Notes under the pieces: model-generated | Databases searched by the model: none | Seen by the model: the letters and a program-made list of their open reading frames with translations, nothing else | Told to the model about the DNA's origin: nothing | Shown: positions 1 to 55,906 of the stretch, one piece after another | Layout: the number at the start of each line of letters is the position of its first letter | Numbering within the stretch: position 1 is the stretch's first letter | Assembly: GCA_050331235.1 (NCBI GenBank) | Contig: JBHJHA010000024.1 | Span: forward strand, 1 to 55,906 | Direction of reading: 5' to 3' | Length of the DNA stretch: 55,906 bases | DNA from: Leptolyngbyaceae cyanobacterium | Lineage (GTDB): Bacteria > Cyanobacteriota > Cyanobacteriia > Phormidesmidales > Phormidesmidaceae | Made by a program: the position numbers and the translations under genes

Positions 1-218
1 GAGAGCGGGTTGACGAGCTACATCGAGCGGCTAAACAACACGCTGCGACAACGGGTATCGCGATTAGTGCGAAAGACGCTGTCGTTCTCCAAGAAACTAG
101 AGAATCATATGGGTGCGATTTGGATGTTCATTCACGAATACTATCGCTTGATCAGGGAGCGGCTCATTAAGTCTGCCCATCCTGCTATTTCCTCTGTCCT
201 TTACTAAATATCACTACC
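1..218 (+). mobile_element. IS1-family element, right end only (InsB C-terminus 1-207 plus terminal IR ending CACTACC)
   Basis: Translation [32 protein letters not shown] is the conserved IS1 InsB C-terminus. The element ends in CACTACC (212-218), the same terminus as the IS1 ending at 55506. Confidence 0.9.
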
Positions 219-1763
219 CCAAAACCATGCCACTAAAGCGCGCAGGAGGAGCATTTGCAGCAGTCTCAGTCCAGTTTGAGGCGGCATCGCAAAGCCGCGA
301 AATTTCAGCAACCCTAGCTGCTGTGAGACGTTATCTGCTGGATGGAGTTTATCGATACACAGCTCAGTGCGATGGGCATTGCCCGCCGCATCTCGTAAAA
401 ACAGGCTGAGTAAACGATTAACCCTAGCTGGAGCGACGGGATGCCCCGGAGTCAAGGCCAAAAACGCCAGCTCCAATTCATACAAACTGTCATGGCGAGC
501 TTCGTCTACCCGGGGCGACGGACTCGTGGGACCAATATCCTGACCGGCAAACCCATAGGACAAACTCGGATGCCGTTGCCAATAGGTGATGAAACTGCGC
601 AAGAGATCGGGTCGCCGCAGCAGTGGGCTTGCAGCTGGTGTCGCCCCGCCAATGGTGATATGAGCGCCGCCCGTACTCAGAGTTTGACCATTCGAGCGAT
701 ATCTTTCGCTCGTGAGGCCGCAGGCGATCGCCTCCTCATCTAACTGGGAGTGAATATGCACCAGAGACCTCCAACTCTCCGCCGGATAGATATTGACCTC
801 CAAAGCATCAGCATTAGGGACAATGCGAAATCCTCGAATGCCAGAATTCTGAGGCGGGCCATAGCCTCCCAGGCAAATCGGCTGATCTAGTACTTCGGCA
901 GTGGCTTCAATCGCCGTCACAATATCAGCAAAGCTGCGCACCGAAGCGATGGGGGGCAAAAACACCTGCACCGCGCCTCGCTCCATTGCCACTACCAAAG
1001 CCAAACGGATACTGTCAGTCGCCGCCGGCTTTGACACTTGCTCTGGGCGTATGGGTGGGCTAGTAAACTCCGGCAGCGCCTCCTCCAACAGCACATCAGC
1101 GGCAGTGAGCTGGTCTAGGGGCAAGCGCAGGCCCACTTCGGCATCCCCTGGCAGTAAGATCATGCCCTGTTCAAACTTTGACCAGCGGCAGCTCTGCCAT
1201 CCGAGGCTATGTACCGACCGGGTGGTCAGCAGTGGTAAAACAAAACCGACCGGTTCTTTTTCGCCTAATTCATACGCTGCCATGATGAACTCTGGCGATA
1301 TGGCCAAACAGGTGGCCAATTCCGTCGCAAAGTTCTCCGCTGATTGCCAGGAGTCTGCCGGGGTCTGCCGATCTGCTAATAGGAGATCGCCATTGCGCCA
1401 TAGCGGTTGGCCGTCGGACCGCCAAAAACAGCCTAAAGCCCAGTGAGGCAAGGCTTCCTCCGAGTACAGCTTGCCGAGGCCGTAGTGACGCAGAGTTCCG
1501 GAATGATCCAATCGGGCTTGCAAGCGAACTAACAACTCACCGGCGATACGTCGCTTGTCATCACCTAGCGCTTGAGACTGCCACTGCGGATTTGTTTGAC
1601 TTGGGGCCAAAACGTAGGTCGGTTTGCCCCCCATCGTGAGCCCGACCTTGGCCTGCATGAGCGTCCGATCAATTTGCTGGCCCAAAGCATCGATCGCCGT
1701 CCACTGAGAGGGCGAAAACGGCGGCACGGTCACAGCTTGAGGAAGAGAGGGTGGCAATTTCAA
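219..1763 (-). pseudogene. DUF2126 (transglutaminase-associated putative amidoligase) protein, 3'-truncated by IS1
   Basis: Motifs LTMGGxPTYV, LRHYGLGKLY..E.LP.WAL, SPLLRRPDLLRS, HPSLSY.F, GPTS..PRVDEAR, GNAHRTELCIDKL. The frame enters the IS right after LLRALVAWFW and stops at 204 inside it. Confidence 0.8.
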
Positions 1764-1842
1764 CAGGTTTCGATAGGATGTCAGAGCTATCCTATTGCAG
1801 CGTTGAGGGTAACGCGCTTAATTTTTCTGGACTTTTAGGATT

Positions 1843-2787
1843 GTGCTGCCGTCAAAACCCAAAGCCCCCCGCAATCGTACCTTGACGCTTGCACCCACGG
1901 AGTTGACACTTTACGGCCAGCGGCTCAGACAGCTCAATCACGCCACGTCGCTGGCGATGGTGCAGGACTCTACAATTCATCAGACCTGTCTTGATGCGAT
2001 CGCTCACCTCCCAACGGCCTGCGTTGATCTCCTAATTCTCGACCCACCATACAATCTCCGCAAAGATTTCCATGGACGGCAATTTAATCGGCGATCGCCT
2101 GCTGACTATATCACCTGGTGTGAGTCTTGGCTGGTACCTCTCAAGCGGCTGCTGAAACCCACAGCTACAGTATATGTCTGTGCTGACTGGCAGTCTTCGG
2201 CAGTCATCTACCCCCTCTTGTCAGAGCACTTTACGGTACGCAACCGCATTACCTGGGAACGCGAAAAGGGTCGCGGTGCTAAGTCAAATTGGAAAAATGC
2301 TTCTGAGGATATCTGGTTTTGCACCGTCTCCGACCGATACACGTTTAACGTTGAGGCGGTCAAACTCAAGCGCCGAGTGCTTGCCCCCTATCGCGATCGC
2401 CACGGCCACCCCAAAGACTGGCAGGACAGCCAGCAAGGGCGCTTTCGTCTGACCCATCCCTCAAATCTGTGGACCGATATCTCAGTCCCATTTTGGTCGA
2501 TGCCAGAAAATACTGATCACCCCACCCAAAAACCAGAGAAGCTGATCGCCAAGTTAATACTTGCGAGTAGTCGGACAGGGGCTATGGTTCTCGATCCGTT
2601 TTTAGGTTCGGGGACCACCTCCGTCGTCGCCAAAAAGCTTGATCGTCACTACATTGGCATTGAGATTAACCAAGACTACTGCTGCTTAGCGGAAAAACGA
2701 CTCGAGATGGTTGATCGCGATCGCCGCATTCAAGGCTATGCCGACGGCTATTTTTGGGAACGCAATTCTACCCCGCGACCAGAATAA
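1843..2787 (+). CDS. Orphan beta-class amino (N6A/N4C) DNA methyltransferase, YhdJ-like
   Basis: DPPY motif precedes HPTQKP and the LDPFLGSGTT SAM-binding motif (beta order). No adjacent endonuclease. Confidence 0.9.
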   Translation: MLPSKPKAPRNRTLTLAPTELTLYGQRLRQLNHATSLAMVQDSTIHQTCLDAIAHLPTACVDLLILDPPYNLRKDFHGRQFNRRSPADYITWCESWLVPLKRLLKPTATVYVCADWQSSAVIYPLLSEHFTVRNRITWEREKGRGAKSNWKNASEDIWFCTVSDRYTFNVEAVKLKRRVLAPYRDRHGHPKDWQDSQQGRFRLTHPSNLWTDISVPFWSMPENTDHPTQKPEKLIAKLILASSRTGAMVLDPFLGSGTTSVVAKKLDRHYIGIEINQDYCCLAEKRLEMVDRDRRIQGYADGYFWERNSTPRPE

Positions 2788-3140
2788 ATCGGCAAATCAT
2801 TTCCAAATATTGAAACTTTGACCGTTTTCAGGAATCGGCCTCGATCATTTGGGTTTACTTAGAAATGGCACCCCTGTCCCCGGGCAGGCAGCAGCTTCTC
2901 TGCACAGACTCTTATCCCAAAGATAGTCAAGACGGCAGACACCATCGGCGGGGTCAGCATCTGCCCTTGAACAGACGGGAGCAAAGTCAAGGGAAGCTTC
3001 AACCCGAGGCAATCCCCTGTGTATCCCCCCGTCACTCACTGGCGGGACCGCTGGTCGGCTCAATTCACTTGCCAGGAGTAGCACGTCCAATGATCATTGT
3101 TGCCAGATAGTTTTGCGAGTTTTTGTGAGGTGAGGCCAAC

Positions 3141-3554
3141 ATGCGAATGCTGAAAAAGTTTGCAGCGGGTCTATTACTGCTGTGGGGGCTACCTCTCAGC
3201 ATTTGGGCTGTGGCTGATTCTTTCAATCCTGAAACTTCTCAGGAAGATAAAGAAGGGGCGATCGCCGCCCTCATCTTTTTTGGCTTACCGCCTATCGCCA
3301 TCAGCGGCCTGTTGATTCACCACCTCAACCAGCAGCATCAAGCTTCACAGAGCCGTAGCCAGCGTGAACTCGAACAGCTCTTTCTGGCCGAATTACAGGC
3401 TAACAACGGCACCATCAATCCAATCATCTTTGCCACTAAGGCCGATATCTCCTTAGACGATTGCAAGGCCTATCTCGACACTAAAGCCAGACAGCTCAAC
3501 GGATTATATGAGGCCACTGACACCGGTGGCATTCTCTACCGCTTCCCACTTTAA
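3141..3554 (+). CDS. Hypothetical membrane protein (2 TM helices plus small C-terminal domain)
   Basis: GAGG RBS upstream and two hydrophobic segments. Confidence 0.75.
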   Translation: MRMLKKFAAGLLLLWGLPLSIWAVADSFNPETSQEDKEGAIAALIFFGLPPIAISGLLIHHLNQQHQASQSRSQRELEQLFLAELQANNGTINPIIFATKADISLDDCKAYLDTKARQLNGLYEATDTGGILYRFPL

Positions 3555-3920
3555 GCGCGGTCGTGGAGAGAGATGGCACAGCGTTTGCCGCACACTAGAA
3601 TTGACCAAAATCATGAGCTGTTGAAACTTGCTGGCAACAGATTGTGACCTTACCGCAGTCCAGAGTCTTGGCTTCGTTGAGCTAAGGCCACTGCCAACGA
3701 GTCGCAATTCCGCAAATATCGACGACTCAGACGAGGTAAAGCGGCGCGGGAACCGCTCCAACAGGGACCGCTAGATACGGCGAATCGCAAGCTCTCAGCC
3801 GTCCCAGGCTTCAGCTTCATCAATAAACCTCGAGGCAGCACTCATCAAACGCCCTCCAGCAGTCGGGACGGCGGAGGTCACGAGTGCTCCATCAGGGCAA
3901 ATGATAGCTCGCGCCTTTTT

Positions 3921-3939
3921 ATTGAAAATAGATTGCAAC
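3921..3939. promoter_or_regulatory. Putative Fur-type box ATTGAAAATAGATTGCAAC
   Basis: AT-rich imperfect inverted repeat, similar to the three boxes between dps and fur, upstream of the iron-associated gene pair. Confidence 0.55.
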
Positions 3940-3965
3940 AAATTCCGATTAGGGTTACCTTATTG

Positions 3966-3982
3966 TTAATGAAAGTCATTAA
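3966..3982. promoter_or_regulatory. Perfect 7-3-7 inverted repeat TTAATGA-AAG-TCATTAA, putative operator
   Basis: Seen directly, about 190 bp upstream of the CDS at 4167. Confidence 0.45.
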
Positions 3983-4166
3983 GCCCAGCCTTTATCACTA
4001 TCAACATTCCCGAGTCGTCTCTGAGAGCTTTGCCAGTCTAAGGATTCAGTCATCGGAGTAGCGATCGCCTCAATCCTTGAGCAGCCCGCAGTCGGTTTTT
4101 ATTTAGAACAAATTTCACTAAAGCTTTTATCCAGTTACTTTTTCATTTCCACCGCTAGTTACACGA

Positions 4167-4415
4167 ATGAATACCCAAGTACCAGAGCAAAAATTCACGA
4201 TGGAGTTGGACACGTGCGATCGTTGGAGCGTCTTCCAGCGTTTGCAGGAGCTCTCCATTCCCTGTCAATGTGCCTATGGTCAACCGCTGCAGGTTGAGGC
4301 GACAACCCCCACCGCAGTCATGCAAATCTGGAGCGTCGCCCAGCATTGGACTCGTCCTCTAGAGGCCACAGTCGCCATGCTAGAAAACTGTTTGAAACGG
4401 TCGGTGAAATCATGA
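4167..4415 (+). CDS. Asr1405/Asl0597-family small cyanobacterial protein
   Basis: DRWSVFQRLQELSIPCQC...QPLQV...AVMQIWSV pattern. ATGA overlap with the next gene. Confidence 0.8.
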   Translation: MNTQVPEQKFTMELDTCDRWSVFQRLQELSIPCQCAYGQPLQVEATTPTAVMQIWSVAQHWTRPLEATVAMLENCLKRSVKS

Positions 4416-5023
4416 ATCTATCCCACGACATTGAGCGAGTTGCCCAGGCCAACGTGCAAAGGTCCCAGGGAATTGTGCTGAAAGGTCAATTCAGTGATGT
4501 CTTGCGATCGCCCAAGGGCAAGATCAAAGGCATCTACCTGCACACGGGTGAACAGGTACTTGCCATTAAACTCCCTAAATACTTACGCCCGGTGCTCGTG
4601 CGAGAACTAGCGCCCAAAGCATTTGTGCAGGTGTGGGCTTATCGTGAAGAAAACCAGTGGCGCGGCATCAATATCTTGCCGCTATCAGATCCTGAAACGC
4701 TAGCCTTGCAGGCGTCTTGGCCGGGTATTGGGGCAAGTGAGCCTGCGGTTCCTGCTGCCACTTCTAGCCAATCACCCTCGCCCCAACTACGCGTACAGGT
4801 CTGCCGCAAAGGAAAATGCTTTAAGCAGGGGGGCTGTCAAATCCTGCGTTCCTTAGAAACAGCGATCGCCACGGATCCTAATTTGCAGCATGTAGCCGTC
4901 GAAGGGGTGGGCTGTATGAAAGCGTGCAAAAAAGGGCCTAATCTAAAACTATCTAATTCCCCTAAAGTTTTTAGCGGCCTAACACCTGAAAAAGCGATAG
5001 CAGTCGTCTCGCAACAGGTCTGA
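4412..5023 (+). CDS. Thioredoxin-like [2Fe-2S] ferredoxin-domain protein
   Basis: CRKGKC ... GCMKACKKGP cysteine pattern. ATG at 4412 is coupled to the upstream stop. Confidence 0.8.
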   Translation: MNLSHDIERVAQANVQRSQGIVLKGQFSDVLRSPKGKIKGIYLHTGEQVLAIKLPKYLRPVLVRELAPKAFVQVWAYREENQWRGINILPLSDPETLALQASWPGIGASEPAVPAATSSQSPSPQLRVQVCRKGKCFKQGGCQILRSLETAIATDPNLQHVAVEGVGCMKACKKGPNLKLSNSPKVFSGLTPEKAIAVVSQQV

Positions 5024-5162
5024 TGGCAGAAGAGTTTAACCCTCACAACCTGGGGCATTGGCTCCTCATCGGGGCTTACTTATGCCTGTCGATATGGATT
5101 CTTCAAAAAGTTTACTGGAGTTAGCATCCCATGCACTTGCCCCATCAACTCTCCACAACACA

Positions 5163-5200
5163 AATCCCGCACCCCCCTTGATCAAGCAGCATGCGGGATT
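5163..5200. terminator. Stem-loop between convergent ferredoxin-domain gene and dps
   Basis: AATCCCGCA...TGCGGGATT inverted repeat. Confidence 0.5.
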
Positions 5201-5219
5201 GCCTAGGGCGTTCTTATCT

Positions 5220-5756
5220 TTACCAACCGAGCTTTAGGCTGTCTGGCGTTAAAAAGTGCTCTAAGTGATAGGCTCGTTCTTCGGTTTTGAGCAAAATTTG
5301 CTCCAACAAGTAACGCGTCGCGCGATCGCCTAAGCTCTCGGCCTGTCCTGCCAACCGCCGCAGCATCTGAATGATTGTCTGCTCGGCCTTGAGATCATGC
5401 TCAATCATCAAGCGGCAGCGAAATGCATCGCTCTCTTCTGGTACAAAGCAACAGAGCTCTGACAACCTATTGAAGCCAGCGACAGGCACTCCCCCTAAAC
5501 CATGGAGGCGCTCACCAACTTCATGGGCATGCTCTTGAACCTCCTCGTAGCTTTCAGAAAAGTAGTTATGCAGCATGTAATATTCCGAACCTTCGACCAC
5601 AAAGTGATGCTTTTGATACTGCAAATAAAGCCCCATAAAGCTGGCATAGGCGATACTCAGCCCTTCCACGACGGGTTCAGTAATTGTTTTTTCCAGCAGG
5701 ACAGCGTTATCAACAACTTCCCCGAAACTCTGAATCTTGGTTTCAGTAATTGGCAT
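5220..5756 (-). CDS. dps: Dps family ferritin-like DNA-protection protein
   Basis: [11 protein letters not shown]...LH..F...YEE...H.HE.GERL.GLGGVP motif. Likely start is ATG at 5756. Confidence 0.93.
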
Positions 5757-5860
5757 ATCGGTTTCCTCTGCTCGATTGCAAGCGCTCGACTCCATAGCAA
5801 ACTGTTCATTTACTATTTGAAACTTTTTTATATTAACGCCATTTCTTCAATTACTCATCT

Positions 5861-5968
5861 ATTGAAAATTGGTTTCGTTTAAGTCGATGCCCCCCAGAAG
5901 TCATTGTTTTAATATCGAAAACTACTTTCAATAAGTCTCTTGAATTCGTACCGAAAACAGTTCTCATT
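5861..5968. promoter_or_regulatory. Three 19-bp Fur-type boxes in the divergent dps/fur promoter
   Basis: ATTGAAAATTGGTTTCGTT (5861-5879), ATCGAAAACTACTTTCAAT (5914-5932), ACCGAAAACAGTTCTCATT (5950-5968). Confidence 0.6.
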
Positions 5969-5980
5969 AGGCTGCCTGCC

Positions 5981-6493
5981 ATGAATCCCCAAAAATCGAT
6001 CAACCCAAGTATTTTCAAACATAGCGGCAGCCCTCAAACCGATGTGCTAAAAGAGTTGTTAAATCAGGAAGGTTTCCGCATCACTCAACAGCGCCAGAAA
6101 ATTTTGAATGTCTTAAAAGAAGTGCCCGAAGGCGAACATATGAGTGCTGAAGAAGTCCACCAGCAGCTGACAGCAATGGGGGAAAACATTGGCGTTTCAA
6201 CGATTTATCGGGCCTTACATTTACTGGTAGATCTGGGCCTGTTGAGGGAATTGACGTTGTCTGAGGAAAGGAAATTTTATGAGTTTTGCGATCCTGCGGT
6301 TAGTGATCATCACCACCTAGTATGTGCACAATGTGGGGCCGTTCAAGAGTTTGAAGATAATACTATTTTGGCTTTAGGTCACAACGAAGCAACTGGCCGA
6401 GGATTTTCGTTGCTAGATTGTCAATTCACAGTATTAGGGGTCTGTGAAGATTGCAGAAAACCTGGAGAATATAGCCAGGGAAACGACCAATAA
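5981..6493 (+). CDS. Fur-family transcriptional regulator
   Basis: GFRITQQR, HMSAEEV, STIYRAL, HHHLVCxxCG and a C-terminal CxxC. Confidence 0.93.
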   Translation: MNPQKSINPSIFKHSGSPQTDVLKELLNQEGFRITQQRQKILNVLKEVPEGEHMSAEEVHQQLTAMGENIGVSTIYRALHLLVDLGLLRELTLSEERKFYEFCDPAVSDHHHLVCAQCGAVQEFEDNTILALGHNEATGRGFSLLDCQFTVLGVCEDCRKPGEYSQGNDQ

Positions 6494-7007
6494 AGTCTCG
6501 TTTTAATATTTTCAGCCTCTCTAAACATCTCGAATATCCTATCGCTAGGGCGAGCAAGGGTGAGACGCATTCTTTTTCAGCTGAGCCGATATTTGGGCAG
6601 CTCAGGTTATCGCTGCTGTCGATATCGTTGAACAATGTAGGCTGTGATGATAGGCAGAGGGCAAGCCGAACCGAGGGCCACCCTTTCAAATCAGTGTTGC
6701 CTTAGGCCTTTCCCTATCGGGAAATTCAGTGCATTAGGTTAGATTGCAAACAGTCTTTCTGTCTCTGGCAAGGCAAGTTGAGCCATGAGATCGCGCGACT
6801 TTCATGCGTTGGATCGCCTGTGATAAGGCCCTTGCCGATATCGTACATCCAGTAACTCTCTCCCCTTTGCCATAGTCCTAAACAAAGCCAGCCGGACCGA
6901 AAGCGGTGTTCTGCCGCCTCGTCAGGGGTTGCGAGTTCTCAAGTCCCGTGCCTGCTCATCACGATGGCAACAACTGTCGATTGTCATGCAAAACCACTCC
7001 ATATGGT

Positions 7008-8102
7008 CTATAGCCGGTGTCTTAGCTCCAGTTCAAATTCTGTTTGCTCTGTTGGCGAACCGGCGATCAAAACTCCAATTTTACCGACTTGAATAGTGCC
7101 CCAGTTGATAACGATAACGCCTTTGCCCGTCGCAGCATCATAGGCCAGGTCTTTCAGATCTAGATCTTTGAGGGATTGCAATTCAGTAGAAAAGTCAACA
7201 TTGCTCCAGGCAGGAATATGCAGCCGCTTAGCCACCAAGGTCGGATAGGAAGACCCGTTGAAGCGAGGATTACACTCGATCGCAACATACCGGACACCCG
7301 AGGCCTCTGATACCACGGCAACATCGACGGCAAAAATATCTTGCATGCCGCGATCGCTCATCCAATCGGCAAAGGCCGCCACTTTTTCCCATGGTTCATG
7401 GCTGGCAGGGTAGCGATTGCCCTTATGCCTGCAGCCTTCCAGAATCTGCTCTGAGACTAAGAGCGGTTGGGCCACACCATCCACGATTTGATACTGGAGA
7501 TTCAAAAATGTGGAAGCTTGCACCTCTGCCTGGATCTGCAGCTGTGCATCTGGATCAAGTTGCGCCCAAGCAGCATCTAAAGCCGAGGCATCAGCACAAC
7601 GAACAATACCCACTCCATGGTCAGAGACAGCCGGTTTAACAAAGCAGGGAAACATGACCTCGTCCGAAGCTTGGGCAGCGGCAAGGTTTTTAAAGCGCAG
7701 CGTCTTGGGGACTGGGATCCCTAACTCTTCTGACAGTTGAATGAAATTATTCTTCGAATTAACAAACTCCACAAGCTGTCGGCGATCGCGATTCCACTGG
7801 TCAAACAGTTGACGATAGGTTTCTTGAGGATTGATAACGTCACCGAAGAAATACACACTGATGCCATGGTCTGGAAATTGGTCAATGACCTCAAAGGAAA
7901 CATCCCAAATAACGTTGTGGGAATGCTTGAGGCCGACCTGATCATAGTGAGTTGCGATCGCATCCCAGTCATTCGCCAGTTCCTGCGCCAGCTGAATGGT
8001 GTCTTCCGGCATTGTGGCCCCCAAAGCCCGCCCCGAATAAAGCTCAATTCCAGGAGAATGATCATGGGTATAAAGCGTAATATCGTGGTTAAAAATCTTC
8101 AT
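7008..8102 (-). CDS. ATP-grasp domain protein (putative amide ligase, substrate unknown)
   Basis: SKNNF...LGIPVP, FPCFVKPAVSDHGVGI, IQAEV, FAVDV, IECNPRFNGS. Confidence 0.85.
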   Translation of the reverse strand: MKIFNHDITLYTHDHSPGIELYSGRALGATMPEDTIQLAQELANDWDAIATHYDQVGLKHSHNVIWDVSFEVIDQFPDHGISVYFFGDVINPQETYRQLFDQWNRDRRQLVEFVNSKNNFIQLSEELGIPVPKTLRFKNLAAAQASDEVMFPCFVKPAVSDHGVGIVRCADASALDAAWAQLDPDAQLQIQAEVQASTFLNLQYQIVDGVAQPLLVSEQILEGCRHKGNRYPASHEPWEKVAAFADWMSDRGMQDIFAVDVAVVSEASGVRYVAIECNPRFNGSSYPTLVAKRLHIPAWSNVDFSTELQSLKDLDLKDLAYDAATGKGVIVINWGTIQVGKIGVLIAGSPTEQTEFELELRHRL

Positions 8103-8299
8103 GAATTAGACGCCACCAACCGAGTAACAATTCTTCTAAAAGGCTAGAAATTAGTGACAACAAGATAGGCGAGAATCTCCGAAAAAACAATCAACTTCAA
8201 GACTTATTTTCAGCCAGATGTCTTGAGAGTTGACGTCAAAGCGGACGAACAGAAATGCGGCAAGGCTCGCTCTTTTGTTATAAATTCATGACAAAATTC

Positions 8300-8330
8300 A
8301 GCCCTATGGAATATTTCCTTCCATAGGGCT
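8300..8330. terminator. 12-bp perfect stem-loop downstream of the XRE gene
   Basis: AGCCCTATGGAA-N7-TTCCATAGGGCT. Confidence 0.6.
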
Positions 8331-8374
8331 AATTAGTAAAGACTTTACAGAATTGGTCAGCGAAGCATGTTAAC

Positions 8375-8656
8375 TTACTTGCTCACCGATATCCGCACAA
8401 CTCTTCCGCTCAGTGCGAGCAATTGAATCAATTGCTCAATGCTAAAACGGCTGACTTCGCCATTCATGAGATTCTGCATTCTCGGGAGAGTTTGCTTTAG
8501 GGCCTTGGCAGCGTCCTGTGGAGTCCAGCCGCGTTGTGCAATGGCCTCTTGCAGAGAAAGCATCAACGCAGTGCGAATCTGCAGCGTTTCTGATTCAGGA
8601 ACCACGCAGTGAGACAAGGCTGATTGACTACAAACGGCAGTGTCGAGAGTAACCAT
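8375..8656 (-). CDS. XRE/HTH_37-type (HigA-like) DNA-binding protein, no toxin partner adjacent
   Basis: ALM..L...I..RGWT...AA..L..T.PR..NL.NG....FS.EQL..LL pattern. Confidence 0.8.
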   Translation of the reverse strand: MVTLDTAVCSQSALSHCVVPESETLQIRTALMLSLQEAIAQRGWTPQDAAKALKQTLPRMQNLMNGEVSRFSIEQLIQLLALSGRVVRISVSK

Positions 8657-8753
8657 GACAGTGTTGTGTAAAGGGTGATTTGCGCTTTAGCGCATATATA
8701 TTTTAAGTGTGGTAACTTCAAATACTTCCTTCCTGCATTTTTTATTAATGATC

Positions 8754-9683
8754 ATGCCTGACAATTTTTCTTTAATGATTCACGGTGGCTGCGGAGCATT
8801 AGAACATATTCGTCGGGAAGGCAGCGAATCGGATTTTAGAAACAGCTTGCGCCATATTCTTGAAGGAGGTAGACAAATCTTGTCGGGCGGTGGTACGGCC
8901 CTTGACGCTGTCGAATATTGTGCGATCACCCTCGAGAATGATCCCCTTTACAACGCTGGCCATGGCTCAGTTTTAAACGAGTACGGCGAGGTCGAAATGG
9001 ACGCCGCCATCATGTACGGTCAGGGCCTTGAAGCCGGAGCCGTAGCCGGCATTACCAATATTAAAAATCCCATCACCCTGGCACGCCGCGTTTTAGAAAA
9101 GAGTGAGCATGTCATGCTCATTGGCAAAGGGGCACGGGAGTTTGCCAACCTGTGGAACATTGAGGTCATGACCGATGACTACTTTGTGACTGACTCTCGC
9201 ATTCGCCAATGGCGAGAGGCGCAAAAAGCCGGCGGCATGATGCTCGACCATGAAGAGGCAGAACCCCAGCAAAAATTAGGGACCATTGGCGCAGTCGCCC
9301 GTGACCAACAGGGTAATCTGGCAGCAGCTACCTCCACCGGCGGCATTGTCAACAAACGCTGGGGGCGCGTGGGCGATAGTCCTATCATCGGCGCTGGAGT
9401 CTTTGCAGACAATACGACCTGCGCAGTCTCTGCTACCGGCTATGGTGAGCAGTTTCAGCGTACGGTCTTGAGCAAGACCATCTCCGACTTCATCTATTTC
9501 AAAGGGATGGATGCGGCGGCGGCGGCGAACGCTGGCATTGGCTACTTAGTCGAACGGGTCAAAGGGCTGGGCGGCGTTATTGTAATTGATGCCCAAGGTC
9601 GCTGTGGTAAGAGCCATTCCACCACGGGGCTGATTTGCGGCTACATCGAGCAGGGGGGCGACAGTGTTTGCAGCTTGTTCTGA
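8754..9683 (+). CDS. iaaA: Isoaspartyl peptidase / plant-type L-asparaginase (Ntn hydrolase)
   Basis: IHGGCG, NAGHGS, EMDAAIM, autoprocessing G|TIGAVA, AATSTGG, GRVGDSP, SATGYGE. Start could instead be 8748. Confidence 0.92.
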   Translation: MPDNFSLMIHGGCGALEHIRREGSESDFRNSLRHILEGGRQILSGGGTALDAVEYCAITLENDPLYNAGHGSVLNEYGEVEMDAAIMYGQGLEAGAVAGITNIKNPITLARRVLEKSEHVMLIGKGAREFANLWNIEVMTDDYFVTDSRIRQWREAQKAGGMMLDHEEAEPQQKLGTIGAVARDQQGNLAAATSTGGIVNKRWGRVGDSPIIGAGVFADNTTCAVSATGYGEQFQRTVLSKTISDFIYFKGMDAAAAANAGIGYLVERVKGLGGVIVIDAQGRCGKSHSTTGLICGYIEQGGDSVCSLF

Positions 9684-9950
9684 TCCCTTTAAGGCAACGA
9701 ACCTCAGTCGCAACAGGATATCGACCATGGCCTATCCACACGACTGGAGCCTAGGAGTGGCACTGGCAGAAGCGGAGGAACAGGATCCTCCTGAAACCAC
9801 CACGACACGGTGGAATGTGCCTCTAGGATCGGGGTTATCGCCGGAATGGTCTAGGAACTTCCGCTAATCTCCTCACGAAGCGACGCAATGGGGGATGATG
9901 GATTTTGACAGTTTGTCTTGTCCTGCCCCATCTTTTGCGATCGCCTCTGA

Positions 9951-10919
9951 ATGGTTAAGCTAATCATCCAGATTCCCTGTTACAACGAGGAAGCGACCCT
10001 CGGCATCACCCTCGCGGAACTGCCCACGAGCCTACCGGGTATTGATCAGGTGGAATGGCTAATCATTGATGATGGCAGTTGGGATCGCACAGCAGCGGTG
10101 GCGCGATCGCGGGGCGCCCACCACATTGTCCGGCTGCCCTACAATCAAGGCTTAGCGAGGGCCTTTATGGCAGGGGTTGAGGCTTCGGTGCGGGCAGGTG
10201 CTGACATCATCGTCAACACGGATGCTGACAATCAGTACAGCGCTGCGGATATTCCCCAGCTCATCATCCCCATTCTCAAGGGCGAGGCAGACATGGTGGT
10301 GGGGGCGCGCCCGATCCAAGACATTCCCCATTTTTCGCCATTAAAAAAACGCCTGCAGGGGCTGGGCAGCTGGGTGGTACGACTGGCCAGCAACACCAAA
10401 ATTCCCGATGCTCCTAGCGGGTTTCGGGCCTTTAGTCGCGAGGCGGCGCTGAAGTTCAACGTTTTCAACGAATATACCTACACTCTAGAGACCATCATCC
10501 AAACGGGCCAAAAGGGGATGAAGGTGACCTCCGTCCCCATTCGCACCAACGCTGACTTGCGCCCCTCTCGCCTGGTGAAAAGCATTCCGTCCTATGTGCA
10601 GCGATCGCTCTTCACCATTCTGCGCATTTTTATGACCTATCGTCCCCTGCGCTTCTTTTTGTTGGCGGGAACGGTGCCCTTTACCGCCGGTTTTTTGATC
10701 GGGGTGCGGTGGCTGATACTGTACTTTGGCGGTACCCCACGATCGCACGTGCCCAGTCTAATTTTGGCGGCGATTCTCATGCTGATGGGTTTTCAGCTAT
10801 GGATTTTGGGGTTCGTGGCCGATTTGCTCGCGGTAAATCGCAAAATTTTGGAAGAAAATCAGCTACATTTGCGTCGTTTGCACTGGACTCAGCCTTCGGA
10901 AAAATCCCATGAGCCGTGA
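9951..10919 (+). CDS. GT2 glycosyltransferase, polyprenol-phosphate glycosyltransferase (DPM/GtrB-like)
   Basis: IPCYNEE, IDDGS.D, TDADNQY, D..SGFRAFSR and two C-terminal TM helices. Confidence 0.9.
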   Translation: MVKLIIQIPCYNEEATLGITLAELPTSLPGIDQVEWLIIDDGSWDRTAAVARSRGAHHIVRLPYNQGLARAFMAGVEASVRAGADIIVNTDADNQYSAADIPQLIIPILKGEADMVVGARPIQDIPHFSPLKKRLQGLGSWVVRLASNTKIPDAPSGFRAFSREAALKFNVFNEYTYTLETIIQTGQKGMKVTSVPIRTNADLRPSRLVKSIPSYVQRSLFTILRIFMTYRPLRFFLLAGTVPFTAGFLIGVRWLILYFGGTPRSHVPSLILAAILMLMGFQLWILGFVADLLAVNRKILEENQLHLRRLHWTQPSEKSHEP

Positions 10920-12501
10920 CCTCTTCGCCCAATCAGCCCTCGCTGAAATTCCTAAGATTCTCACCCTGATGGATCGCAATCCCCACAGCCCCACCTACGG
11001 CTGCTGCGATCGCAATTTTTGGCAGTACAAAATCATTGATTTTCCCAGCGGCATGTCCCAAGAGTTCGTGTTGCCAATCGCGCTGGCCTATCAGCTGGAC
11101 TTGCCCAGCAATCCTTTTTATCAGCAGGCGGCGATGCGAGAGTGGGCGATCGCCGGTATGCGTTACGCCGCCCGCAGTGCCCATGCCGATGGTGCCTGTG
11201 ACGACTACTTTCCGTTCGAGCGAGCCAGCGGAGCCGCCGCCTTTACCCTTTACGCTTTTTTGGAAACCTACTGGCGGTTAGACCTACAAGATGAGGCCCT
11301 CCTGAGCTTTTTTGCCACCCGCGCCAACTGGCTCGCCCACCACCAAGAGACGGGACAACTCGCCAACCACGAAGCCCTGATTGTGCTTTGTCTACATTTG
11401 TTGGGAGCGGTGCAGCAGTCTGACCGCTGGGAAGCGCAAAAAGCACGTCGTCTAGAGCGACTGCTGAGCTGGCAAAGTGCTGAAGGCTGGTTTCAAGAAT
11501 ATGGCGGGTTTGATCCGGGTTATCACACCCTGACGATTTCTTGCCTGGCTCGGATTAATCAGCTGCAGCCTCGGGAAGACATCCAAAAAATTCTCATGCA
11601 GGCGGTAGACCTGGCGGCCCAGTTCGTTCACCCCGACGGCTCTTTTGGTGGGGAATATGGCAGCCGCAACACCTACAATTTCTTTCCCCACGGATTTGAG
11701 CTGGTGGGGCAGTGGTACGCACCAGCGCTGGGCGTGAACGATGCGTTTCTAAAAGGACTCGCCAACGGCAAACAGCCTTGCTACGCCGATGACCATATTG
11801 TGGGCCATCATACGTGGAACTATTTACTAGCCTGGCAAGACTTTATCGGCGATCGCCCCGCCACAAACCCGCCATCCCTCAGACAGCTCTGGCTCAAAGA
11901 AGCGGGCGTTCTGATTGATCGCCGGCCAGATACGGCCCTTTTCCTGGCCTTCAATAAAGGGGGCGTCTGCAAATTGTTTCGTCGCAACGAATTGGTTCTG
12001 TCTGACACGCAAATTTCTGTGCAGGTCCGGCAGGGATCGCAAGTCAAGAATGCCGTTGCCCACCTCGTTAGTGATTACGACGTTGAGGTGACGGACAACC
12101 AAATACAGATCCGGGGGCAGTTCGGCTGGGCGAAACAAACCCAAATGACCCCGCTGAAACTGCTGGTGCTACGCTGTGTGAACCTGACACTAGGTCGCTT
12201 TTCCCCCAATCTCGTACGCAGCCTTTTGCAGAAAATCCTAATCACGGGCAAACAGCCCGCTCCCTTTCAGTTTTTGCGGCAGTTCACCTGGCAAGATGGT
12301 CAGTGGCACATCACCGACGAACTCAAAGCCGACACCTGGAAAAATGTGGAATCAATTGGCATCAGTGGTCACCAAACCTCCATTTACGTGGTGGTGAGTC
12401 GTGTCTTTCAGTCCAGCCAGCTCCAGCCGTGGATCGACCTGAGCGATCGCATCTCATCCCTCTCCGACGGCGAAACCCTGACGGTCCACCGCACCTACTA
12501 A
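10909..12501 (+). CDS. Hypothetical soluble protein, heparinase II/III-like architecture inferred
   Basis: 530 aa, start overlaps the GT2 stop. Contains ANHE, WQ..EGWF.EY.G.D.GY and HPDG, with a helical N-half and beta-rich C-half. Confidence 0.65.
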   Translation: MSRDLFAQSALAEIPKILTLMDRNPHSPTYGCCDRNFWQYKIIDFPSGMSQEFVLPIALAYQLDLPSNPFYQQAAMREWAIAGMRYAARSAHADGACDDYFPFERASGAAAFTLYAFLETYWRLDLQDEALLSFFATRANWLAHHQETGQLANHEALIVLCLHLLGAVQQSDRWEAQKARRLERLLSWQSAEGWFQEYGGFDPGYHTLTISCLARINQLQPREDIQKILMQAVDLAAQFVHPDGSFGGEYGSRNTYNFFPHGFELVGQWYAPALGVNDAFLKGLANGKQPCYADDHIVGHHTWNYLLAWQDFIGDRPATNPPSLRQLWLKEAGVLIDRRPDTALFLAFNKGGVCKLFRRNELVLSDTQISVQVRQGSQVKNAVAHLVSDYDVEVTDNQIQIRGQFGWAKQTQMTPLKLLVLRCVNLTLGRFSPNLVRSLLQKILITGKQPAPFQFLRQFTWQDGQWHITDELKADTWKNVESIGISGHQTSIYVVVSRVFQSSQLQPWIDLSDRISSLSDGETLTVHRTY

Positions 12502-12555
12502 CCCCGTTCCTTCGACCCAGCACCCAGTACCTAATACCCCAACTCCCTCTCCTCC

Positions 12556-13509
12556 ATGAAGCGCCTCATTTCCATCGCCGTCAGTCTGCTGATTCTCGCG
12601 ATGCTCTATTGGAAAATTGAACTCGACAAGTTGATCGACGTCTTCAGAACTGCCGACTTAGCCTGGATGGTGGTCAGTCTAGCCATGGTAGTTCCGATTA
12701 CGCTATTCACCGCCAAGCGGCTGCAGTTTTTGATGCCGCCCCACAGCACCTTGACGTTTTTTGAAGCAAATCAGCTGATTTTGGCAGCCAGCTCTTTGAA
12801 TATGGTGCTACCTTCCAAAGCAGGGGACATCGCTAAGGCCTATTTCATGCGCGATCGCGGTCACTTGAGTGGGTCGCTGGCGCTGTCCCTGGTAGTCTTT
12901 GAAAAAGCCTGCGACATGCTGTCGCTACTGTTATGGTGCTTGTTTGGTCTGTGGCTTTATCCCCAAAAGGATGCGTTCTTCTGGTTGATGACAGTTGCCA
13001 TCTTTGCCGGCCTGGCGGGAGGCATCTTGCTGCTAGGCTCTACCCGATTTGCTAACCTCTTCTTCAATTTAGGACAGCAGCTTGCCCCCAAGAAAATTAA
13101 GCTGAAGTTCAAACAGCTTCAGGTAGCTTGGGGGGAAATGCACGCTTACTTTAGGCGCGATCGCCGCCAGCTATTGCGCGTTACGGGTATGTCGGTTTGG
13201 ATCTGGCTGCTGCATCTGCTGCAAATCTGGTTTTTCATCCTGGCGCTCAATGCCTGGGTGCCGTTCTTTACCAATCTGGCCCTCTCGCCCCTCGCCATTT
13301 TGGCAGGACTATTGCCGCTGACCTTTGCCGGTGTGGGAACGCGAGATGCCGCCTTGATTTATCTGTATGCGCCATACTTTGATGCCGCGACGGGAGCAGC
13401 CCTAGGGCTGCTCTGCACGTCTCGATATTTTTTGCCGGCCCTGGGGGGTCTCCCCTTTTTAGAGGAATATCTCAGGGTCGCCAGTTGGAAGCCCCGTCAG
13501 GAGAGGTAG
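12556..13509 (+). CDS. UPF0104 / LPG-synthase-TM flippase-like membrane protein
   Basis: Multiple TM helices; NMVLPSKAGD..KAY, VVFEK..D, LLPLTFAGVGTRD. Confidence 0.85.
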   Translation: MKRLISIAVSLLILAMLYWKIELDKLIDVFRTADLAWMVVSLAMVVPITLFTAKRLQFLMPPHSTLTFFEANQLILAASSLNMVLPSKAGDIAKAYFMRDRGHLSGSLALSLVVFEKACDMLSLLLWCLFGLWLYPQKDAFFWLMTVAIFAGLAGGILLLGSTRFANLFFNLGQQLAPKKIKLKFKQLQVAWGEMHAYFRRDRRQLLRVTGMSVWIWLLHLLQIWFFILALNAWVPFFTNLALSPLAILAGLLPLTFAGVGTRDAALIYLYAPYFDAATGAALGLLCTSRYFLPALGGLPFLEEYLRVASWKPRQER

Positions 13510-13537
13510 GTCCACCGCCCAAGCGATCGCCGCCATT

Positions 13538-15343
13538 ATGTCTCAATCGCTGTCATCACCAACAACATTTCTCCATACGCTATTTGCCTCATCGGCCCAG
13601 CGATATCGCTGGCTATGGCTGGGGGTGACCCTCGCGATCGCCGCAGGCTATGGGGGACTGGCCCTCCAACAGGCCTTTGCCAGTGACTACGTCGTGCAGG
13701 ATGATGCTCGGCAGCACATTTTTTGGATGCAGCGACTGGTTGATCCGGCAACCTTTCCCCATGACTGGATCGCCGATTACATTCAAAGCGTTGCGCCCCC
13801 TGGCTATCAATTTCTCTATCGAATTGCCGCAGCTCTAGGCATTTCGCCCAGTCTCTTTAGCAAGGTGCTACCGCTGTTTTTGGGCTTGCTTACGGCGGGA
13901 CTCGCGTACGAAATTTCGTGGACCCTATTACCCGTGCCGTTCGGGGGCTTTATCGCCGCGGTCAGCTTTAGCCAAAGTATTTGGTACTCCAGCGAACATG
14001 CGTCGGCCACACCTCGGGCCTTTCTCTATCCACTGCTGCTGGCGTTTATTTATTTCGCGCTGCGACAACAGCGGCTGCTATCTCTGATTAGCTTGATTTT
14101 CCAAGCATTGTTTTATCCGCAGATAGCGCTCATCTGCTTAGGCGTCTGGGCGCTCAGTCTCATTCACTGGCGATCCGGACGACTGAGTTTGCCCCCAGAT
14201 CGCATCGCCTACGGTTTGTTTGCCCTCGGGTTTGGTTTGGTAGCGGGTATTGTTCTCTTATCCCAGGGACAGACCGACTTTGGCGCAGTCGTCACGCGGG
14301 CGGAGGCGATCGCCCTCCCCGAATTTCAAACCAACGGCCGCAATGACTTTTTTGGCGAGGGTTTGGAGTTTTGGCTCAATGGACGCGGGGGGCTGTTTCA
14401 CGAACGGGGTTTTACCCCCGCCACGCTGCTCTCGGGAATGCTACTGCCAGGGCTCCTTTCGCTGCCGATCAAAAGTCGTTGGCGATCGCAGATCACTCCC
14501 CAGATTTGGCTCTTATTCCGAGTATTGCTCGCCTCCCTGGGGTTATTCACCTTAGCCCATTTAATGCTGTTTCGCCTGCACTTACCGAGCCGCTACACCA
14601 GTCATACCATTCGGGCCATTTTGGGTCTCACCTGCGGCGTGAGCTGGCTCATAATCTTAGACGACCTGAGTCAGGTCATGGCCCGGTGTTGGCGGCGATC
14701 GCCTCCTGGTCCCGACAGGCACCACCACCGGTCAGACCGGCTTCGAGAAAGGGGGTTTGTTGCCTTCGCGATCGCCCTAACGCTGTGGGTCTTGGCCTAT
14801 CCAACGGTGTTTCTGCCCAATTTCCCCAAGGTGGGCTATTACGATTTCGCCCCCCAGGCCAAGCTCTATGAATATCTGGCGGCCCAGCCACCAGAGAGCC
14901 TCACTGCTACGCTATCGGTCGAAGCAGGCAACATTCCCAGCTTGGCGCAGCGGCCAGTTTTAGTCTCTGCAGAACACGCGATCGCCTACCACAAAGGATA
15001 TTACGCTGAGTTTCGCGAGCGGGCCGAGTCGTTGATTGCCGCCCAATACACCGCCCAACCAACAGTCCTGTCAAAGTTTATTCGTCGCTACGGTATCGAC
15101 TTTTGGCTACTAGATAACCATGCCTTTGAGCCGAGCTATATCAGCGGCAATGACTGGCTCAGACAATATCAGCCCATAGCGAACACAGCCATTCAGCAAC
15201 TGGAGCAAGGAACGCCACCGCTGCTTTCTCAAATCATCCCGCTGTGTAGCGTTGCTAGCAACGCTACCTGGACGCTTCTAGACGCCGCCTGTATCCAAAC
15301 CTGGGTCGAAAAGCAAGGCGATCGCGTCCCCAAAAGCTCTTGA
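13538..15343 (+). CDS. Polytopic membrane protein, putative GT-C-fold glycosyltransferase
   Basis: TM1 followed by an acidic QDDARQH loop, about 10 or more TM helices and a soluble C-terminal domain. Confidence 0.65.
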   Translation: MSQSLSSPTTFLHTLFASSAQRYRWLWLGVTLAIAAGYGGLALQQAFASDYVVQDDARQHIFWMQRLVDPATFPHDWIADYIQSVAPPGYQFLYRIAAALGISPSLFSKVLPLFLGLLTAGLAYEISWTLLPVPFGGFIAAVSFSQSIWYSSEHASATPRAFLYPLLLAFIYFALRQQRLLSLISLIFQALFYPQIALICLGVWALSLIHWRSGRLSLPPDRIAYGLFALGFGLVAGIVLLSQGQTDFGAVVTRAEAIALPEFQTNGRNDFFGEGLEFWLNGRGGLFHERGFTPATLLSGMLLPGLLSLPIKSRWRSQITPQIWLLFRVLLASLGLFTLAHLMLFRLHLPSRYTSHTIRAILGLTCGVSWLIILDDLSQVMARCWRRSPPGPDRHHHRSDRLRERGFVAFAIALTLWVLAYPTVFLPNFPKVGYYDFAPQAKLYEYLAAQPPESLTATLSVEAGNIPSLAQRPVLVSAEHAIAYHKGYYAEFRERAESLIAAQYTAQPTVLSKFIRRYGIDFWLLDNHAFEPSYISGNDWLRQYQPIANTAIQQLEQGTPPLLSQIIPLCSVASNATWTLLDAACIQTWVEKQGDRVPKSS

Positions 15344-15518
15344 AGCGTAGCGGGCGGACAAGTGCCGAGTTCAAAATGTAGACAAGGAGCCGCCACAAGC
15401 GAGCCGGCGATCGCATGGGTACAAACTTCATTACAGTTCCTGATATCGCTAGGGCTGCTCGGCGACAGCAACCCGAACGAATGAACCCAGGGCATTATCC
15501 TACTCCCGCTTGTGCCGC

Positions 15519-15788
15519 TTAGAGGACTTGGTTCCAGGCGTAGAGTTCGTAGTCTGTCCAAATGCCATTTTGCCAATAGGGGTCGCCTTCAATCAGCTTT
15601 TGAACGGTGGTGCGATCGTCCGCTTCGTAAATGCCAAAGACCTTAGTGTTATCCATCGTTGGTCCCAAGGTAACTAAAATACCGCTCTTCTTTTGGGCAG
15701 CTAGCCCAGTCAAATGATCAGCTCGGTAGGGAGTCCGCTTTTCCAAAGCATCTTTGCAGTAGCTGCCCCACATGACAAATTTCGCCAT
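15519..15788 (-). CDS. YciI family protein
   Basis: R.PYR..HL..L, LGPT, DPYW..GIW..Y....W. Confidence 0.85.
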   Translation of the reverse strand: MAKFVMWGSYCKDALEKRTPYRADHLTGLAAQKKSGILVTLGPTMDNTKVFGIYEADDRTTVQKLIEGDPYWQNGIWTDYELYAWNQVL

Positions 15789-15809
15789 TGCTTTTCCTGG
15801 TTAATCGGT

Positions 15810-16322
15810 CTATACGATTTCAAATTCTACGCGGAAGCGCGATCGCACATTACAGGTCTGGTGATCAACCACGTTAGTATCACTCAGCTCCAGGTTGTAA
15901 AAATTCACCACTGGCGGGTCAAACAGCGGCCCAGCATGCCACGTACCCACATGCAGTTTGATGAAGCAGTCACCGGGAATGTGAAACGCTTGGATCGTCT
16001 CTGGTGCCGGATGATCTGCCTCCCCAGGGGGAGCCACAGCCATTAGCCAATCCGCCCCAGCCAACGCCCCCAAACATTGGGTACAGCGAAGATGGCGCGT
16101 GATTTTGTCAAATCGCCGCCCCCGCGTCTCTAACCGCATAATGTAAAACCGAGGAATGCCCGCATCGAGCTGAAGTTGCGCGTCGTCTGGGCCAAAGGGG
16201 GTGCCATCCGGCGAGGGCAAGATAACTTGGCCAAAGGGCGCAAATGCCTCTAGGGTAATCGGCTGGGCTGGGAGCGATATCAGCGTGGCGGAGCTTGGCG
16301 ACATACACACAGCATGATTCAA
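15810..16322 (-). CDS. Ureidoglycolate lyase family protein
   Basis: QPIT.EAFAPFGQVI, ITRH...TQ, GTWHAGP. Start could be 16304. Confidence 0.8.
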   Translation of the reverse strand: MNHAVCMSPSSATLISLPAQPITLEAFAPFGQVILPSPDGTPFGPDDAQLQLDAGIPRFYIMRLETRGRRFDKITRHLRCTQCLGALAGADWLMAVAPPGEADHPAPETIQAFHIPGDCFIKLHVGTWHAGPLFDPPVVNFYNLELSDTNVVDHQTCNVRSRFRVEFEIV

Positions 16323-16328
16323 CTGTCC

Positions 16329-18974
16329 CTAATTTATCGTCTCTGGGTCGGGCAAGACAGTGCTGTTGGTTTCAGTTTCCCAATAGCGATAGTAGCGGCG
16401 CCATTCATCCAACAGTTCCCCCGTCCACAGCCAGTTATTTTGTCCCGGGGCAGACTCATCAACAATGCCGAGATTTTGCGGGGCCATCCAGTTCAGTTCA
16501 TCCAGCGCTTGGAGACGGCGAAAATATTCTTGGGCGATCGCCCGCTGCAAATCCGCCTCAGCATTCAAGATTCCCTGGTCGGTCTCGCTGGCAGTGCTGA
16601 GTCCTGGATCTTCTTCAAGACCGGCTAGATTCATGTTGCCGAGCCGTGTGTGAGCCATGACCAAACCGGCGTAGGCTTCTAAAACAGCGGGATCAGCCAG
16701 GGTATTGCTCGCCGGATCCGGCTGGCGCTGACGTTGCTCGTCATAAAGGGTCAGCGCCGCCTCCCAGTTGGCGATCGCACGATCCCAATCGCCTTCGTAG
16801 TATGCCGCAAATCCCCTGGCAATCCGCCCATCCATAAACGTATCGTCAGTTTGCGCCCAGGCATTGCGGGCCTGCTCAGCAAAGGTCCGCTGGTTGAAGC
16901 GACTGTCAAAATCTTGGGGATCAGCCTCTAACAAGGCAATCTCTTGCCAAGCAATGCGCCCTTTGACGTACAGCAAGTCGGACTGGTCAGCATCGCGCAC
17001 CCAGGGCCAAATGGCATCAGTCACGTCAGAGGGCGCGGCTTTCTCCATCAGGGCTTGGGTCAACGCCAGCTCAAAATCTTCGCGAGCGTCGGCATAGCGA
17101 TCGCCTTTAATGGCCGTTTCGGCTTGGCGGATTAGGGTCGCCACAGCAGGATCTGCCGGCTGGGGTGCCATACCAGGAAGTGTGACATCCGCTTCACTCA
17201 CAATAGAGCTCGTCCGAGGACCTAAGCCGGCCCAGCGCAACGCCGCCAAACTTAACCCGGTCATCCCAACGAGGCCAATCAGCCCCAAAGCAAACCACAC
17301 CAGCAGCGGCGGCGCGATCGCTCGCTGCTGGCGTTTACCGCTGTAAAGTGGCTTGATCTGCCTGGTCCCGATGGCAGCATCTGGCGCCCCGGTCGAAGCT
17401 GGCGAAGCTGCTCCCTGAGCAGACGGTGTAGAGACCTCTGGCAGGCGATCGTAGATAGTCATGCCAGAGCGCTGGGGCGCCTCATCGGTCAGCACTTCAT
17501 CCGCCCCCGCCGGTAGTGGGGGCTCATCAGGCTCTAGCGCAGTGTGGGATAGCTGCTGCACATAGGATGACAACAATTCGTCATCCGTAGGTCCAGGGAC
17601 AGCGGTCTGCTCCAGCTGATTGAGGAAAGTGGCGGTTGCCCCCGTGACGGCCATCTCCTCGGCGGCAGCGTGTGCAGACTCCCCATCAGCCTGCACCACA
17701 CTGGTGGCAGCAACATTCGGAGCGTCAGGCACACTAGACGATTCACCGGTCATCTCACCGGTCATCGGCGCAACCGCATGCAGCGGTGTCGGATTAGTGT
17801 CCCCAAGGACATCGGGATGCAGTTGATTATCGGCTTCGCGATCGCGCTTGGTCAGGTATCCATCAAAATCCGGGTGCAAATACAAAATCGGCAAGGCCCA
17901 ATAGGACTGGTCTGAGCCAAAGCCAGAAATGAGGCCCTGACGGGTACGACTTAGGCTGACATCAATGGGAAAGCCCTGGCGTAAATTGTGATAAAACAGC
18001 TGCGTGAAGGCGATCGCTACGTCATCGGGAATGCGCTCGGCCATAGCCACCACGCTGGGTACCCCGCGATTAACCAGTGCCTGCACAAGATTTTGTTGTC
18101 GCCAATCGACCTCAGCATCATCGTTAGCCGTATGGCCGCTACGACAAGAGTTGAAAATCGTTAGCGCCACTTGGTTATTCACCAGGAGTCCGGCCAAATC
18201 ATCCCCCGACAGGCGCTCAGTTAAGCCAGTCTGACGATTAACCAAAGATAAATCGCCGCCATTTTGGCCAAAGTCGCTGTGACCGGCGTAGTGCAAAATT
18301 TGATAGCTTCCCTGCTCCAGCTTCTGTGCCAGTTGGCTACGATCCGGCTGTTCCAAAATGTCCATCTGGATGGGGGACGGCTGCTCAGGGGTTCCTGTCA
18401 AAATCGCTTGAATCTGCCGCACTTCTTTGAGCAGTTGGAGATGGTCCTGATCCTGCGGGCTGGCAATTACCATCAACACTTGAATCGAAGCGGGCGCTGC
18501 TGGGGTTTGGAGCTCAGCAGCTTGCTCCACTAACAGGTTGGCTGCATAGCGGGCAAAGGTCTGATTGCCCCGAGTAGTGATGGGCTGTTGACCGTGGCGC
18601 AAAACTTCCCACGGGAGCCGCTGCAAACGACTGTCTTTGAGCCCCAGCCGCAACCGCAAGATTTCATTCCGGTTCTGGGCAATCCCTTGAGCCCGCAGCC
18701 AGCTTTCGCGAATGGCCTCATTTTGAAATAGGGCTTGGTAGAGCTGACTGCCTAGCTCATGTAGGGCACTGGTGCGATCGCCGAGATGTAGCGTGCCCTG
18801 TAGCAATCCGGCCACCGGATCAGCCATTGCGGGTTGCGCCAGCTGCAGCCACTGATCAACAGGCCAGTCAACCTGGGCCTCCGCCACTGGTACTCCTGCC
18901 GCAGTATCTTCCGTACGAATGAGATAGCGATCGCTACCCAGTGCAGTAATCGATAGATGAAATTCTTGAGTCAC
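16329..18974 (-). CDS. hetF: HetF-like CHAT (caspase-family) protease with TM helix and C-terminal TPR-like region
   Basis: N-terminus MTQEFHLSIT...YLIRTE...GVP.AE..V.WPV..WL matches HetF. Contains LPWE, catalytic HYAGHS and FNSC, WALPILY and one TM. Confidence 0.85.
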   Translation of the reverse strand: MTQEFHLSITALGSDRYLIRTEDTAAGVPVAEAQVDWPVDQWLQLAQPAMADPVAGLLQGTLHLGDRTSALHELGSQLYQALFQNEAIRESWLRAQGIAQNRNEILRLRLGLKDSRLQRLPWEVLRHGQQPITTRGNQTFARYAANLLVEQAAELQTPAAPASIQVLMVIASPQDQDHLQLLKEVRQIQAILTGTPEQPSPIQMDILEQPDRSQLAQKLEQGSYQILHYAGHSDFGQNGGDLSLVNRQTGLTERLSGDDLAGLLVNNQVALTIFNSCRSGHTANDDAEVDWRQQNLVQALVNRGVPSVVAMAERIPDDVAIAFTQLFYHNLRQGFPIDVSLSRTRQGLISGFGSDQSYWALPILYLHPDFDGYLTKRDREADNQLHPDVLGDTNPTPLHAVAPMTGEMTGESSSVPDAPNVAATSVVQADGESAHAAAEEMAVTGATATFLNQLEQTAVPGPTDDELLSSYVQQLSHTALEPDEPPLPAGADEVLTDEAPQRSGMTIYDRLPEVSTPSAQGAASPASTGAPDAAIGTRQIKPLYSGKRQQRAIAPPLLVWFALGLIGLVGMTGLSLAALRWAGLGPRTSSIVSEADVTLPGMAPQPADPAVATLIRQAETAIKGDRYADAREDFELALTQALMEKAAPSDVTDAIWPWVRDADQSDLLYVKGRIAWQEIALLEADPQDFDSRFNQRTFAEQARNAWAQTDDTFMDGRIARGFAAYYEGDWDRAIANWEAALTLYDEQRQRQPDPASNTLADPAVLEAYAGLVMAHTRLGNMNLAGLEEDPGLSTASETDQGILNAEADLQRAIAQEYFRRLQALDELNWMAPQNLGIVDESAPGQNNWLWTGELLDEWRRYYRYWETETNSTVLPDPETIN

Positions 18975-19166
18975 GACGGAGGCTTTTCAACAGGACTATC
19001 TAAGCAGTACCCACATTAGACAGATACCGTTAACTTCTTTCAGGTTAGATCACGAATTTCTTGATGTTGAGAGGGGTGTGGACAGGTATTCCGATTGGAT
19101 TTCACGGGGCATAGCCAGCTTTTGCCATTCCTACTTTTTTCTGTGGTGGGAGATAGGTCGTCCGGC

Positions 19167-19805
19167 TCAACCGGCGATCGCCTGGGAGCAAAATTGCTGA
19201 ATTTCCCGCAACACCAGTGGAGAAATTTCATGGCCCATATCATATTCCTGATAAGTCAAGTCAACGGCTTTGGCCTGCAAGGTAGTCTGGGTTTGGCGAG
19301 CCCGGCCAATGGGGACCACCGCATCCTGCCGACCATGAACCACCAGCATTGCTCCCAAGTCCGGATGAGGGCTCGGTTCACTATGCAAATATCCGCTCAG
19401 CACCAAGGCCCCAGCCAGAGGTAACTGAAGGCCGACATCTAAGGTCATAGCGCCGCCCTGGGAAAATCCTACAATGACAGTTTTGTTCAAGGGAATGCCC
19501 GTTTCTTCGCTGACCTTGACCAGCCACTGTTTAAGTAACTGACGGCTTTTTTGCAAATCAGCTTGAGTCGTAAAGTCATGATCGCGCTGAAAGTCATAGC
19601 CGACTGGAAAGCCATACCACATATATCCCGACGGATTATATGGATGGGGAAAAGGCGCATTGGGAAACAGCATTTTGAATCCCTTGAGGGGTAAATAGTC
19701 GGCGATCGCCGCCAAATCCTCAGCATTGGCCCCCCAGCCGTGTAACCCAATCAACAGCTTATCGGCAGCCTCATCGGCAACCTTCGCGATCGCGCTCAGT
19801 ACCAT
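19167..19805 (-). CDS. Alpha/beta hydrolase (phospholipase/carboxylesterase family)
   Basis: LHGWG, GFSQGG nucleophile elbow, HG.QD.VV, MGHEI. Likely start is 19805. Confidence 0.9.
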   Translation of the reverse strand: MVLSAIAKVADEAADKLLIGLHGWGANAEDLAAIADYLPLKGFKMLFPNAPFPHPYNPSGYMWYGFPVGYDFQRDHDFTTQADLQKSRQLLKQWLVKVSEETGIPLNKTVIVGFSQGGAMTLDVGLQLPLAGALVLSGYLHSEPSPHPDLGAMLVVHGRQDAVVPIGRARQTQTTLQAKAVDLTYQEYDMGHEISPLVLREIQQFCSQAIAG

Positions 19806-19932
19806 ACATTTAGTCCTGTTAGTGCTGTCCCTGATTTTACCGCTGACACCATCCGCTAAATCCCCGCTCCGCTGTAGGCTATCCACCCCACACCTCGCTA
19901 TAGTGAAATGTGCACAAAAAGGGGATCAGACT

Positions 19933-21492
19933 ATGTCGCGGCTTGCGTTGTTGAGCGTCTCAAACAAGACCGGATTGGTCGAGTTAGCCAAGGCCCTCAT
20001 CGAAACCTACGATTACGAAATTGTGAGTAGCGGCGGCACGGCCAATCTCATCGCCCAGGCGGGACTACCTGTTACCAAGGTCTCAGATTTTACTGGCTTT
20101 CCCGAAATTTTAGGCGGCCGCGTCAAAACCCTTCATCCTCGCATCCACGGCGGCATTTTGGGCCGACCGGCGTTGCCGGCAGATGCCGATGAGATGTCCG
20201 TCAACAATATTCGCGCGTTTGATTTGGTTGTGGTCAATCTCTATCCCTTCGAGCAAACGATCGCTCAGCTCGAAGTCACCCTACCAGAAGCCATCGAACA
20301 GATTGATATCGGCGGCCCGACACTACTGCGAGCAGCGGCCAAAAACCATGCTTTTGTCACCGTATTGTGCAACCACGGACAGTACGAGCCCTATCTGCAA
20401 CAACTAGTAGAGCACGACGGGAGTGTCACCCACCCCTTCCGCCAAGAATGTGCCCGGCAGGCCTTTTGGCATACAGCAACCTACGACCAGGCGATCGCCA
20501 CCTACCTCTCTAAAGACGACGACACTGACCATGACGTTGCCGCTGAACTCCCCCAGCGGTGGACCCTCACCGGCACCCAACAGCAGCCGCTCCGCTATGG
20601 CGAAAACCCGCATCAGGCAGCCACCTGGTACCAAACTGGCACGGTATCATCGGGCTGGGCCGCTGCGGATCTGCTCCAGGGGAAACCTCTGAGTTACAAC
20701 AATTTGGTTGATTTAGAAGCCGCCCGTCGCATCATTGCCGAGTTCCCATCCCAAGTTCCCGCCGCCGCGGTCTTAAAGCACACCAACCCCTGCGGAGCCG
20801 CCCAAGGCAAGTCCCTAGCCGAAGCTTATCAAAAAGCCTACGAAGCTGACTCCACCTCAGCCTTTGGCGGCATCGTGGCACTCAACCGCCCGATTGATGA
20901 CGATACCGCCAAAGCCCTTACCCAAACCTTTTTGGAGTGCATTGTCGCTCCGAGCTGCGATGACCAAGCCCGCTCAATTTTGGCTAAGAAGGGCAGTTTG
21001 CGCGTACTGCTACTCGAAGACTTGCTGGCTGGACCTGAGCACACCGTTCGGGCGATCGCTGGCGGCTTTTTGGTCCAGGCAACTGACGATATTCCAGATA
21101 ATCCCTCTGAATGGGAGATTGTCACGGAGGAAAAGCCTGATGCCGACACCCTCGAAGAGCTGTTATTTGCTTGGCGACTCGTCAAACATGTGAAATCTAA
21201 CGCGATCGTGATTACCAAAAATCGCACTACTCTAGGCGTCGGAGCCGGCCAAATGAATCGCGTTGGCGCAGCCAAGATTGCTCTGGATCAAGCTGCCGAT
21301 GGTGCCCAAGGAGCGGTACTGGCCAGCGACGGCTTCTTTCCCTTTGATGACTCAGTGCGCACAGCGGCGGGGGCTGGTATTCGGGCGATTGTGCAGCCTG
21401 GCGGCAGCAAGCGGGACGCAGACTCGATCAAAGCCGCCAACGAACTTGGCGTCGTGATGGCCATGACTGGGATCCGCCACTTTTTACATTAG
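19933..21492 (+). CDS. purH: Bifunctional AICAR transformylase / IMP cyclohydrolase
   Basis: ALLSVSNKTG, GRVKTLHP, IDIGGP, LRYGENPHQ, SDGFFPF, TGIRHFLH. ATG at 19933. Confidence 0.97.
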   Translation: MSRLALLSVSNKTGLVELAKALIETYDYEIVSSGGTANLIAQAGLPVTKVSDFTGFPEILGGRVKTLHPRIHGGILGRPALPADADEMSVNNIRAFDLVVVNLYPFEQTIAQLEVTLPEAIEQIDIGGPTLLRAAAKNHAFVTVLCNHGQYEPYLQQLVEHDGSVTHPFRQECARQAFWHTATYDQAIATYLSKDDDTDHDVAAELPQRWTLTGTQQQPLRYGENPHQAATWYQTGTVSSGWAAADLLQGKPLSYNNLVDLEAARRIIAEFPSQVPAAAVLKHTNPCGAAQGKSLAEAYQKAYEADSTSAFGGIVALNRPIDDDTAKALTQTFLECIVAPSCDDQARSILAKKGSLRVLLLEDLLAGPEHTVRAIAGGFLVQATDDIPDNPSEWEIVTEEKPDADTLEELLFAWRLVKHVKSNAIVITKNRTTLGVGAGQMNRVGAAKIALDQAADGAQGAVLASDGFFPFDDSVRTAAGAGIRAIVQPGGSKRDADSIKAANELGVVMAMTGIRHFLH

Positions 21493-21527
21493 TTCCCAAC
21501 TGACTAAGATCGACAGCTGAAAGGTGG

Positions 21528-22373
21528 TTAGTTGTCTGTCGTCGATTGGGCAGCGCCTGGCGGATTGTCAGCCTCTAAACGAATGGAGTAGCTGCCATCT
21601 TCATTGGGCACGACTGCGCCTCCCAAGGCTTCAATATTTTCCACGGCCACCGCTCTGGTCTTATCATCGGGGGCTGTAGTCAATACCTGGGCCCAGGCGC
21701 CAATCTGCACTTGGGTTTGCACTCCTGGTTGCGCCTGGCTCTGGGCCAAAAAATCAGCCATCCCTAGTAGCGCCGCTTGATTTTGTTGGGCCTCAGGATA
21801 AGGGGACTGACTCGCCCACTCAGCAGCGGTCAAATGAGACGCGATCGCCGCCTCCACGTCATCAAGGAACAACAGTTCGTCAATGCCTTTGTTGCGCCAA
21901 ATTAGATAGCTGCGCGGCGGCAACGTCGGCGTGAGCTGCTGCAACCCTTGTCTTTGCAACTCGACCGCCTGCTGGGGCTGCCCGGCAAAGATCGACACGC
22001 TGCTCGACAGATAGGTGTAGAAAGGGTAGTAATAAGGATCACGGCTCAGGATCACCTCAAAATAATCAGGACTGAGTTCGTAACTGGTGGCTTGGCGAAA
22101 TTCGAAGTTGCCAAAGTATTGCAAGAATCGAAGAAATACCCAATCTGCCACCAGATTATCAAAGCCCAAACTGGGCATGGTTTTGAGCAGCGTCAACAGA
22201 GACTGAACCTCCAGGGCCTGAGCCTCGGCTCGCGGCTCGACCGTATCAGCGGCAGGCGATATCAACTCTCGCAAACGATTGCCTTGTAACCAAGCGACGA
22301 TGCCCAACAAGACCAGCACGCCTAACAGTTGGCCAGCGATCGCCCATTTTTTTGAGGCTTTTGGCTCAGTCAT
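21528..22373 (-). CDS. Conserved hypothetical membrane-anchored protein in the pilA locus
   Basis: N-terminal TM helix and P.LGFDNL.ADW.FL.FLQYFG motif. Co-oriented downstream of pilA and the methyltransferase. Confidence 0.75.
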   Translation of the reverse strand: MTEPKASKKWAIAGQLLGVLVLLGIVAWLQGNRLRELISPAADTVEPRAEAQALEVQSLLTLLKTMPSLGFDNLVADWVFLRFLQYFGNFEFRQATSYELSPDYFEVILSRDPYYYPFYTYLSSSVSIFAGQPQQAVELQRQGLQQLTPTLPPRSYLIWRNKGIDELLFLDDVEAAIASHLTAAEWASQSPYPEAQQNQAALLGMADFLAQSQAQPGVQTQVQIGAWAQVLTTAPDDKTRAVAVENIEALGGAVVPNEDGSYSIRLEADNPPGAAQSTTDN

Positions 22374-22417
22374 AGTCTGTCTAGATTAAGTAGCAGTCGC
22401 AACCATGCCCATAGCGA

Positions 22418-23737
22418 CTATCTAGACTCTAGCAGGACATATCCCGCCGCTTCTAACTCGGTGATGGCTCCGCGCATGGTCTCGAAAGCGGCTTGCGGTT
22501 CGGTCGGCACAGCGGTGATCAAGTCAACCGGCCGAATGGTTAGCCAGCGCCGCACCAGCGCTGCCATAGTCTGCGGTCCGTCGATCAAAGGATATAGACA
22601 GGCGGCGATCGCACTATCAACGGTCACCGGGGTCCCATCGATTTCTAGAAACTTATCGAAGGCGATCGCGCCCAGTTTTCGAGCTCCCGCCGTCAACACT
22701 GCACGAAATTCGGCTCGACAAAGCTGGGGATGAAAATAAACGGTGGCGTTCAGCCACTGTTCATCGGTCCACTCAATTGACGGCAGCGGCAGCGGCCCCG
22801 ACCACGGATGGCCGCAGTAAATATCCAACAGACGGTTGACCGGGTGCAGCAGCTCAAACAAGTAGATTTGTTCCTCGATGGATTTTTCGGCGATCGCAAA
22901 CGCCACCGACATGGGCAATTCTTCAATCCCGGCAAACAGTTTTTCTAAATCCCACTGTCGCCAGTTGACCATGCCGATAAACTCCAGCGCGGCGGCTTTG
23001 AGATGGCTCGAAAATTCTGCCATACTGACACCCTTATCTCCCCGCAGCAAATAGTTAGCGGCCAGTTGTTCATCATCGTGGGCTAGATCAGGCTCCCAAG
23101 TATGCTGCTTAGCCAATACCCAGTTCTGTAATGCAGTCATGGTTTGCCGAGTGGCAGTCAGTGTCTCGGTCGTCAAGTCACTGTTAAGCAACCCCAGCTC
23201 CGCAAAAAACTGCTGCACAAGATATAGCCGAAACCGCTGCGCTGAGCTGTGCATATTGACCCGAATGATGCCAGTCGGTTTCAGCACAGCCTGCATTGCC
23301 TTGAGGCCATCCACCGGATTATCCAATAGGTACAGCACCTCGTCACAGTTGATGTAGTCAAACTGATCGTCTAACTGTGATAGCGATTCGAGCGATAAGC
23401 AATGGAGCTCAACGCGATCAGCCAGTTGATGATGCTCCAAGCGTTGCTGGGCGATCGCAATTGACTTTTCTGACAAATCAACCCCAACAATTTTGGCCTG
23501 GGGATTAGCCAATGCCAGTGCTAGGAGTTTGTATCCCGTACCGCACCCCGCATCCAAAATCACTTTATTACTAGAGTTGATGACCGTTTTATAGCGCCGG
23601 TAGTAAGGAATGACGATATTATTCAGGCCCAAGTAATACAGATCGTCCTGAGGACTCTCCTCTAATGGGCGATAGGGGTAGGGTAGAGCATCAAAATGCT
23701 GCCGGACGCTCTCTCTTTGATGTGCTGGCTGGTTCAT
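22418..23737 (-). CDS. Class I SAM-dependent methyltransferase downstream of pilA
   Basis: ILDAGCGTG, GVDLS, FDYI.C..VL..L..P, LKP.G. Confidence 0.88.
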   Translation of the reverse strand: MNQPAHQRESVRQHFDALPYPYRPLEESPQDDLYYLGLNNIVIPYYRRYKTVINSSNKVILDAGCGTGYKLLALALANPQAKIVGVDLSEKSIAIAQQRLEHHQLADRVELHCLSLESLSQLDDQFDYINCDEVLYLLDNPVDGLKAMQAVLKPTGIIRVNMHSSAQRFRLYLVQQFFAELGLLNSDLTTETLTATRQTMTALQNWVLAKQHTWEPDLAHDDEQLAANYLLRGDKGVSMAEFSSHLKAAALEFIGMVNWRQWDLEKLFAGIEELPMSVAFAIAEKSIEEQIYLFELLHPVNRLLDIYCGHPWSGPLPLPSIEWTDEQWLNATVYFHPQLCRAEFRAVLTAGARKLGAIAFDKFLEIDGTPVTVDSAIAACLYPLIDGPQTMAALVRRWLTIRPVDLITAVPTEPQAAFETMRGAITELEAAGYVLLESR

Positions 23738-23920
23738 TACGTGGATTCGTGCATGGATAAAGATATTTCAGATACTGATGCCAATCAGTAAGAGCACTTT
23801 CATGAGCAATTTTTCGTCAAGCATCAGGAATTGAGGAATCCTTTTGTCTTGTGAAATCAATCGGTCAAGTTATTACCACAGCGATCAAAAACATATTCGC
23901 TGATTTTTCCAATTACAAAA

Positions 23921-23956
23921 GTCGAAAGCCGCCCTATCAATTTAGATAGAGCGGCT
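23921..23956 (-). terminator. Rho-independent terminator of pilA
   Basis: Minus strand reads AGCCGCTCTATC-TAAATT-GATAGGGCGGCT followed by TTCGACTTTT. Confidence 0.7.
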
Positions 23957-24029
23957 GGAAGAAAGCCCATCAAGACAACGAACACAGATAGCAGGGCCTA
24001 ATTATCGTGACAAAATAGCCAAGTCAAAT

Positions 24030-24563
24030 CTAGTTGACAGTCTCGCCACCGTTGCAAGCAAGCGCTCCAGCAGAGCCAGTGACACTGACTTCGAGCGTAT
24101 CGTTGTTTGCGTCAGCCGCAGATTCACGACAGAGAATAGCAGTGGTTTCCTGCTTAGTCGCGTTAGTCGTCAAGTATGAAGCAGCGGCAAAACCTCTAAG
24201 CTTTTTGTTCGCTGCAGGGTCTGCTGTGATCGTCGCATCATCACCGTAACCATTGACAGTGCCAATTGCAAATACATACAGCTCGCTATCTTCATTGATC
24301 CCGACATCCAGCAAGCTGAGAGCGTCTGCAAACGTGTTGTTCTCTAGGTAGTAAGCCTGCTGGTTACGGTTGACTGCACCGAGCGCGTTGGTGGCTTCAG
24401 TCTCGCGAGCACGGTTGGCCTGGTTGAGGAAGGAAGGCAGAGCAATCGCTGCAAGAATACCGATAATGATGATAACCACCAGCAGTTCGATCAGGGTAAA
24501 GCCACCCTCTTTCTTTTTGTCACGCAGGTGCTTGAGCAGGCTGTAAGCAAAGTTCGTTTTCAT
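24030..24563 (-). CDS. pilA: Type IVa major pilin
   Basis: Basic leader, G|FTLIELLVVIIIIGILAAIALP, NR.QQAYY.E and a C-terminal Cys pair. Confidence 0.93.
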   Translation of the reverse strand: MKTNFAYSLLKHLRDKKKEGGFTLIELLVVIIIIGILAAIALPSFLNQANRARETEATNALGAVNRNQQAYYLENNTFADALSLLDVGINEDSELYVFAIGTVNGYGDDATITADPAANKKLRGFAAASYLTTNATKQETTAILCRESAADANNDTLEVSVTGSAGALACNGGETVN

Positions 24564-24628
24564 AGTTTGTTGTTTCTCCTTGAGAAGCCATGGGCGAATG
24601 TGCTGTGTCTAGCTCCATACTGGTTAGC

Positions 24629-24634
24629 CTACCC
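24629..24634 (-). promoter_or_regulatory. Putative SigF-type promoter element GGGTAG upstream of pilA
   Basis: Resembles the GGGTAA/G element of cyanobacterial SigF-dependent pilA promoters; about 65 nt upstream of the ATG. Confidence 0.45.
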
Positions 24635-24731
24635 ACGGGCTTTTAAATTCATATCACTCGCTCACATAATTAGGTTTTTTCTCGCAAAAAGCAATGTCTA
24701 GAGCGAGTCTAAACCGATTTTCTACGGAGCT

Positions 24732-25694
24732 TCACCAAAATAAACGGTCTAGCCACCGCTGCAAAGGCTTGGTGCCTTTAGGCTCGATATATTGAGCATT
24801 CAGCAGATCTTCGAGACGAGTTGCTAAGCGGGTCAGGGCTTGGTCAATGGCGGCACGCTTGGGTCGGGGCTGCGGCTCAAAGGGCAGCGGGGAACCAAAG
24901 CGCAGAGTCAAGCGTTTACGCAGAAACAGCGATCGCGTACCGATAATAGCCACTGGTACAATGGGCACCCCTGATCGCATGGCATAAATCACCGTGCCGC
25001 GCTTGAGGGGACGATGGAGCTGTCCCTCTTGCTCACCCAGCCGTCCCTCAGGAAATAAGAGGAGACCGTCGCCGCGCTGCAAAATGGCCTGTACCGCTTG
25101 ATCAATTTGCCGCATCTGTTTGATCGAGCTGCCGTTGGGCACATCCTGCTGAATGGCGTCAGCCAACGGTCGGAGGTCAGGACGATCGCCCTGAGCCTGT
25201 TCAATAACCGCCACTTCCTCTTTCCACCAGCGCTCTAGGGGAATGACACCCCCGGCTTGTCCGACGATCCATCGTTTCCAACGCTTGTTGTACAGGGTGC
25301 GCGCGTTGTACAGGGTGCGCGCGTCACCCAAGACGTAGTAGTAGGGTCGCGCGGGCACCGATGCCAAAATCAAGAAGAGATCAAGGTGGCTGAGGTGATT
25401 AGCCACCAGGACGACCGGTTCCTGGGGGATATTTTCAGGAAACTCGACTCGCACGCGAAATAGCAGGCGGATAAATCGACGCAGGAGCCAGCGACGAAAG
25501 CCACCACTGACCCGAGTATCAACACGGGTGTCAGCGATCGTTCCGAGTTCCGCGATCGCTGTCTGGGTGCATTGCTGCACTGCCGGATTCCGCGCTGCCG
25601 CCAGCCCCTCCTCCACCCGTTGAATTACCACTGGCGTAAGCTGCACTGCCGTCCCCAGGGAAGGCGACTCAGAATAATTGGAGGGGGCTGACAT
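24732..25694 (-). CDS. Lysophospholipid (1-acyl-sn-G3P) acyltransferase, PlsC family
   Basis: NHLSHLD (HxxxxD), FPEG, GVPIVPVAI.G. Confidence 0.88.
   Translation of the reverse strand: MSAPSNYSESPSLGTAVQLTPVVIQRVEEGLAAARNPAVQQCTQTAIAELGTIADTRVDTRVSGGFRRWLLRRFIRLLFRVRVEFPENIPQEPVVLVANHLSHLDLFLILASVPARPYYYVLGDARTLYNARTLYNKRWKRWIVGQAGGVIPLERWWKEEVAVIEQAQGDRPDLRPLADAIQQDVPNGSSIKQMRQIDQAVQAILQRGDGLLLFPEGRLGEQEGQLHRPLKRGTVIYAMRSGVPIVPVAIIGTRSLFLRKRLTLRFGSPLPFEPQPRPKRAAIDQALTRLATRLEDLLNAQYIEPKGTKPLQRWLDRLFW
25287..25322. repeat. Perfect 18-bp tandem duplication (ARTLYN x2) inside the acyltransferase
   Basis: GTTGTACAGGGTGCGCGC occurs twice in tandem. Confidence 0.95.
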
Positions 25695-25708
25695 GGTGCT
25701 CAGCTCAC

Positions 25709-26683
25709 CTAACGATTGGTCGCATTGATCGCATCTAAGATAGCCTGAGCCCCCTGTCCACGGACTATCCTAGCAAGTGCCGTGCCCATCGCCTCAGCCT
25801 CACTCGGAGCCCCTTGAATCTGCTCTTTGATCAACGTTTGCCCGTCTAAACTTGCGACTAACCCCGTCAGCACCAGCGTCTCCCCGGCTAAGACGGTGTT
25901 GACCCCAATGGGCACCTGACATCCACCTTCCAGTTCCCGTAAAAAAGCTCGCTCAGCCAAACAGCGATGGGCCGTTGTGGCATCCTCCAGCGTCTTAATA
26001 AGATTGAGGATTTCAGGATCGTTGTCTCGACATTCAATCCCCAAAGCCCCTTGGCCCACCGCATGGAGGGAGATTTCAGCCGGGATATGCTGATGGATGC
26101 GATCGCCCATGCCCAATCGTTCTAGCCCAGCCACCGCTAGGATAATGGCGTCGTACTGGCCTTCGTCCAGTTTTCGCAGGCGCGTGTTGAGATTGCCGCG
26201 AATGTCTTTGAAGGTCAGTTGCGGAAAATGGTGCCGCAGTTGGGCCAGCCGTCGGAGCGATGAGGTACCGATGATGGCACCCGCTGGCAAGGTTTCCAGC
26301 TGCTTGTCTTGATGCTTGGTATGCACCACGAGGGCATCAGCAGGATCTTCCCGCTTGGTGATACACCCTAGTATCAATCCCTCGGGCAGACGGGTGGGCA
26401 AATCTTTGAGCGAATGCACCGCGAAGTCGATCGTGCCCTGCAGCATACCGTCTTCGAGCTCTTGGGTGAATAATCCCTTATCCCCAATTTTCGACAGCGA
26501 TACATCTAAAACCTTGTCGCCCTGGGTATCCATTGTCGAAACTTCAAAGGTGAGTTCAGGAAACCGCTTTTGCAACTCATCGCGCACCCAATGGGTTTGT
26601 ACCAGCGCCAGTTGGCTTTTGCGAGACCCAATGCGAACGGTGCGAGTCGGAGCAGTTGTAGAAGTTGAGACCGTTGAAGTCAT
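25709..26683 (-). CDS. hemC: Hydroxymethylbilane synthase (porphobilinogen deaminase)
   Basis: [43 protein letters not shown]. Confidence 0.97.
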
Positions 26684-26820
26684 GGAAACTTGGCTTGTTA
26701 AAGTCGTCTAGGTATTGATATTGAGCAGAAAAACTGCAAGATCTTAAGACTACCGCAATTATTTCCGCTTTCAATTTTGCACCCCAGACTGTTTACGAAA
26801 GGATAAGGCTGCCCTTAACT

Positions 26821-28137
26821 ATGGCCCACACTGCTTGCTCTGCTTGGCGTCAATGGCTGCTGGCGATCGCCCTCACTGTTACTGGCTGGGGCGCGATGCC
26901 GCTGATCGCTTGGGCGCAGCTATCGCCGGTATTGGTCGATCAATTTTTGTCCGACCCAGAGCTGACCGAACCGCGGGACCCCCTCTTGCCAGAGCTGCCC
27001 GTGGTACGGCCTTTGAGCCCCCTAGAAAAATCAGCCCTTGAGGTCGAACTGGATGAACTGGCGGAAGAAGCCGAAACGCTGTATCAAGCCGGGCGTATTG
27101 AAGCAGCCTTTGAGCTGTGGCTACGGGAGGTCCGCCTGCGCCGAATTTTAGGCTACGAGGCAGAGCTAGAAGCGATTCAGCGGGTGGGGCTCCGCGCCTG
27201 GGAAAACTCTCGCGGAGAAGATGTACAGCTCATCACCTTGCGGCTGCGGCAGATACAGACTGACCTACTGAGCGAAGCCCCCCTCGACATTGAGCGATTG
27301 GAAGAGGTTGTGGCGGCATTTGAAGTATTGCGCGATGTGGATGCTGCTGTGGCTGTTTATGAGACGTTGATCGTCCGGGCAGCCCAAAGGGGCGATCGCG
27401 ACGAGCGCCAGCGGCTCCTAGAAAACCTAGCTAGCCTGCGAGAAAGCTGGTTTCGCTTTGCTGTAGCAGGGGAAACCTACCAGACCCTATTGAACTCTCT
27501 GGACAGCGATGAAAATCTGAAGGAAATTGAATATCTCAAAGGGGCCATTCGTAATTACCAAGATGCGGGTGACTTATCCACCACCATCACCTATCAGCGC
27601 CGACTGGTGCGGCAGTATGAAGCAACCTTACAGCCGCGCCCCATTCCTTCGTTGACTCTAGCGATCGCGCGCAACCTACGGGCGCTAGATAATCTTGATC
27701 AGGCTCAGACCTTCTATTCCACGACTTACACCACGGCCTTAACCCAGGGACAGACCGATGTCGCCAGCGACGCCCTCCAGGACTTGACCGAGCTGTATCT
27801 TGAGCAAGAAAAACTCGCCGACGTAATCTATCTCTATCAACAGCGGATTGCGGTTGAGCGGTTATCCTACAACGGCTATGGTTTGATGCAAACCTTTGAT
27901 CAGCTAGGTCAGTTTTACGAAGCCCAGGCGCAGCCGGAGGCCGCCATCGCCGTATACAAAGAGGCTTTGATTATCGCCGAACATCTGAATTATCGCGACG
28001 GCTATTTCAAGCTGCGCCTACAAAATCTGCTCTATGAGCAAGGACAATTAGACGTGCCTGCCCTCGAACAGCACCAAGCTAGCCCAGTAGGCCCCCTCCA
28101 AGATCCCGACGCCTGGTTGGGGAACGCCCAGCCATGA
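26821..28137 (+). CDS. Exported TPR-repeat protein
   Basis: Signal-peptide-like N-terminus and helical TPR-like repeats. Confidence 0.75.
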   Translation: MAHTACSAWRQWLLAIALTVTGWGAMPLIAWAQLSPVLVDQFLSDPELTEPRDPLLPELPVVRPLSPLEKSALEVELDELAEEAETLYQAGRIEAAFELWLREVRLRRILGYEAELEAIQRVGLRAWENSRGEDVQLITLRLRQIQTDLLSEAPLDIERLEEVVAAFEVLRDVDAAVAVYETLIVRAAQRGDRDERQRLLENLASLRESWFRFAVAGETYQTLLNSLDSDENLKEIEYLKGAIRNYQDAGDLSTTITYQRRLVRQYEATLQPRPIPSLTLAIARNLRALDNLDQAQTFYSTTYTTALTQGQTDVASDALQDLTELYLEQEKLADVIYLYQQRIAVERLSYNGYGLMQTFDQLGQFYEAQAQPEAAIAVYKEALIIAEHLNYRDGYFKLRLQNLLYEQGQLDVPALEQHQASPVGPLQDPDAWLGNAQP

Positions 28138-28181
28138 CTGTTTGGCGACTTTGAACAATTGGGTACTAAGCCGGGCGGTTT

Positions 28182-28769
28182 TCAACCTTGCCGATCTAGT
28201 TCCGCCAGGGCATAACGGGCGATCGCCAAGCTCAACCGAGCCTGTTCAACATCAGACAGATCTTGCCATTCAGACGCCGAGAGGGATTGCACCATGGCAT
28301 CCACAGATTCTTCCTGTCCGCTGCGCATCGCCAACGCCAACGGCCGGGCCATGACTTGCAAATCATCTACCGCCCAATCAGTCAGTATGGTTTGGGTGGA
28401 TACCACTAACTGGTCAATGAGTGCCTGACCATTCCCAGCGACCGCTTGCGCCTGATGGGCAATCTGCTGTAGCAACTGAGCTGGCATCCGCGCCCCAAAC
28501 TTTTGCATCAGGGCAGTTGCCAAAGCCGTGACTGACGACTCTGCCCATAACGCAGTCGCCAATTGAGAAACCTGCGGCCATTGAGAGACTACAGCGTCAT
28601 CCCAATCCGCATCTACCCCTTGCTCCAGCTGATCAACATACTCAGCCGTTTGAGGATCGTAAGGATTCCAGGGATGAGCAGAGGGCTGACTCAAGACTGA
28701 ATGTAGCAGCTCTAGTTCAGCCTGCTGCTGGGGATTAGCGGGAGTGGTGGAATTGGATGACTCATTCAT
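28182..28769 (-). CDS. Hypothetical helical protein, PatU3-like (inferred)
   Basis: HPWNP, MARPLALAMRS, W..LS.VEQARLSLAIARYAL. Lies downstream of the CHAT-FHA gene. Confidence 0.7.
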   Translation of the reverse strand: MNESSNSTTPANPQQQAELELLHSVLSQPSAHPWNPYDPQTAEYVDQLEQGVDADWDDAVVSQWPQVSQLATALWAESSVTALATALMQKFGARMPAQLLQQIAHQAQAVAGNGQALIDQLVVSTQTILTDWAVDDLQVMARPLALAMRSGQEESVDAMVQSLSASEWQDLSDVEQARLSLAIARYALAELDRQG

Positions 28770-29160
28770 AGTTTTGCTCTCAATAAGGGATGCACCGAGT
28801 AAGGGAGTTGGCGCGTGGGCACGATGAACCAGGTGGATAATTGGCTGAAGATAGCTACATTAGCCCTGTCAACAGTTCCGCATAAAACTCAGACAAGTTG
28901 AGATTCTGGAAAACTTCAGTCTGAGGTAGAGATATCAACAGCGCCTGAAATCCCAGCAATTTCGAACAATCAGCAGGATACAGTCCCCCATCGCCCTAAA
29001 CTGGCCCATAGTTTTGCCCACATAGCCTGTAGAGACCTTAACAAAAGTCAGGAGAAAATATCATCACTCCCAAGACAGCGCCTCTCGCCCTTCCGGAAGG
29101 TCGTCATAGCCAAGTCAAATTCGTGACCACATTCACCCTCACCGTCGCCGAGTTCGCCAG

Positions 29161-30762
29161 TTAGCCTTCGATAATGAATTCCATTAGGCGGCCTTGGGGG
29201 CTGCCAAAACGCAGCTGGGTGCCCGACTGCAGGTAAACCTCTTGACGATGGATATGTTGCCAGCCTTCGGTCTGGTGGCAAAATGTGCCATAGCGTGAAT
29301 CATCCTTGAGGTAATACGCGACGGAGAGACCGGCAGCCTGACCGCTCACCTGCCGACAAAATATCTCGCCGTGGTTCCCTGACACCCAGGGTTCTGGGAT
29401 CACCACATCATTTTCTGGCCGACGACCAACCCGCAAGGTGCCGCCGTACAAATACCAGACAAGGTGCGGTTCATCGACCGCGCGAATCGCTGCTACTGGG
29501 CTATTTGGGCAAGCTTCGCCGGGCAGGCGAGTGATCTCGGCATCTTGGTCAGACAAAACCTGGCTGTCAAAGTCAGGATGGCGATACAGCACTGGCAATG
29601 TCCAAGCCGGCTGGTTGAACTTGTACAAAGTCAACAAATGCTGGCGGGCGATCGCCACGGCTCGGTCCACGGGATTGCGTTCTGCCAGCGCTTGGGAAAA
29701 CACCTGAATGAAACTCAAGGCTTCCTCATCGGCGATCGCATCACGCATAGCAATGACTGCCGGCACACCGTGGTGCAGCAGCACCTCCGCTAAGCTACTG
29801 CGGGCCATAGTGTGCTCGGCTTGTTGATCAGGACGAGCGCCCCAACAGGTATTAAAAACGGCTAGCTTGACCCGATTGTGCAATAGCAGTTGCGCCAGCT
29901 CTGTACCGTTTAGCGTGGACTCCGTGCGGAGATAAATTAGCCCGCCATCCGGCGCAGGAATGCCGTGTCCTGAGTAGAAGAAGACATTGTACCCCCCTTT
30001 CTCAATGCTCTTAATGAGCTCAGTGGCCCGTGGCCGCACGAGTACATCGACCTGACAGGGAACCGCCATCCGAGGGCTAATCCCCGAGGTTCCCTCGCCC
30101 ATCAACAGCCGCTTGAGAAGCTCCGCTTCGACCTCAAGCTGCAGAGTATCCGCCGACTCGCGATCGCCGGGCACATCCGGCTCTCCTAACACCAACAAAA
30201 TCTTCAAGGCCGCATCCAACTCGACCTCTGCCAAGGGATCGACATCACTCGTAGTGCGGCTAAAGCGAATGTAATCATTCAGCGACATCGCCTGACGCCC
30301 AGGCTGGGGCTGCATGATCTCCCACGGTAGGCCAATCAAGTCGGGATCGCGAATATCGAGGGATAGGCATAGGGGATTACCCTGCCCCATGGCAATGCCC
30401 AAACTCTGATCCAAACTGCCTTTGATCGCTCCGTCAAATAGCCATTGCCAGAGCCGCACTCCCAAGGTTTGCATGAGTCGGCCCGTATATCCCTGCTCTT
30501 GACCATTGGGCGATTTGATTAGCTCGGGCGTCACCATCTGAGGGACGTAGGTAGACGGCACATGGGGCACCGCTGGCAATCCCCGTAGAGAAAATAGCTC
30601 TAGCCAAGTTTGCCAAAGCTGATTGAGTTCACTCGTCCAGGGGCGATCGTGGTGGACATAGCCACTCGGATAAGGAGCCTCAACCACCCAAATCGCATAG
30701 TGAGGCGTCGCCGCGTTAGAGAGTCGTTCAATAGCAATTCGCAGGCGGGTAGGCTCTGACAT
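29161..30762 (-). CDS. CHAT-domain (caspase-like) protease with C-terminal FHA domain
   Basis: LPWEIM, catalytic YSGHG and FNTCWG, WTLPVLY. FHA motifs VGR..ENDVVI....VS..HG.I ... S..GT. Confidence 0.88.
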   Translation of the reverse strand: MSEPTRLRIAIERLSNAATPHYAIWVVEAPYPSGYVHHDRPWTSELNQLWQTWLELFSLRGLPAVPHVPSTYVPQMVTPELIKSPNGQEQGYTGRLMQTLGVRLWQWLFDGAIKGSLDQSLGIAMGQGNPLCLSLDIRDPDLIGLPWEIMQPQPGRQAMSLNDYIRFSRTTSDVDPLAEVELDAALKILLVLGEPDVPGDRESADTLQLEVEAELLKRLLMGEGTSGISPRMAVPCQVDVLVRPRATELIKSIEKGGYNVFFYSGHGIPAPDGGLIYLRTESTLNGTELAQLLLHNRVKLAVFNTCWGARPDQQAEHTMARSSLAEVLLHHGVPAVIAMRDAIADEEALSFIQVFSQALAERNPVDRAVAIARQHLLTLYKFNQPAWTLPVLYRHPDFDSQVLSDQDAEITRLPGEACPNSPVAAIRAVDEPHLVWYLYGGTLRVGRRPENDVVIPEPWVSGNHGEIFCRQVSGQAAGLSVAYYLKDDSRYGTFCHQTEGWQHIHRQEVYLQSGTQLRFGSPQGRLMEFIIEG

Positions 30763-30874
30763 TAATCATCGTTGGAGTCACAAAACATTCGATTTCGATA
30801 TAGATAGGCAAGACCCTGATCCCAGCTGGTCGAAAGCCACAAGTGACCGTGACTTTTTGACCTTCATCACAGCA

Positions 30875-33106
30875 TTAGTCAGTACACAATCCCTGTTGAG
30901 TAGGGGATGTGTCAAGTAATTCGACGGCAAAAATTGGCAGGTCAGTTTGCAAGATCCACCCTTGATCACCAGGCAAGGCCACGGGCCGCGATCGCGGCAC
31001 TGCAGCTACCGCATCATCAATGTCATCAGGGCGATCGGCTAGAGCCGCCGGAGCCGGAGTCGAACACACCTGTAAACGCACCCAAAGCTGATCGTCCGGT
31101 GTCCGCTGGCGGCTACTAACCTTGACAACGCTGCCAATTGTCAAAAGCCGCTCCGGTGAGTCAACCGCCGCTGGCTGATCGAGCGCCGGCGGCGAAACAG
31201 TCGTGACGATTGTCGCCACGGTAGACGGATCAGGCACCTGTTGAATCTGGAAATAATCCCCTACGGTCAAATCGTTGAGCGAGGTCCCAGCCGCACCCGG
31301 CGGAGTCGCCGAAGGCGATAGAATTTCGCCATCTGGAACGGCAGCCGGCAGCTCAGAAGCAGCCTGGCCGCGCCACCATTGCCACCCCAGCGCACTGGCA
31401 ATGCCCAATAGCCCCAGCAGCACGACCACCGGCAGCAGCGAAAATCGTGCCCGTGGCGGCACCGTAGGCACTGGTGCAGTAGCAGCTGAGCTTACGGCCA
31501 CTGGTGCCGCCAAAAAGGTTTCCTGAGACTGAGTAGGAGGCAGGTTAGCTGGATTGAGATCGGCCAATCTGACCGGAACAGCCATGGGGGCCGCCACCCG
31601 TTGAGGGCTCAATCGCAACAGGCCCACAGTCACATTGTCGTGGCCATTCTGAGCGTTGGCTAAATCAACCAATCGCTTTGCTGTCGTCGGGATATCGAGA
31701 TCGCCCCGCAGGGCTGGCAAGAGCTCCAGCGACCAGCTCCGTTCCACCAAATCATGGTCGCTCAGACCATCAGAACACAATAGGATCACACTATGGTCGA
31801 CGATGGGAAATACCTGCACTGTCGGGTGCAAATGCATCTGACTGGCCATCCCCAACGCCTGCACCAGCGCCCCAGCGCCTGGATTTTGCAAAGCATCCTG
31901 ATACAGTTCGAGACCGAGTCGCATTTCTCGGGCGGCAATATCGTCATCGAGAGTAAGCTGCCGACAGCTCTGCGATCGCACCTGGTAGGCACGACTGTCT
32001 CCCAAATGCGCCACATAAAGCTGTCCGCCATAGACCAGAGCCATCACAATGGTGGTACCCATGCGATCGCGGTCTTGGCGGTGGTCCGCATCATTCCGCT
32101 CGACAATCACTTGATTGGCCGCGGTAATCACTTGCTTCAACGCTGTCACAACGTCTTGATGACGGGTCGGATGAGGGTTTAAGCAGGAGGGCAGTTGCTG
32201 AGTCACTACCGCGATCGCGCTTTGGGAAGCGACATCCCCTCCTTGATGCCCCCCAACTCCATCGCAGACGACAACTAACGGCACCGACGATGGCTGAAGA
32301 GACGCCTCAGGTGGCAGCTGCAGCGTTTGACTGTAACCACTTGGCGGCAAACAAGCATCTTCGTTACGCTGACGCGTCGGCCCGCGATCAGATTGGGTCG
32401 CCACTTGCACGGTCAAGGTCTGTTGCGTTGTCTGCTGCTCCATCGCCTGCTCTAGGGAATGCACCAGCCAGCGGCTCGTACCTTGACCCGACGCGAGGTG
32501 TTGGGTCAACCGAGAGAGATAATCGCGGATTTCTGCCGCAGCGGCGGATACTAAAGACTGCCAAGAGTCGCCCAGATCGGCCAAAGTCGGGGCCGGCTGT
32601 TGTTGCCACAGGGACAATAGCCGAATGTGTTCGCCATCGGCGCGCACTGTCTGGTCGTCAAGTAAACAGTGGGCCACTTGTTGCTCGACGCAAGGCTGCC
32701 AGAGCCGGGCACAGCGCCACAGCCAACATAGTTGCCGTAGTCCTGATGCTTGGGGCCAAAGGTCGCGCCAAATCGGCAACAGTAAAGGTTGGTCAGGCGA
32801 TTTCGGTGTCACCGCCAGTGGGACTTCCTCCAGCAAGAGCAGAGGCATTTGGTCATCAGGATGCATCACCTGGGTAAACGGACGGGGCACCGCGAGCGCA
32901 AACGTAGACAGCGCCAAGTAAGGCGCTGCCAAGGGAGGAACCACCTCAAGCGGTGGCGGCGGCACCTCCGGTTGCGTATCTTCCAACAGGGGGAAAGTCA
33001 GCACTCGATAACGGTCGGCTAGGTAGCTGCCGGACGTCAGCGACGTCGGGTTGGCTGCCTGAGCCCACAAAAATCGACGCATCGGCGGCGACTGTAACCT
33101 TGGCAT
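30875..33106 (-). CDS. PrpJ-like PP2C Ser/Thr phosphatase (kinase-remnant N-terminus, TM helix, SH3-like C-terminus)
   Basis: D.G..R..NED, CDGVGGH.GG..AS, MGTT, HLGDSRAY, LCSDGL, GHDNVT and a single TM. Confidence 0.88.
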   Translation of the reverse strand: MPRLQSPPMRRFLWAQAANPTSLTSGSYLADRYRVLTFPLLEDTQPEVPPPPLEVVPPLAAPYLALSTFALAVPRPFTQVMHPDDQMPLLLLEEVPLAVTPKSPDQPLLLPIWRDLWPQASGLRQLCWLWRCARLWQPCVEQQVAHCLLDDQTVRADGEHIRLLSLWQQQPAPTLADLGDSWQSLVSAAAAEIRDYLSRLTQHLASGQGTSRWLVHSLEQAMEQQTTQQTLTVQVATQSDRGPTRQRNEDACLPPSGYSQTLQLPPEASLQPSSVPLVVVCDGVGGHQGGDVASQSAIAVVTQQLPSCLNPHPTRHQDVVTALKQVITAANQVIVERNDADHRQDRDRMGTTIVMALVYGGQLYVAHLGDSRAYQVRSQSCRQLTLDDDIAAREMRLGLELYQDALQNPGAGALVQALGMASQMHLHPTVQVFPIVDHSVILLCSDGLSDHDLVERSWSLELLPALRGDLDIPTTAKRLVDLANAQNGHDNVTVGLLRLSPQRVAAPMAVPVRLADLNPANLPPTQSQETFLAAPVAVSSAATAPVPTVPPRARFSLLPVVVLLGLLGIASALGWQWWRGQAASELPAAVPDGEILSPSATPPGAAGTSLNDLTVGDYFQIQQVPDPSTVATIVTTVSPPALDQPAAVDSPERLLTIGSVVKVSSRQRTPDDQLWVRLQVCSTPAPAALADRPDDIDDAVAAVPRSRPVALPGDQGWILQTDLPIFAVELLDTSPTQQGLCTD

Positions 33107-33198
33107 ACGTAGCGATCGCCCTCATCCGCAATAACATTGGCAGTGGGCACTGGTCCTACAGCGACCGGGCACCGTTACCGACTTTCATCTGATCGTAA

Positions 33199-33546
33199 TC
33201 AAGCATTTGCAGAGTCGTCAGACACCACTCGCGGTAAACCCATGCTGTAGTTTAGCGCCCGGCTCTTGAGGTTATAACTGATTTCGCCAGCCTGGAGCTG
33301 CAGCTTAATAAAATGCTCTAGGTCGGACCCAATCCGACGCAGATTATAGTCTGTCAGCGCCTCACCCTCTGCCGTCGCGACCAGCCGGTCAAATTCTTGG
33401 TTAACTTTCTGTAGGGCTTCGTCACTCCAGATAAACTCGTTGTCTGGGTCAACGTCCAGCGTCAACACTGAATCACTGGGCACTAGCCCATCGTCCACAA
33501 CCTCAGCAGCGTAGATAAATACATGACGAGTCGTTGATTTCAGCAT
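33199..33546 (-). CDS. ndhM: NDH-1 subunit M
   Basis: MLKSTTRH, LTLDVDPDNEF.W, YNLRRIGSDLEHFI, NYSMGLPR. Confidence 0.95.
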   Translation of the reverse strand: MLKSTTRHVFIYAAEVVDDGLVPSDSVLTLDVDPDNEFIWSDEALQKVNQEFDRLVATAEGEALTDYNLRRIGSDLEHFIKLQLQAGEISYNLKSRALNYSMGLPRVVSDDSANA

Positions 33547-33839
33547 TGCCCTTGCGCCTGTGAATAATTGTCAATGATCTCAACGACTTTATTGTAAGGG
33601 GTGAGGGGAAAGGCCGAGCCTCTCAACCAACAGGTGGCTCACGTTCAACTTTAACGGAGAGGCACCAGACCATTTCCCAGGCCGCTTTCCGCATCTCCTA
33701 TAGCGTCTCCGCTCAGGGTTTTACAGGCTACGGCTGGCCCACCAACCCTTCAAGTCCAAGTTAGCGATTCGTCTGTGCCCAGTCCCCAACGCCTCTAGCA
33801 CAATGGAAGAATAGGGAAATAACACTTTTTTGACTCAAC

Positions 33840-35042
33840 ATGATGCATTCACTGGAGCAAACTCTAAACCTGGCCCTGGCAGGCCATGATTTGCCCCCTG
33901 CCGCTGGATTGGAGTTACTACTAGCGACGACCCCCGCCGCGATCGCTGCGATTCAGGCGACTGCTGATGAATTGCGCCGGCGTCAGGTCGGCGACACTGT
34001 CACCTATGTGGTCAACCGCAATCTCAACTTCACGAATATTTGTGAACAGCACTGCAGCTTTTGTGCCTTTCGCCGCGATGCCGGTGAGGCTGGAGCCTTT
34101 TGGCTAGATTGGCAAACCATGCGGGAAAAGGCCGCCGCCGCAGTTGCGCTGGGGGCTACCGAAATCTGTATGCAAGGGGGCTTAAATCCCGCAGCCAAGG
34201 TTGATGGTAGTAGCCTGCAATATTATGTACATCTGCTGCGCAATCTCAAGGAAACCTGGCCCAACCTACACATCCACGCATTTTCTCCCCAGGAAGTTCA
34301 GTTCATTGCCCGCGAAGACAGTTTGAGCTATCGCGAAGTCATTGTGGCTCTGCAAGCGGCCGGGGTCGGGTCACTGCCAGGCACCGCAGCAGAAGTCTTA
34401 GACGACACTGTACGGCAAGTACTCTGCCCCGAAAAAATTGACAGTGCGACATGGCTTGAGATTGTCGGGTTGGCCCATACCCTTGGCTTACCTACCACCA
34501 GCACTATGCTATGCGGACAGATCGAAACCCCCGAGCAGCAAATCATCCACTTAGAGAAAATTCGGCAGCTCCAGCAGCAAGCGATCGCCCAGGCCAAGCC
34601 TGCCCGCATCACCGAGTTCATTTTGCTGCCGTTTGTCGGCCAAGAGGCACCAAACCCTTTGCGGCGTCGGGTTAGGCGAGACCAGCCGGTACTAGCTGAT
34701 GTGCTACATCTCACGGCTGTTGCGCGTATCTATTTAGGCAACTGGATTCCCAATCACCAACCCAGCTGGGTCAAGTTGGGGATAGCCGGGGCGACCGCAG
34801 CCCTGAACTGGGGCTGCAACGATATCGGCGGCACCTTGATGGAAGAGCACATCACCACCATGGCGGGGGCCCAAGGAGGAACCTGCTTGACCCCCACAGA
34901 ATTGCAAACAGCGATCGCCAGTCTCCAGCGTCCATATCAGCAGCGAGACACCCTGTATCATCCCATCGAGACTCAGGTCTCAGCCTCAATGGGGTACACC
35001 GCTCCGGCACGGCAGTCTCGCAGCCATAAGCGTATCGCCTGA
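33840..35042 (+). CDS. cofH: FO synthase subunit CofH (radical SAM)
   Basis: [21 protein letters not shown] (CxxxCxxC), HAFSPQE, PGTAAE.L, D.GGTLMEE.I. Confidence 0.92.
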
Positions 35043-35569
35043 CCGACAATACCGTCACTGCTTTCCTGGGGAGGCGTCGGCGGTCGCCCGTCATCGTCGT
35101 CAGCCGCCACCCGTGAGAACATTAACGTCAGCTGCCAACCATCCTCTACTGGGACCATAAACAGCCAATGATAAAGCTCAAGGTACACAATCTCGGAGTC
35201 AGTGTACTGCCGCTCTAAAGTAGTGATAAATACCTGTTGAACGCTGTCGGGCGTCTCAAATGTCAGCGTCTCTAGGGATAGTGGATCTAAATCGATGGCC
35301 CCAGCAATAACTACGGTGCCAAAGTTGGCTCCGCTACTTGCCGCTCCAACCGTGCGCCGAGCGACCAAATTGACATATCTGGGTAAGTCTCGCGTCAACC
35401 CCTGGGTCATTGTCCCCAGATCTGCCGGACAGTCCGCTGCCGGGCGAATATAGGGCGTTGGCAGCCCAGTAGGAGCTGCTGGCTCTTCAGCGATCGCAGG
35501 GGCCAGCAGGCCCAAACCACTCACCCCCGCCACGATTACAGTTACCCACAAATAATGTTGATTAAGCAT
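34973..35569 (-). CDS. Hypothetical exported protein
   Basis: Signal-like N-terminus; CP..L......[28 protein letters not shown]. Overlaps the 3' end of cofH. Start uncertain (35569 or 35605). Confidence 0.7.
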
Positions 35570-35904
35570 CTCATCAGGACTTACGCAGTTTAAGACGGCG
35601 GACACTATCGGTAGGGGCCGGCTCCCGCGCTTCGGTCCAAGGGGAAGGACAGAAGCTCAGCCAGCCCGTCGAAATCTCAATGGGTGTGTAAGTCCTAGAA
35701 ACTCGTCAGATATGTCTGCTACTGTAACCAGTGACTCAGCAACCTCCATTAACCTACCTCAAGGTTTCAACGTCTCTGCAAAAAGATTGCAACTTTGAAG
35801 ACGCGAAATCTCACATCCTTAGTATCCTTATCGGAAAACAGTTCAAAAGTAGATGGTACGACAACCAGTTGCTCCAGTTTGAAGACTGGTGAGGAGTTTT
35901 GGGA

Positions 35905-38900
35905 ATGGTCAAGGTGCAAAATCGCTCATTATTTGTTTTACTGCTGGTCGCAGCCTGCTTAGCCCCGACCACCTGGGCGAGTGCCCGCCCTCATCGAATC
36001 GCGCAAAGCCCAATTGATAATCCCGATACCGTTGATAACCCTGACGCCGAGGGCGATCTTCCAGCTGAGGGCGATACGACTACTCCACCAGAACTATCGC
36101 CCACCTTTGACGCATCGCCCGCTGAGCTACCGGAAGACTCAAACTTGACCATCGAAGGGTCCTCGAGCATGGACACCATCACGCGATCGCTACTACGCAA
36201 CTTTCAACAGGACTATCCGGGTACGAGTGTAACTCTAGTGGAGCGTCCAACCGAGACCGCCCTACAAAATCTACAAGCAGGGTCCACAGATTTAGCCGCC
36301 ATTGGGCGCACTCTTAGCGATGAACAGCAGGCTCAGGGGCTGACCGCAGTCCCCGTCAGCCGTGAAAAAATTGCAGTCATTGTTGGTGCGAACAATCCCT
36401 TTGACGGTCAAATTGAGGCTGAAGATTTTGTCCGCATCTTTCGGGGTGAGGTGACCAACTGGATTGAACTGGGCGGCCCCGACCTCCCCATTCGCTTTAT
36501 TGACCGCCCCGAGACAAGCGACACCCGAGCCTCACTGGGGGACTACGAAATTTTTGAAGGTGATTTGAGCAACGGTGACAACGTTGTACGAGTGGAAAAT
36601 GACAGCACGGCTGAAGTAGTCGAGGCCCTGGGCGACAACGGGATTGGCTACGCGATCGCAAGTCAAGTCCTCGATCAGGAAAATGTACGGGTCGTGGCCA
36701 TGCACGATACCCTGCCGGACAATCCACAATATCCTTATTCCCAACCGCGCACCTACGTTTACCTAAGTACTCAAGAGACTCCCGCTGAAGTGGAAGCCTT
36801 TTTGGCTCTCGCCACCACTGCCGAGGGGCAAGCCGCAGTAGAGGAAGCGAAGGCCGCCGAAGCTGCTGATGTGGCCGTTGCAGATCTGCCAGACCGTGTC
36901 TCGGCTATGCGGCCCAATGGTCAAGGCTTTGTCACCGGCGATCGCACCGGCAATCTAAATTTTTGGAACGCCAATGGCACCACCGCTGGCGAGCCCCAAT
37001 CAGCCCATACGGGCCCGGTCACTGCGCTGGCCTTTAGTAATGACGGTCAGCGACTCATCAGCGGCGGGGCTGACGGCACCATTCGCCTGTGGGATAGCGT
37101 TGGCAATCCAATTGGTGAACCGATCAATGCTGGCCATGGCCCCGTCACCAGCCTGACGGTACAGTCCGATGGCAGCTTTATCAGCGGCAGCGACGAGGGG
37201 GTTTTACAACAGTGGAACAGCACTGGCAACCCCGTCGGCGCCCCCATCACCGGCCACGAAGACACTGTGCGAGATATTGCCCTGAGTCCCGATGGGAATG
37301 CCCTCATCACTGCCTCCGAGGATGGCACCATTCGCCGCTGGAACACCGCCGATGGCAGTGCTCTTGGTGATCCCTTAACCGGTCACCAAGGGGGAGTACA
37401 AGCCTTAACCGTTCAGCCCGATGGTCGGATTTTCTCTGGCGGCGCCGACGGCACGGTCCGTCAGTGGGACCAAAATGGCACGCAAGTGAGCGAGCCACTA
37501 CAAATTTCAGGACCGGTGAATGCGATCGCCCGCAACCCCGACGGCACCAGCGTGGCCGTTGGTGATGATACCGGCGCTTTGCAATACCTCTCCGGCGAAG
37601 GAGTCCCAGTGGGATCGCCCCTCACTGATGTCGGTGCCCCCGTCGATGATTTGGTATTTACCCCAGATGGTCAGCGCTTAGTCGTGAGTGCCGGTGAGAC
37701 TCCCCAGCTCCGAGACGACACCGGACAAATAGTCCCTATCCCCCAAGCCGATAGCCCTGACGAGACCGACTCTGCCCAGGCAACGGCCGGTTTGCCGCCA
37801 GAAATGTTAGAGCTGTGGGAGCAACTTGAGGGGCTACCGCCCCAAGTATTGTGGATTATTCCAGTCGCTGTCCTGGCCTTGCTGTTGCTAGGGCTCCTCC
37901 GCAGCTTCCGCCAAGATGAGGAGGAGCTGGATAACGATGAAGTCGTCGGCCTTTTGCCCGGTGAGCAGGCTGAGACAACCAACAGCTTAACCGCGGACGA
38001 CTTTACCACCGATGACTTCACAGCTGATGATTTTGGTCAAGCACCGGCAAACAGCGTTGCCCAGGCATCCACCGGTGGACCCGTTGCCGGATTCACCGCC
38101 GATGCTGAAATCGACACCTCCCTCACCAAAGCCAAGCAAACCTTAACTGAAGGCGTCAGCTTGGGCAATGCCGGACGCTATCAAGCTGCCCTCGAGCGCT
38201 TTAATAAGGCCATTGAACTCGCTGATATCGAACGCCTCAAAGCGGCGGCCACTGGAGCCTCGTTGGCAGGAGCTGGCCTGGTCATTGCTCGCGGTTTAGC
38301 TCGGCGAGGCACAGCCTTGGCAAATCTAGATCGACCGGATGAAGCCCTCAAGAGTCTCAACCGAGCCCTAGAAATGGATGGCAACGATGTTGCCGCCTGG
38401 ATTGGCAAAGGCAATGTCCTGGCACAAATGGGACAGCTTGACGAAGCTCTCTTTTGTTTTGACAAAGCGATCGAGCTTAATCCCAACCTAGCTGCGGCCT
38501 GGCAGGGTAAAGGGAACACCCTCAAGAAAATGGGTCGCGACGCCGAAGCCCGCAACTGCTTTAGCAAAGCCGAGTCCCTCGGTGGAGTCAATGAAGATAT
38601 TCCTATTGAGTTGGGAACACCGGCGATATCGAGCCCTGATAGCGTATCCCATTGGGTTGGCGACTCAGTAGCCTCAAACCCAGGACAGCAAGCCATGCGG
38701 CCGGCCAGTCGACCGGCCATTGAGCCAGGACCTCTGCCCGAAGCATCGACGTCCAATCAGCCTATGTTCAATCCCATCACTCCTGGTACCCTTCCAGCGT
38801 CACCGAGGCCCCATTCCATGCCACCAGCAGCACAGCCGCCCCGGGATACCCCGATTGGCCCGATTGGCATTACACCGCCGCCATCTCCTGTCTTGAGCAA

Positions 38901-39591
38901 TGAACTCGATGAGTTGCCTGCAGAACTATTGACGGCGATTAACAATCTGCCAGACGATTCCAACGCTTCCGGCTTGACGGGTCAAGCGGCATCGATGCCC
39001 ACTATTGAACCCAGTGCACCGTTGCCAGAAACTGCTGATACCGCTGTGCCACCAGACATTTTGCAATCGGTTACTTCGCTCCCTGCTGAGCCCGAGTCAG
39101 CAGCCCCCAATGCCCCGCTTTCAGCTCCGGTAGAGGTTCCCCGTGAAGTGAGCGCCATTTTGTCCGGCAACTCCGACATTCCGGCCGAAGAGGAAACCTT
39201 AGGAGCAGCAGCCGTTAAGGACCCCATGGCAACTTTCCTAGGAAACGATGCCTCTGTGGCCATGCGCCCGCCTGCTCATCAGCCGCCTGCAGCAGCATCT
39301 GTAGAAGAAATCTCAAGGTTTGCCCCGACAGTCCCACCGCGCAGTTCTGCACCAAGTACCGAGCCCCATACCCCAACCGCTGGGCCTACACCGACATCTC
39401 TGCAGTCCGGGGCAGCGATCGCACCAGATCAGCCAACCGATGACGACGCCTTATCAGGGGTTCCTCCCGAAGTTTTAGAGGCCCTCCGTGGCATACCCGC
39501 TGATTCCCCAGACAGCTTCGACTTACCACCCACGTCTCGACCCACACCACCACCGCCACCCACTAATCCGAGAATACGGGATGAGACCTGA
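35905..39591 (+). CDS. Multidomain membrane protein: signal peptide, PstS-like binding domain, WD40 propeller, TM, TPR, Pro-rich tail
   Basis: IEGSSSM and DRPE.S.T (PBP type 2); repeated GH...V..L....DG..I.SG..DGT.R.WD; one TM; TPR repeats; GAGGAG RBS before ATG 35905. Confidence 0.88.
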   Translation: MVKVQNRSLFVLLLVAACLAPTTWASARPHRIAQSPIDNPDTVDNPDAEGDLPAEGDTTTPPELSPTFDASPAELPEDSNLTIEGSSSMDTITRSLLRNFQQDYPGTSVTLVERPTETALQNLQAGSTDLAAIGRTLSDEQQAQGLTAVPVSREKIAVIVGANNPFDGQIEAEDFVRIFRGEVTNWIELGGPDLPIRFIDRPETSDTRASLGDYEIFEGDLSNGDNVVRVENDSTAEVVEALGDNGIGYAIASQVLDQENVRVVAMHDTLPDNPQYPYSQPRTYVYLSTQETPAEVEAFLALATTAEGQAAVEEAKAAEAADVAVADLPDRVSAMRPNGQGFVTGDRTGNLNFWNANGTTAGEPQSAHTGPVTALAFSNDGQRLISGGADGTIRLWDSVGNPIGEPINAGHGPVTSLTVQSDGSFISGSDEGVLQQWNSTGNPVGAPITGHEDTVRDIALSPDGNALITASEDGTIRRWNTADGSALGDPLTGHQGGVQALTVQPDGRIFSGGADGTVRQWDQNGTQVSEPLQISGPVNAIARNPDGTSVAVGDDTGALQYLSGEGVPVGSPLTDVGAPVDDLVFTPDGQRLVVSAGETPQLRDDTGQIVPIPQADSPDETDSAQATAGLPPEMLELWEQLEGLPPQVLWIIPVAVLALLLLGLLRSFRQDEEELDNDEVVGLLPGEQAETTNSLTADDFTTDDFTADDFGQAPANSVAQASTGGPVAGFTADAEIDTSLTKAKQTLTEGVSLGNAGRYQAALERFNKAIELADIERLKAAATGASLAGAGLVIARGLARRGTALANLDRPDEALKSLNRALEMDGNDVAAWIGKGNVLAQMGQLDEALFCFDKAIELNPNLAAAWQGKGNTLKKMGRDAEARNCFSKAESLGGVNEDIPIELGTPAISSPDSVSHWVGDSVASNPGQQAMRPASRPAIEPGPLPEASTSNQPMFNPITPGTLPASPRPHSMPPAAQPPRDTPIGPIGITPPPSPVLSNELDELPAELLTAINNLPDDSNASGLTGQAASMPTIEPSAPLPETADTAVPPDILQSVTSLPAEPESAAPNAPLSAPVEVPREVSAILSGNSDIPAEEETLGAAAVKDPMATFLGNDASVAMRPPAHQPPAAASVEEISRFAPTVPPRSSAPSTEPHTPTAGPTPTSLQSGAAIAPDQPTDDDALSGVPPEVLEALRGIPADSPDSFDLPPTSRPTPPPPPTNPRIRDET

Positions 39592-39764
39592 GCCCTTACA
39601 GGGATGGATTACACCTGGACCTGATCTGAAGTCCTGCTAGCCGTCTCCAATAAGATGCTTACTCTGTAAAGGTTTCAGGGCTTCTATAGTCCAGAAGAGT
39701 CGTGAACCAGCGACTTAGGGTGGATCCAATGCCGGATGAAGTCCGGCGATACATAGCTTGGGAC

Positions 39765-40310
39765 TTATTGCAGATCAAATGAGTCAAGAAACGCTGCCGA
39801 CGTTCCGGCCTCTGGGCTGTTCTCAGGGGCAACTACCAGCACTTGATACAAACGATTATCGACTAGGTATATGTGAGAACTAATGGTCGCCGTTTCTCCC
39901 TGCTCGGCATCTGCACGAATCACCAGCGCTCTACCTGGATGACCCTCTAGCTCTAGTTCAGATTCGCTGATCAGAGTACCGCCCAGATTGCCAACCGCAC
40001 CGTCACGGCTGCTATTGAGCAAAACTTGAGGATCAGTTTGGTCAACGATTTCTTCCGGATAATCGGAATAGGCAACTACGTAGGCAGAGTCGCCAGTCTC
40101 AGCCGTAAAGGTGTGAATTTCTACTGGACCTACCGGTGTTTGTACGGACTGCTGAGTTTCTTCAAACGGTTCCGGAGTGGCAATGGAGAATTGCCCGGTC
40201 TCTGATGAAAAGGTTTCGGGTGTAGGCTGTCCGCGATCGCAGGCGGTCAAAACAAGGAGTCCGATTAGAAAAAGTTGACCAAGAAGATATCTCATCATAC
40301 GTCGTGTCAT
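39765..40310 (-). CDS. Putative lipoprotein
   Basis: Lipobox LTAC after a hydrophobic signal peptide. Confidence 0.75.
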   Translation of the reverse strand: MTRRMMRYLLGQLFLIGLLVLTACDRGQPTPETFSSETGQFSIATPEPFEETQQSVQTPVGPVEIHTFTAETGDSAYVVAYSDYPEEIVDQTDPQVLLNSSRDGAVGNLGGTLISESELELEGHPGRALVIRADAEQGETATISSHIYLVDNRLYQVLVVAPENSPEAGTSAAFLDSFDLQ

Positions 40311-40367
40311 TTTTAAGTTGAGGGGATTCAGAGCAAATTGACATTTACTTATCGACGAGAGGATGCT

Positions 40368-41513
40368 TCACTCATCCATCCCATCATCGATATCGTCATC
40401 TTCCAGGAAGTCAAGCTTATCGAGGCGATCCGCGATCTCATAGCGCAAATCTTCTAAAGATTGCTTGCGGCTTCGGCGCGACTCACGACGATATTTTTTC
40501 AACTCTAGACGAGGTTCTCGCTGAACTTGACCATCGTCAGCTGTTTTCAACTTAAAAGCAGCATCAGGAGTTGCCGAATCATAGGCGGTTTGGGTCTGAA
40601 CTTCGCACTCTTCTAACAACTGCCGGTAATCGTCATACCGCTCCCAATCATCGCCAATCGCACAGCCGGGCTCGCCACGGTGCAAACAATCGGTAAATTG
40701 ACAGCTTTGGCCTTGTAGCTGCGAGCGAATTTCGGGAAAGCAGTGGCCCAATGCCAATGGTGAGCAAGCAATATCCGGTTGGTTGAAGCCAGGAGTATCT
40801 GCTAACAGCCCACCTTGGGGTAACTCAAACAATTCAACATGTCGGGTGGTGTGACGGCCCCGCCCCAGTTTGCCAGAGACAGCGCTCACCCTCAGTTGAG
40901 CCGTTGGGATCAAAGCATTGATCAAACTTGACTTGCCTACACCCGAAGGACCTGAAACAACTGAAATACGATTTTTCAGAGCACCTTGCAATGTTTCCAA
41001 GGCTAATTTTCGGCGCACACTGATGAATTGTGCTCGATATCCCCATTGAGTTAGTCGGCGTTGCCAGTTTTGCTGGGTATCTGCATCAGCTAAATCACAC
41101 TTATTCAAGCACAGGCAAATATTCAATCCAGTAAGTTCGGCTTTGACCAAAAATCGCGTGAGCTGATGCGTATCGAGTCCAGGCTCAGAGAGAGCAAATA
41201 CCAATAAGATTTGATCGGCGTTGGCAATCGGAGGACGATCAAGCTGAGTTGTTCGTGGCGTCACTAGTGCGATCGCCCCTCGCTGGCCTTCCCAATCAGG
41301 TTCTTCGACTTGAACGCGATCGCCCACCATAACCTGTTGGCCTACTTTTTTGAGTCGAGCTCGCCGAGTACAAAGCAGGACGGGCGGTGTACTGGCCAAC
41401 TGCCAGGCCTCGCCATCTAAGCGCACCGAATAATAGTTTGCTTGTACAGCGACCACCGTACCCGATAGGGCATCCACCGTTGAAGAGTTAGCTCCAGTCA
41501 CAGGAGACGCCAT
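40368..41513 (-). CDS. rsgA: Small ribosomal subunit biogenesis GTPase
   Basis: NKCD, GPSGVGKSS, GRHTT, DTPG and a C-terminal CxF.DC.H..EPGC zinc site. Confidence 0.95.
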   Translation of the reverse strand: MASPVTGANSSTVDALSGTVVAVQANYYSVRLDGEAWQLASTPPVLLCTRRARLKKVGQQVMVGDRVQVEEPDWEGQRGAIALVTPRTTQLDRPPIANADQILLVFALSEPGLDTHQLTRFLVKAELTGLNICLCLNKCDLADADTQQNWQRRLTQWGYRAQFISVRRKLALETLQGALKNRISVVSGPSGVGKSSLINALIPTAQLRVSAVSGKLGRGRHTTRHVELFELPQGGLLADTPGFNQPDIACSPLALGHCFPEIRSQLQGQSCQFTDCLHRGEPGCAIGDDWERYDDYRQLLEECEVQTQTAYDSATPDAAFKLKTADDGQVQREPRLELKKYRRESRRSRKQSLEDLRYEIADRLDKLDFLEDDDIDDGMDE

Positions 41514-41528
41514 AAAAGTACGTCATAC

Positions 41529-41804
41529 CTAAGCATTACGAATCTGTAGTGCATGGTAGGCCCCTTGGTCGAGCAATTGTTCGATGATGTATCCTTCCAT
41601 CTTTAAACTGTCGGGAACCTGGGCAATGGGCTCGCCAGAGTCGAGCCAGACCTCTAGCAGCGCGCCTCGAGGCATTCTTTGCAGCTGTAGCTTAGTCTTC
41701 ACAAAATTAATCGGACATGGTGTGCCCCGTAAATCTAGCACCTGGTCAGGCGTAACACTTGGTTCAGGAGAAGTTTCTAGCGTCTCTGAGTTAATCTCGG
41801 TCAT
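41529..41804 (-). CDS. TusA-family sulfurtransferase
   Basis: LDLRGTPCP motif. Confidence 0.88.
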
Positions 41805-42928
41805 CCGCGAAACAAGCCTCCTAGAAAGCCTTCAATGCCCCCACCTTTACTTACGCGATCGCCACGCATCTCAGCCAGCTTTTCTACAAGGTCACGTTCT
41901 TCCGGTTTCAACCGAGTCGGAATTTGCACCTGCACTGTAATCAAATGACTGCCACGGCTGACCGGATTACCCAACTTGGGCACGCCGCGATTTTCCAAAG
42001 TTAGAACAGTATTAGGTTGAGTCCCCGCAGGCACTTCTAAGTCAACTTTGCCGTCAACCGTAGAAACTTCGATCTTTGCCCCCAAAATTGCTTGCAGATA
42101 AGTAATCTTTAGATCAGACAGAATATTGATACCGTCACGACGGAATTGTTCGTCTTCCTCAACAAAAAGATAAACGTATAAATCACCGGCAGGTCCACCC
42201 TTTTGACCGGCATCGCCTTCGTTCGAGACCCGCAGACGGGTACCGTTATCCACGCCTGCTGGAATCGTAATTTTGAGTTTCTTACTCTCTTGGCGCTGTC
42301 CACTGCCACCACAAGTTTCGCACCGCTCTTCCACCATCTCTCCCGTTCCGTTACAGGTGGGACACGCGGAAACCTGAGCAAAGCTCCCAAATGGGGTGCG
42401 AGTGGTCCGACGGACTTGCCCATTGCCGTTACAGGTCGTACAGGTAACAGGTCGGGTACCGGGCTTAGCTCCGCTACCGTTGCAAGTATTACAGGTTTCT
42501 AAATGGCCAATTTTAATTTCCTTTTCTCCCCCAAACACCGCTTCTTTAAAGCCAAGCTTGAGATCGAGTCTAAGGTCATCTCCCCGAGTGGGGCCACGAC
42601 GCCGACTACCGCCAGCAGCTCCACCAAACCCACCAAAGAAACTCTCAAAGATATCGGCAAATCCACCCATATCAGAGAAATCTTGAACACCAGGTCCGCC
42701 GGCAGCACTGCCAACGCCTGCTTCGCCAAAGCGGTCATAACGAGAGCGCATATCAGGCTCGGAAAGCACTTCGTAAGCACGATTCACTTCATTAAAGCGG
42801 TCTTCTGCGCCTTCTTCCATGATGACATCTGGGTGATACTTGCGAGCGCGGCGACGATAGGCTCGTTTTATTTCCTCTTGGTCGGCGCTGCGAGAAACAC
42901 CAAGCAGTTCGTAGTAATCACGGGCCAT
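41801..42928 (-). CDS. dnaJ: Class A J-domain chaperone DnaJ
   Basis: J domain with HPD, G/F-rich region and four CxxCxGxG repeats. Confidence 0.95.
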
Positions 42929-43027
42929 GGGCGTCTATTGCCAATGCTAAATCAACTTTACGATACATTAACCCATTCTATGGGACACCGACGGAGTTGA
43001 GTGAACTTATCACCCAACTCCTTTGCT

Positions 43028-45049
<2,022 letters not shown>

Positions 45050-45159
45050 TTACGCAACTTAAACGTCGGCTCACATGTCCGCAGCAATGATGCATCACCA
45101 GGAAATGTTGACGGCATAGCCCCTTGTGTTTCAGCATTCCCAACAATACCCCTGAGTTT

Positions 45160-45194
45160 CTAACCAAGTTGTCTTTTTTTGACAATTTGGTTAG
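45160..45194. other. 14-bp stem-loop between grpE and dnaK
   Basis: CTAACCAAGTTGTC-T7-GACAATTTGGTTAG, one mismatch. Confidence 0.55.
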
Positions 45195-45340
45195 TCACCG
45201 TCTAACGCAATACCTTCTACGTGCCAGTATCCAGCCGTAGCAGCGTTGTCTATTGAAATAGTCAATGAAGACACTCTGATTAAAGAATGACGCTTTTTTA
45301 CTCTACTGAGTCAACCTGACAAACACACCCTAGCGTTAAT

Positions 45341-46051
45341 TTAATCAGAGGAGGTATCTGTGCTATCGGGCTCAGCCTCGGCCGCGACTTTAACCATGGC
45401 ATGGCGCAGCACGCGATCGCCAATCATATAACCCCGCACGAGCTCTTCCATCACTGTCCCTTCTGGGTGCTCGTTGGTTGGTTCACGCATAACGGCTTCA
45501 TGCAGATTAGGATCGAACTCCTGTCCCTCTGCCCGCATCGCCGATACACCCAAGCGCTTGAGACAATCGACCAGCTGCTTGTAAACGCTTTGATAGCTTT
45601 TATGGATCGTCATCTCCGTCTCAGTCTGAGGCTTAATCTGAGCGCGAGCCCTTTCAAAGTTATCAATCACAGGCAAAAGTTCTGAGATTGTGTTGCGCTT
45701 GACCTGCACCTCTTGATCTTCGCGCTCCTTCGTAATGCGCCGACGATAATTCTCAAAGTCAGCAGCAATGCGCATATATTGACTATTGCGATCTTCTAAC
45801 TGCGCTTTGAGACTAGCCAGCTGAGACTGCAACTCTGGGTTGCTCGACTCATCGCTAGGTGATTCTGAGTTTGCCTCAGTCTCTTTGGCAACAAAATCCT
45901 CAAGGCTACTTTCTGCAAAAGCTCCTTCCACATCAACGGCAGCATCTTCTACTCGAAGCTCTTCCACCACTTCAACGGGCTTTTCCTCGGCGACGTCGAT
46001 TTTATCTTGAGAAGACTCGGCGGGACGAGATTCATCAACCATATTGCTCAC
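45341..46051 (-). CDS. grpE: Nucleotide exchange factor GrpE
   Basis: R..ADFENYRRR, LLPVIDNFERA, FDPNLHEAV, RGY..GDRVLRHAMVKVA. Confidence 0.96.
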   Translation of the reverse strand: MSNMVDESRPAESSQDKIDVAEEKPVEVVEELRVEDAAVDVEGAFAESSLEDFVAKETEANSESPSDESSNPELQSQLASLKAQLEDRNSQYMRIAADFENYRRRITKEREDQEVQVKRNTISELLPVIDNFERARAQIKPQTETEMTIHKSYQSVYKQLVDCLKRLGVSAMRAEGQEFDPNLHEAVMREPTNEHPEGTVMEELVRGYMIGDRVLRHAMVKVAAEAEPDSTDTSSD

Positions 46052-46552
46052 AACCTACAAGTTCTACACAACTACAGTGACTTACTGCTAATCTTCCTAA
46101 AAACGCTAGGAACTATTCAGTTGAGAATAGCCTTTAAAACCTATCAGCTTATTGAGTAAGTAGGTCATTAATGTTAGCGACTGTCTTCCTAAAATCACAG
46201 CCCCATCAGCAACGATCAACCGCTTTCTCTCCTCCCAAACCTAGCTCAGTCGCCGGGATATCAACAAGCTCGTAGACATTTGACCTTGATCATCGTGGAG
46301 CGCCTATGGGCAAGAAAGATTCACCTTGCCTCATGGTCTTATTCAATAGCAGCGCTGACAGAGTAGGACGAGCTGCCAAGTTGACTCAAATCAAGCCCAT
46401 GGCAATATTCTCCCTAAACAATCGTTGCTGATCCAGATCCCAACTATTGCAGCTAAGGCTATCATCATGTCATCTGCGAGTCTCCAAAGTCCATACGCTT
46501 AGGCAGAAAAGCTCAGTTTCAGCTGTCTACATGAGCTAAATTGATGCCCGAA

Positions 46553-46561
46553 GGGAACAAT
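46553..46561 (+). promoter_or_regulatory. Putative group-3 sigma (SigJ-type) element GGGAACAAT upstream of pilB
   Basis: Matches the GGGAAnnnT pattern, about 70 nt upstream of the ATG at 46632. Confidence 0.4.
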
Positions 46562-46631
46562 AGCCCAGTGCATCTCCACCATGTCCTTTGGCATCTTGCC
46601 ACTCACTCAACCCAGAATATTTGCATCCGCT

Positions 46632-48635
46632 ATGACGAATTCTTCACAGCGCCGCGCTCTCGTTCTGCAACGCAGCTTTTCACCCTTTGGCAATAAGCTC
46701 ATTCAATCAGGCTTGGTCGATGGGGAGCAAATGCAGCAGGCCTTGGCGGAAAGCCGTCGATCAGGCAGGGCTTTAACCGATGTTTTAGAATCCCTAACGG
46801 GACAGCAGCTTTCTCCTGAGTTAATTCGTCAGTACAAGAAACAGCAGCTATTCGAGCTCAAAATTTTATACGGCATCGAATCCGTAGATCCGGAACTTGA
46901 TTCTCTCTCTTCTGATCAAGTTGGTCAGTTTATCGACACCTTGATACCAGTCGATATCTGCCGTCGCCATCAGCTTGTGCCCCTGTCCCGTGAAGATGGT
47001 GACGAGCCTTCAGTTCTGGTGGCAATGGTTGATCCAGAGAATTTGGAAGCCCAGGACGATCTCAATCGTATTTTTCGTCCTCAAGGACTACGGCTGCGGC
47101 GCATGGTCATCACTGTAGAAGACTACCAGCGGCTCATGGCCGGCTATCTCGACGAAAAGGTCGCCCGTGAAAAACAGCGGGATATGGAACAGGCCGTTGA
47201 CGTTCAGGCTAACTTAGAAGACTTAGACTTCGACGAATCTGCCCTGCAAGATGTCAACGAAGAAGAAGCGGACCTAAACGAAGCTTTGCAGGATGCGGGC
47301 GCTGCGCCCGTCATTGCGTTGGTCAATAAGGTGTTGGTCAAAGCGCTCCAGGATGGCATTTCCGACATCCATATTGAGCCCCAGGAAGAGTTTTTGCGCA
47401 TTCGTTTTCGGAAAGATGGCGTGCTACGAGAAGCCTTTCCCAAATTCCCGAAAAAAATTATTCCTGCCGTCACTGCTCGCTTTAAAATTATTGCCGAACT
47501 CGACATCGCGGAACGCCGCATGCCGCAAGATGGCCGCATCCGCCGCATGTTCCAGGGTCGTAAAATCGACTTTCGGGTTAGTACATTGCCCAGCCGATAT
47601 GGTGAAAAGGTCGTTCTTCGAATTTTGGACAACTCCTCTACCCAATTGGGGATCGACAAGCTCATTACCGACGAAGCCTCTCTCAATGCCGTACGAGAGA
47701 TGGCCTCTCGACCTTATGGCTTGATTTTAGTAACGGGACCAACCGGATCAGGTAAGACAACGACACTCTACTCGCTACTGGCGGAGCGTAACGATCCGGG
47801 CATTAACATCAGCACAGCCGAAGATCCCATCGAGTACGCCTTGCCTGGTATTACCCAGGTCCAGGTGATTCGTGAAAAAGGGATGAACTTTGCGTCCATT
47901 TTGCGCGCATTTTTGCGGCAGGATCCAGATGTGATTCTGGTGGGTGAGACCCGGGATCCTGAGACAGCTAAGACTGCCATTGAGGCAGCCTTGACCGGGC
48001 ACTTAGTTTTAACGACATTGCATACAAATGATGCCGCTGGGGCGATCGCCCGTTTAGAAGAGATGGGTATGGAAGGTTTCCAAGTCTCCAGTTCTCTCAT
48101 CGGGGTCCTCGCTCAGCGACTCATGCGGAAGGTCTGCTCTGACTGTAGTATTCCCTATACGCCCAGCGCAGAAGAGCTAGCCCGCTTTGGTCTGACCGCT
48201 GCCGGTGATTCAGAACTTACCATTTATAAAGCCAATGTCTTGTCCGTCGACCAAATCACTGAAGCGCGATCGGCAGGAACTTTTTGTGAAACATGCCAAG
48301 GAGTTGGCTACAAAGGTCGCGTTGGCGTTTACGAGGTAATGCAGATGACAGAAACACTGCAGAAACTCGTTTCTGATGGTGTTCCCACTGAGCAAATCAA
48401 AGAAACTGCGGTCGAGGAAGGGATGAAAACTCTCTTGGCCTACAGTTTAAATTTGGTGCGCCAGGGATACACCACCCTAGATGAGGTAGAACGAGTAACG
48501 TTTACTGATACCGGACTAGAGGCGGAGCTCAAAGCTCGGCGTAAAAGTTCCCTCACCTGTGAAAGCTGCCATGCCCAGTTACAGCAAGACTGGCTAGATT
48601 GCCCCTATTGCCTGACTCCACGCTTTAAGTCCTAG
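46632..48635 (+). CDS. pilB: Type IV pilus extension ATPase
   Basis: SDIHIEP, PQDGRI, GPTGSGKTT, LRQDPDVILVGE, TGHLVLTTLHTN and a cyanobacterial C-terminal CxxC...CPYC. Confidence 0.95.
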   Translation: MTNSSQRRALVLQRSFSPFGNKLIQSGLVDGEQMQQALAESRRSGRALTDVLESLTGQQLSPELIRQYKKQQLFELKILYGIESVDPELDSLSSDQVGQFIDTLIPVDICRRHQLVPLSREDGDEPSVLVAMVDPENLEAQDDLNRIFRPQGLRLRRMVITVEDYQRLMAGYLDEKVAREKQRDMEQAVDVQANLEDLDFDESALQDVNEEEADLNEALQDAGAAPVIALVNKVLVKALQDGISDIHIEPQEEFLRIRFRKDGVLREAFPKFPKKIIPAVTARFKIIAELDIAERRMPQDGRIRRMFQGRKIDFRVSTLPSRYGEKVVLRILDNSSTQLGIDKLITDEASLNAVREMASRPYGLILVTGPTGSGKTTTLYSLLAERNDPGINISTAEDPIEYALPGITQVQVIREKGMNFASILRAFLRQDPDVILVGETRDPETAKTAIEAALTGHLVLTTLHTNDAAGAIARLEEMGMEGFQVSSSLIGVLAQRLMRKVCSDCSIPYTPSAEELARFGLTAAGDSELTIYKANVLSVDQITEARSAGTFCETCQGVGYKGRVGVYEVMQMTETLQKLVSDGVPTEQIKETAVEEGMKTLLAYSLNLVRQGYTTLDEVERVTFTDTGLEAELKARRKSSLTCESCHAQLQQDWLDCPYCLTPRFKS

Positions 48636-48705
48636 GCGAGGATATCCCAAGGATCCCTGCCGACTAGACCCATGACCAAACGACAATCAAACACAAGGTG
48701 AAGCT

Positions 48706-49833
48706 ATGGAATTGATGATTGAAGACCTGATGGAAGAAGTCATCGAGCGCGGTGGGTCTGACCTCCATCTATCGGCTGGACTGCCGCCCTACATTCGCAT
48801 CAGTGGCAAACTCACACCCACTGAACACGAGCCCATGAGTCCGGAGGCTTGCCAAAGGCTGATTTTCAGCATGTTGAATAATAGTCAGCGTAAGGCCCTG
48901 GAGCAAAACTGGGAACTAGATTGTTCTTACGGTGTGAAAGGCCTAGCTCGGTTTCGAGTCAATGTTTATAAAGACCGCGGAACCTATGCCGCATGTTTGC
49001 GGGCACTCAGTTCCAAAATTCCTAGCATGGATCTATTGGGTCTGCCTCCTATCGTGCGGGAGCTATCCGAAAAACCTCGCGGGTTGATTTTGGTGACGGG
49101 ACCTACGGGTTCGGGTAAATCCACCACCCTGGCTTCCATGATCAACGAGATCAATATGACTCGCCCTGAGCATATTTTGACCGTTGAAGATCCCATCGAA
49201 TTCGTCTATGAGCCAATCAAAAGTCTGATTCACCAACGGCAAATTGGAGAAGATACCAAGAGCTTTGGTAACGCACTCAAAGCCGCCCTACGGGAAGATC
49301 CAGACGTCATTCTAGTAGGTGAGATGCGGGATTTAGAAACGATTTCACTCGCAATTTCAGCCGCTGAAACCGGTCACCTAGTGTTTGGCACACTGCACAC
49401 TAGTTCGGCCTCCCAAACGGTTGATCGCATGGTCGATGTCTTCCCACCCGAGCAACAAACTCAAGTCAGGGTGCAGCTATCTAACTCATTAGTTGCCGTT
49501 TTGAGTCAGTGCCTTGTCCCCAAGGCCAATCCTAAGCCAGGTGAGTTTGGTCGAGTGATGGCGCAGGAAATTATGGTGGTCACCCCAGCAATCTCTAACC
49601 TCATCCGAGAAGGTAAGACAGCACAAATCTACGGTGCCATTCAAACTGGTGGTCGCTTGGCGATGCAAACCTTAGAGAAAGTTTTGGCTGACTTATACAA
49701 AGCAGGTTCAATTTCCTTTGAAGCTGCAATGTCCAAAACTTCTCGGCCAGAAGAGCTCCAGCGTTTACTCGAGGGTAGTGGCGGTGCTGCCGCTGCTGGT
49801 AAGCAAGCCGCCGCCGCTGGACGTCGTCGTTAA
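48706..49833 (+). CDS. pilT: Type IV pilus retraction ATPase
   Basis: GSDLHL, GPTGSGKSTT, LREDPDVILVGEMRD, AISNLIRE. Confidence 0.96.
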   Translation: MELMIEDLMEEVIERGGSDLHLSAGLPPYIRISGKLTPTEHEPMSPEACQRLIFSMLNNSQRKALEQNWELDCSYGVKGLARFRVNVYKDRGTYAACLRALSSKIPSMDLLGLPPIVRELSEKPRGLILVTGPTGSGKSTTLASMINEINMTRPEHILTVEDPIEFVYEPIKSLIHQRQIGEDTKSFGNALKAALREDPDVILVGEMRDLETISLAISAAETGHLVFGTLHTSSASQTVDRMVDVFPPEQQTQVRVQLSNSLVAVLSQCLVPKANPKPGEFGRVMAQEIMVVTPAISNLIREGKTAQIYGAIQTGGRLAMQTLEKVLADLYKAGSISFEAAMSKTSRPEELQRLLEGSGGAAAAGKQAAAAGRRR

Positions 49834-49844
49834 ACCTCGAGTAG

Positions 49845-49897
49845 GCGTCGCACTCATGCTCATGACTTCAGGAGATATTTGAGCTTGGGTGCGACGC
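49845..49897 (+). other. 18-bp stem-loop between pilT and pilC
   Basis: GCGTCGCACTCATGCTCA...TGAGCTTGGGTGCGACGC with one G-U pair and one mismatch; no U tract. Confidence 0.6.
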
Positions 49898-50060
49898 ACC
49901 TCTTCAGCCCCCCAAAAAGCAATTTCACTTTATGCGCTGTGTGCTAACGTATCGGCATCTCAACAATCTTAGGAAGCACGCAGCTCTCTCAATCGGTCGC
50001 TCCCGTAGGATGTTGCCCATTGCCAAAAGACCGACTTCTCACTATTGATGCCTAAAGATT

Positions 50061-51281
50061 ATGCCTACTTACGTTGCTACTGGACGAGACAATGCCGGGC
50101 GAGAACGCAAAGAGAAAGTCTCTGCGGCAAACCCCAACGAAGCCCGTAACTTATTAAAAGATCAAGGTCTATTCATTCAAGATCTCAAAGAAGAACGTGG
50201 TTTCAGCCTTGATTTCAACGAGCTCAAGCTAGCAATGACCTCTGTGTCCGTTAAGGATAAGGCAGTCTTCTCACGTCAGTTTGCGGCGCTGGTCAACGCG
50301 GGGGTCGCCCTTGTCAGAGGGCTAGGTGTGCTGTCGGAAGAATGTCCAAATCCGAAGCTAAAGCGAGCATTGGAGGAGATCAATAGCGATGTCCAGCAGG
50401 GTACAAGCCTATCAGACTCGATGAGTAAGCATCCTAGCTGCTTTGACAAGTTATATGTGAGCTTAGTGCAGGCGGGTGAAGTCGGCGGGGTCTTAGACGA
50501 GGTTCTCAATCGTCTTGCCAAATTGCTAGAGGATCTGAACCGATTGCAGAATCAGATCAAGTCAGCAATGGCTTATCCGGTCACAGTATCTATATTGGCA
50601 ACGGTCATTTTCGTAGCAATGACGGTCTTTTTGCTGCCCATCTTCGCGGAGATTTTTGAGGAGCTCAATGCTCAGCTTCCCCTATTTACCCGCATTATGC
50701 TGCAAATCAGCGCATTCTTGCGGCGACCGCTAAATTGGGCCATTATGGCTGCCGTCTTTTTTGGGGCAGGTTTTGCCTATCGGCGTTACTATGCAACCGA
50801 TAGTGGCGAGCGTAATATTGACCGATTGTTTCTGCAGTTGCCTTTATTTGGGGATTTAGTACAAAAAACGGCAACGGCGCGCTTTTGTCGAACTTTTGGT
50901 TCGCTGTCACGCTCAGGTGTTCCTATCCTTACCTCCCTAGAGATTGTGCGCGATACCGCTGGAAATCGGGTAATTGCCGATGCGATTGATGAAGCGAGAG
51001 ATGAAATTCAGACAGGCGGCATGATTAGCCTAGCGCTACAAAAACACCGAGTATTTCCGGCAATGGCGATTCAAATGATTAGCATTGGCGAAGAAACTGG
51101 TGAACTTGATCAAATGCTGATGAAGGTCGCCGACTTTTACGAGGATGAGGTTGAGCAGGCGGTAAAGGCCCTAACTAGTATCATGGAGCCCTTCATGATT
51201 GTCATTCTAGGTGGCATGGTAGGTTCAATCTTGGTTTCCATGTATTTGCCAATGTTCAAAATCATGGAAGTTGTGGGTTAA
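50061..51281 (+). CDS. pilC: Type IV pilus platform protein (T2SS F family)
   Basis: FSRQFA.L..AG, AGE.GG.L, AM.YP, IGEETGELD.ML, MEP. Confidence 0.95.
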   Translation: MPTYVATGRDNAGRERKEKVSAANPNEARNLLKDQGLFIQDLKEERGFSLDFNELKLAMTSVSVKDKAVFSRQFAALVNAGVALVRGLGVLSEECPNPKLKRALEEINSDVQQGTSLSDSMSKHPSCFDKLYVSLVQAGEVGGVLDEVLNRLAKLLEDLNRLQNQIKSAMAYPVTVSILATVIFVAMTVFLLPIFAEIFEELNAQLPLFTRIMLQISAFLRRPLNWAIMAAVFFGAGFAYRRYYATDSGERNIDRLFLQLPLFGDLVQKTATARFCRTFGSLSRSGVPILTSLEIVRDTAGNRVIADAIDEARDEIQTGGMISLALQKHRVFPAMAIQMISIGEETGELDQMLMKVADFYEDEVEQAVKALTSIMEPFMIVILGGMVGSILVSMYLPMFKIMEVVG

Positions 51282-51441
51282 ACAATATCCCTTAAGAATG
51301 ATTACTTCTGTATAGCTTCTGCTAGATGTATTAGCCGTGGCGATCGCCCACACTATTGTTGGCAAGGTTGATGCCTTTAGTATGGGCAGTTGCCAAGCTG
51401 ACACCTTGCTGTCTTGCCAGTGAAATAGCAGAGGTTTACTG

Positions 51442-51930
51442 ATGACTACCTACAGTGACGCTGTCAACAATACCGACAGTGCCATTCAAACTTTTCAAGA
51501 ATTGACCGTCGACGAGCAACTCGCTTGGCTTTGGTTTATTTACAAAAAGATGGGCAGTTCGATTACTCCCGCGGCTCCCGGTGCAGCCGCTTCCAACATC
51601 GCCGAAGGGCTCTTTAACCAAGTTAAAGGGCAGTCTCAAGAGGCTCAGCTGGAGTCGATGCGCGCGATCGCGCGTCAGGACTCAGATAACCTTATTAGCC
51701 GCGAATATGGCTCCCTCAGCTCAGACACTAAATTAGCTTTTTGGTATGCGTTAGCAATTGGTATGGATCAGGGCAGCATTATTGGTATGCCAGATGACTA
51801 TGCCTTGGGCGAGAAAGGGAAGGAACTACTGGCGGCAGCAGAATCATCCGATTTTGAAACCCAAATCACGTTGCTCAGAAACGCCGTTGATCCCATGGGA
51901 GCTGCTCCTGAAGCTGGATCCGCAGTTTAG
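51442..51930 (+). CDS. Helical carotenoid protein (orange carotenoid protein N-terminal domain homolog)
   Basis: DEQLA.LWF.Y..MG.SITPAAPG, KL.FWY.LA..M, QIT.LRN.V..MG. Confidence 0.9.
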   Translation: MTTYSDAVNNTDSAIQTFQELTVDEQLAWLWFIYKKMGSSITPAAPGAAASNIAEGLFNQVKGQSQEAQLESMRAIARQDSDNLISREYGSLSSDTKLAFWYALAIGMDQGSIIGMPDDYALGEKGKELLAAAESSDFETQITLLRNAVDPMGAAPEAGSAV

Positions 51931-52539
51931 GAAATTGCTAGATTTTGCTGATTCCCAGCGAATATCTCCCTAGTAACAGGTAAGTACGAGTGAACCGGGA
52001 AGCAATTTATTTCAATATTTATCTTCCCCTCGCCGTAGTGGAGCAACAATCCACTGCGGCGATTCATTTAGTGAGCATTCCAGGCAGATATTGTGTTGCA
52101 AGACCCTGTTAGAGAAAGATTCAACAAAGGTTTTTCGTGTTCTGCTTCGTCTGCCTAGTAACTCATTGCCGCAAAATCTTGATAATGTCTGCAACGGCGA
52201 TCGCTACTGAGTCGTCAATTCAATGCTCATCCGTAACCGGATCAGCTAGCCCAAAACCACCCCCCTCACAAAGCCTCATCGAAAAATACAGTAATTTCAT
52301 TCGTTGACGATTGAACTGCTTGACGGTTGTCTCTACCAACAACTGGGTAGATACCGTTACATATTTCGGTCATAACAATTTACAATTAGCAATGCTGCCA
52401 ATTATTGAAGTTAGCGTGGGTATGTTCTGACAGCCAGAGTGCATACGTCCCTCATTGAGGCAGCAAAGATACCTTTCACATGACTATCATCATTAATGAT
52501 GGTCATATCGGTTTGTCGCACAGAAACTAGAGAGCAGTT

Positions 52540-54627
52540 ATGAAAAAGGACCTTACGCGATATCGCAACATTGGCATTTTTGCCCACGTGGACGCGGGAA
52601 AAACGACCACGACTGAGCGGATTTTGAAGCTCACTGGCAAAATCCATAAGATTGGTGAGGTGCATGAAGGTGCGGCGACTACTGATTTCATGGAGCAAGA
52701 ACAAGAGCGCGGCATCACGATTCAATCGGCTGCGACCTCTTGCTTTTGGAATGACCATCAGCTGAATATCATCGATACTCCTGGGCACGTTGACTTCACG
52801 ATTGAAGTGTATCGTTCTCTGAAGGTTTTGGATGGCGGTATAGGCGTATTTTGCGGTTCTGGCGGTGTTGAGCCTCAATCAGAAACCAACTGGCGCTATG
52901 CCAACGACTCAAAAGTTGCTCGCATCATCTATGTCAATAAGCTTGATCGTATTGGTGCGGACTTCTTTCGCGTCGTAGAGCAAGTTGATAAAGTGCTGGC
53001 GGCCAAGCCATTGGTTATGGTGCTGCCAATCGGTCGTGAAAGCGATTTCGTTGGAGTCGTCGACCTACTCACCGAGAAAGCCTGGATCTGGGATGATTCT
53101 GGCGATCCTTTGAACTATGAAGTCAAAGATGTTCCCGGGGACATGAAAGATCAAGTTCAGGAATATCGAGAAGCACTGATTGAGGCGGCGGTTGAGCAAG
53201 ACGAAGAGGTCTTGATGAAATATCTCGAAGGGGAAGAAATTTCCATCGACGAGCTCAAGCACTGCATTCGTAAAGGAACCCGTGAGCTAGCCTTCTTCCC
53301 CACTTACTGCGGTTCTTCTTTTAAGAACAAAGGAGTACAGCTAGTCCTTGATGCAGTCGTTGATTATCTGCCAGCACCGGATGAGGTCCCCCCTCAGCCC
53401 GAAATTGATTTGGAAGGTAATGAAACTGGCCAGTTAGCTTACGTCGATCCAGAGAAGCCACTGCGGGCACTGGCTTTTAAGATTATGGACGATCGCTTTG
53501 GTGCTCTCACTTTTACCCGGATTTACTCGGGCACCATCAGTAAAGGTGACAACGTTTTGGACACGGCCACGGGCAAAAGTGAGCGTATCGGCCGGATTGT
53601 CGAAATGCACGCTAATGATCGCCAAGAAGTTGATTCTGCTCAGGCGGGCGACATCGTGGCGCTGGTAGGTCTGAAAAATGTACAGACCGGTCATACCCTC
53701 TGTGACCCCAAGCAGCCAGCCACCTTAGAACCTATGGTCTTCCCCGAGCCGGTGATTTCGGTAGCGGTAGAGCCAAAGAAGAAGGGCGACAACGAAAAAA
53801 TGGGCGTAGCCCTGAGCAAGATGGTTCAGGAAGACCCCTCCTTCTATGTTGAAACTGACCAAGAAAGTGGCGAAACCATCATGAAAGGGATGGGTGAACT
53901 GCACCTCGACATCAAAGTTGATATTCTCAAGCGTACCTACGGCGTAGAAGTCGAGGTTGGTAAGCCGCAAGTAGCCTATCGTGAAGCTATCACCAAAGTG
54001 TTTAACGATAGTTACACTCACAAAAAACAGTCCGGTGGTTCCGGGCAATTTGCCAAAATTGACTACACCATCGAGCCGAGTGAGACCGGTGCTGGCTTTG
54101 AGTTTGAGTCTAAGGTGACTGGTGGTAACGTCCCTCGTGAGTTTTGGCCTGCAGTTCAAAAAGGTTTCGAGACGAGTGTAGAAAAAGGACCTCTGGCTGG
54201 CTTCCCTGTGGTTGACTTGAAAGTAACCCTGAATGATGGTGGTTTCCATCCTGTCGACTCGTCTGCAATCGCCTTCGAAATTGCCGCTAAGGCTGCCTAT
54301 CGACAGTCGCTGCCGAAGGCGGGTATCCAACTCCTTGAACCCATTATGAAGGTTGACGTCTTCACACCCGACGACTATATGGGCGATGTTATCGGCGACC
54401 TCAACCGTCGTCGCGGCATGATCTTGGGCCAAGAGTCTGGGCCTACAGGGGTTCGCATTAAATCAGAAGCACCGCTGAGTGAAATGTTTGGCTACATTGG
54501 CGACTTGCGGACAATGACTTCTGGTCGTGGTCAGTTTTCGATGACTTTCTCGCATTACGCTCCTTGCCCCAGCAATGTTGCTGATGTGGTTATCAAGGAA
54601 GCAAAAGAGCGAGCAGAGGCCTCTTAA
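52540..54627 (+). CDS. fusA: Elongation factor G, stand-alone paralog outside the str operon
   Basis: [53 protein letters not shown]. No rpsG or tuf neighbours. Confidence 0.95.
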
Positions 54628-54681
54628 AGGTTAATCACCAAATACTACCGAGGGAGTTGCTATATCCCTTCAACGATCACG

Positions 54682-54717
54682 TCAAAAACGGGGGCTGTTA
54701 ACAGCCCCCGTTTTTGA
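54682..54717. terminator. Bidirectional intrinsic terminator after fusA (perfect 36-bp palindrome)
   Basis: TCAAAAACGGGGGCTGTT|AACAGCCCCCGTTTTTGA. Confidence 0.9.
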
Positions 54718-54731
54718 TATGGCAACACTTT

Positions 54732-55506
54732 GGTAGAGCCCCGGAGGTAATGATGAGTTTGTTAGGGTGATCGTGAAGCCCAGCGATCGTCCCAATGCCC
54801 TGTTGTCCGAGCTGCACGTCCAAACAAACGGTCAAGATCATATCCATACCGGCAAGCAGCGTTTCCTCTGCCGCGCCTGCGGCCGTCAGTTCGTCGAGAA
54901 TCCTACCAATAAACTCATCGATAGCGAAACGCGTGAGCTGATTGACCGGTTGCTGCTAGAGCGGATCTCGATGGCGGGCATTGCCCGAGCCGTGCAGGTT
55001 TCAGAGCAGTGGCGGCAGGATTATGTCAACGCCAAATCAGCTCAAACCGTCACCCAGGCTGACGTTCAGCCAAAAAAAAGGGCCTTTGAGCGTGCCGTGC
55101 GATGAACTCTGGTCATTTGTCGACAACAACGGCAACAAACAGTGGGTCTGGCTGGCGATGGATGCCGACACTCGAGAAATTATTGGTGCTCATATAGGAA
55201 GTCGAGGCCAGGAGAGTGCGCAGGCGCTGTGGGCCTCACTACCGGCCGTCTATCGTCAGTGCGCGGTGATTTACACCGACGCCTGGGAGGCGTATAAGGT
55301 CGTGCTGCCCTCGAAGCGACATCGGGCCGTGTCCAAAGACAGCGACAAAACCAGCTATATTGAGCGCTTCAACTGTACGCTGCGCCAGCGGGTTTCGAGG
55401 TTTGTGCGGCGCAGCTTGGCATTCTCCAAGAGTCTGAGCAATCACATCGGCTTGCTATGGAATTTCATCCACCACTACAACAAATCATTACCTGTCTAGC
55501 ACTACC
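54732..55506 (+). mobile_element. Complete IS1-family element (775 bp) with 8-bp TSD AACACTTT; transposase degenerate
   Basis: IRL GGTAGAGCCCCGGAGGTAATGAT versus reverse-complemented IRR GGTAGTGCTAGACAGGTAATGAT. TSD at 54724-54731 and 55507-55514. InsA zinc finger/HTH and InsB DELWSFV...YTD.W..Y...IERFN.TLRQR. Confidence 0.95.
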
Positions 55507-55695
55507 AACACTTTTTATGCATTCCCATCGACCGTTTAGCAACATGCCACATTCCGCAGAAGCGCTATTTCTACGAACTGGCAGGATAAAGTCGTATACA
55601 CAGCCATCGGAGCTGAGGAGATACTTGGCAAACTTCACATCAGCGCAAAGCCCAAAAGGGGCAACTGTTGTTATCATACTCGCCATACCAAGACA

Positions 55696-55730
55696 AGAAG
55701 GGAGCTAGCAATATTGCCAAACTCCCTTCT
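55696..55730. other. Terminator-like stem-loop between the two IS elements
   Basis: AGAAGGGAG-CTAGCAATATTGCCAAA-CTCCCTTCT. Confidence 0.45.
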
Positions 55731-55769
55731 GCCTTTAATTTATTGACATTCAAACTTTGCAAATACTTA

Positions 55770-55906
55770 TACCAATTCAATTTGAGGATGCACTTAATAC
55801 AGCATTGGTAATGAAGTCCCATCCCGTCACTGAGCGAATCACGTCTTTGGTCATTTCTGACAAGACCTCTTGGACTCGCTGACGCAGCGCCTTCAGATTC
55901 TTGAAG
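55770..55906 (-). mobile_element. IS630-family element end (transposase C-terminus, partial)
   Basis: Minus frame FKNLKALRQRVQEVLSEMTKDVIRSVTGWDFITNAV...stop at 55777. The end reads TA|TACCAATT, consistent with an IS630 TA target and terminal IR. Confidence 0.7.

Follow-up and report, generated by a model that had tools for sequence, protein, structure and literature searches.

A cyanobacterial CHAT-FHA protease and its PatU3-like neighbour: a likely second HetF-PatU3-sigma cascade

The window (the whole 55,906-bp stretch of Leptolyngbyaceae cyanobacterium DNA that was analysed) carries side by side the genes for a membrane-anchored PP2C phosphatase, a CHAT-FHA cysteine protease and a 195-aa protein (Table 1), and the question this raises is which of the three act together, and on what. 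The initial annotation described them as three co-oriented genes, and an ORF check of the window agrees exactly; all three are intact and lie in the same orientation, with intergenic gaps of 112 and 391 bp. Promoter and terminator counts are close to shuffled levels (4 versus 2.6 and 9 versus 5.3, respectively) and so speak neither for nor against co-transcription of the cluster genes. Our overall reading, to which we assign a probability of about 0.55, is that a HetF-like CHAT-FHA protease cuts a neighbouring PatU3 paralogue after Arg149. The small protein would be an anti-sigma factor that holds HetZ-related protein 2, whose gene lies in another part of the genome, and its cleavage would free this probable sigma factor; through its FHA domain, the protease may also take threonine phosphorylation as an input. 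Such a set would likely constitute a second HetF-PatU3-sigma cascade in cyanobacteria.

Table 1. Features of the cluster and of related genes in the window
Feature	Coordinates	Strand	Remarks
Membrane-anchored PP2C, 743 aa	30875..33106	-	likely PrpJ (All1731) orthologue; kinase-like N-domain, PP2C, TM helix, variable C-part
PP2C N-terminal domain, residues 10-228	32423..33079	-	predicted kinase-like fold
PP2C catalytic domain, residues ~230-500	31607..32419	-	metal-binding motifs intact
Predicted TM helix, residues 555-573	31388..31444	-	Kyte-Doolittle 2.43, single
CHAT-FHA cysteine protease, 533 aa	29161..30762	-	soluble HetF paralogue, likely All1730 orthologue
Catalytic His266 codon (YSGHG)	29965..29967	-	His in 80/80 orthologues
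Catalytic Cys306 codon (NTCWG)	29845..29847	-	Cys in 80/80; residues 304-306 in predicted interface
Thr411, T-x-[LI]-P motif, candidate phosphosite	29530..29532	-	CHAT-FHA linker
FHA domain	29203..29433	-	Pfam match 444-520; G446, R447, S461, H464 kept
195-aa helical protein	28182..28769	-	distant PatU/PatU3 paralogue; likely All1729 orthologue
Asp136-Arg149 (DLQVMARPLALAMR)	28323..28364	-	predicted docking helix ending in predicted P1 Arg149; alignment, complex prediction
ndhM	33199..33546	-	housekeeping neighbour, often travels with cluster
HetF-type gene, 881 aa	16329..18974	-	NF045509 518 bits, under 1200 cut-off

The cluster is single-copy and vertically spread and is set among housekeeping genes; there are no CRISPR or defence genes nearby, and a role in phage defence was rejected on its context and distribution. 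At the promoter of all1730, HetZ ChIP shows a peak, but this was not taken as a sign of regulation, since the same peak is present in the wild type, the hetZ mutant and the hetP mutant.

The protease had been described as a CHAT protease with an intact His/Cys dyad fused to an FHA domain, and this description holds. Pfam matches the CHAT family (PF12770, E 7e-19, 68.9 bits against a cut-off of 24) and the FHA family (E 1e-10, 42.2 bits), and both catalytic residues are invariant among 80 non-redundant orthologues, the set from which all conservation counts for the protease are taken. Its AlphaFold model superimposes on Csx29 (Z 24.5, rmsd 3.8, 306 aligned residues) and on separase (Z about 24), and the FHA part superimposes on EmbR (Z 15.4, rmsd 1.9, 97 aligned residues). 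With the HetF of this window, whose gene, a paralogue outside the module, lies 10 kb from the cluster, it shares 33% identity across 325 aligned columns. By sequence comparison, then, the CHAT-FHA protein is a paralogue of HetF rather than HetF itself: it scores 165.7 bits with the HetF profile NF045509 (cut-off 1200), a hydrophobicity scan finds no hydrophobic helix that could be the membrane helix of HetF, and it has no TPRs. Asp345, at what we take to be the position of the S1 Asp, is kept in 73 of the 80 orthologues and falls within the predicted interface described below. We infer that the protein is a putative protease that cuts after Arg.

Does the phosphatase belong to the same device? 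The initial annotation treated the three neighbours as a single switch: a surface signal would be sensed by the membrane PP2C, which would then undo the phosphorylation controlling the protease. The PP2C is indeed an intact enzyme with a TM helix; it matches Pfam PP2C_2 (E 5e-13) and a solved cyanobacterial PP2C (E 7e-36), and every one of the 45 PP2Cs aligned (44 orthologues and the window's own) keeps the RxxNED, DGxGG, GDSR, DGLSD and GxDN residues. It is also probably of the PrpJ (All1731) type, to judge by gene order and annotation. The N-terminal domain is probably a pseudokinase: Atlas models give TM 0.61-0.63 to kinase clusters, an hhalign match is weak (probability 10%, E 0.003), feature matches to EssB/YukC are below 0.9, and HRD and DFG motifs were not found in this domain. 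Surface sensing is conjectural: conservation is low in the region past the membrane helix, and at least two of 30 aligned orthologues have almost none of it.

Several observations favour placing the PP2C in one switch with its neighbours. The full trio is linked at 50 of 71 close loci and at 33 of 61 loci phylum-wide, and in three genomes where the small gene has been relocated (G247, G002 and G263) the PP2C still adjoins the protease. Of 71 linked PP2C orthologues, 44 carry in the juxtamembrane region a T-[QK]-x-[ILV] motif, which has the shape of the motifs bound by FHA domains (5.1 expected by shuffling; the count is inflated by relatedness); none of 11 PP2Cs from module-negative genomes and none of seven second paralogues has it. 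Against this, the motif is missing from the window's own PP2C and is present in only three of the 23 best matches from other module-positive genomes. In addition, PP2C homologues are found in 45 of 46 tested genomes, close ones persist in 12 of the 13 that lack the module, and the PP2C is intact in both genomes whose protease has decayed, so the idea of a dedicated reset enzyme for the protease is not supported. No kinase gene lies within the cluster, and the housekeeping gene ndhM is linked to it about as often as the full trio is (33 of 61 loci phylum-wide), so linkage by itself is no proof of function. Synteny of the three genes across cyanobacteria had been suggested as a check. Among the 87 genomes with both protease and small gene, 69 have the protease gene immediately upstream of the small one, which is above chance; the full trio is linked only in the phylum-wide fraction given above. 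We therefore regard the adjacent PP2C as a speculative and rather unlikely resetting enzyme, and a single three-gene switch as improbable.

Phospho-gating of the protease itself, for instance via Thr411 in the CHAT-FHA linker, is speculative and in our estimation falls a little short of even odds. It is plausible because the FHA Arg and Ser are kept (Arg447 in 67 and Ser461 in all 80 of the orthologues) and because the linker Thr is nearly invariant (Thr411 in 78 and Pro414 in all 80); the role of the conserved Arg and Ser in the phosphothreonine pocket is given in PMC3953482. Weighing against it are the 13 of 80 orthologues without Arg447 and the S-x-N-G-T loop, where the window protease has Tyr491 and its orthologues have mostly Tyr or Phe, with Asn in four of 80, whereas the Dun1 and Mek1 FHA domains have Asn there. 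This loop Asn is needed for phosphothreonine binding. Linker residues 408-419 have pLDDT < 50, and in the two HetF proteins that were inspected no T-x-[LI]-P motif follows the CHAT domain. The small protein does not suggest itself as a ligand of the FHA domain, as a search for strongly conserved Thr residues in it found none.

The third gene had been called a small helical protein, and its model is all-helical (mean pLDDT 84). Pfam and NCBIfam contain no meaningful family for it, searches with the model gave no clear match by Foldseek (best E 0.64) or VIA (best Z 6.8), and an Atlas search returned only its own family. These fold-search nulls are uninformative about PatU, as no solved PatU relative was seen. 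Profile-profile comparison by hhalign of 140 small-protein sequences with 53 PatU sequences, on the other hand, gives a probability of 91% (E 1e-6, 99 columns), versus 1.7% for reversed PatU and 4.4% for the best of 60 block shuffles. At E < 1e-3 the PatU profile recovers 26 of the 139 small proteins reported, and the small-protein profile picks up 13 of the 53 PatU proteins. The relationship is distant: single-sequence BLASTP between the two is insignificant (E 0.30), hhalign against single sequences gives 4% and 0.5%, and in its own genome the small-family profile gives PatU (E 0.009) a lower rank than an unrelated ORF (E 0.003), and the small gene is missed by the PatU profile. When the published cut-site peptide of PatU3 was turned into a DNA pattern, it matched in none of 121 genomes, and the PatU proteins were gathered via hetZ instead. 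On these profile comparisons the 195-aa protein is a distant paralogue of PatU. Gene position and length speak against orthology: the genome's own PatU sits after hetZ on contig C11, unlike the 195-aa gene, and the small protein ends where the C-terminal ~100 residues of PatU begin.

The initial annotation had gone on to propose this PatU3 paralogue as the substrate of the protease, and the alignment of its Arg residue and a complex prediction, as well as the profile match, support it as the probable substrate. HetF cuts PatU3 after R117 (PMC9457339). This Arg is kept in 51 of the 53 PatU proteins (numbering verified on P0275); Arg149 of the small protein aligns with it and is kept in 134 of 140 homologues. 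The CHAT protein and the 195-aa protein, for which a complex prediction had been suggested, score 0.78, against 0.00 for the best of three controls, which were unrelated proteins rather than HetF or PatU; close cousins also pass this kind of test. Of 157 solved pairs 116 attain the mark used for such scores, as do two of 215 mismatched pairs; it is roughly applicable here, where our own alignments were used. The runs share at least 75% of contacts, with partner pLDDT of at least 72, and the predicted interface comprises residues 304-306 and 342-348 of the protease and 132-143 and 146-151 of the small protein. Residues 146-151 are placed against the face that bears Cys306, and the segment 136-151 is predicted to be bound at the catalytic cleft.

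The predicted fold resembles solved separase and Csx29 complexes, and memory of these may contribute to the score.

The same interface could be that of a securin-like bound inhibitor or pseudosubstrate, the true substrate being another protein. Hydrophobic docking of residues 132-143, off the scissile bond, dominates the interface, and the protease fold is closest to separase, which is itself inhibited by securin. A pseudosubstrate would, however, be expected to lose its Arg, and the P1-type Arg described above is both conserved and homologous to a proven cut site. We consider an inhibitor quite improbable and, by analogy with HetF and PatU3, think it probable that the CHAT-FHA protease cuts the small protein.

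The output proposed here is a component that the initial annotation lacked, and it is probably a HetZ-family sigma-like protein. The gene for HetZ-related protein 2 (All4254 type; G000:C58:60359-61459) is unlinked to the cluster, and in the loci examined it never adjoins the small gene; its tie to the cluster is through co-occurrence alone. Its product matches NF037965 (559 bits, cut-off 400), NF037963 (E 5e-23) and sigma70-ECF (E 0.01), and is likely a sigma factor; direction of RNA polymerase to promoters has been shown for HetZ and HetZ' only (PMC13342950). It is found in all 89 genomes that have the small gene. Anti-sigma action of the small protein on it, again by analogy, is somewhat better than an even bet. 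Cleavage might instead act on cell division through a divisome partner, as with PatU3 and Ftn6/ZipS; PatU3 has a second, divisome role (PMC9457339, PMC12288457), and All1729 is one of ten genes in a core set for filamentous species (PMC2821919). That output would leave the co-distribution with HetZ-related protein 2 unexplained, and as a replacement for the sigma output we think it has little chance of being right. The division and sigma outputs are not mutually exclusive.

Among 301 genomes the small gene is present in 89, the CHAT-FHA gene in 88 and HetZ-related protein 2 in 90; 87 have all three and 211 have none, a co-occurrence counted among related genomes with few independent losses. 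The set has been gained or lost separately from HetF and PatU: 12 genomes have all three genes with neither intact HetF nor intact PatU, one (G203) has HetF, PatU and HetZ and lacks all three, and joint absence is also seen within one family (f8). Two genomes (G011 and G285) have the sigma-like gene without the protease, the second also without an intact small gene. Since the module is kept where HetF and PatU are not, heterocysts are likely not what it controls. That the genes are old neighbours or clade markers with no common pathway, as their broken linkage in 18 of 87 genomes (one of the same genus) and the linkage of ndhM might suggest, is very improbable given their co-presence when unlinked, their joint absences, the homologous cut site and the passing complex prediction.

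In filamentous cyanobacteria, control of cell fate and of division centres on the HetF-PatU3-sigmaHetZ system, and a twin cascade, if real, would give roles to three conserved Anabaena genes, all1730, all1729 and all4254; it also names a candidate output, Thr411 as a candidate phosphosite and the bond that would be cut, the one after Arg149. In Anabaena PCC 7120 the genes all1732-all1729 have the same order (ndhM, PP2C (prpJ, all1731), CHAT protein, hypothetical), with similar sizes (PMC13056922); All1730 and All1729 are labelled unknown. The window protease shares 50% identity with a protein of 525 aa, probably All1730 itself. PrpJ is described in PMC6161253 as needed for heterocyst glycolipid synthesis, and its family has an N-terminal zinc ribbon, which is missing in the window copy. 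A bolder reading makes All1730, All1729 and All4254 a more widespread protease, anti-sigma and sigma cascade; a signal from a Ser/Thr kinase would switch the protease via its FHA domain and Thr411, and PrpJ would reset it. This is tentative and on balance unlikely; if true, PrpJ would gain a target, and phosphorylation-gated caspase-like proteolysis would control a sigma factor.

The closest parallel is HetF (Alr3546), PatU3 (Alr0101) and sigmaHetZ (Alr0099)/HetZ' (Alr0202) of Anabaena PCC 7120, which likewise has a clan CD CHAT protease with a His/Cys dyad, a PatU-family partner with the same Arg, and a co-distributed HetZ-family sigma-like protein. HetF has a membrane helix and TPRs, whereas the window protease is soluble and has a C-terminal FHA domain instead; its gene is linked to that of its putative substrate, whereas patU is linked to hetZ; the substrate, unlike PatU3, is without the C-terminal region; and the window module is more widespread than HetF/PatU. 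The CHAT fold is also common to Craspase (Csx29-Csx30-CASP-sigma), SAVED-CHAT (Z 19.9) and DdvA/DdvS (Z 16.8 to DdvA), with a logic in which a CHAT protease frees or holds a sigma factor; sensing there is of RNA or nucleotides, whereas the window protease carries an FHA domain. Separase, which is phosphorylation-sensitive in eukaryotes, shares the pseudo-protease plus protease domain fold and Arg at P1, but the window protease is bacterial, has 533 aa and a fused FHA domain, and would act on an unrelated substrate.

The initial annotation placed three co-oriented genes here, and they are present as minus-strand open reading frames encoding proteins of 743 (PP2C), 533 (CHAT-FHA protease) and 195 (small protein) amino acids, separated by gaps of 112 and 391 bp, with ndhM upstream of the trio. 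In Anabaena PCC 7120 all1732 (NdhM), all1731 (PP2C), all1730 (CHAT domain protein) and all1729 (hypothetical) occupy consecutive rows in PMC13056922, whose supplement annotates the last two as unknown; all1731 is prpJ (PMC6161253), and all1729 is one of ten core genes listed for filamentous species (Table 4 of PMC2821919). The matching of our small protein and PP2C to All1729 and All1731 is by gene order and annotation. The protease is 50% identical to P0545, a 525-amino-acid Nostocaceae protein which we take to be all1730 from its fitting length and its accession series. A TPR-like gene converges on the small gene and is followed by hemC; it is conserved there in about one quarter of 80 close loci.

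Features of the window and of the other genomes compared (G, genome; C, contig; L, locus; f, family)
Feature	Location	Strand	Remark
PP2C	30875-33106	-	
CHAT-FHA protease	29161-30762	-	
Small protein	28182-28769	-	
TPR-like gene	26821-28137	+	438 aa
HetF-type gene	16329-18974	-	separate from CHAT-FHA gene
Region with type IV pilin gene	21528-24563	-	beside methyltransferase
Large protein	35899-39591	+	1230 aa; PBP-like, WD40, TPR domains, long Pro-rich tail
pilB-pilT-pilC	46581-51281	+	further along the window
HetZ-related protein 2 (NF037965)	G000:C58:60359-61459 (L124)	+	this genome; third HetZ family member; all4254 in Anabaena
Second FHA-containing ORF	L274:187-1179 (G080)		upstream of PP2C in one genome
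Short HetF-type frames	e.g. G139:C1:1227616-1228797		one genus, f3
Losses in f5	G011:C16:56147-57070; G285:C99:3237-3563; G011:C28; G285:C56		both CHAT proteases and PatU
hetZ in long frame	G041:C1:3382045-3383067 (L341)		943-aa open frame; single contig
PatU fragment	G273:C67:136375-136503		

The protease carries both domains proposed for it, CHAT and FHA, and its dyad (His266/Cys306) is kept in 80/80 orthologues (the set left when 129 full-length proteins were made non-redundant at 80% identity). In structure comparison its model resembles FHA domains at a Z of about 15, and Csx29 and separase at about 24. The HetF model gives it 166 bits where 1200 is the cut-off, so the protein is not HetF; it is 33% identical over 325 columns to the HetF-type protein of the window, and these two are the only CHAT genes found in the whole genome. 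HetF paralogues with the His-Cys dyad but without a membrane helix have been noted before (PMC3566145). The two genes lie just 10 kb apart here, and mostly far apart or on separate contigs in other genomes; in one genus the HetF-type frames are about 590 codons long, where 800-900 is usual. The FHA domain keeps G446, R447, S461 and H464; across the family the Arg is present in 67/80 proteins, and most members have Tyr or Phe in place of the usual Asn. Thr411 lies in the disordered linker, is conserved in 78/80, has no counterpart in the two HetF proteins checked, and is a candidate phosphosite.

The third gene was proposed to be a PatU3 paralogue, and profile comparison bears this out. PatU was identified as the gene after hetZ (close relatives are named PatU in the sources). 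Single-sequence comparisons of the small protein with PatU give no match; profile-profile comparison gives a probability of 72% with 12 PatU rows, and of 91% (E 1e-6, 99 columns) when 140 rows of the small family are set against 53 of PatU. By comparison, reversed PatU reaches 1.7%, the CHAT and PP2C alignments 3.8% and 2.0%, and none of 60 block shuffles exceeds 4.4%. In a global alignment the N-terminal P-W motifs of the two line up as well. Against this kinship, in this genome the small-family profile finds PatU just behind an unrelated ORF, and a PatU profile search of the same genome misses the small gene. HetF cuts PatU3 after R117 (PMC9457339); residue 117 of a 258-amino-acid PatU3 is that Arg (numbering verified), and it is kept in 51/53 PatU proteins. 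Arg149 of the small protein aligns with it, is kept in 134/140 homologues, and in the predicted model stands at a helix end before a loop.

Prediction of the complex, which the initial annotation had called for, scored 0.78 for protease 1-410 with small protein 10-195, and 0.00 for the best of three controls (HetF/PatU not among them). Of 157 solved pairs 116 reach the score mark, and of 215 mismatched pairs 2 do; with our own alignments these figures apply only roughly. The runs share at least 75% of contacts, with partner pLDDT of at least 72, and the predicted interface (protease 304-306, 342-348 and 381-385; partner 132-143 and 146-151) supports binding of the small protein at the catalytic cleft.

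Of 301 genomes drawn once from the phylum, 89 carry the small gene (one truncated), 88 the protease and 87 both; the protease lies directly upstream of the small gene in 69 of these 87. Among 80 named loci, two were dropped for short flanks, and 71 of the other 78 show this arrangement. G187 (270 contigs) has the protease without the small gene. Intact HetF is present in 75 genomes, PatU in 75 and both in 74, counts that leave out one PatU fragment and 19 HetF-model hits that are weak or partial. The protease and small gene occur with neither HetF nor PatU in twelve genomes, and G203 has the reverse, so each pair is inherited separately from the other; the genomes are kin, though, and stand for few independent events. 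In family f5 both CHAT proteases and PatU are gone: G011 keeps an intact small gene with an FHA remnant riddled with stops immediately upstream, G285 has a truncated small gene, and the HetF of both is missing its catalytic part; the family retains HetZ-related protein 2 and PP2C despite these losses. In G041 patU was not found although HetF is present, and G273, with its PatU fragment and neither HetF nor canonical HetZ, is a case of joint decay of the known HetF-PatU-HetZ module.

HetZ-related protein 2, a probable sigma factor unlinked to the trio, occurs in 90/301 genomes, namely the 89 with the small gene and G187, and is absent from G203. This co-occurrence makes it the probable output of the protease/small-protein pair. 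Sixteen genomes have it without intact PatU, so PatU cannot be its inhibitor there. An MshEN/T2SSE-like gene adjoins it in 25/47 loci (not in this genome), a weak hint of pili or motility.

The PP2C is intact as described, with its motifs kept in 45/45 aligned proteins and one hydrophobic helix at 555-573. Its proposed role as a dedicated part of the switch fared less well: its distribution does not follow the module of protease, small protein and HetZ-related protein 2, close homologues being present in 45/46 genomes tested, among them 12/13 without the module. The trio is intact in 33/61 phylum-wide loci (64 of 88 were retrieved) and 50/71 closer loci, and ndhM is linked in an equal 33/61. 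Among linked PP2C orthologues, 44/71 have a juxtamembrane T-[QK]-x-[ILV] motif, an enrichment over the 5.1 expected; it occurs in 0/11 PP2Cs from module-negative genomes, and is absent from the window PP2C. For the N-terminal domain a kinase-like fold is predicted, with the catalytic motifs absent (the hhalign match is weak). The window PP2C starts (33026-33106) where relatives carry a CxxxxC...CxxC zinc ribbon, which is missing here and in L007. A fully phosphatase-gated cascade appears unlikely, and the surface sensing proposed for the PP2C is conjectural.

Our literature search, with subscription papers (those on PrpJ included) largely outside it, returned neither a paper on the function of all1730, all1729 or HetZ-related protein 2 nor a mention of all1729 as a paralogue of PatU; the system is apparently uncharacterised so far, and the PrpJ papers may describe the neighbours of prpJ. 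We favor, with a probability of roughly 0.55 for the core cascade, a conserved twin of the HetF-PatU3-sigmaHetZ cascade, in which the small protein differs from PatU in being without the last ~100 residues of the latter.
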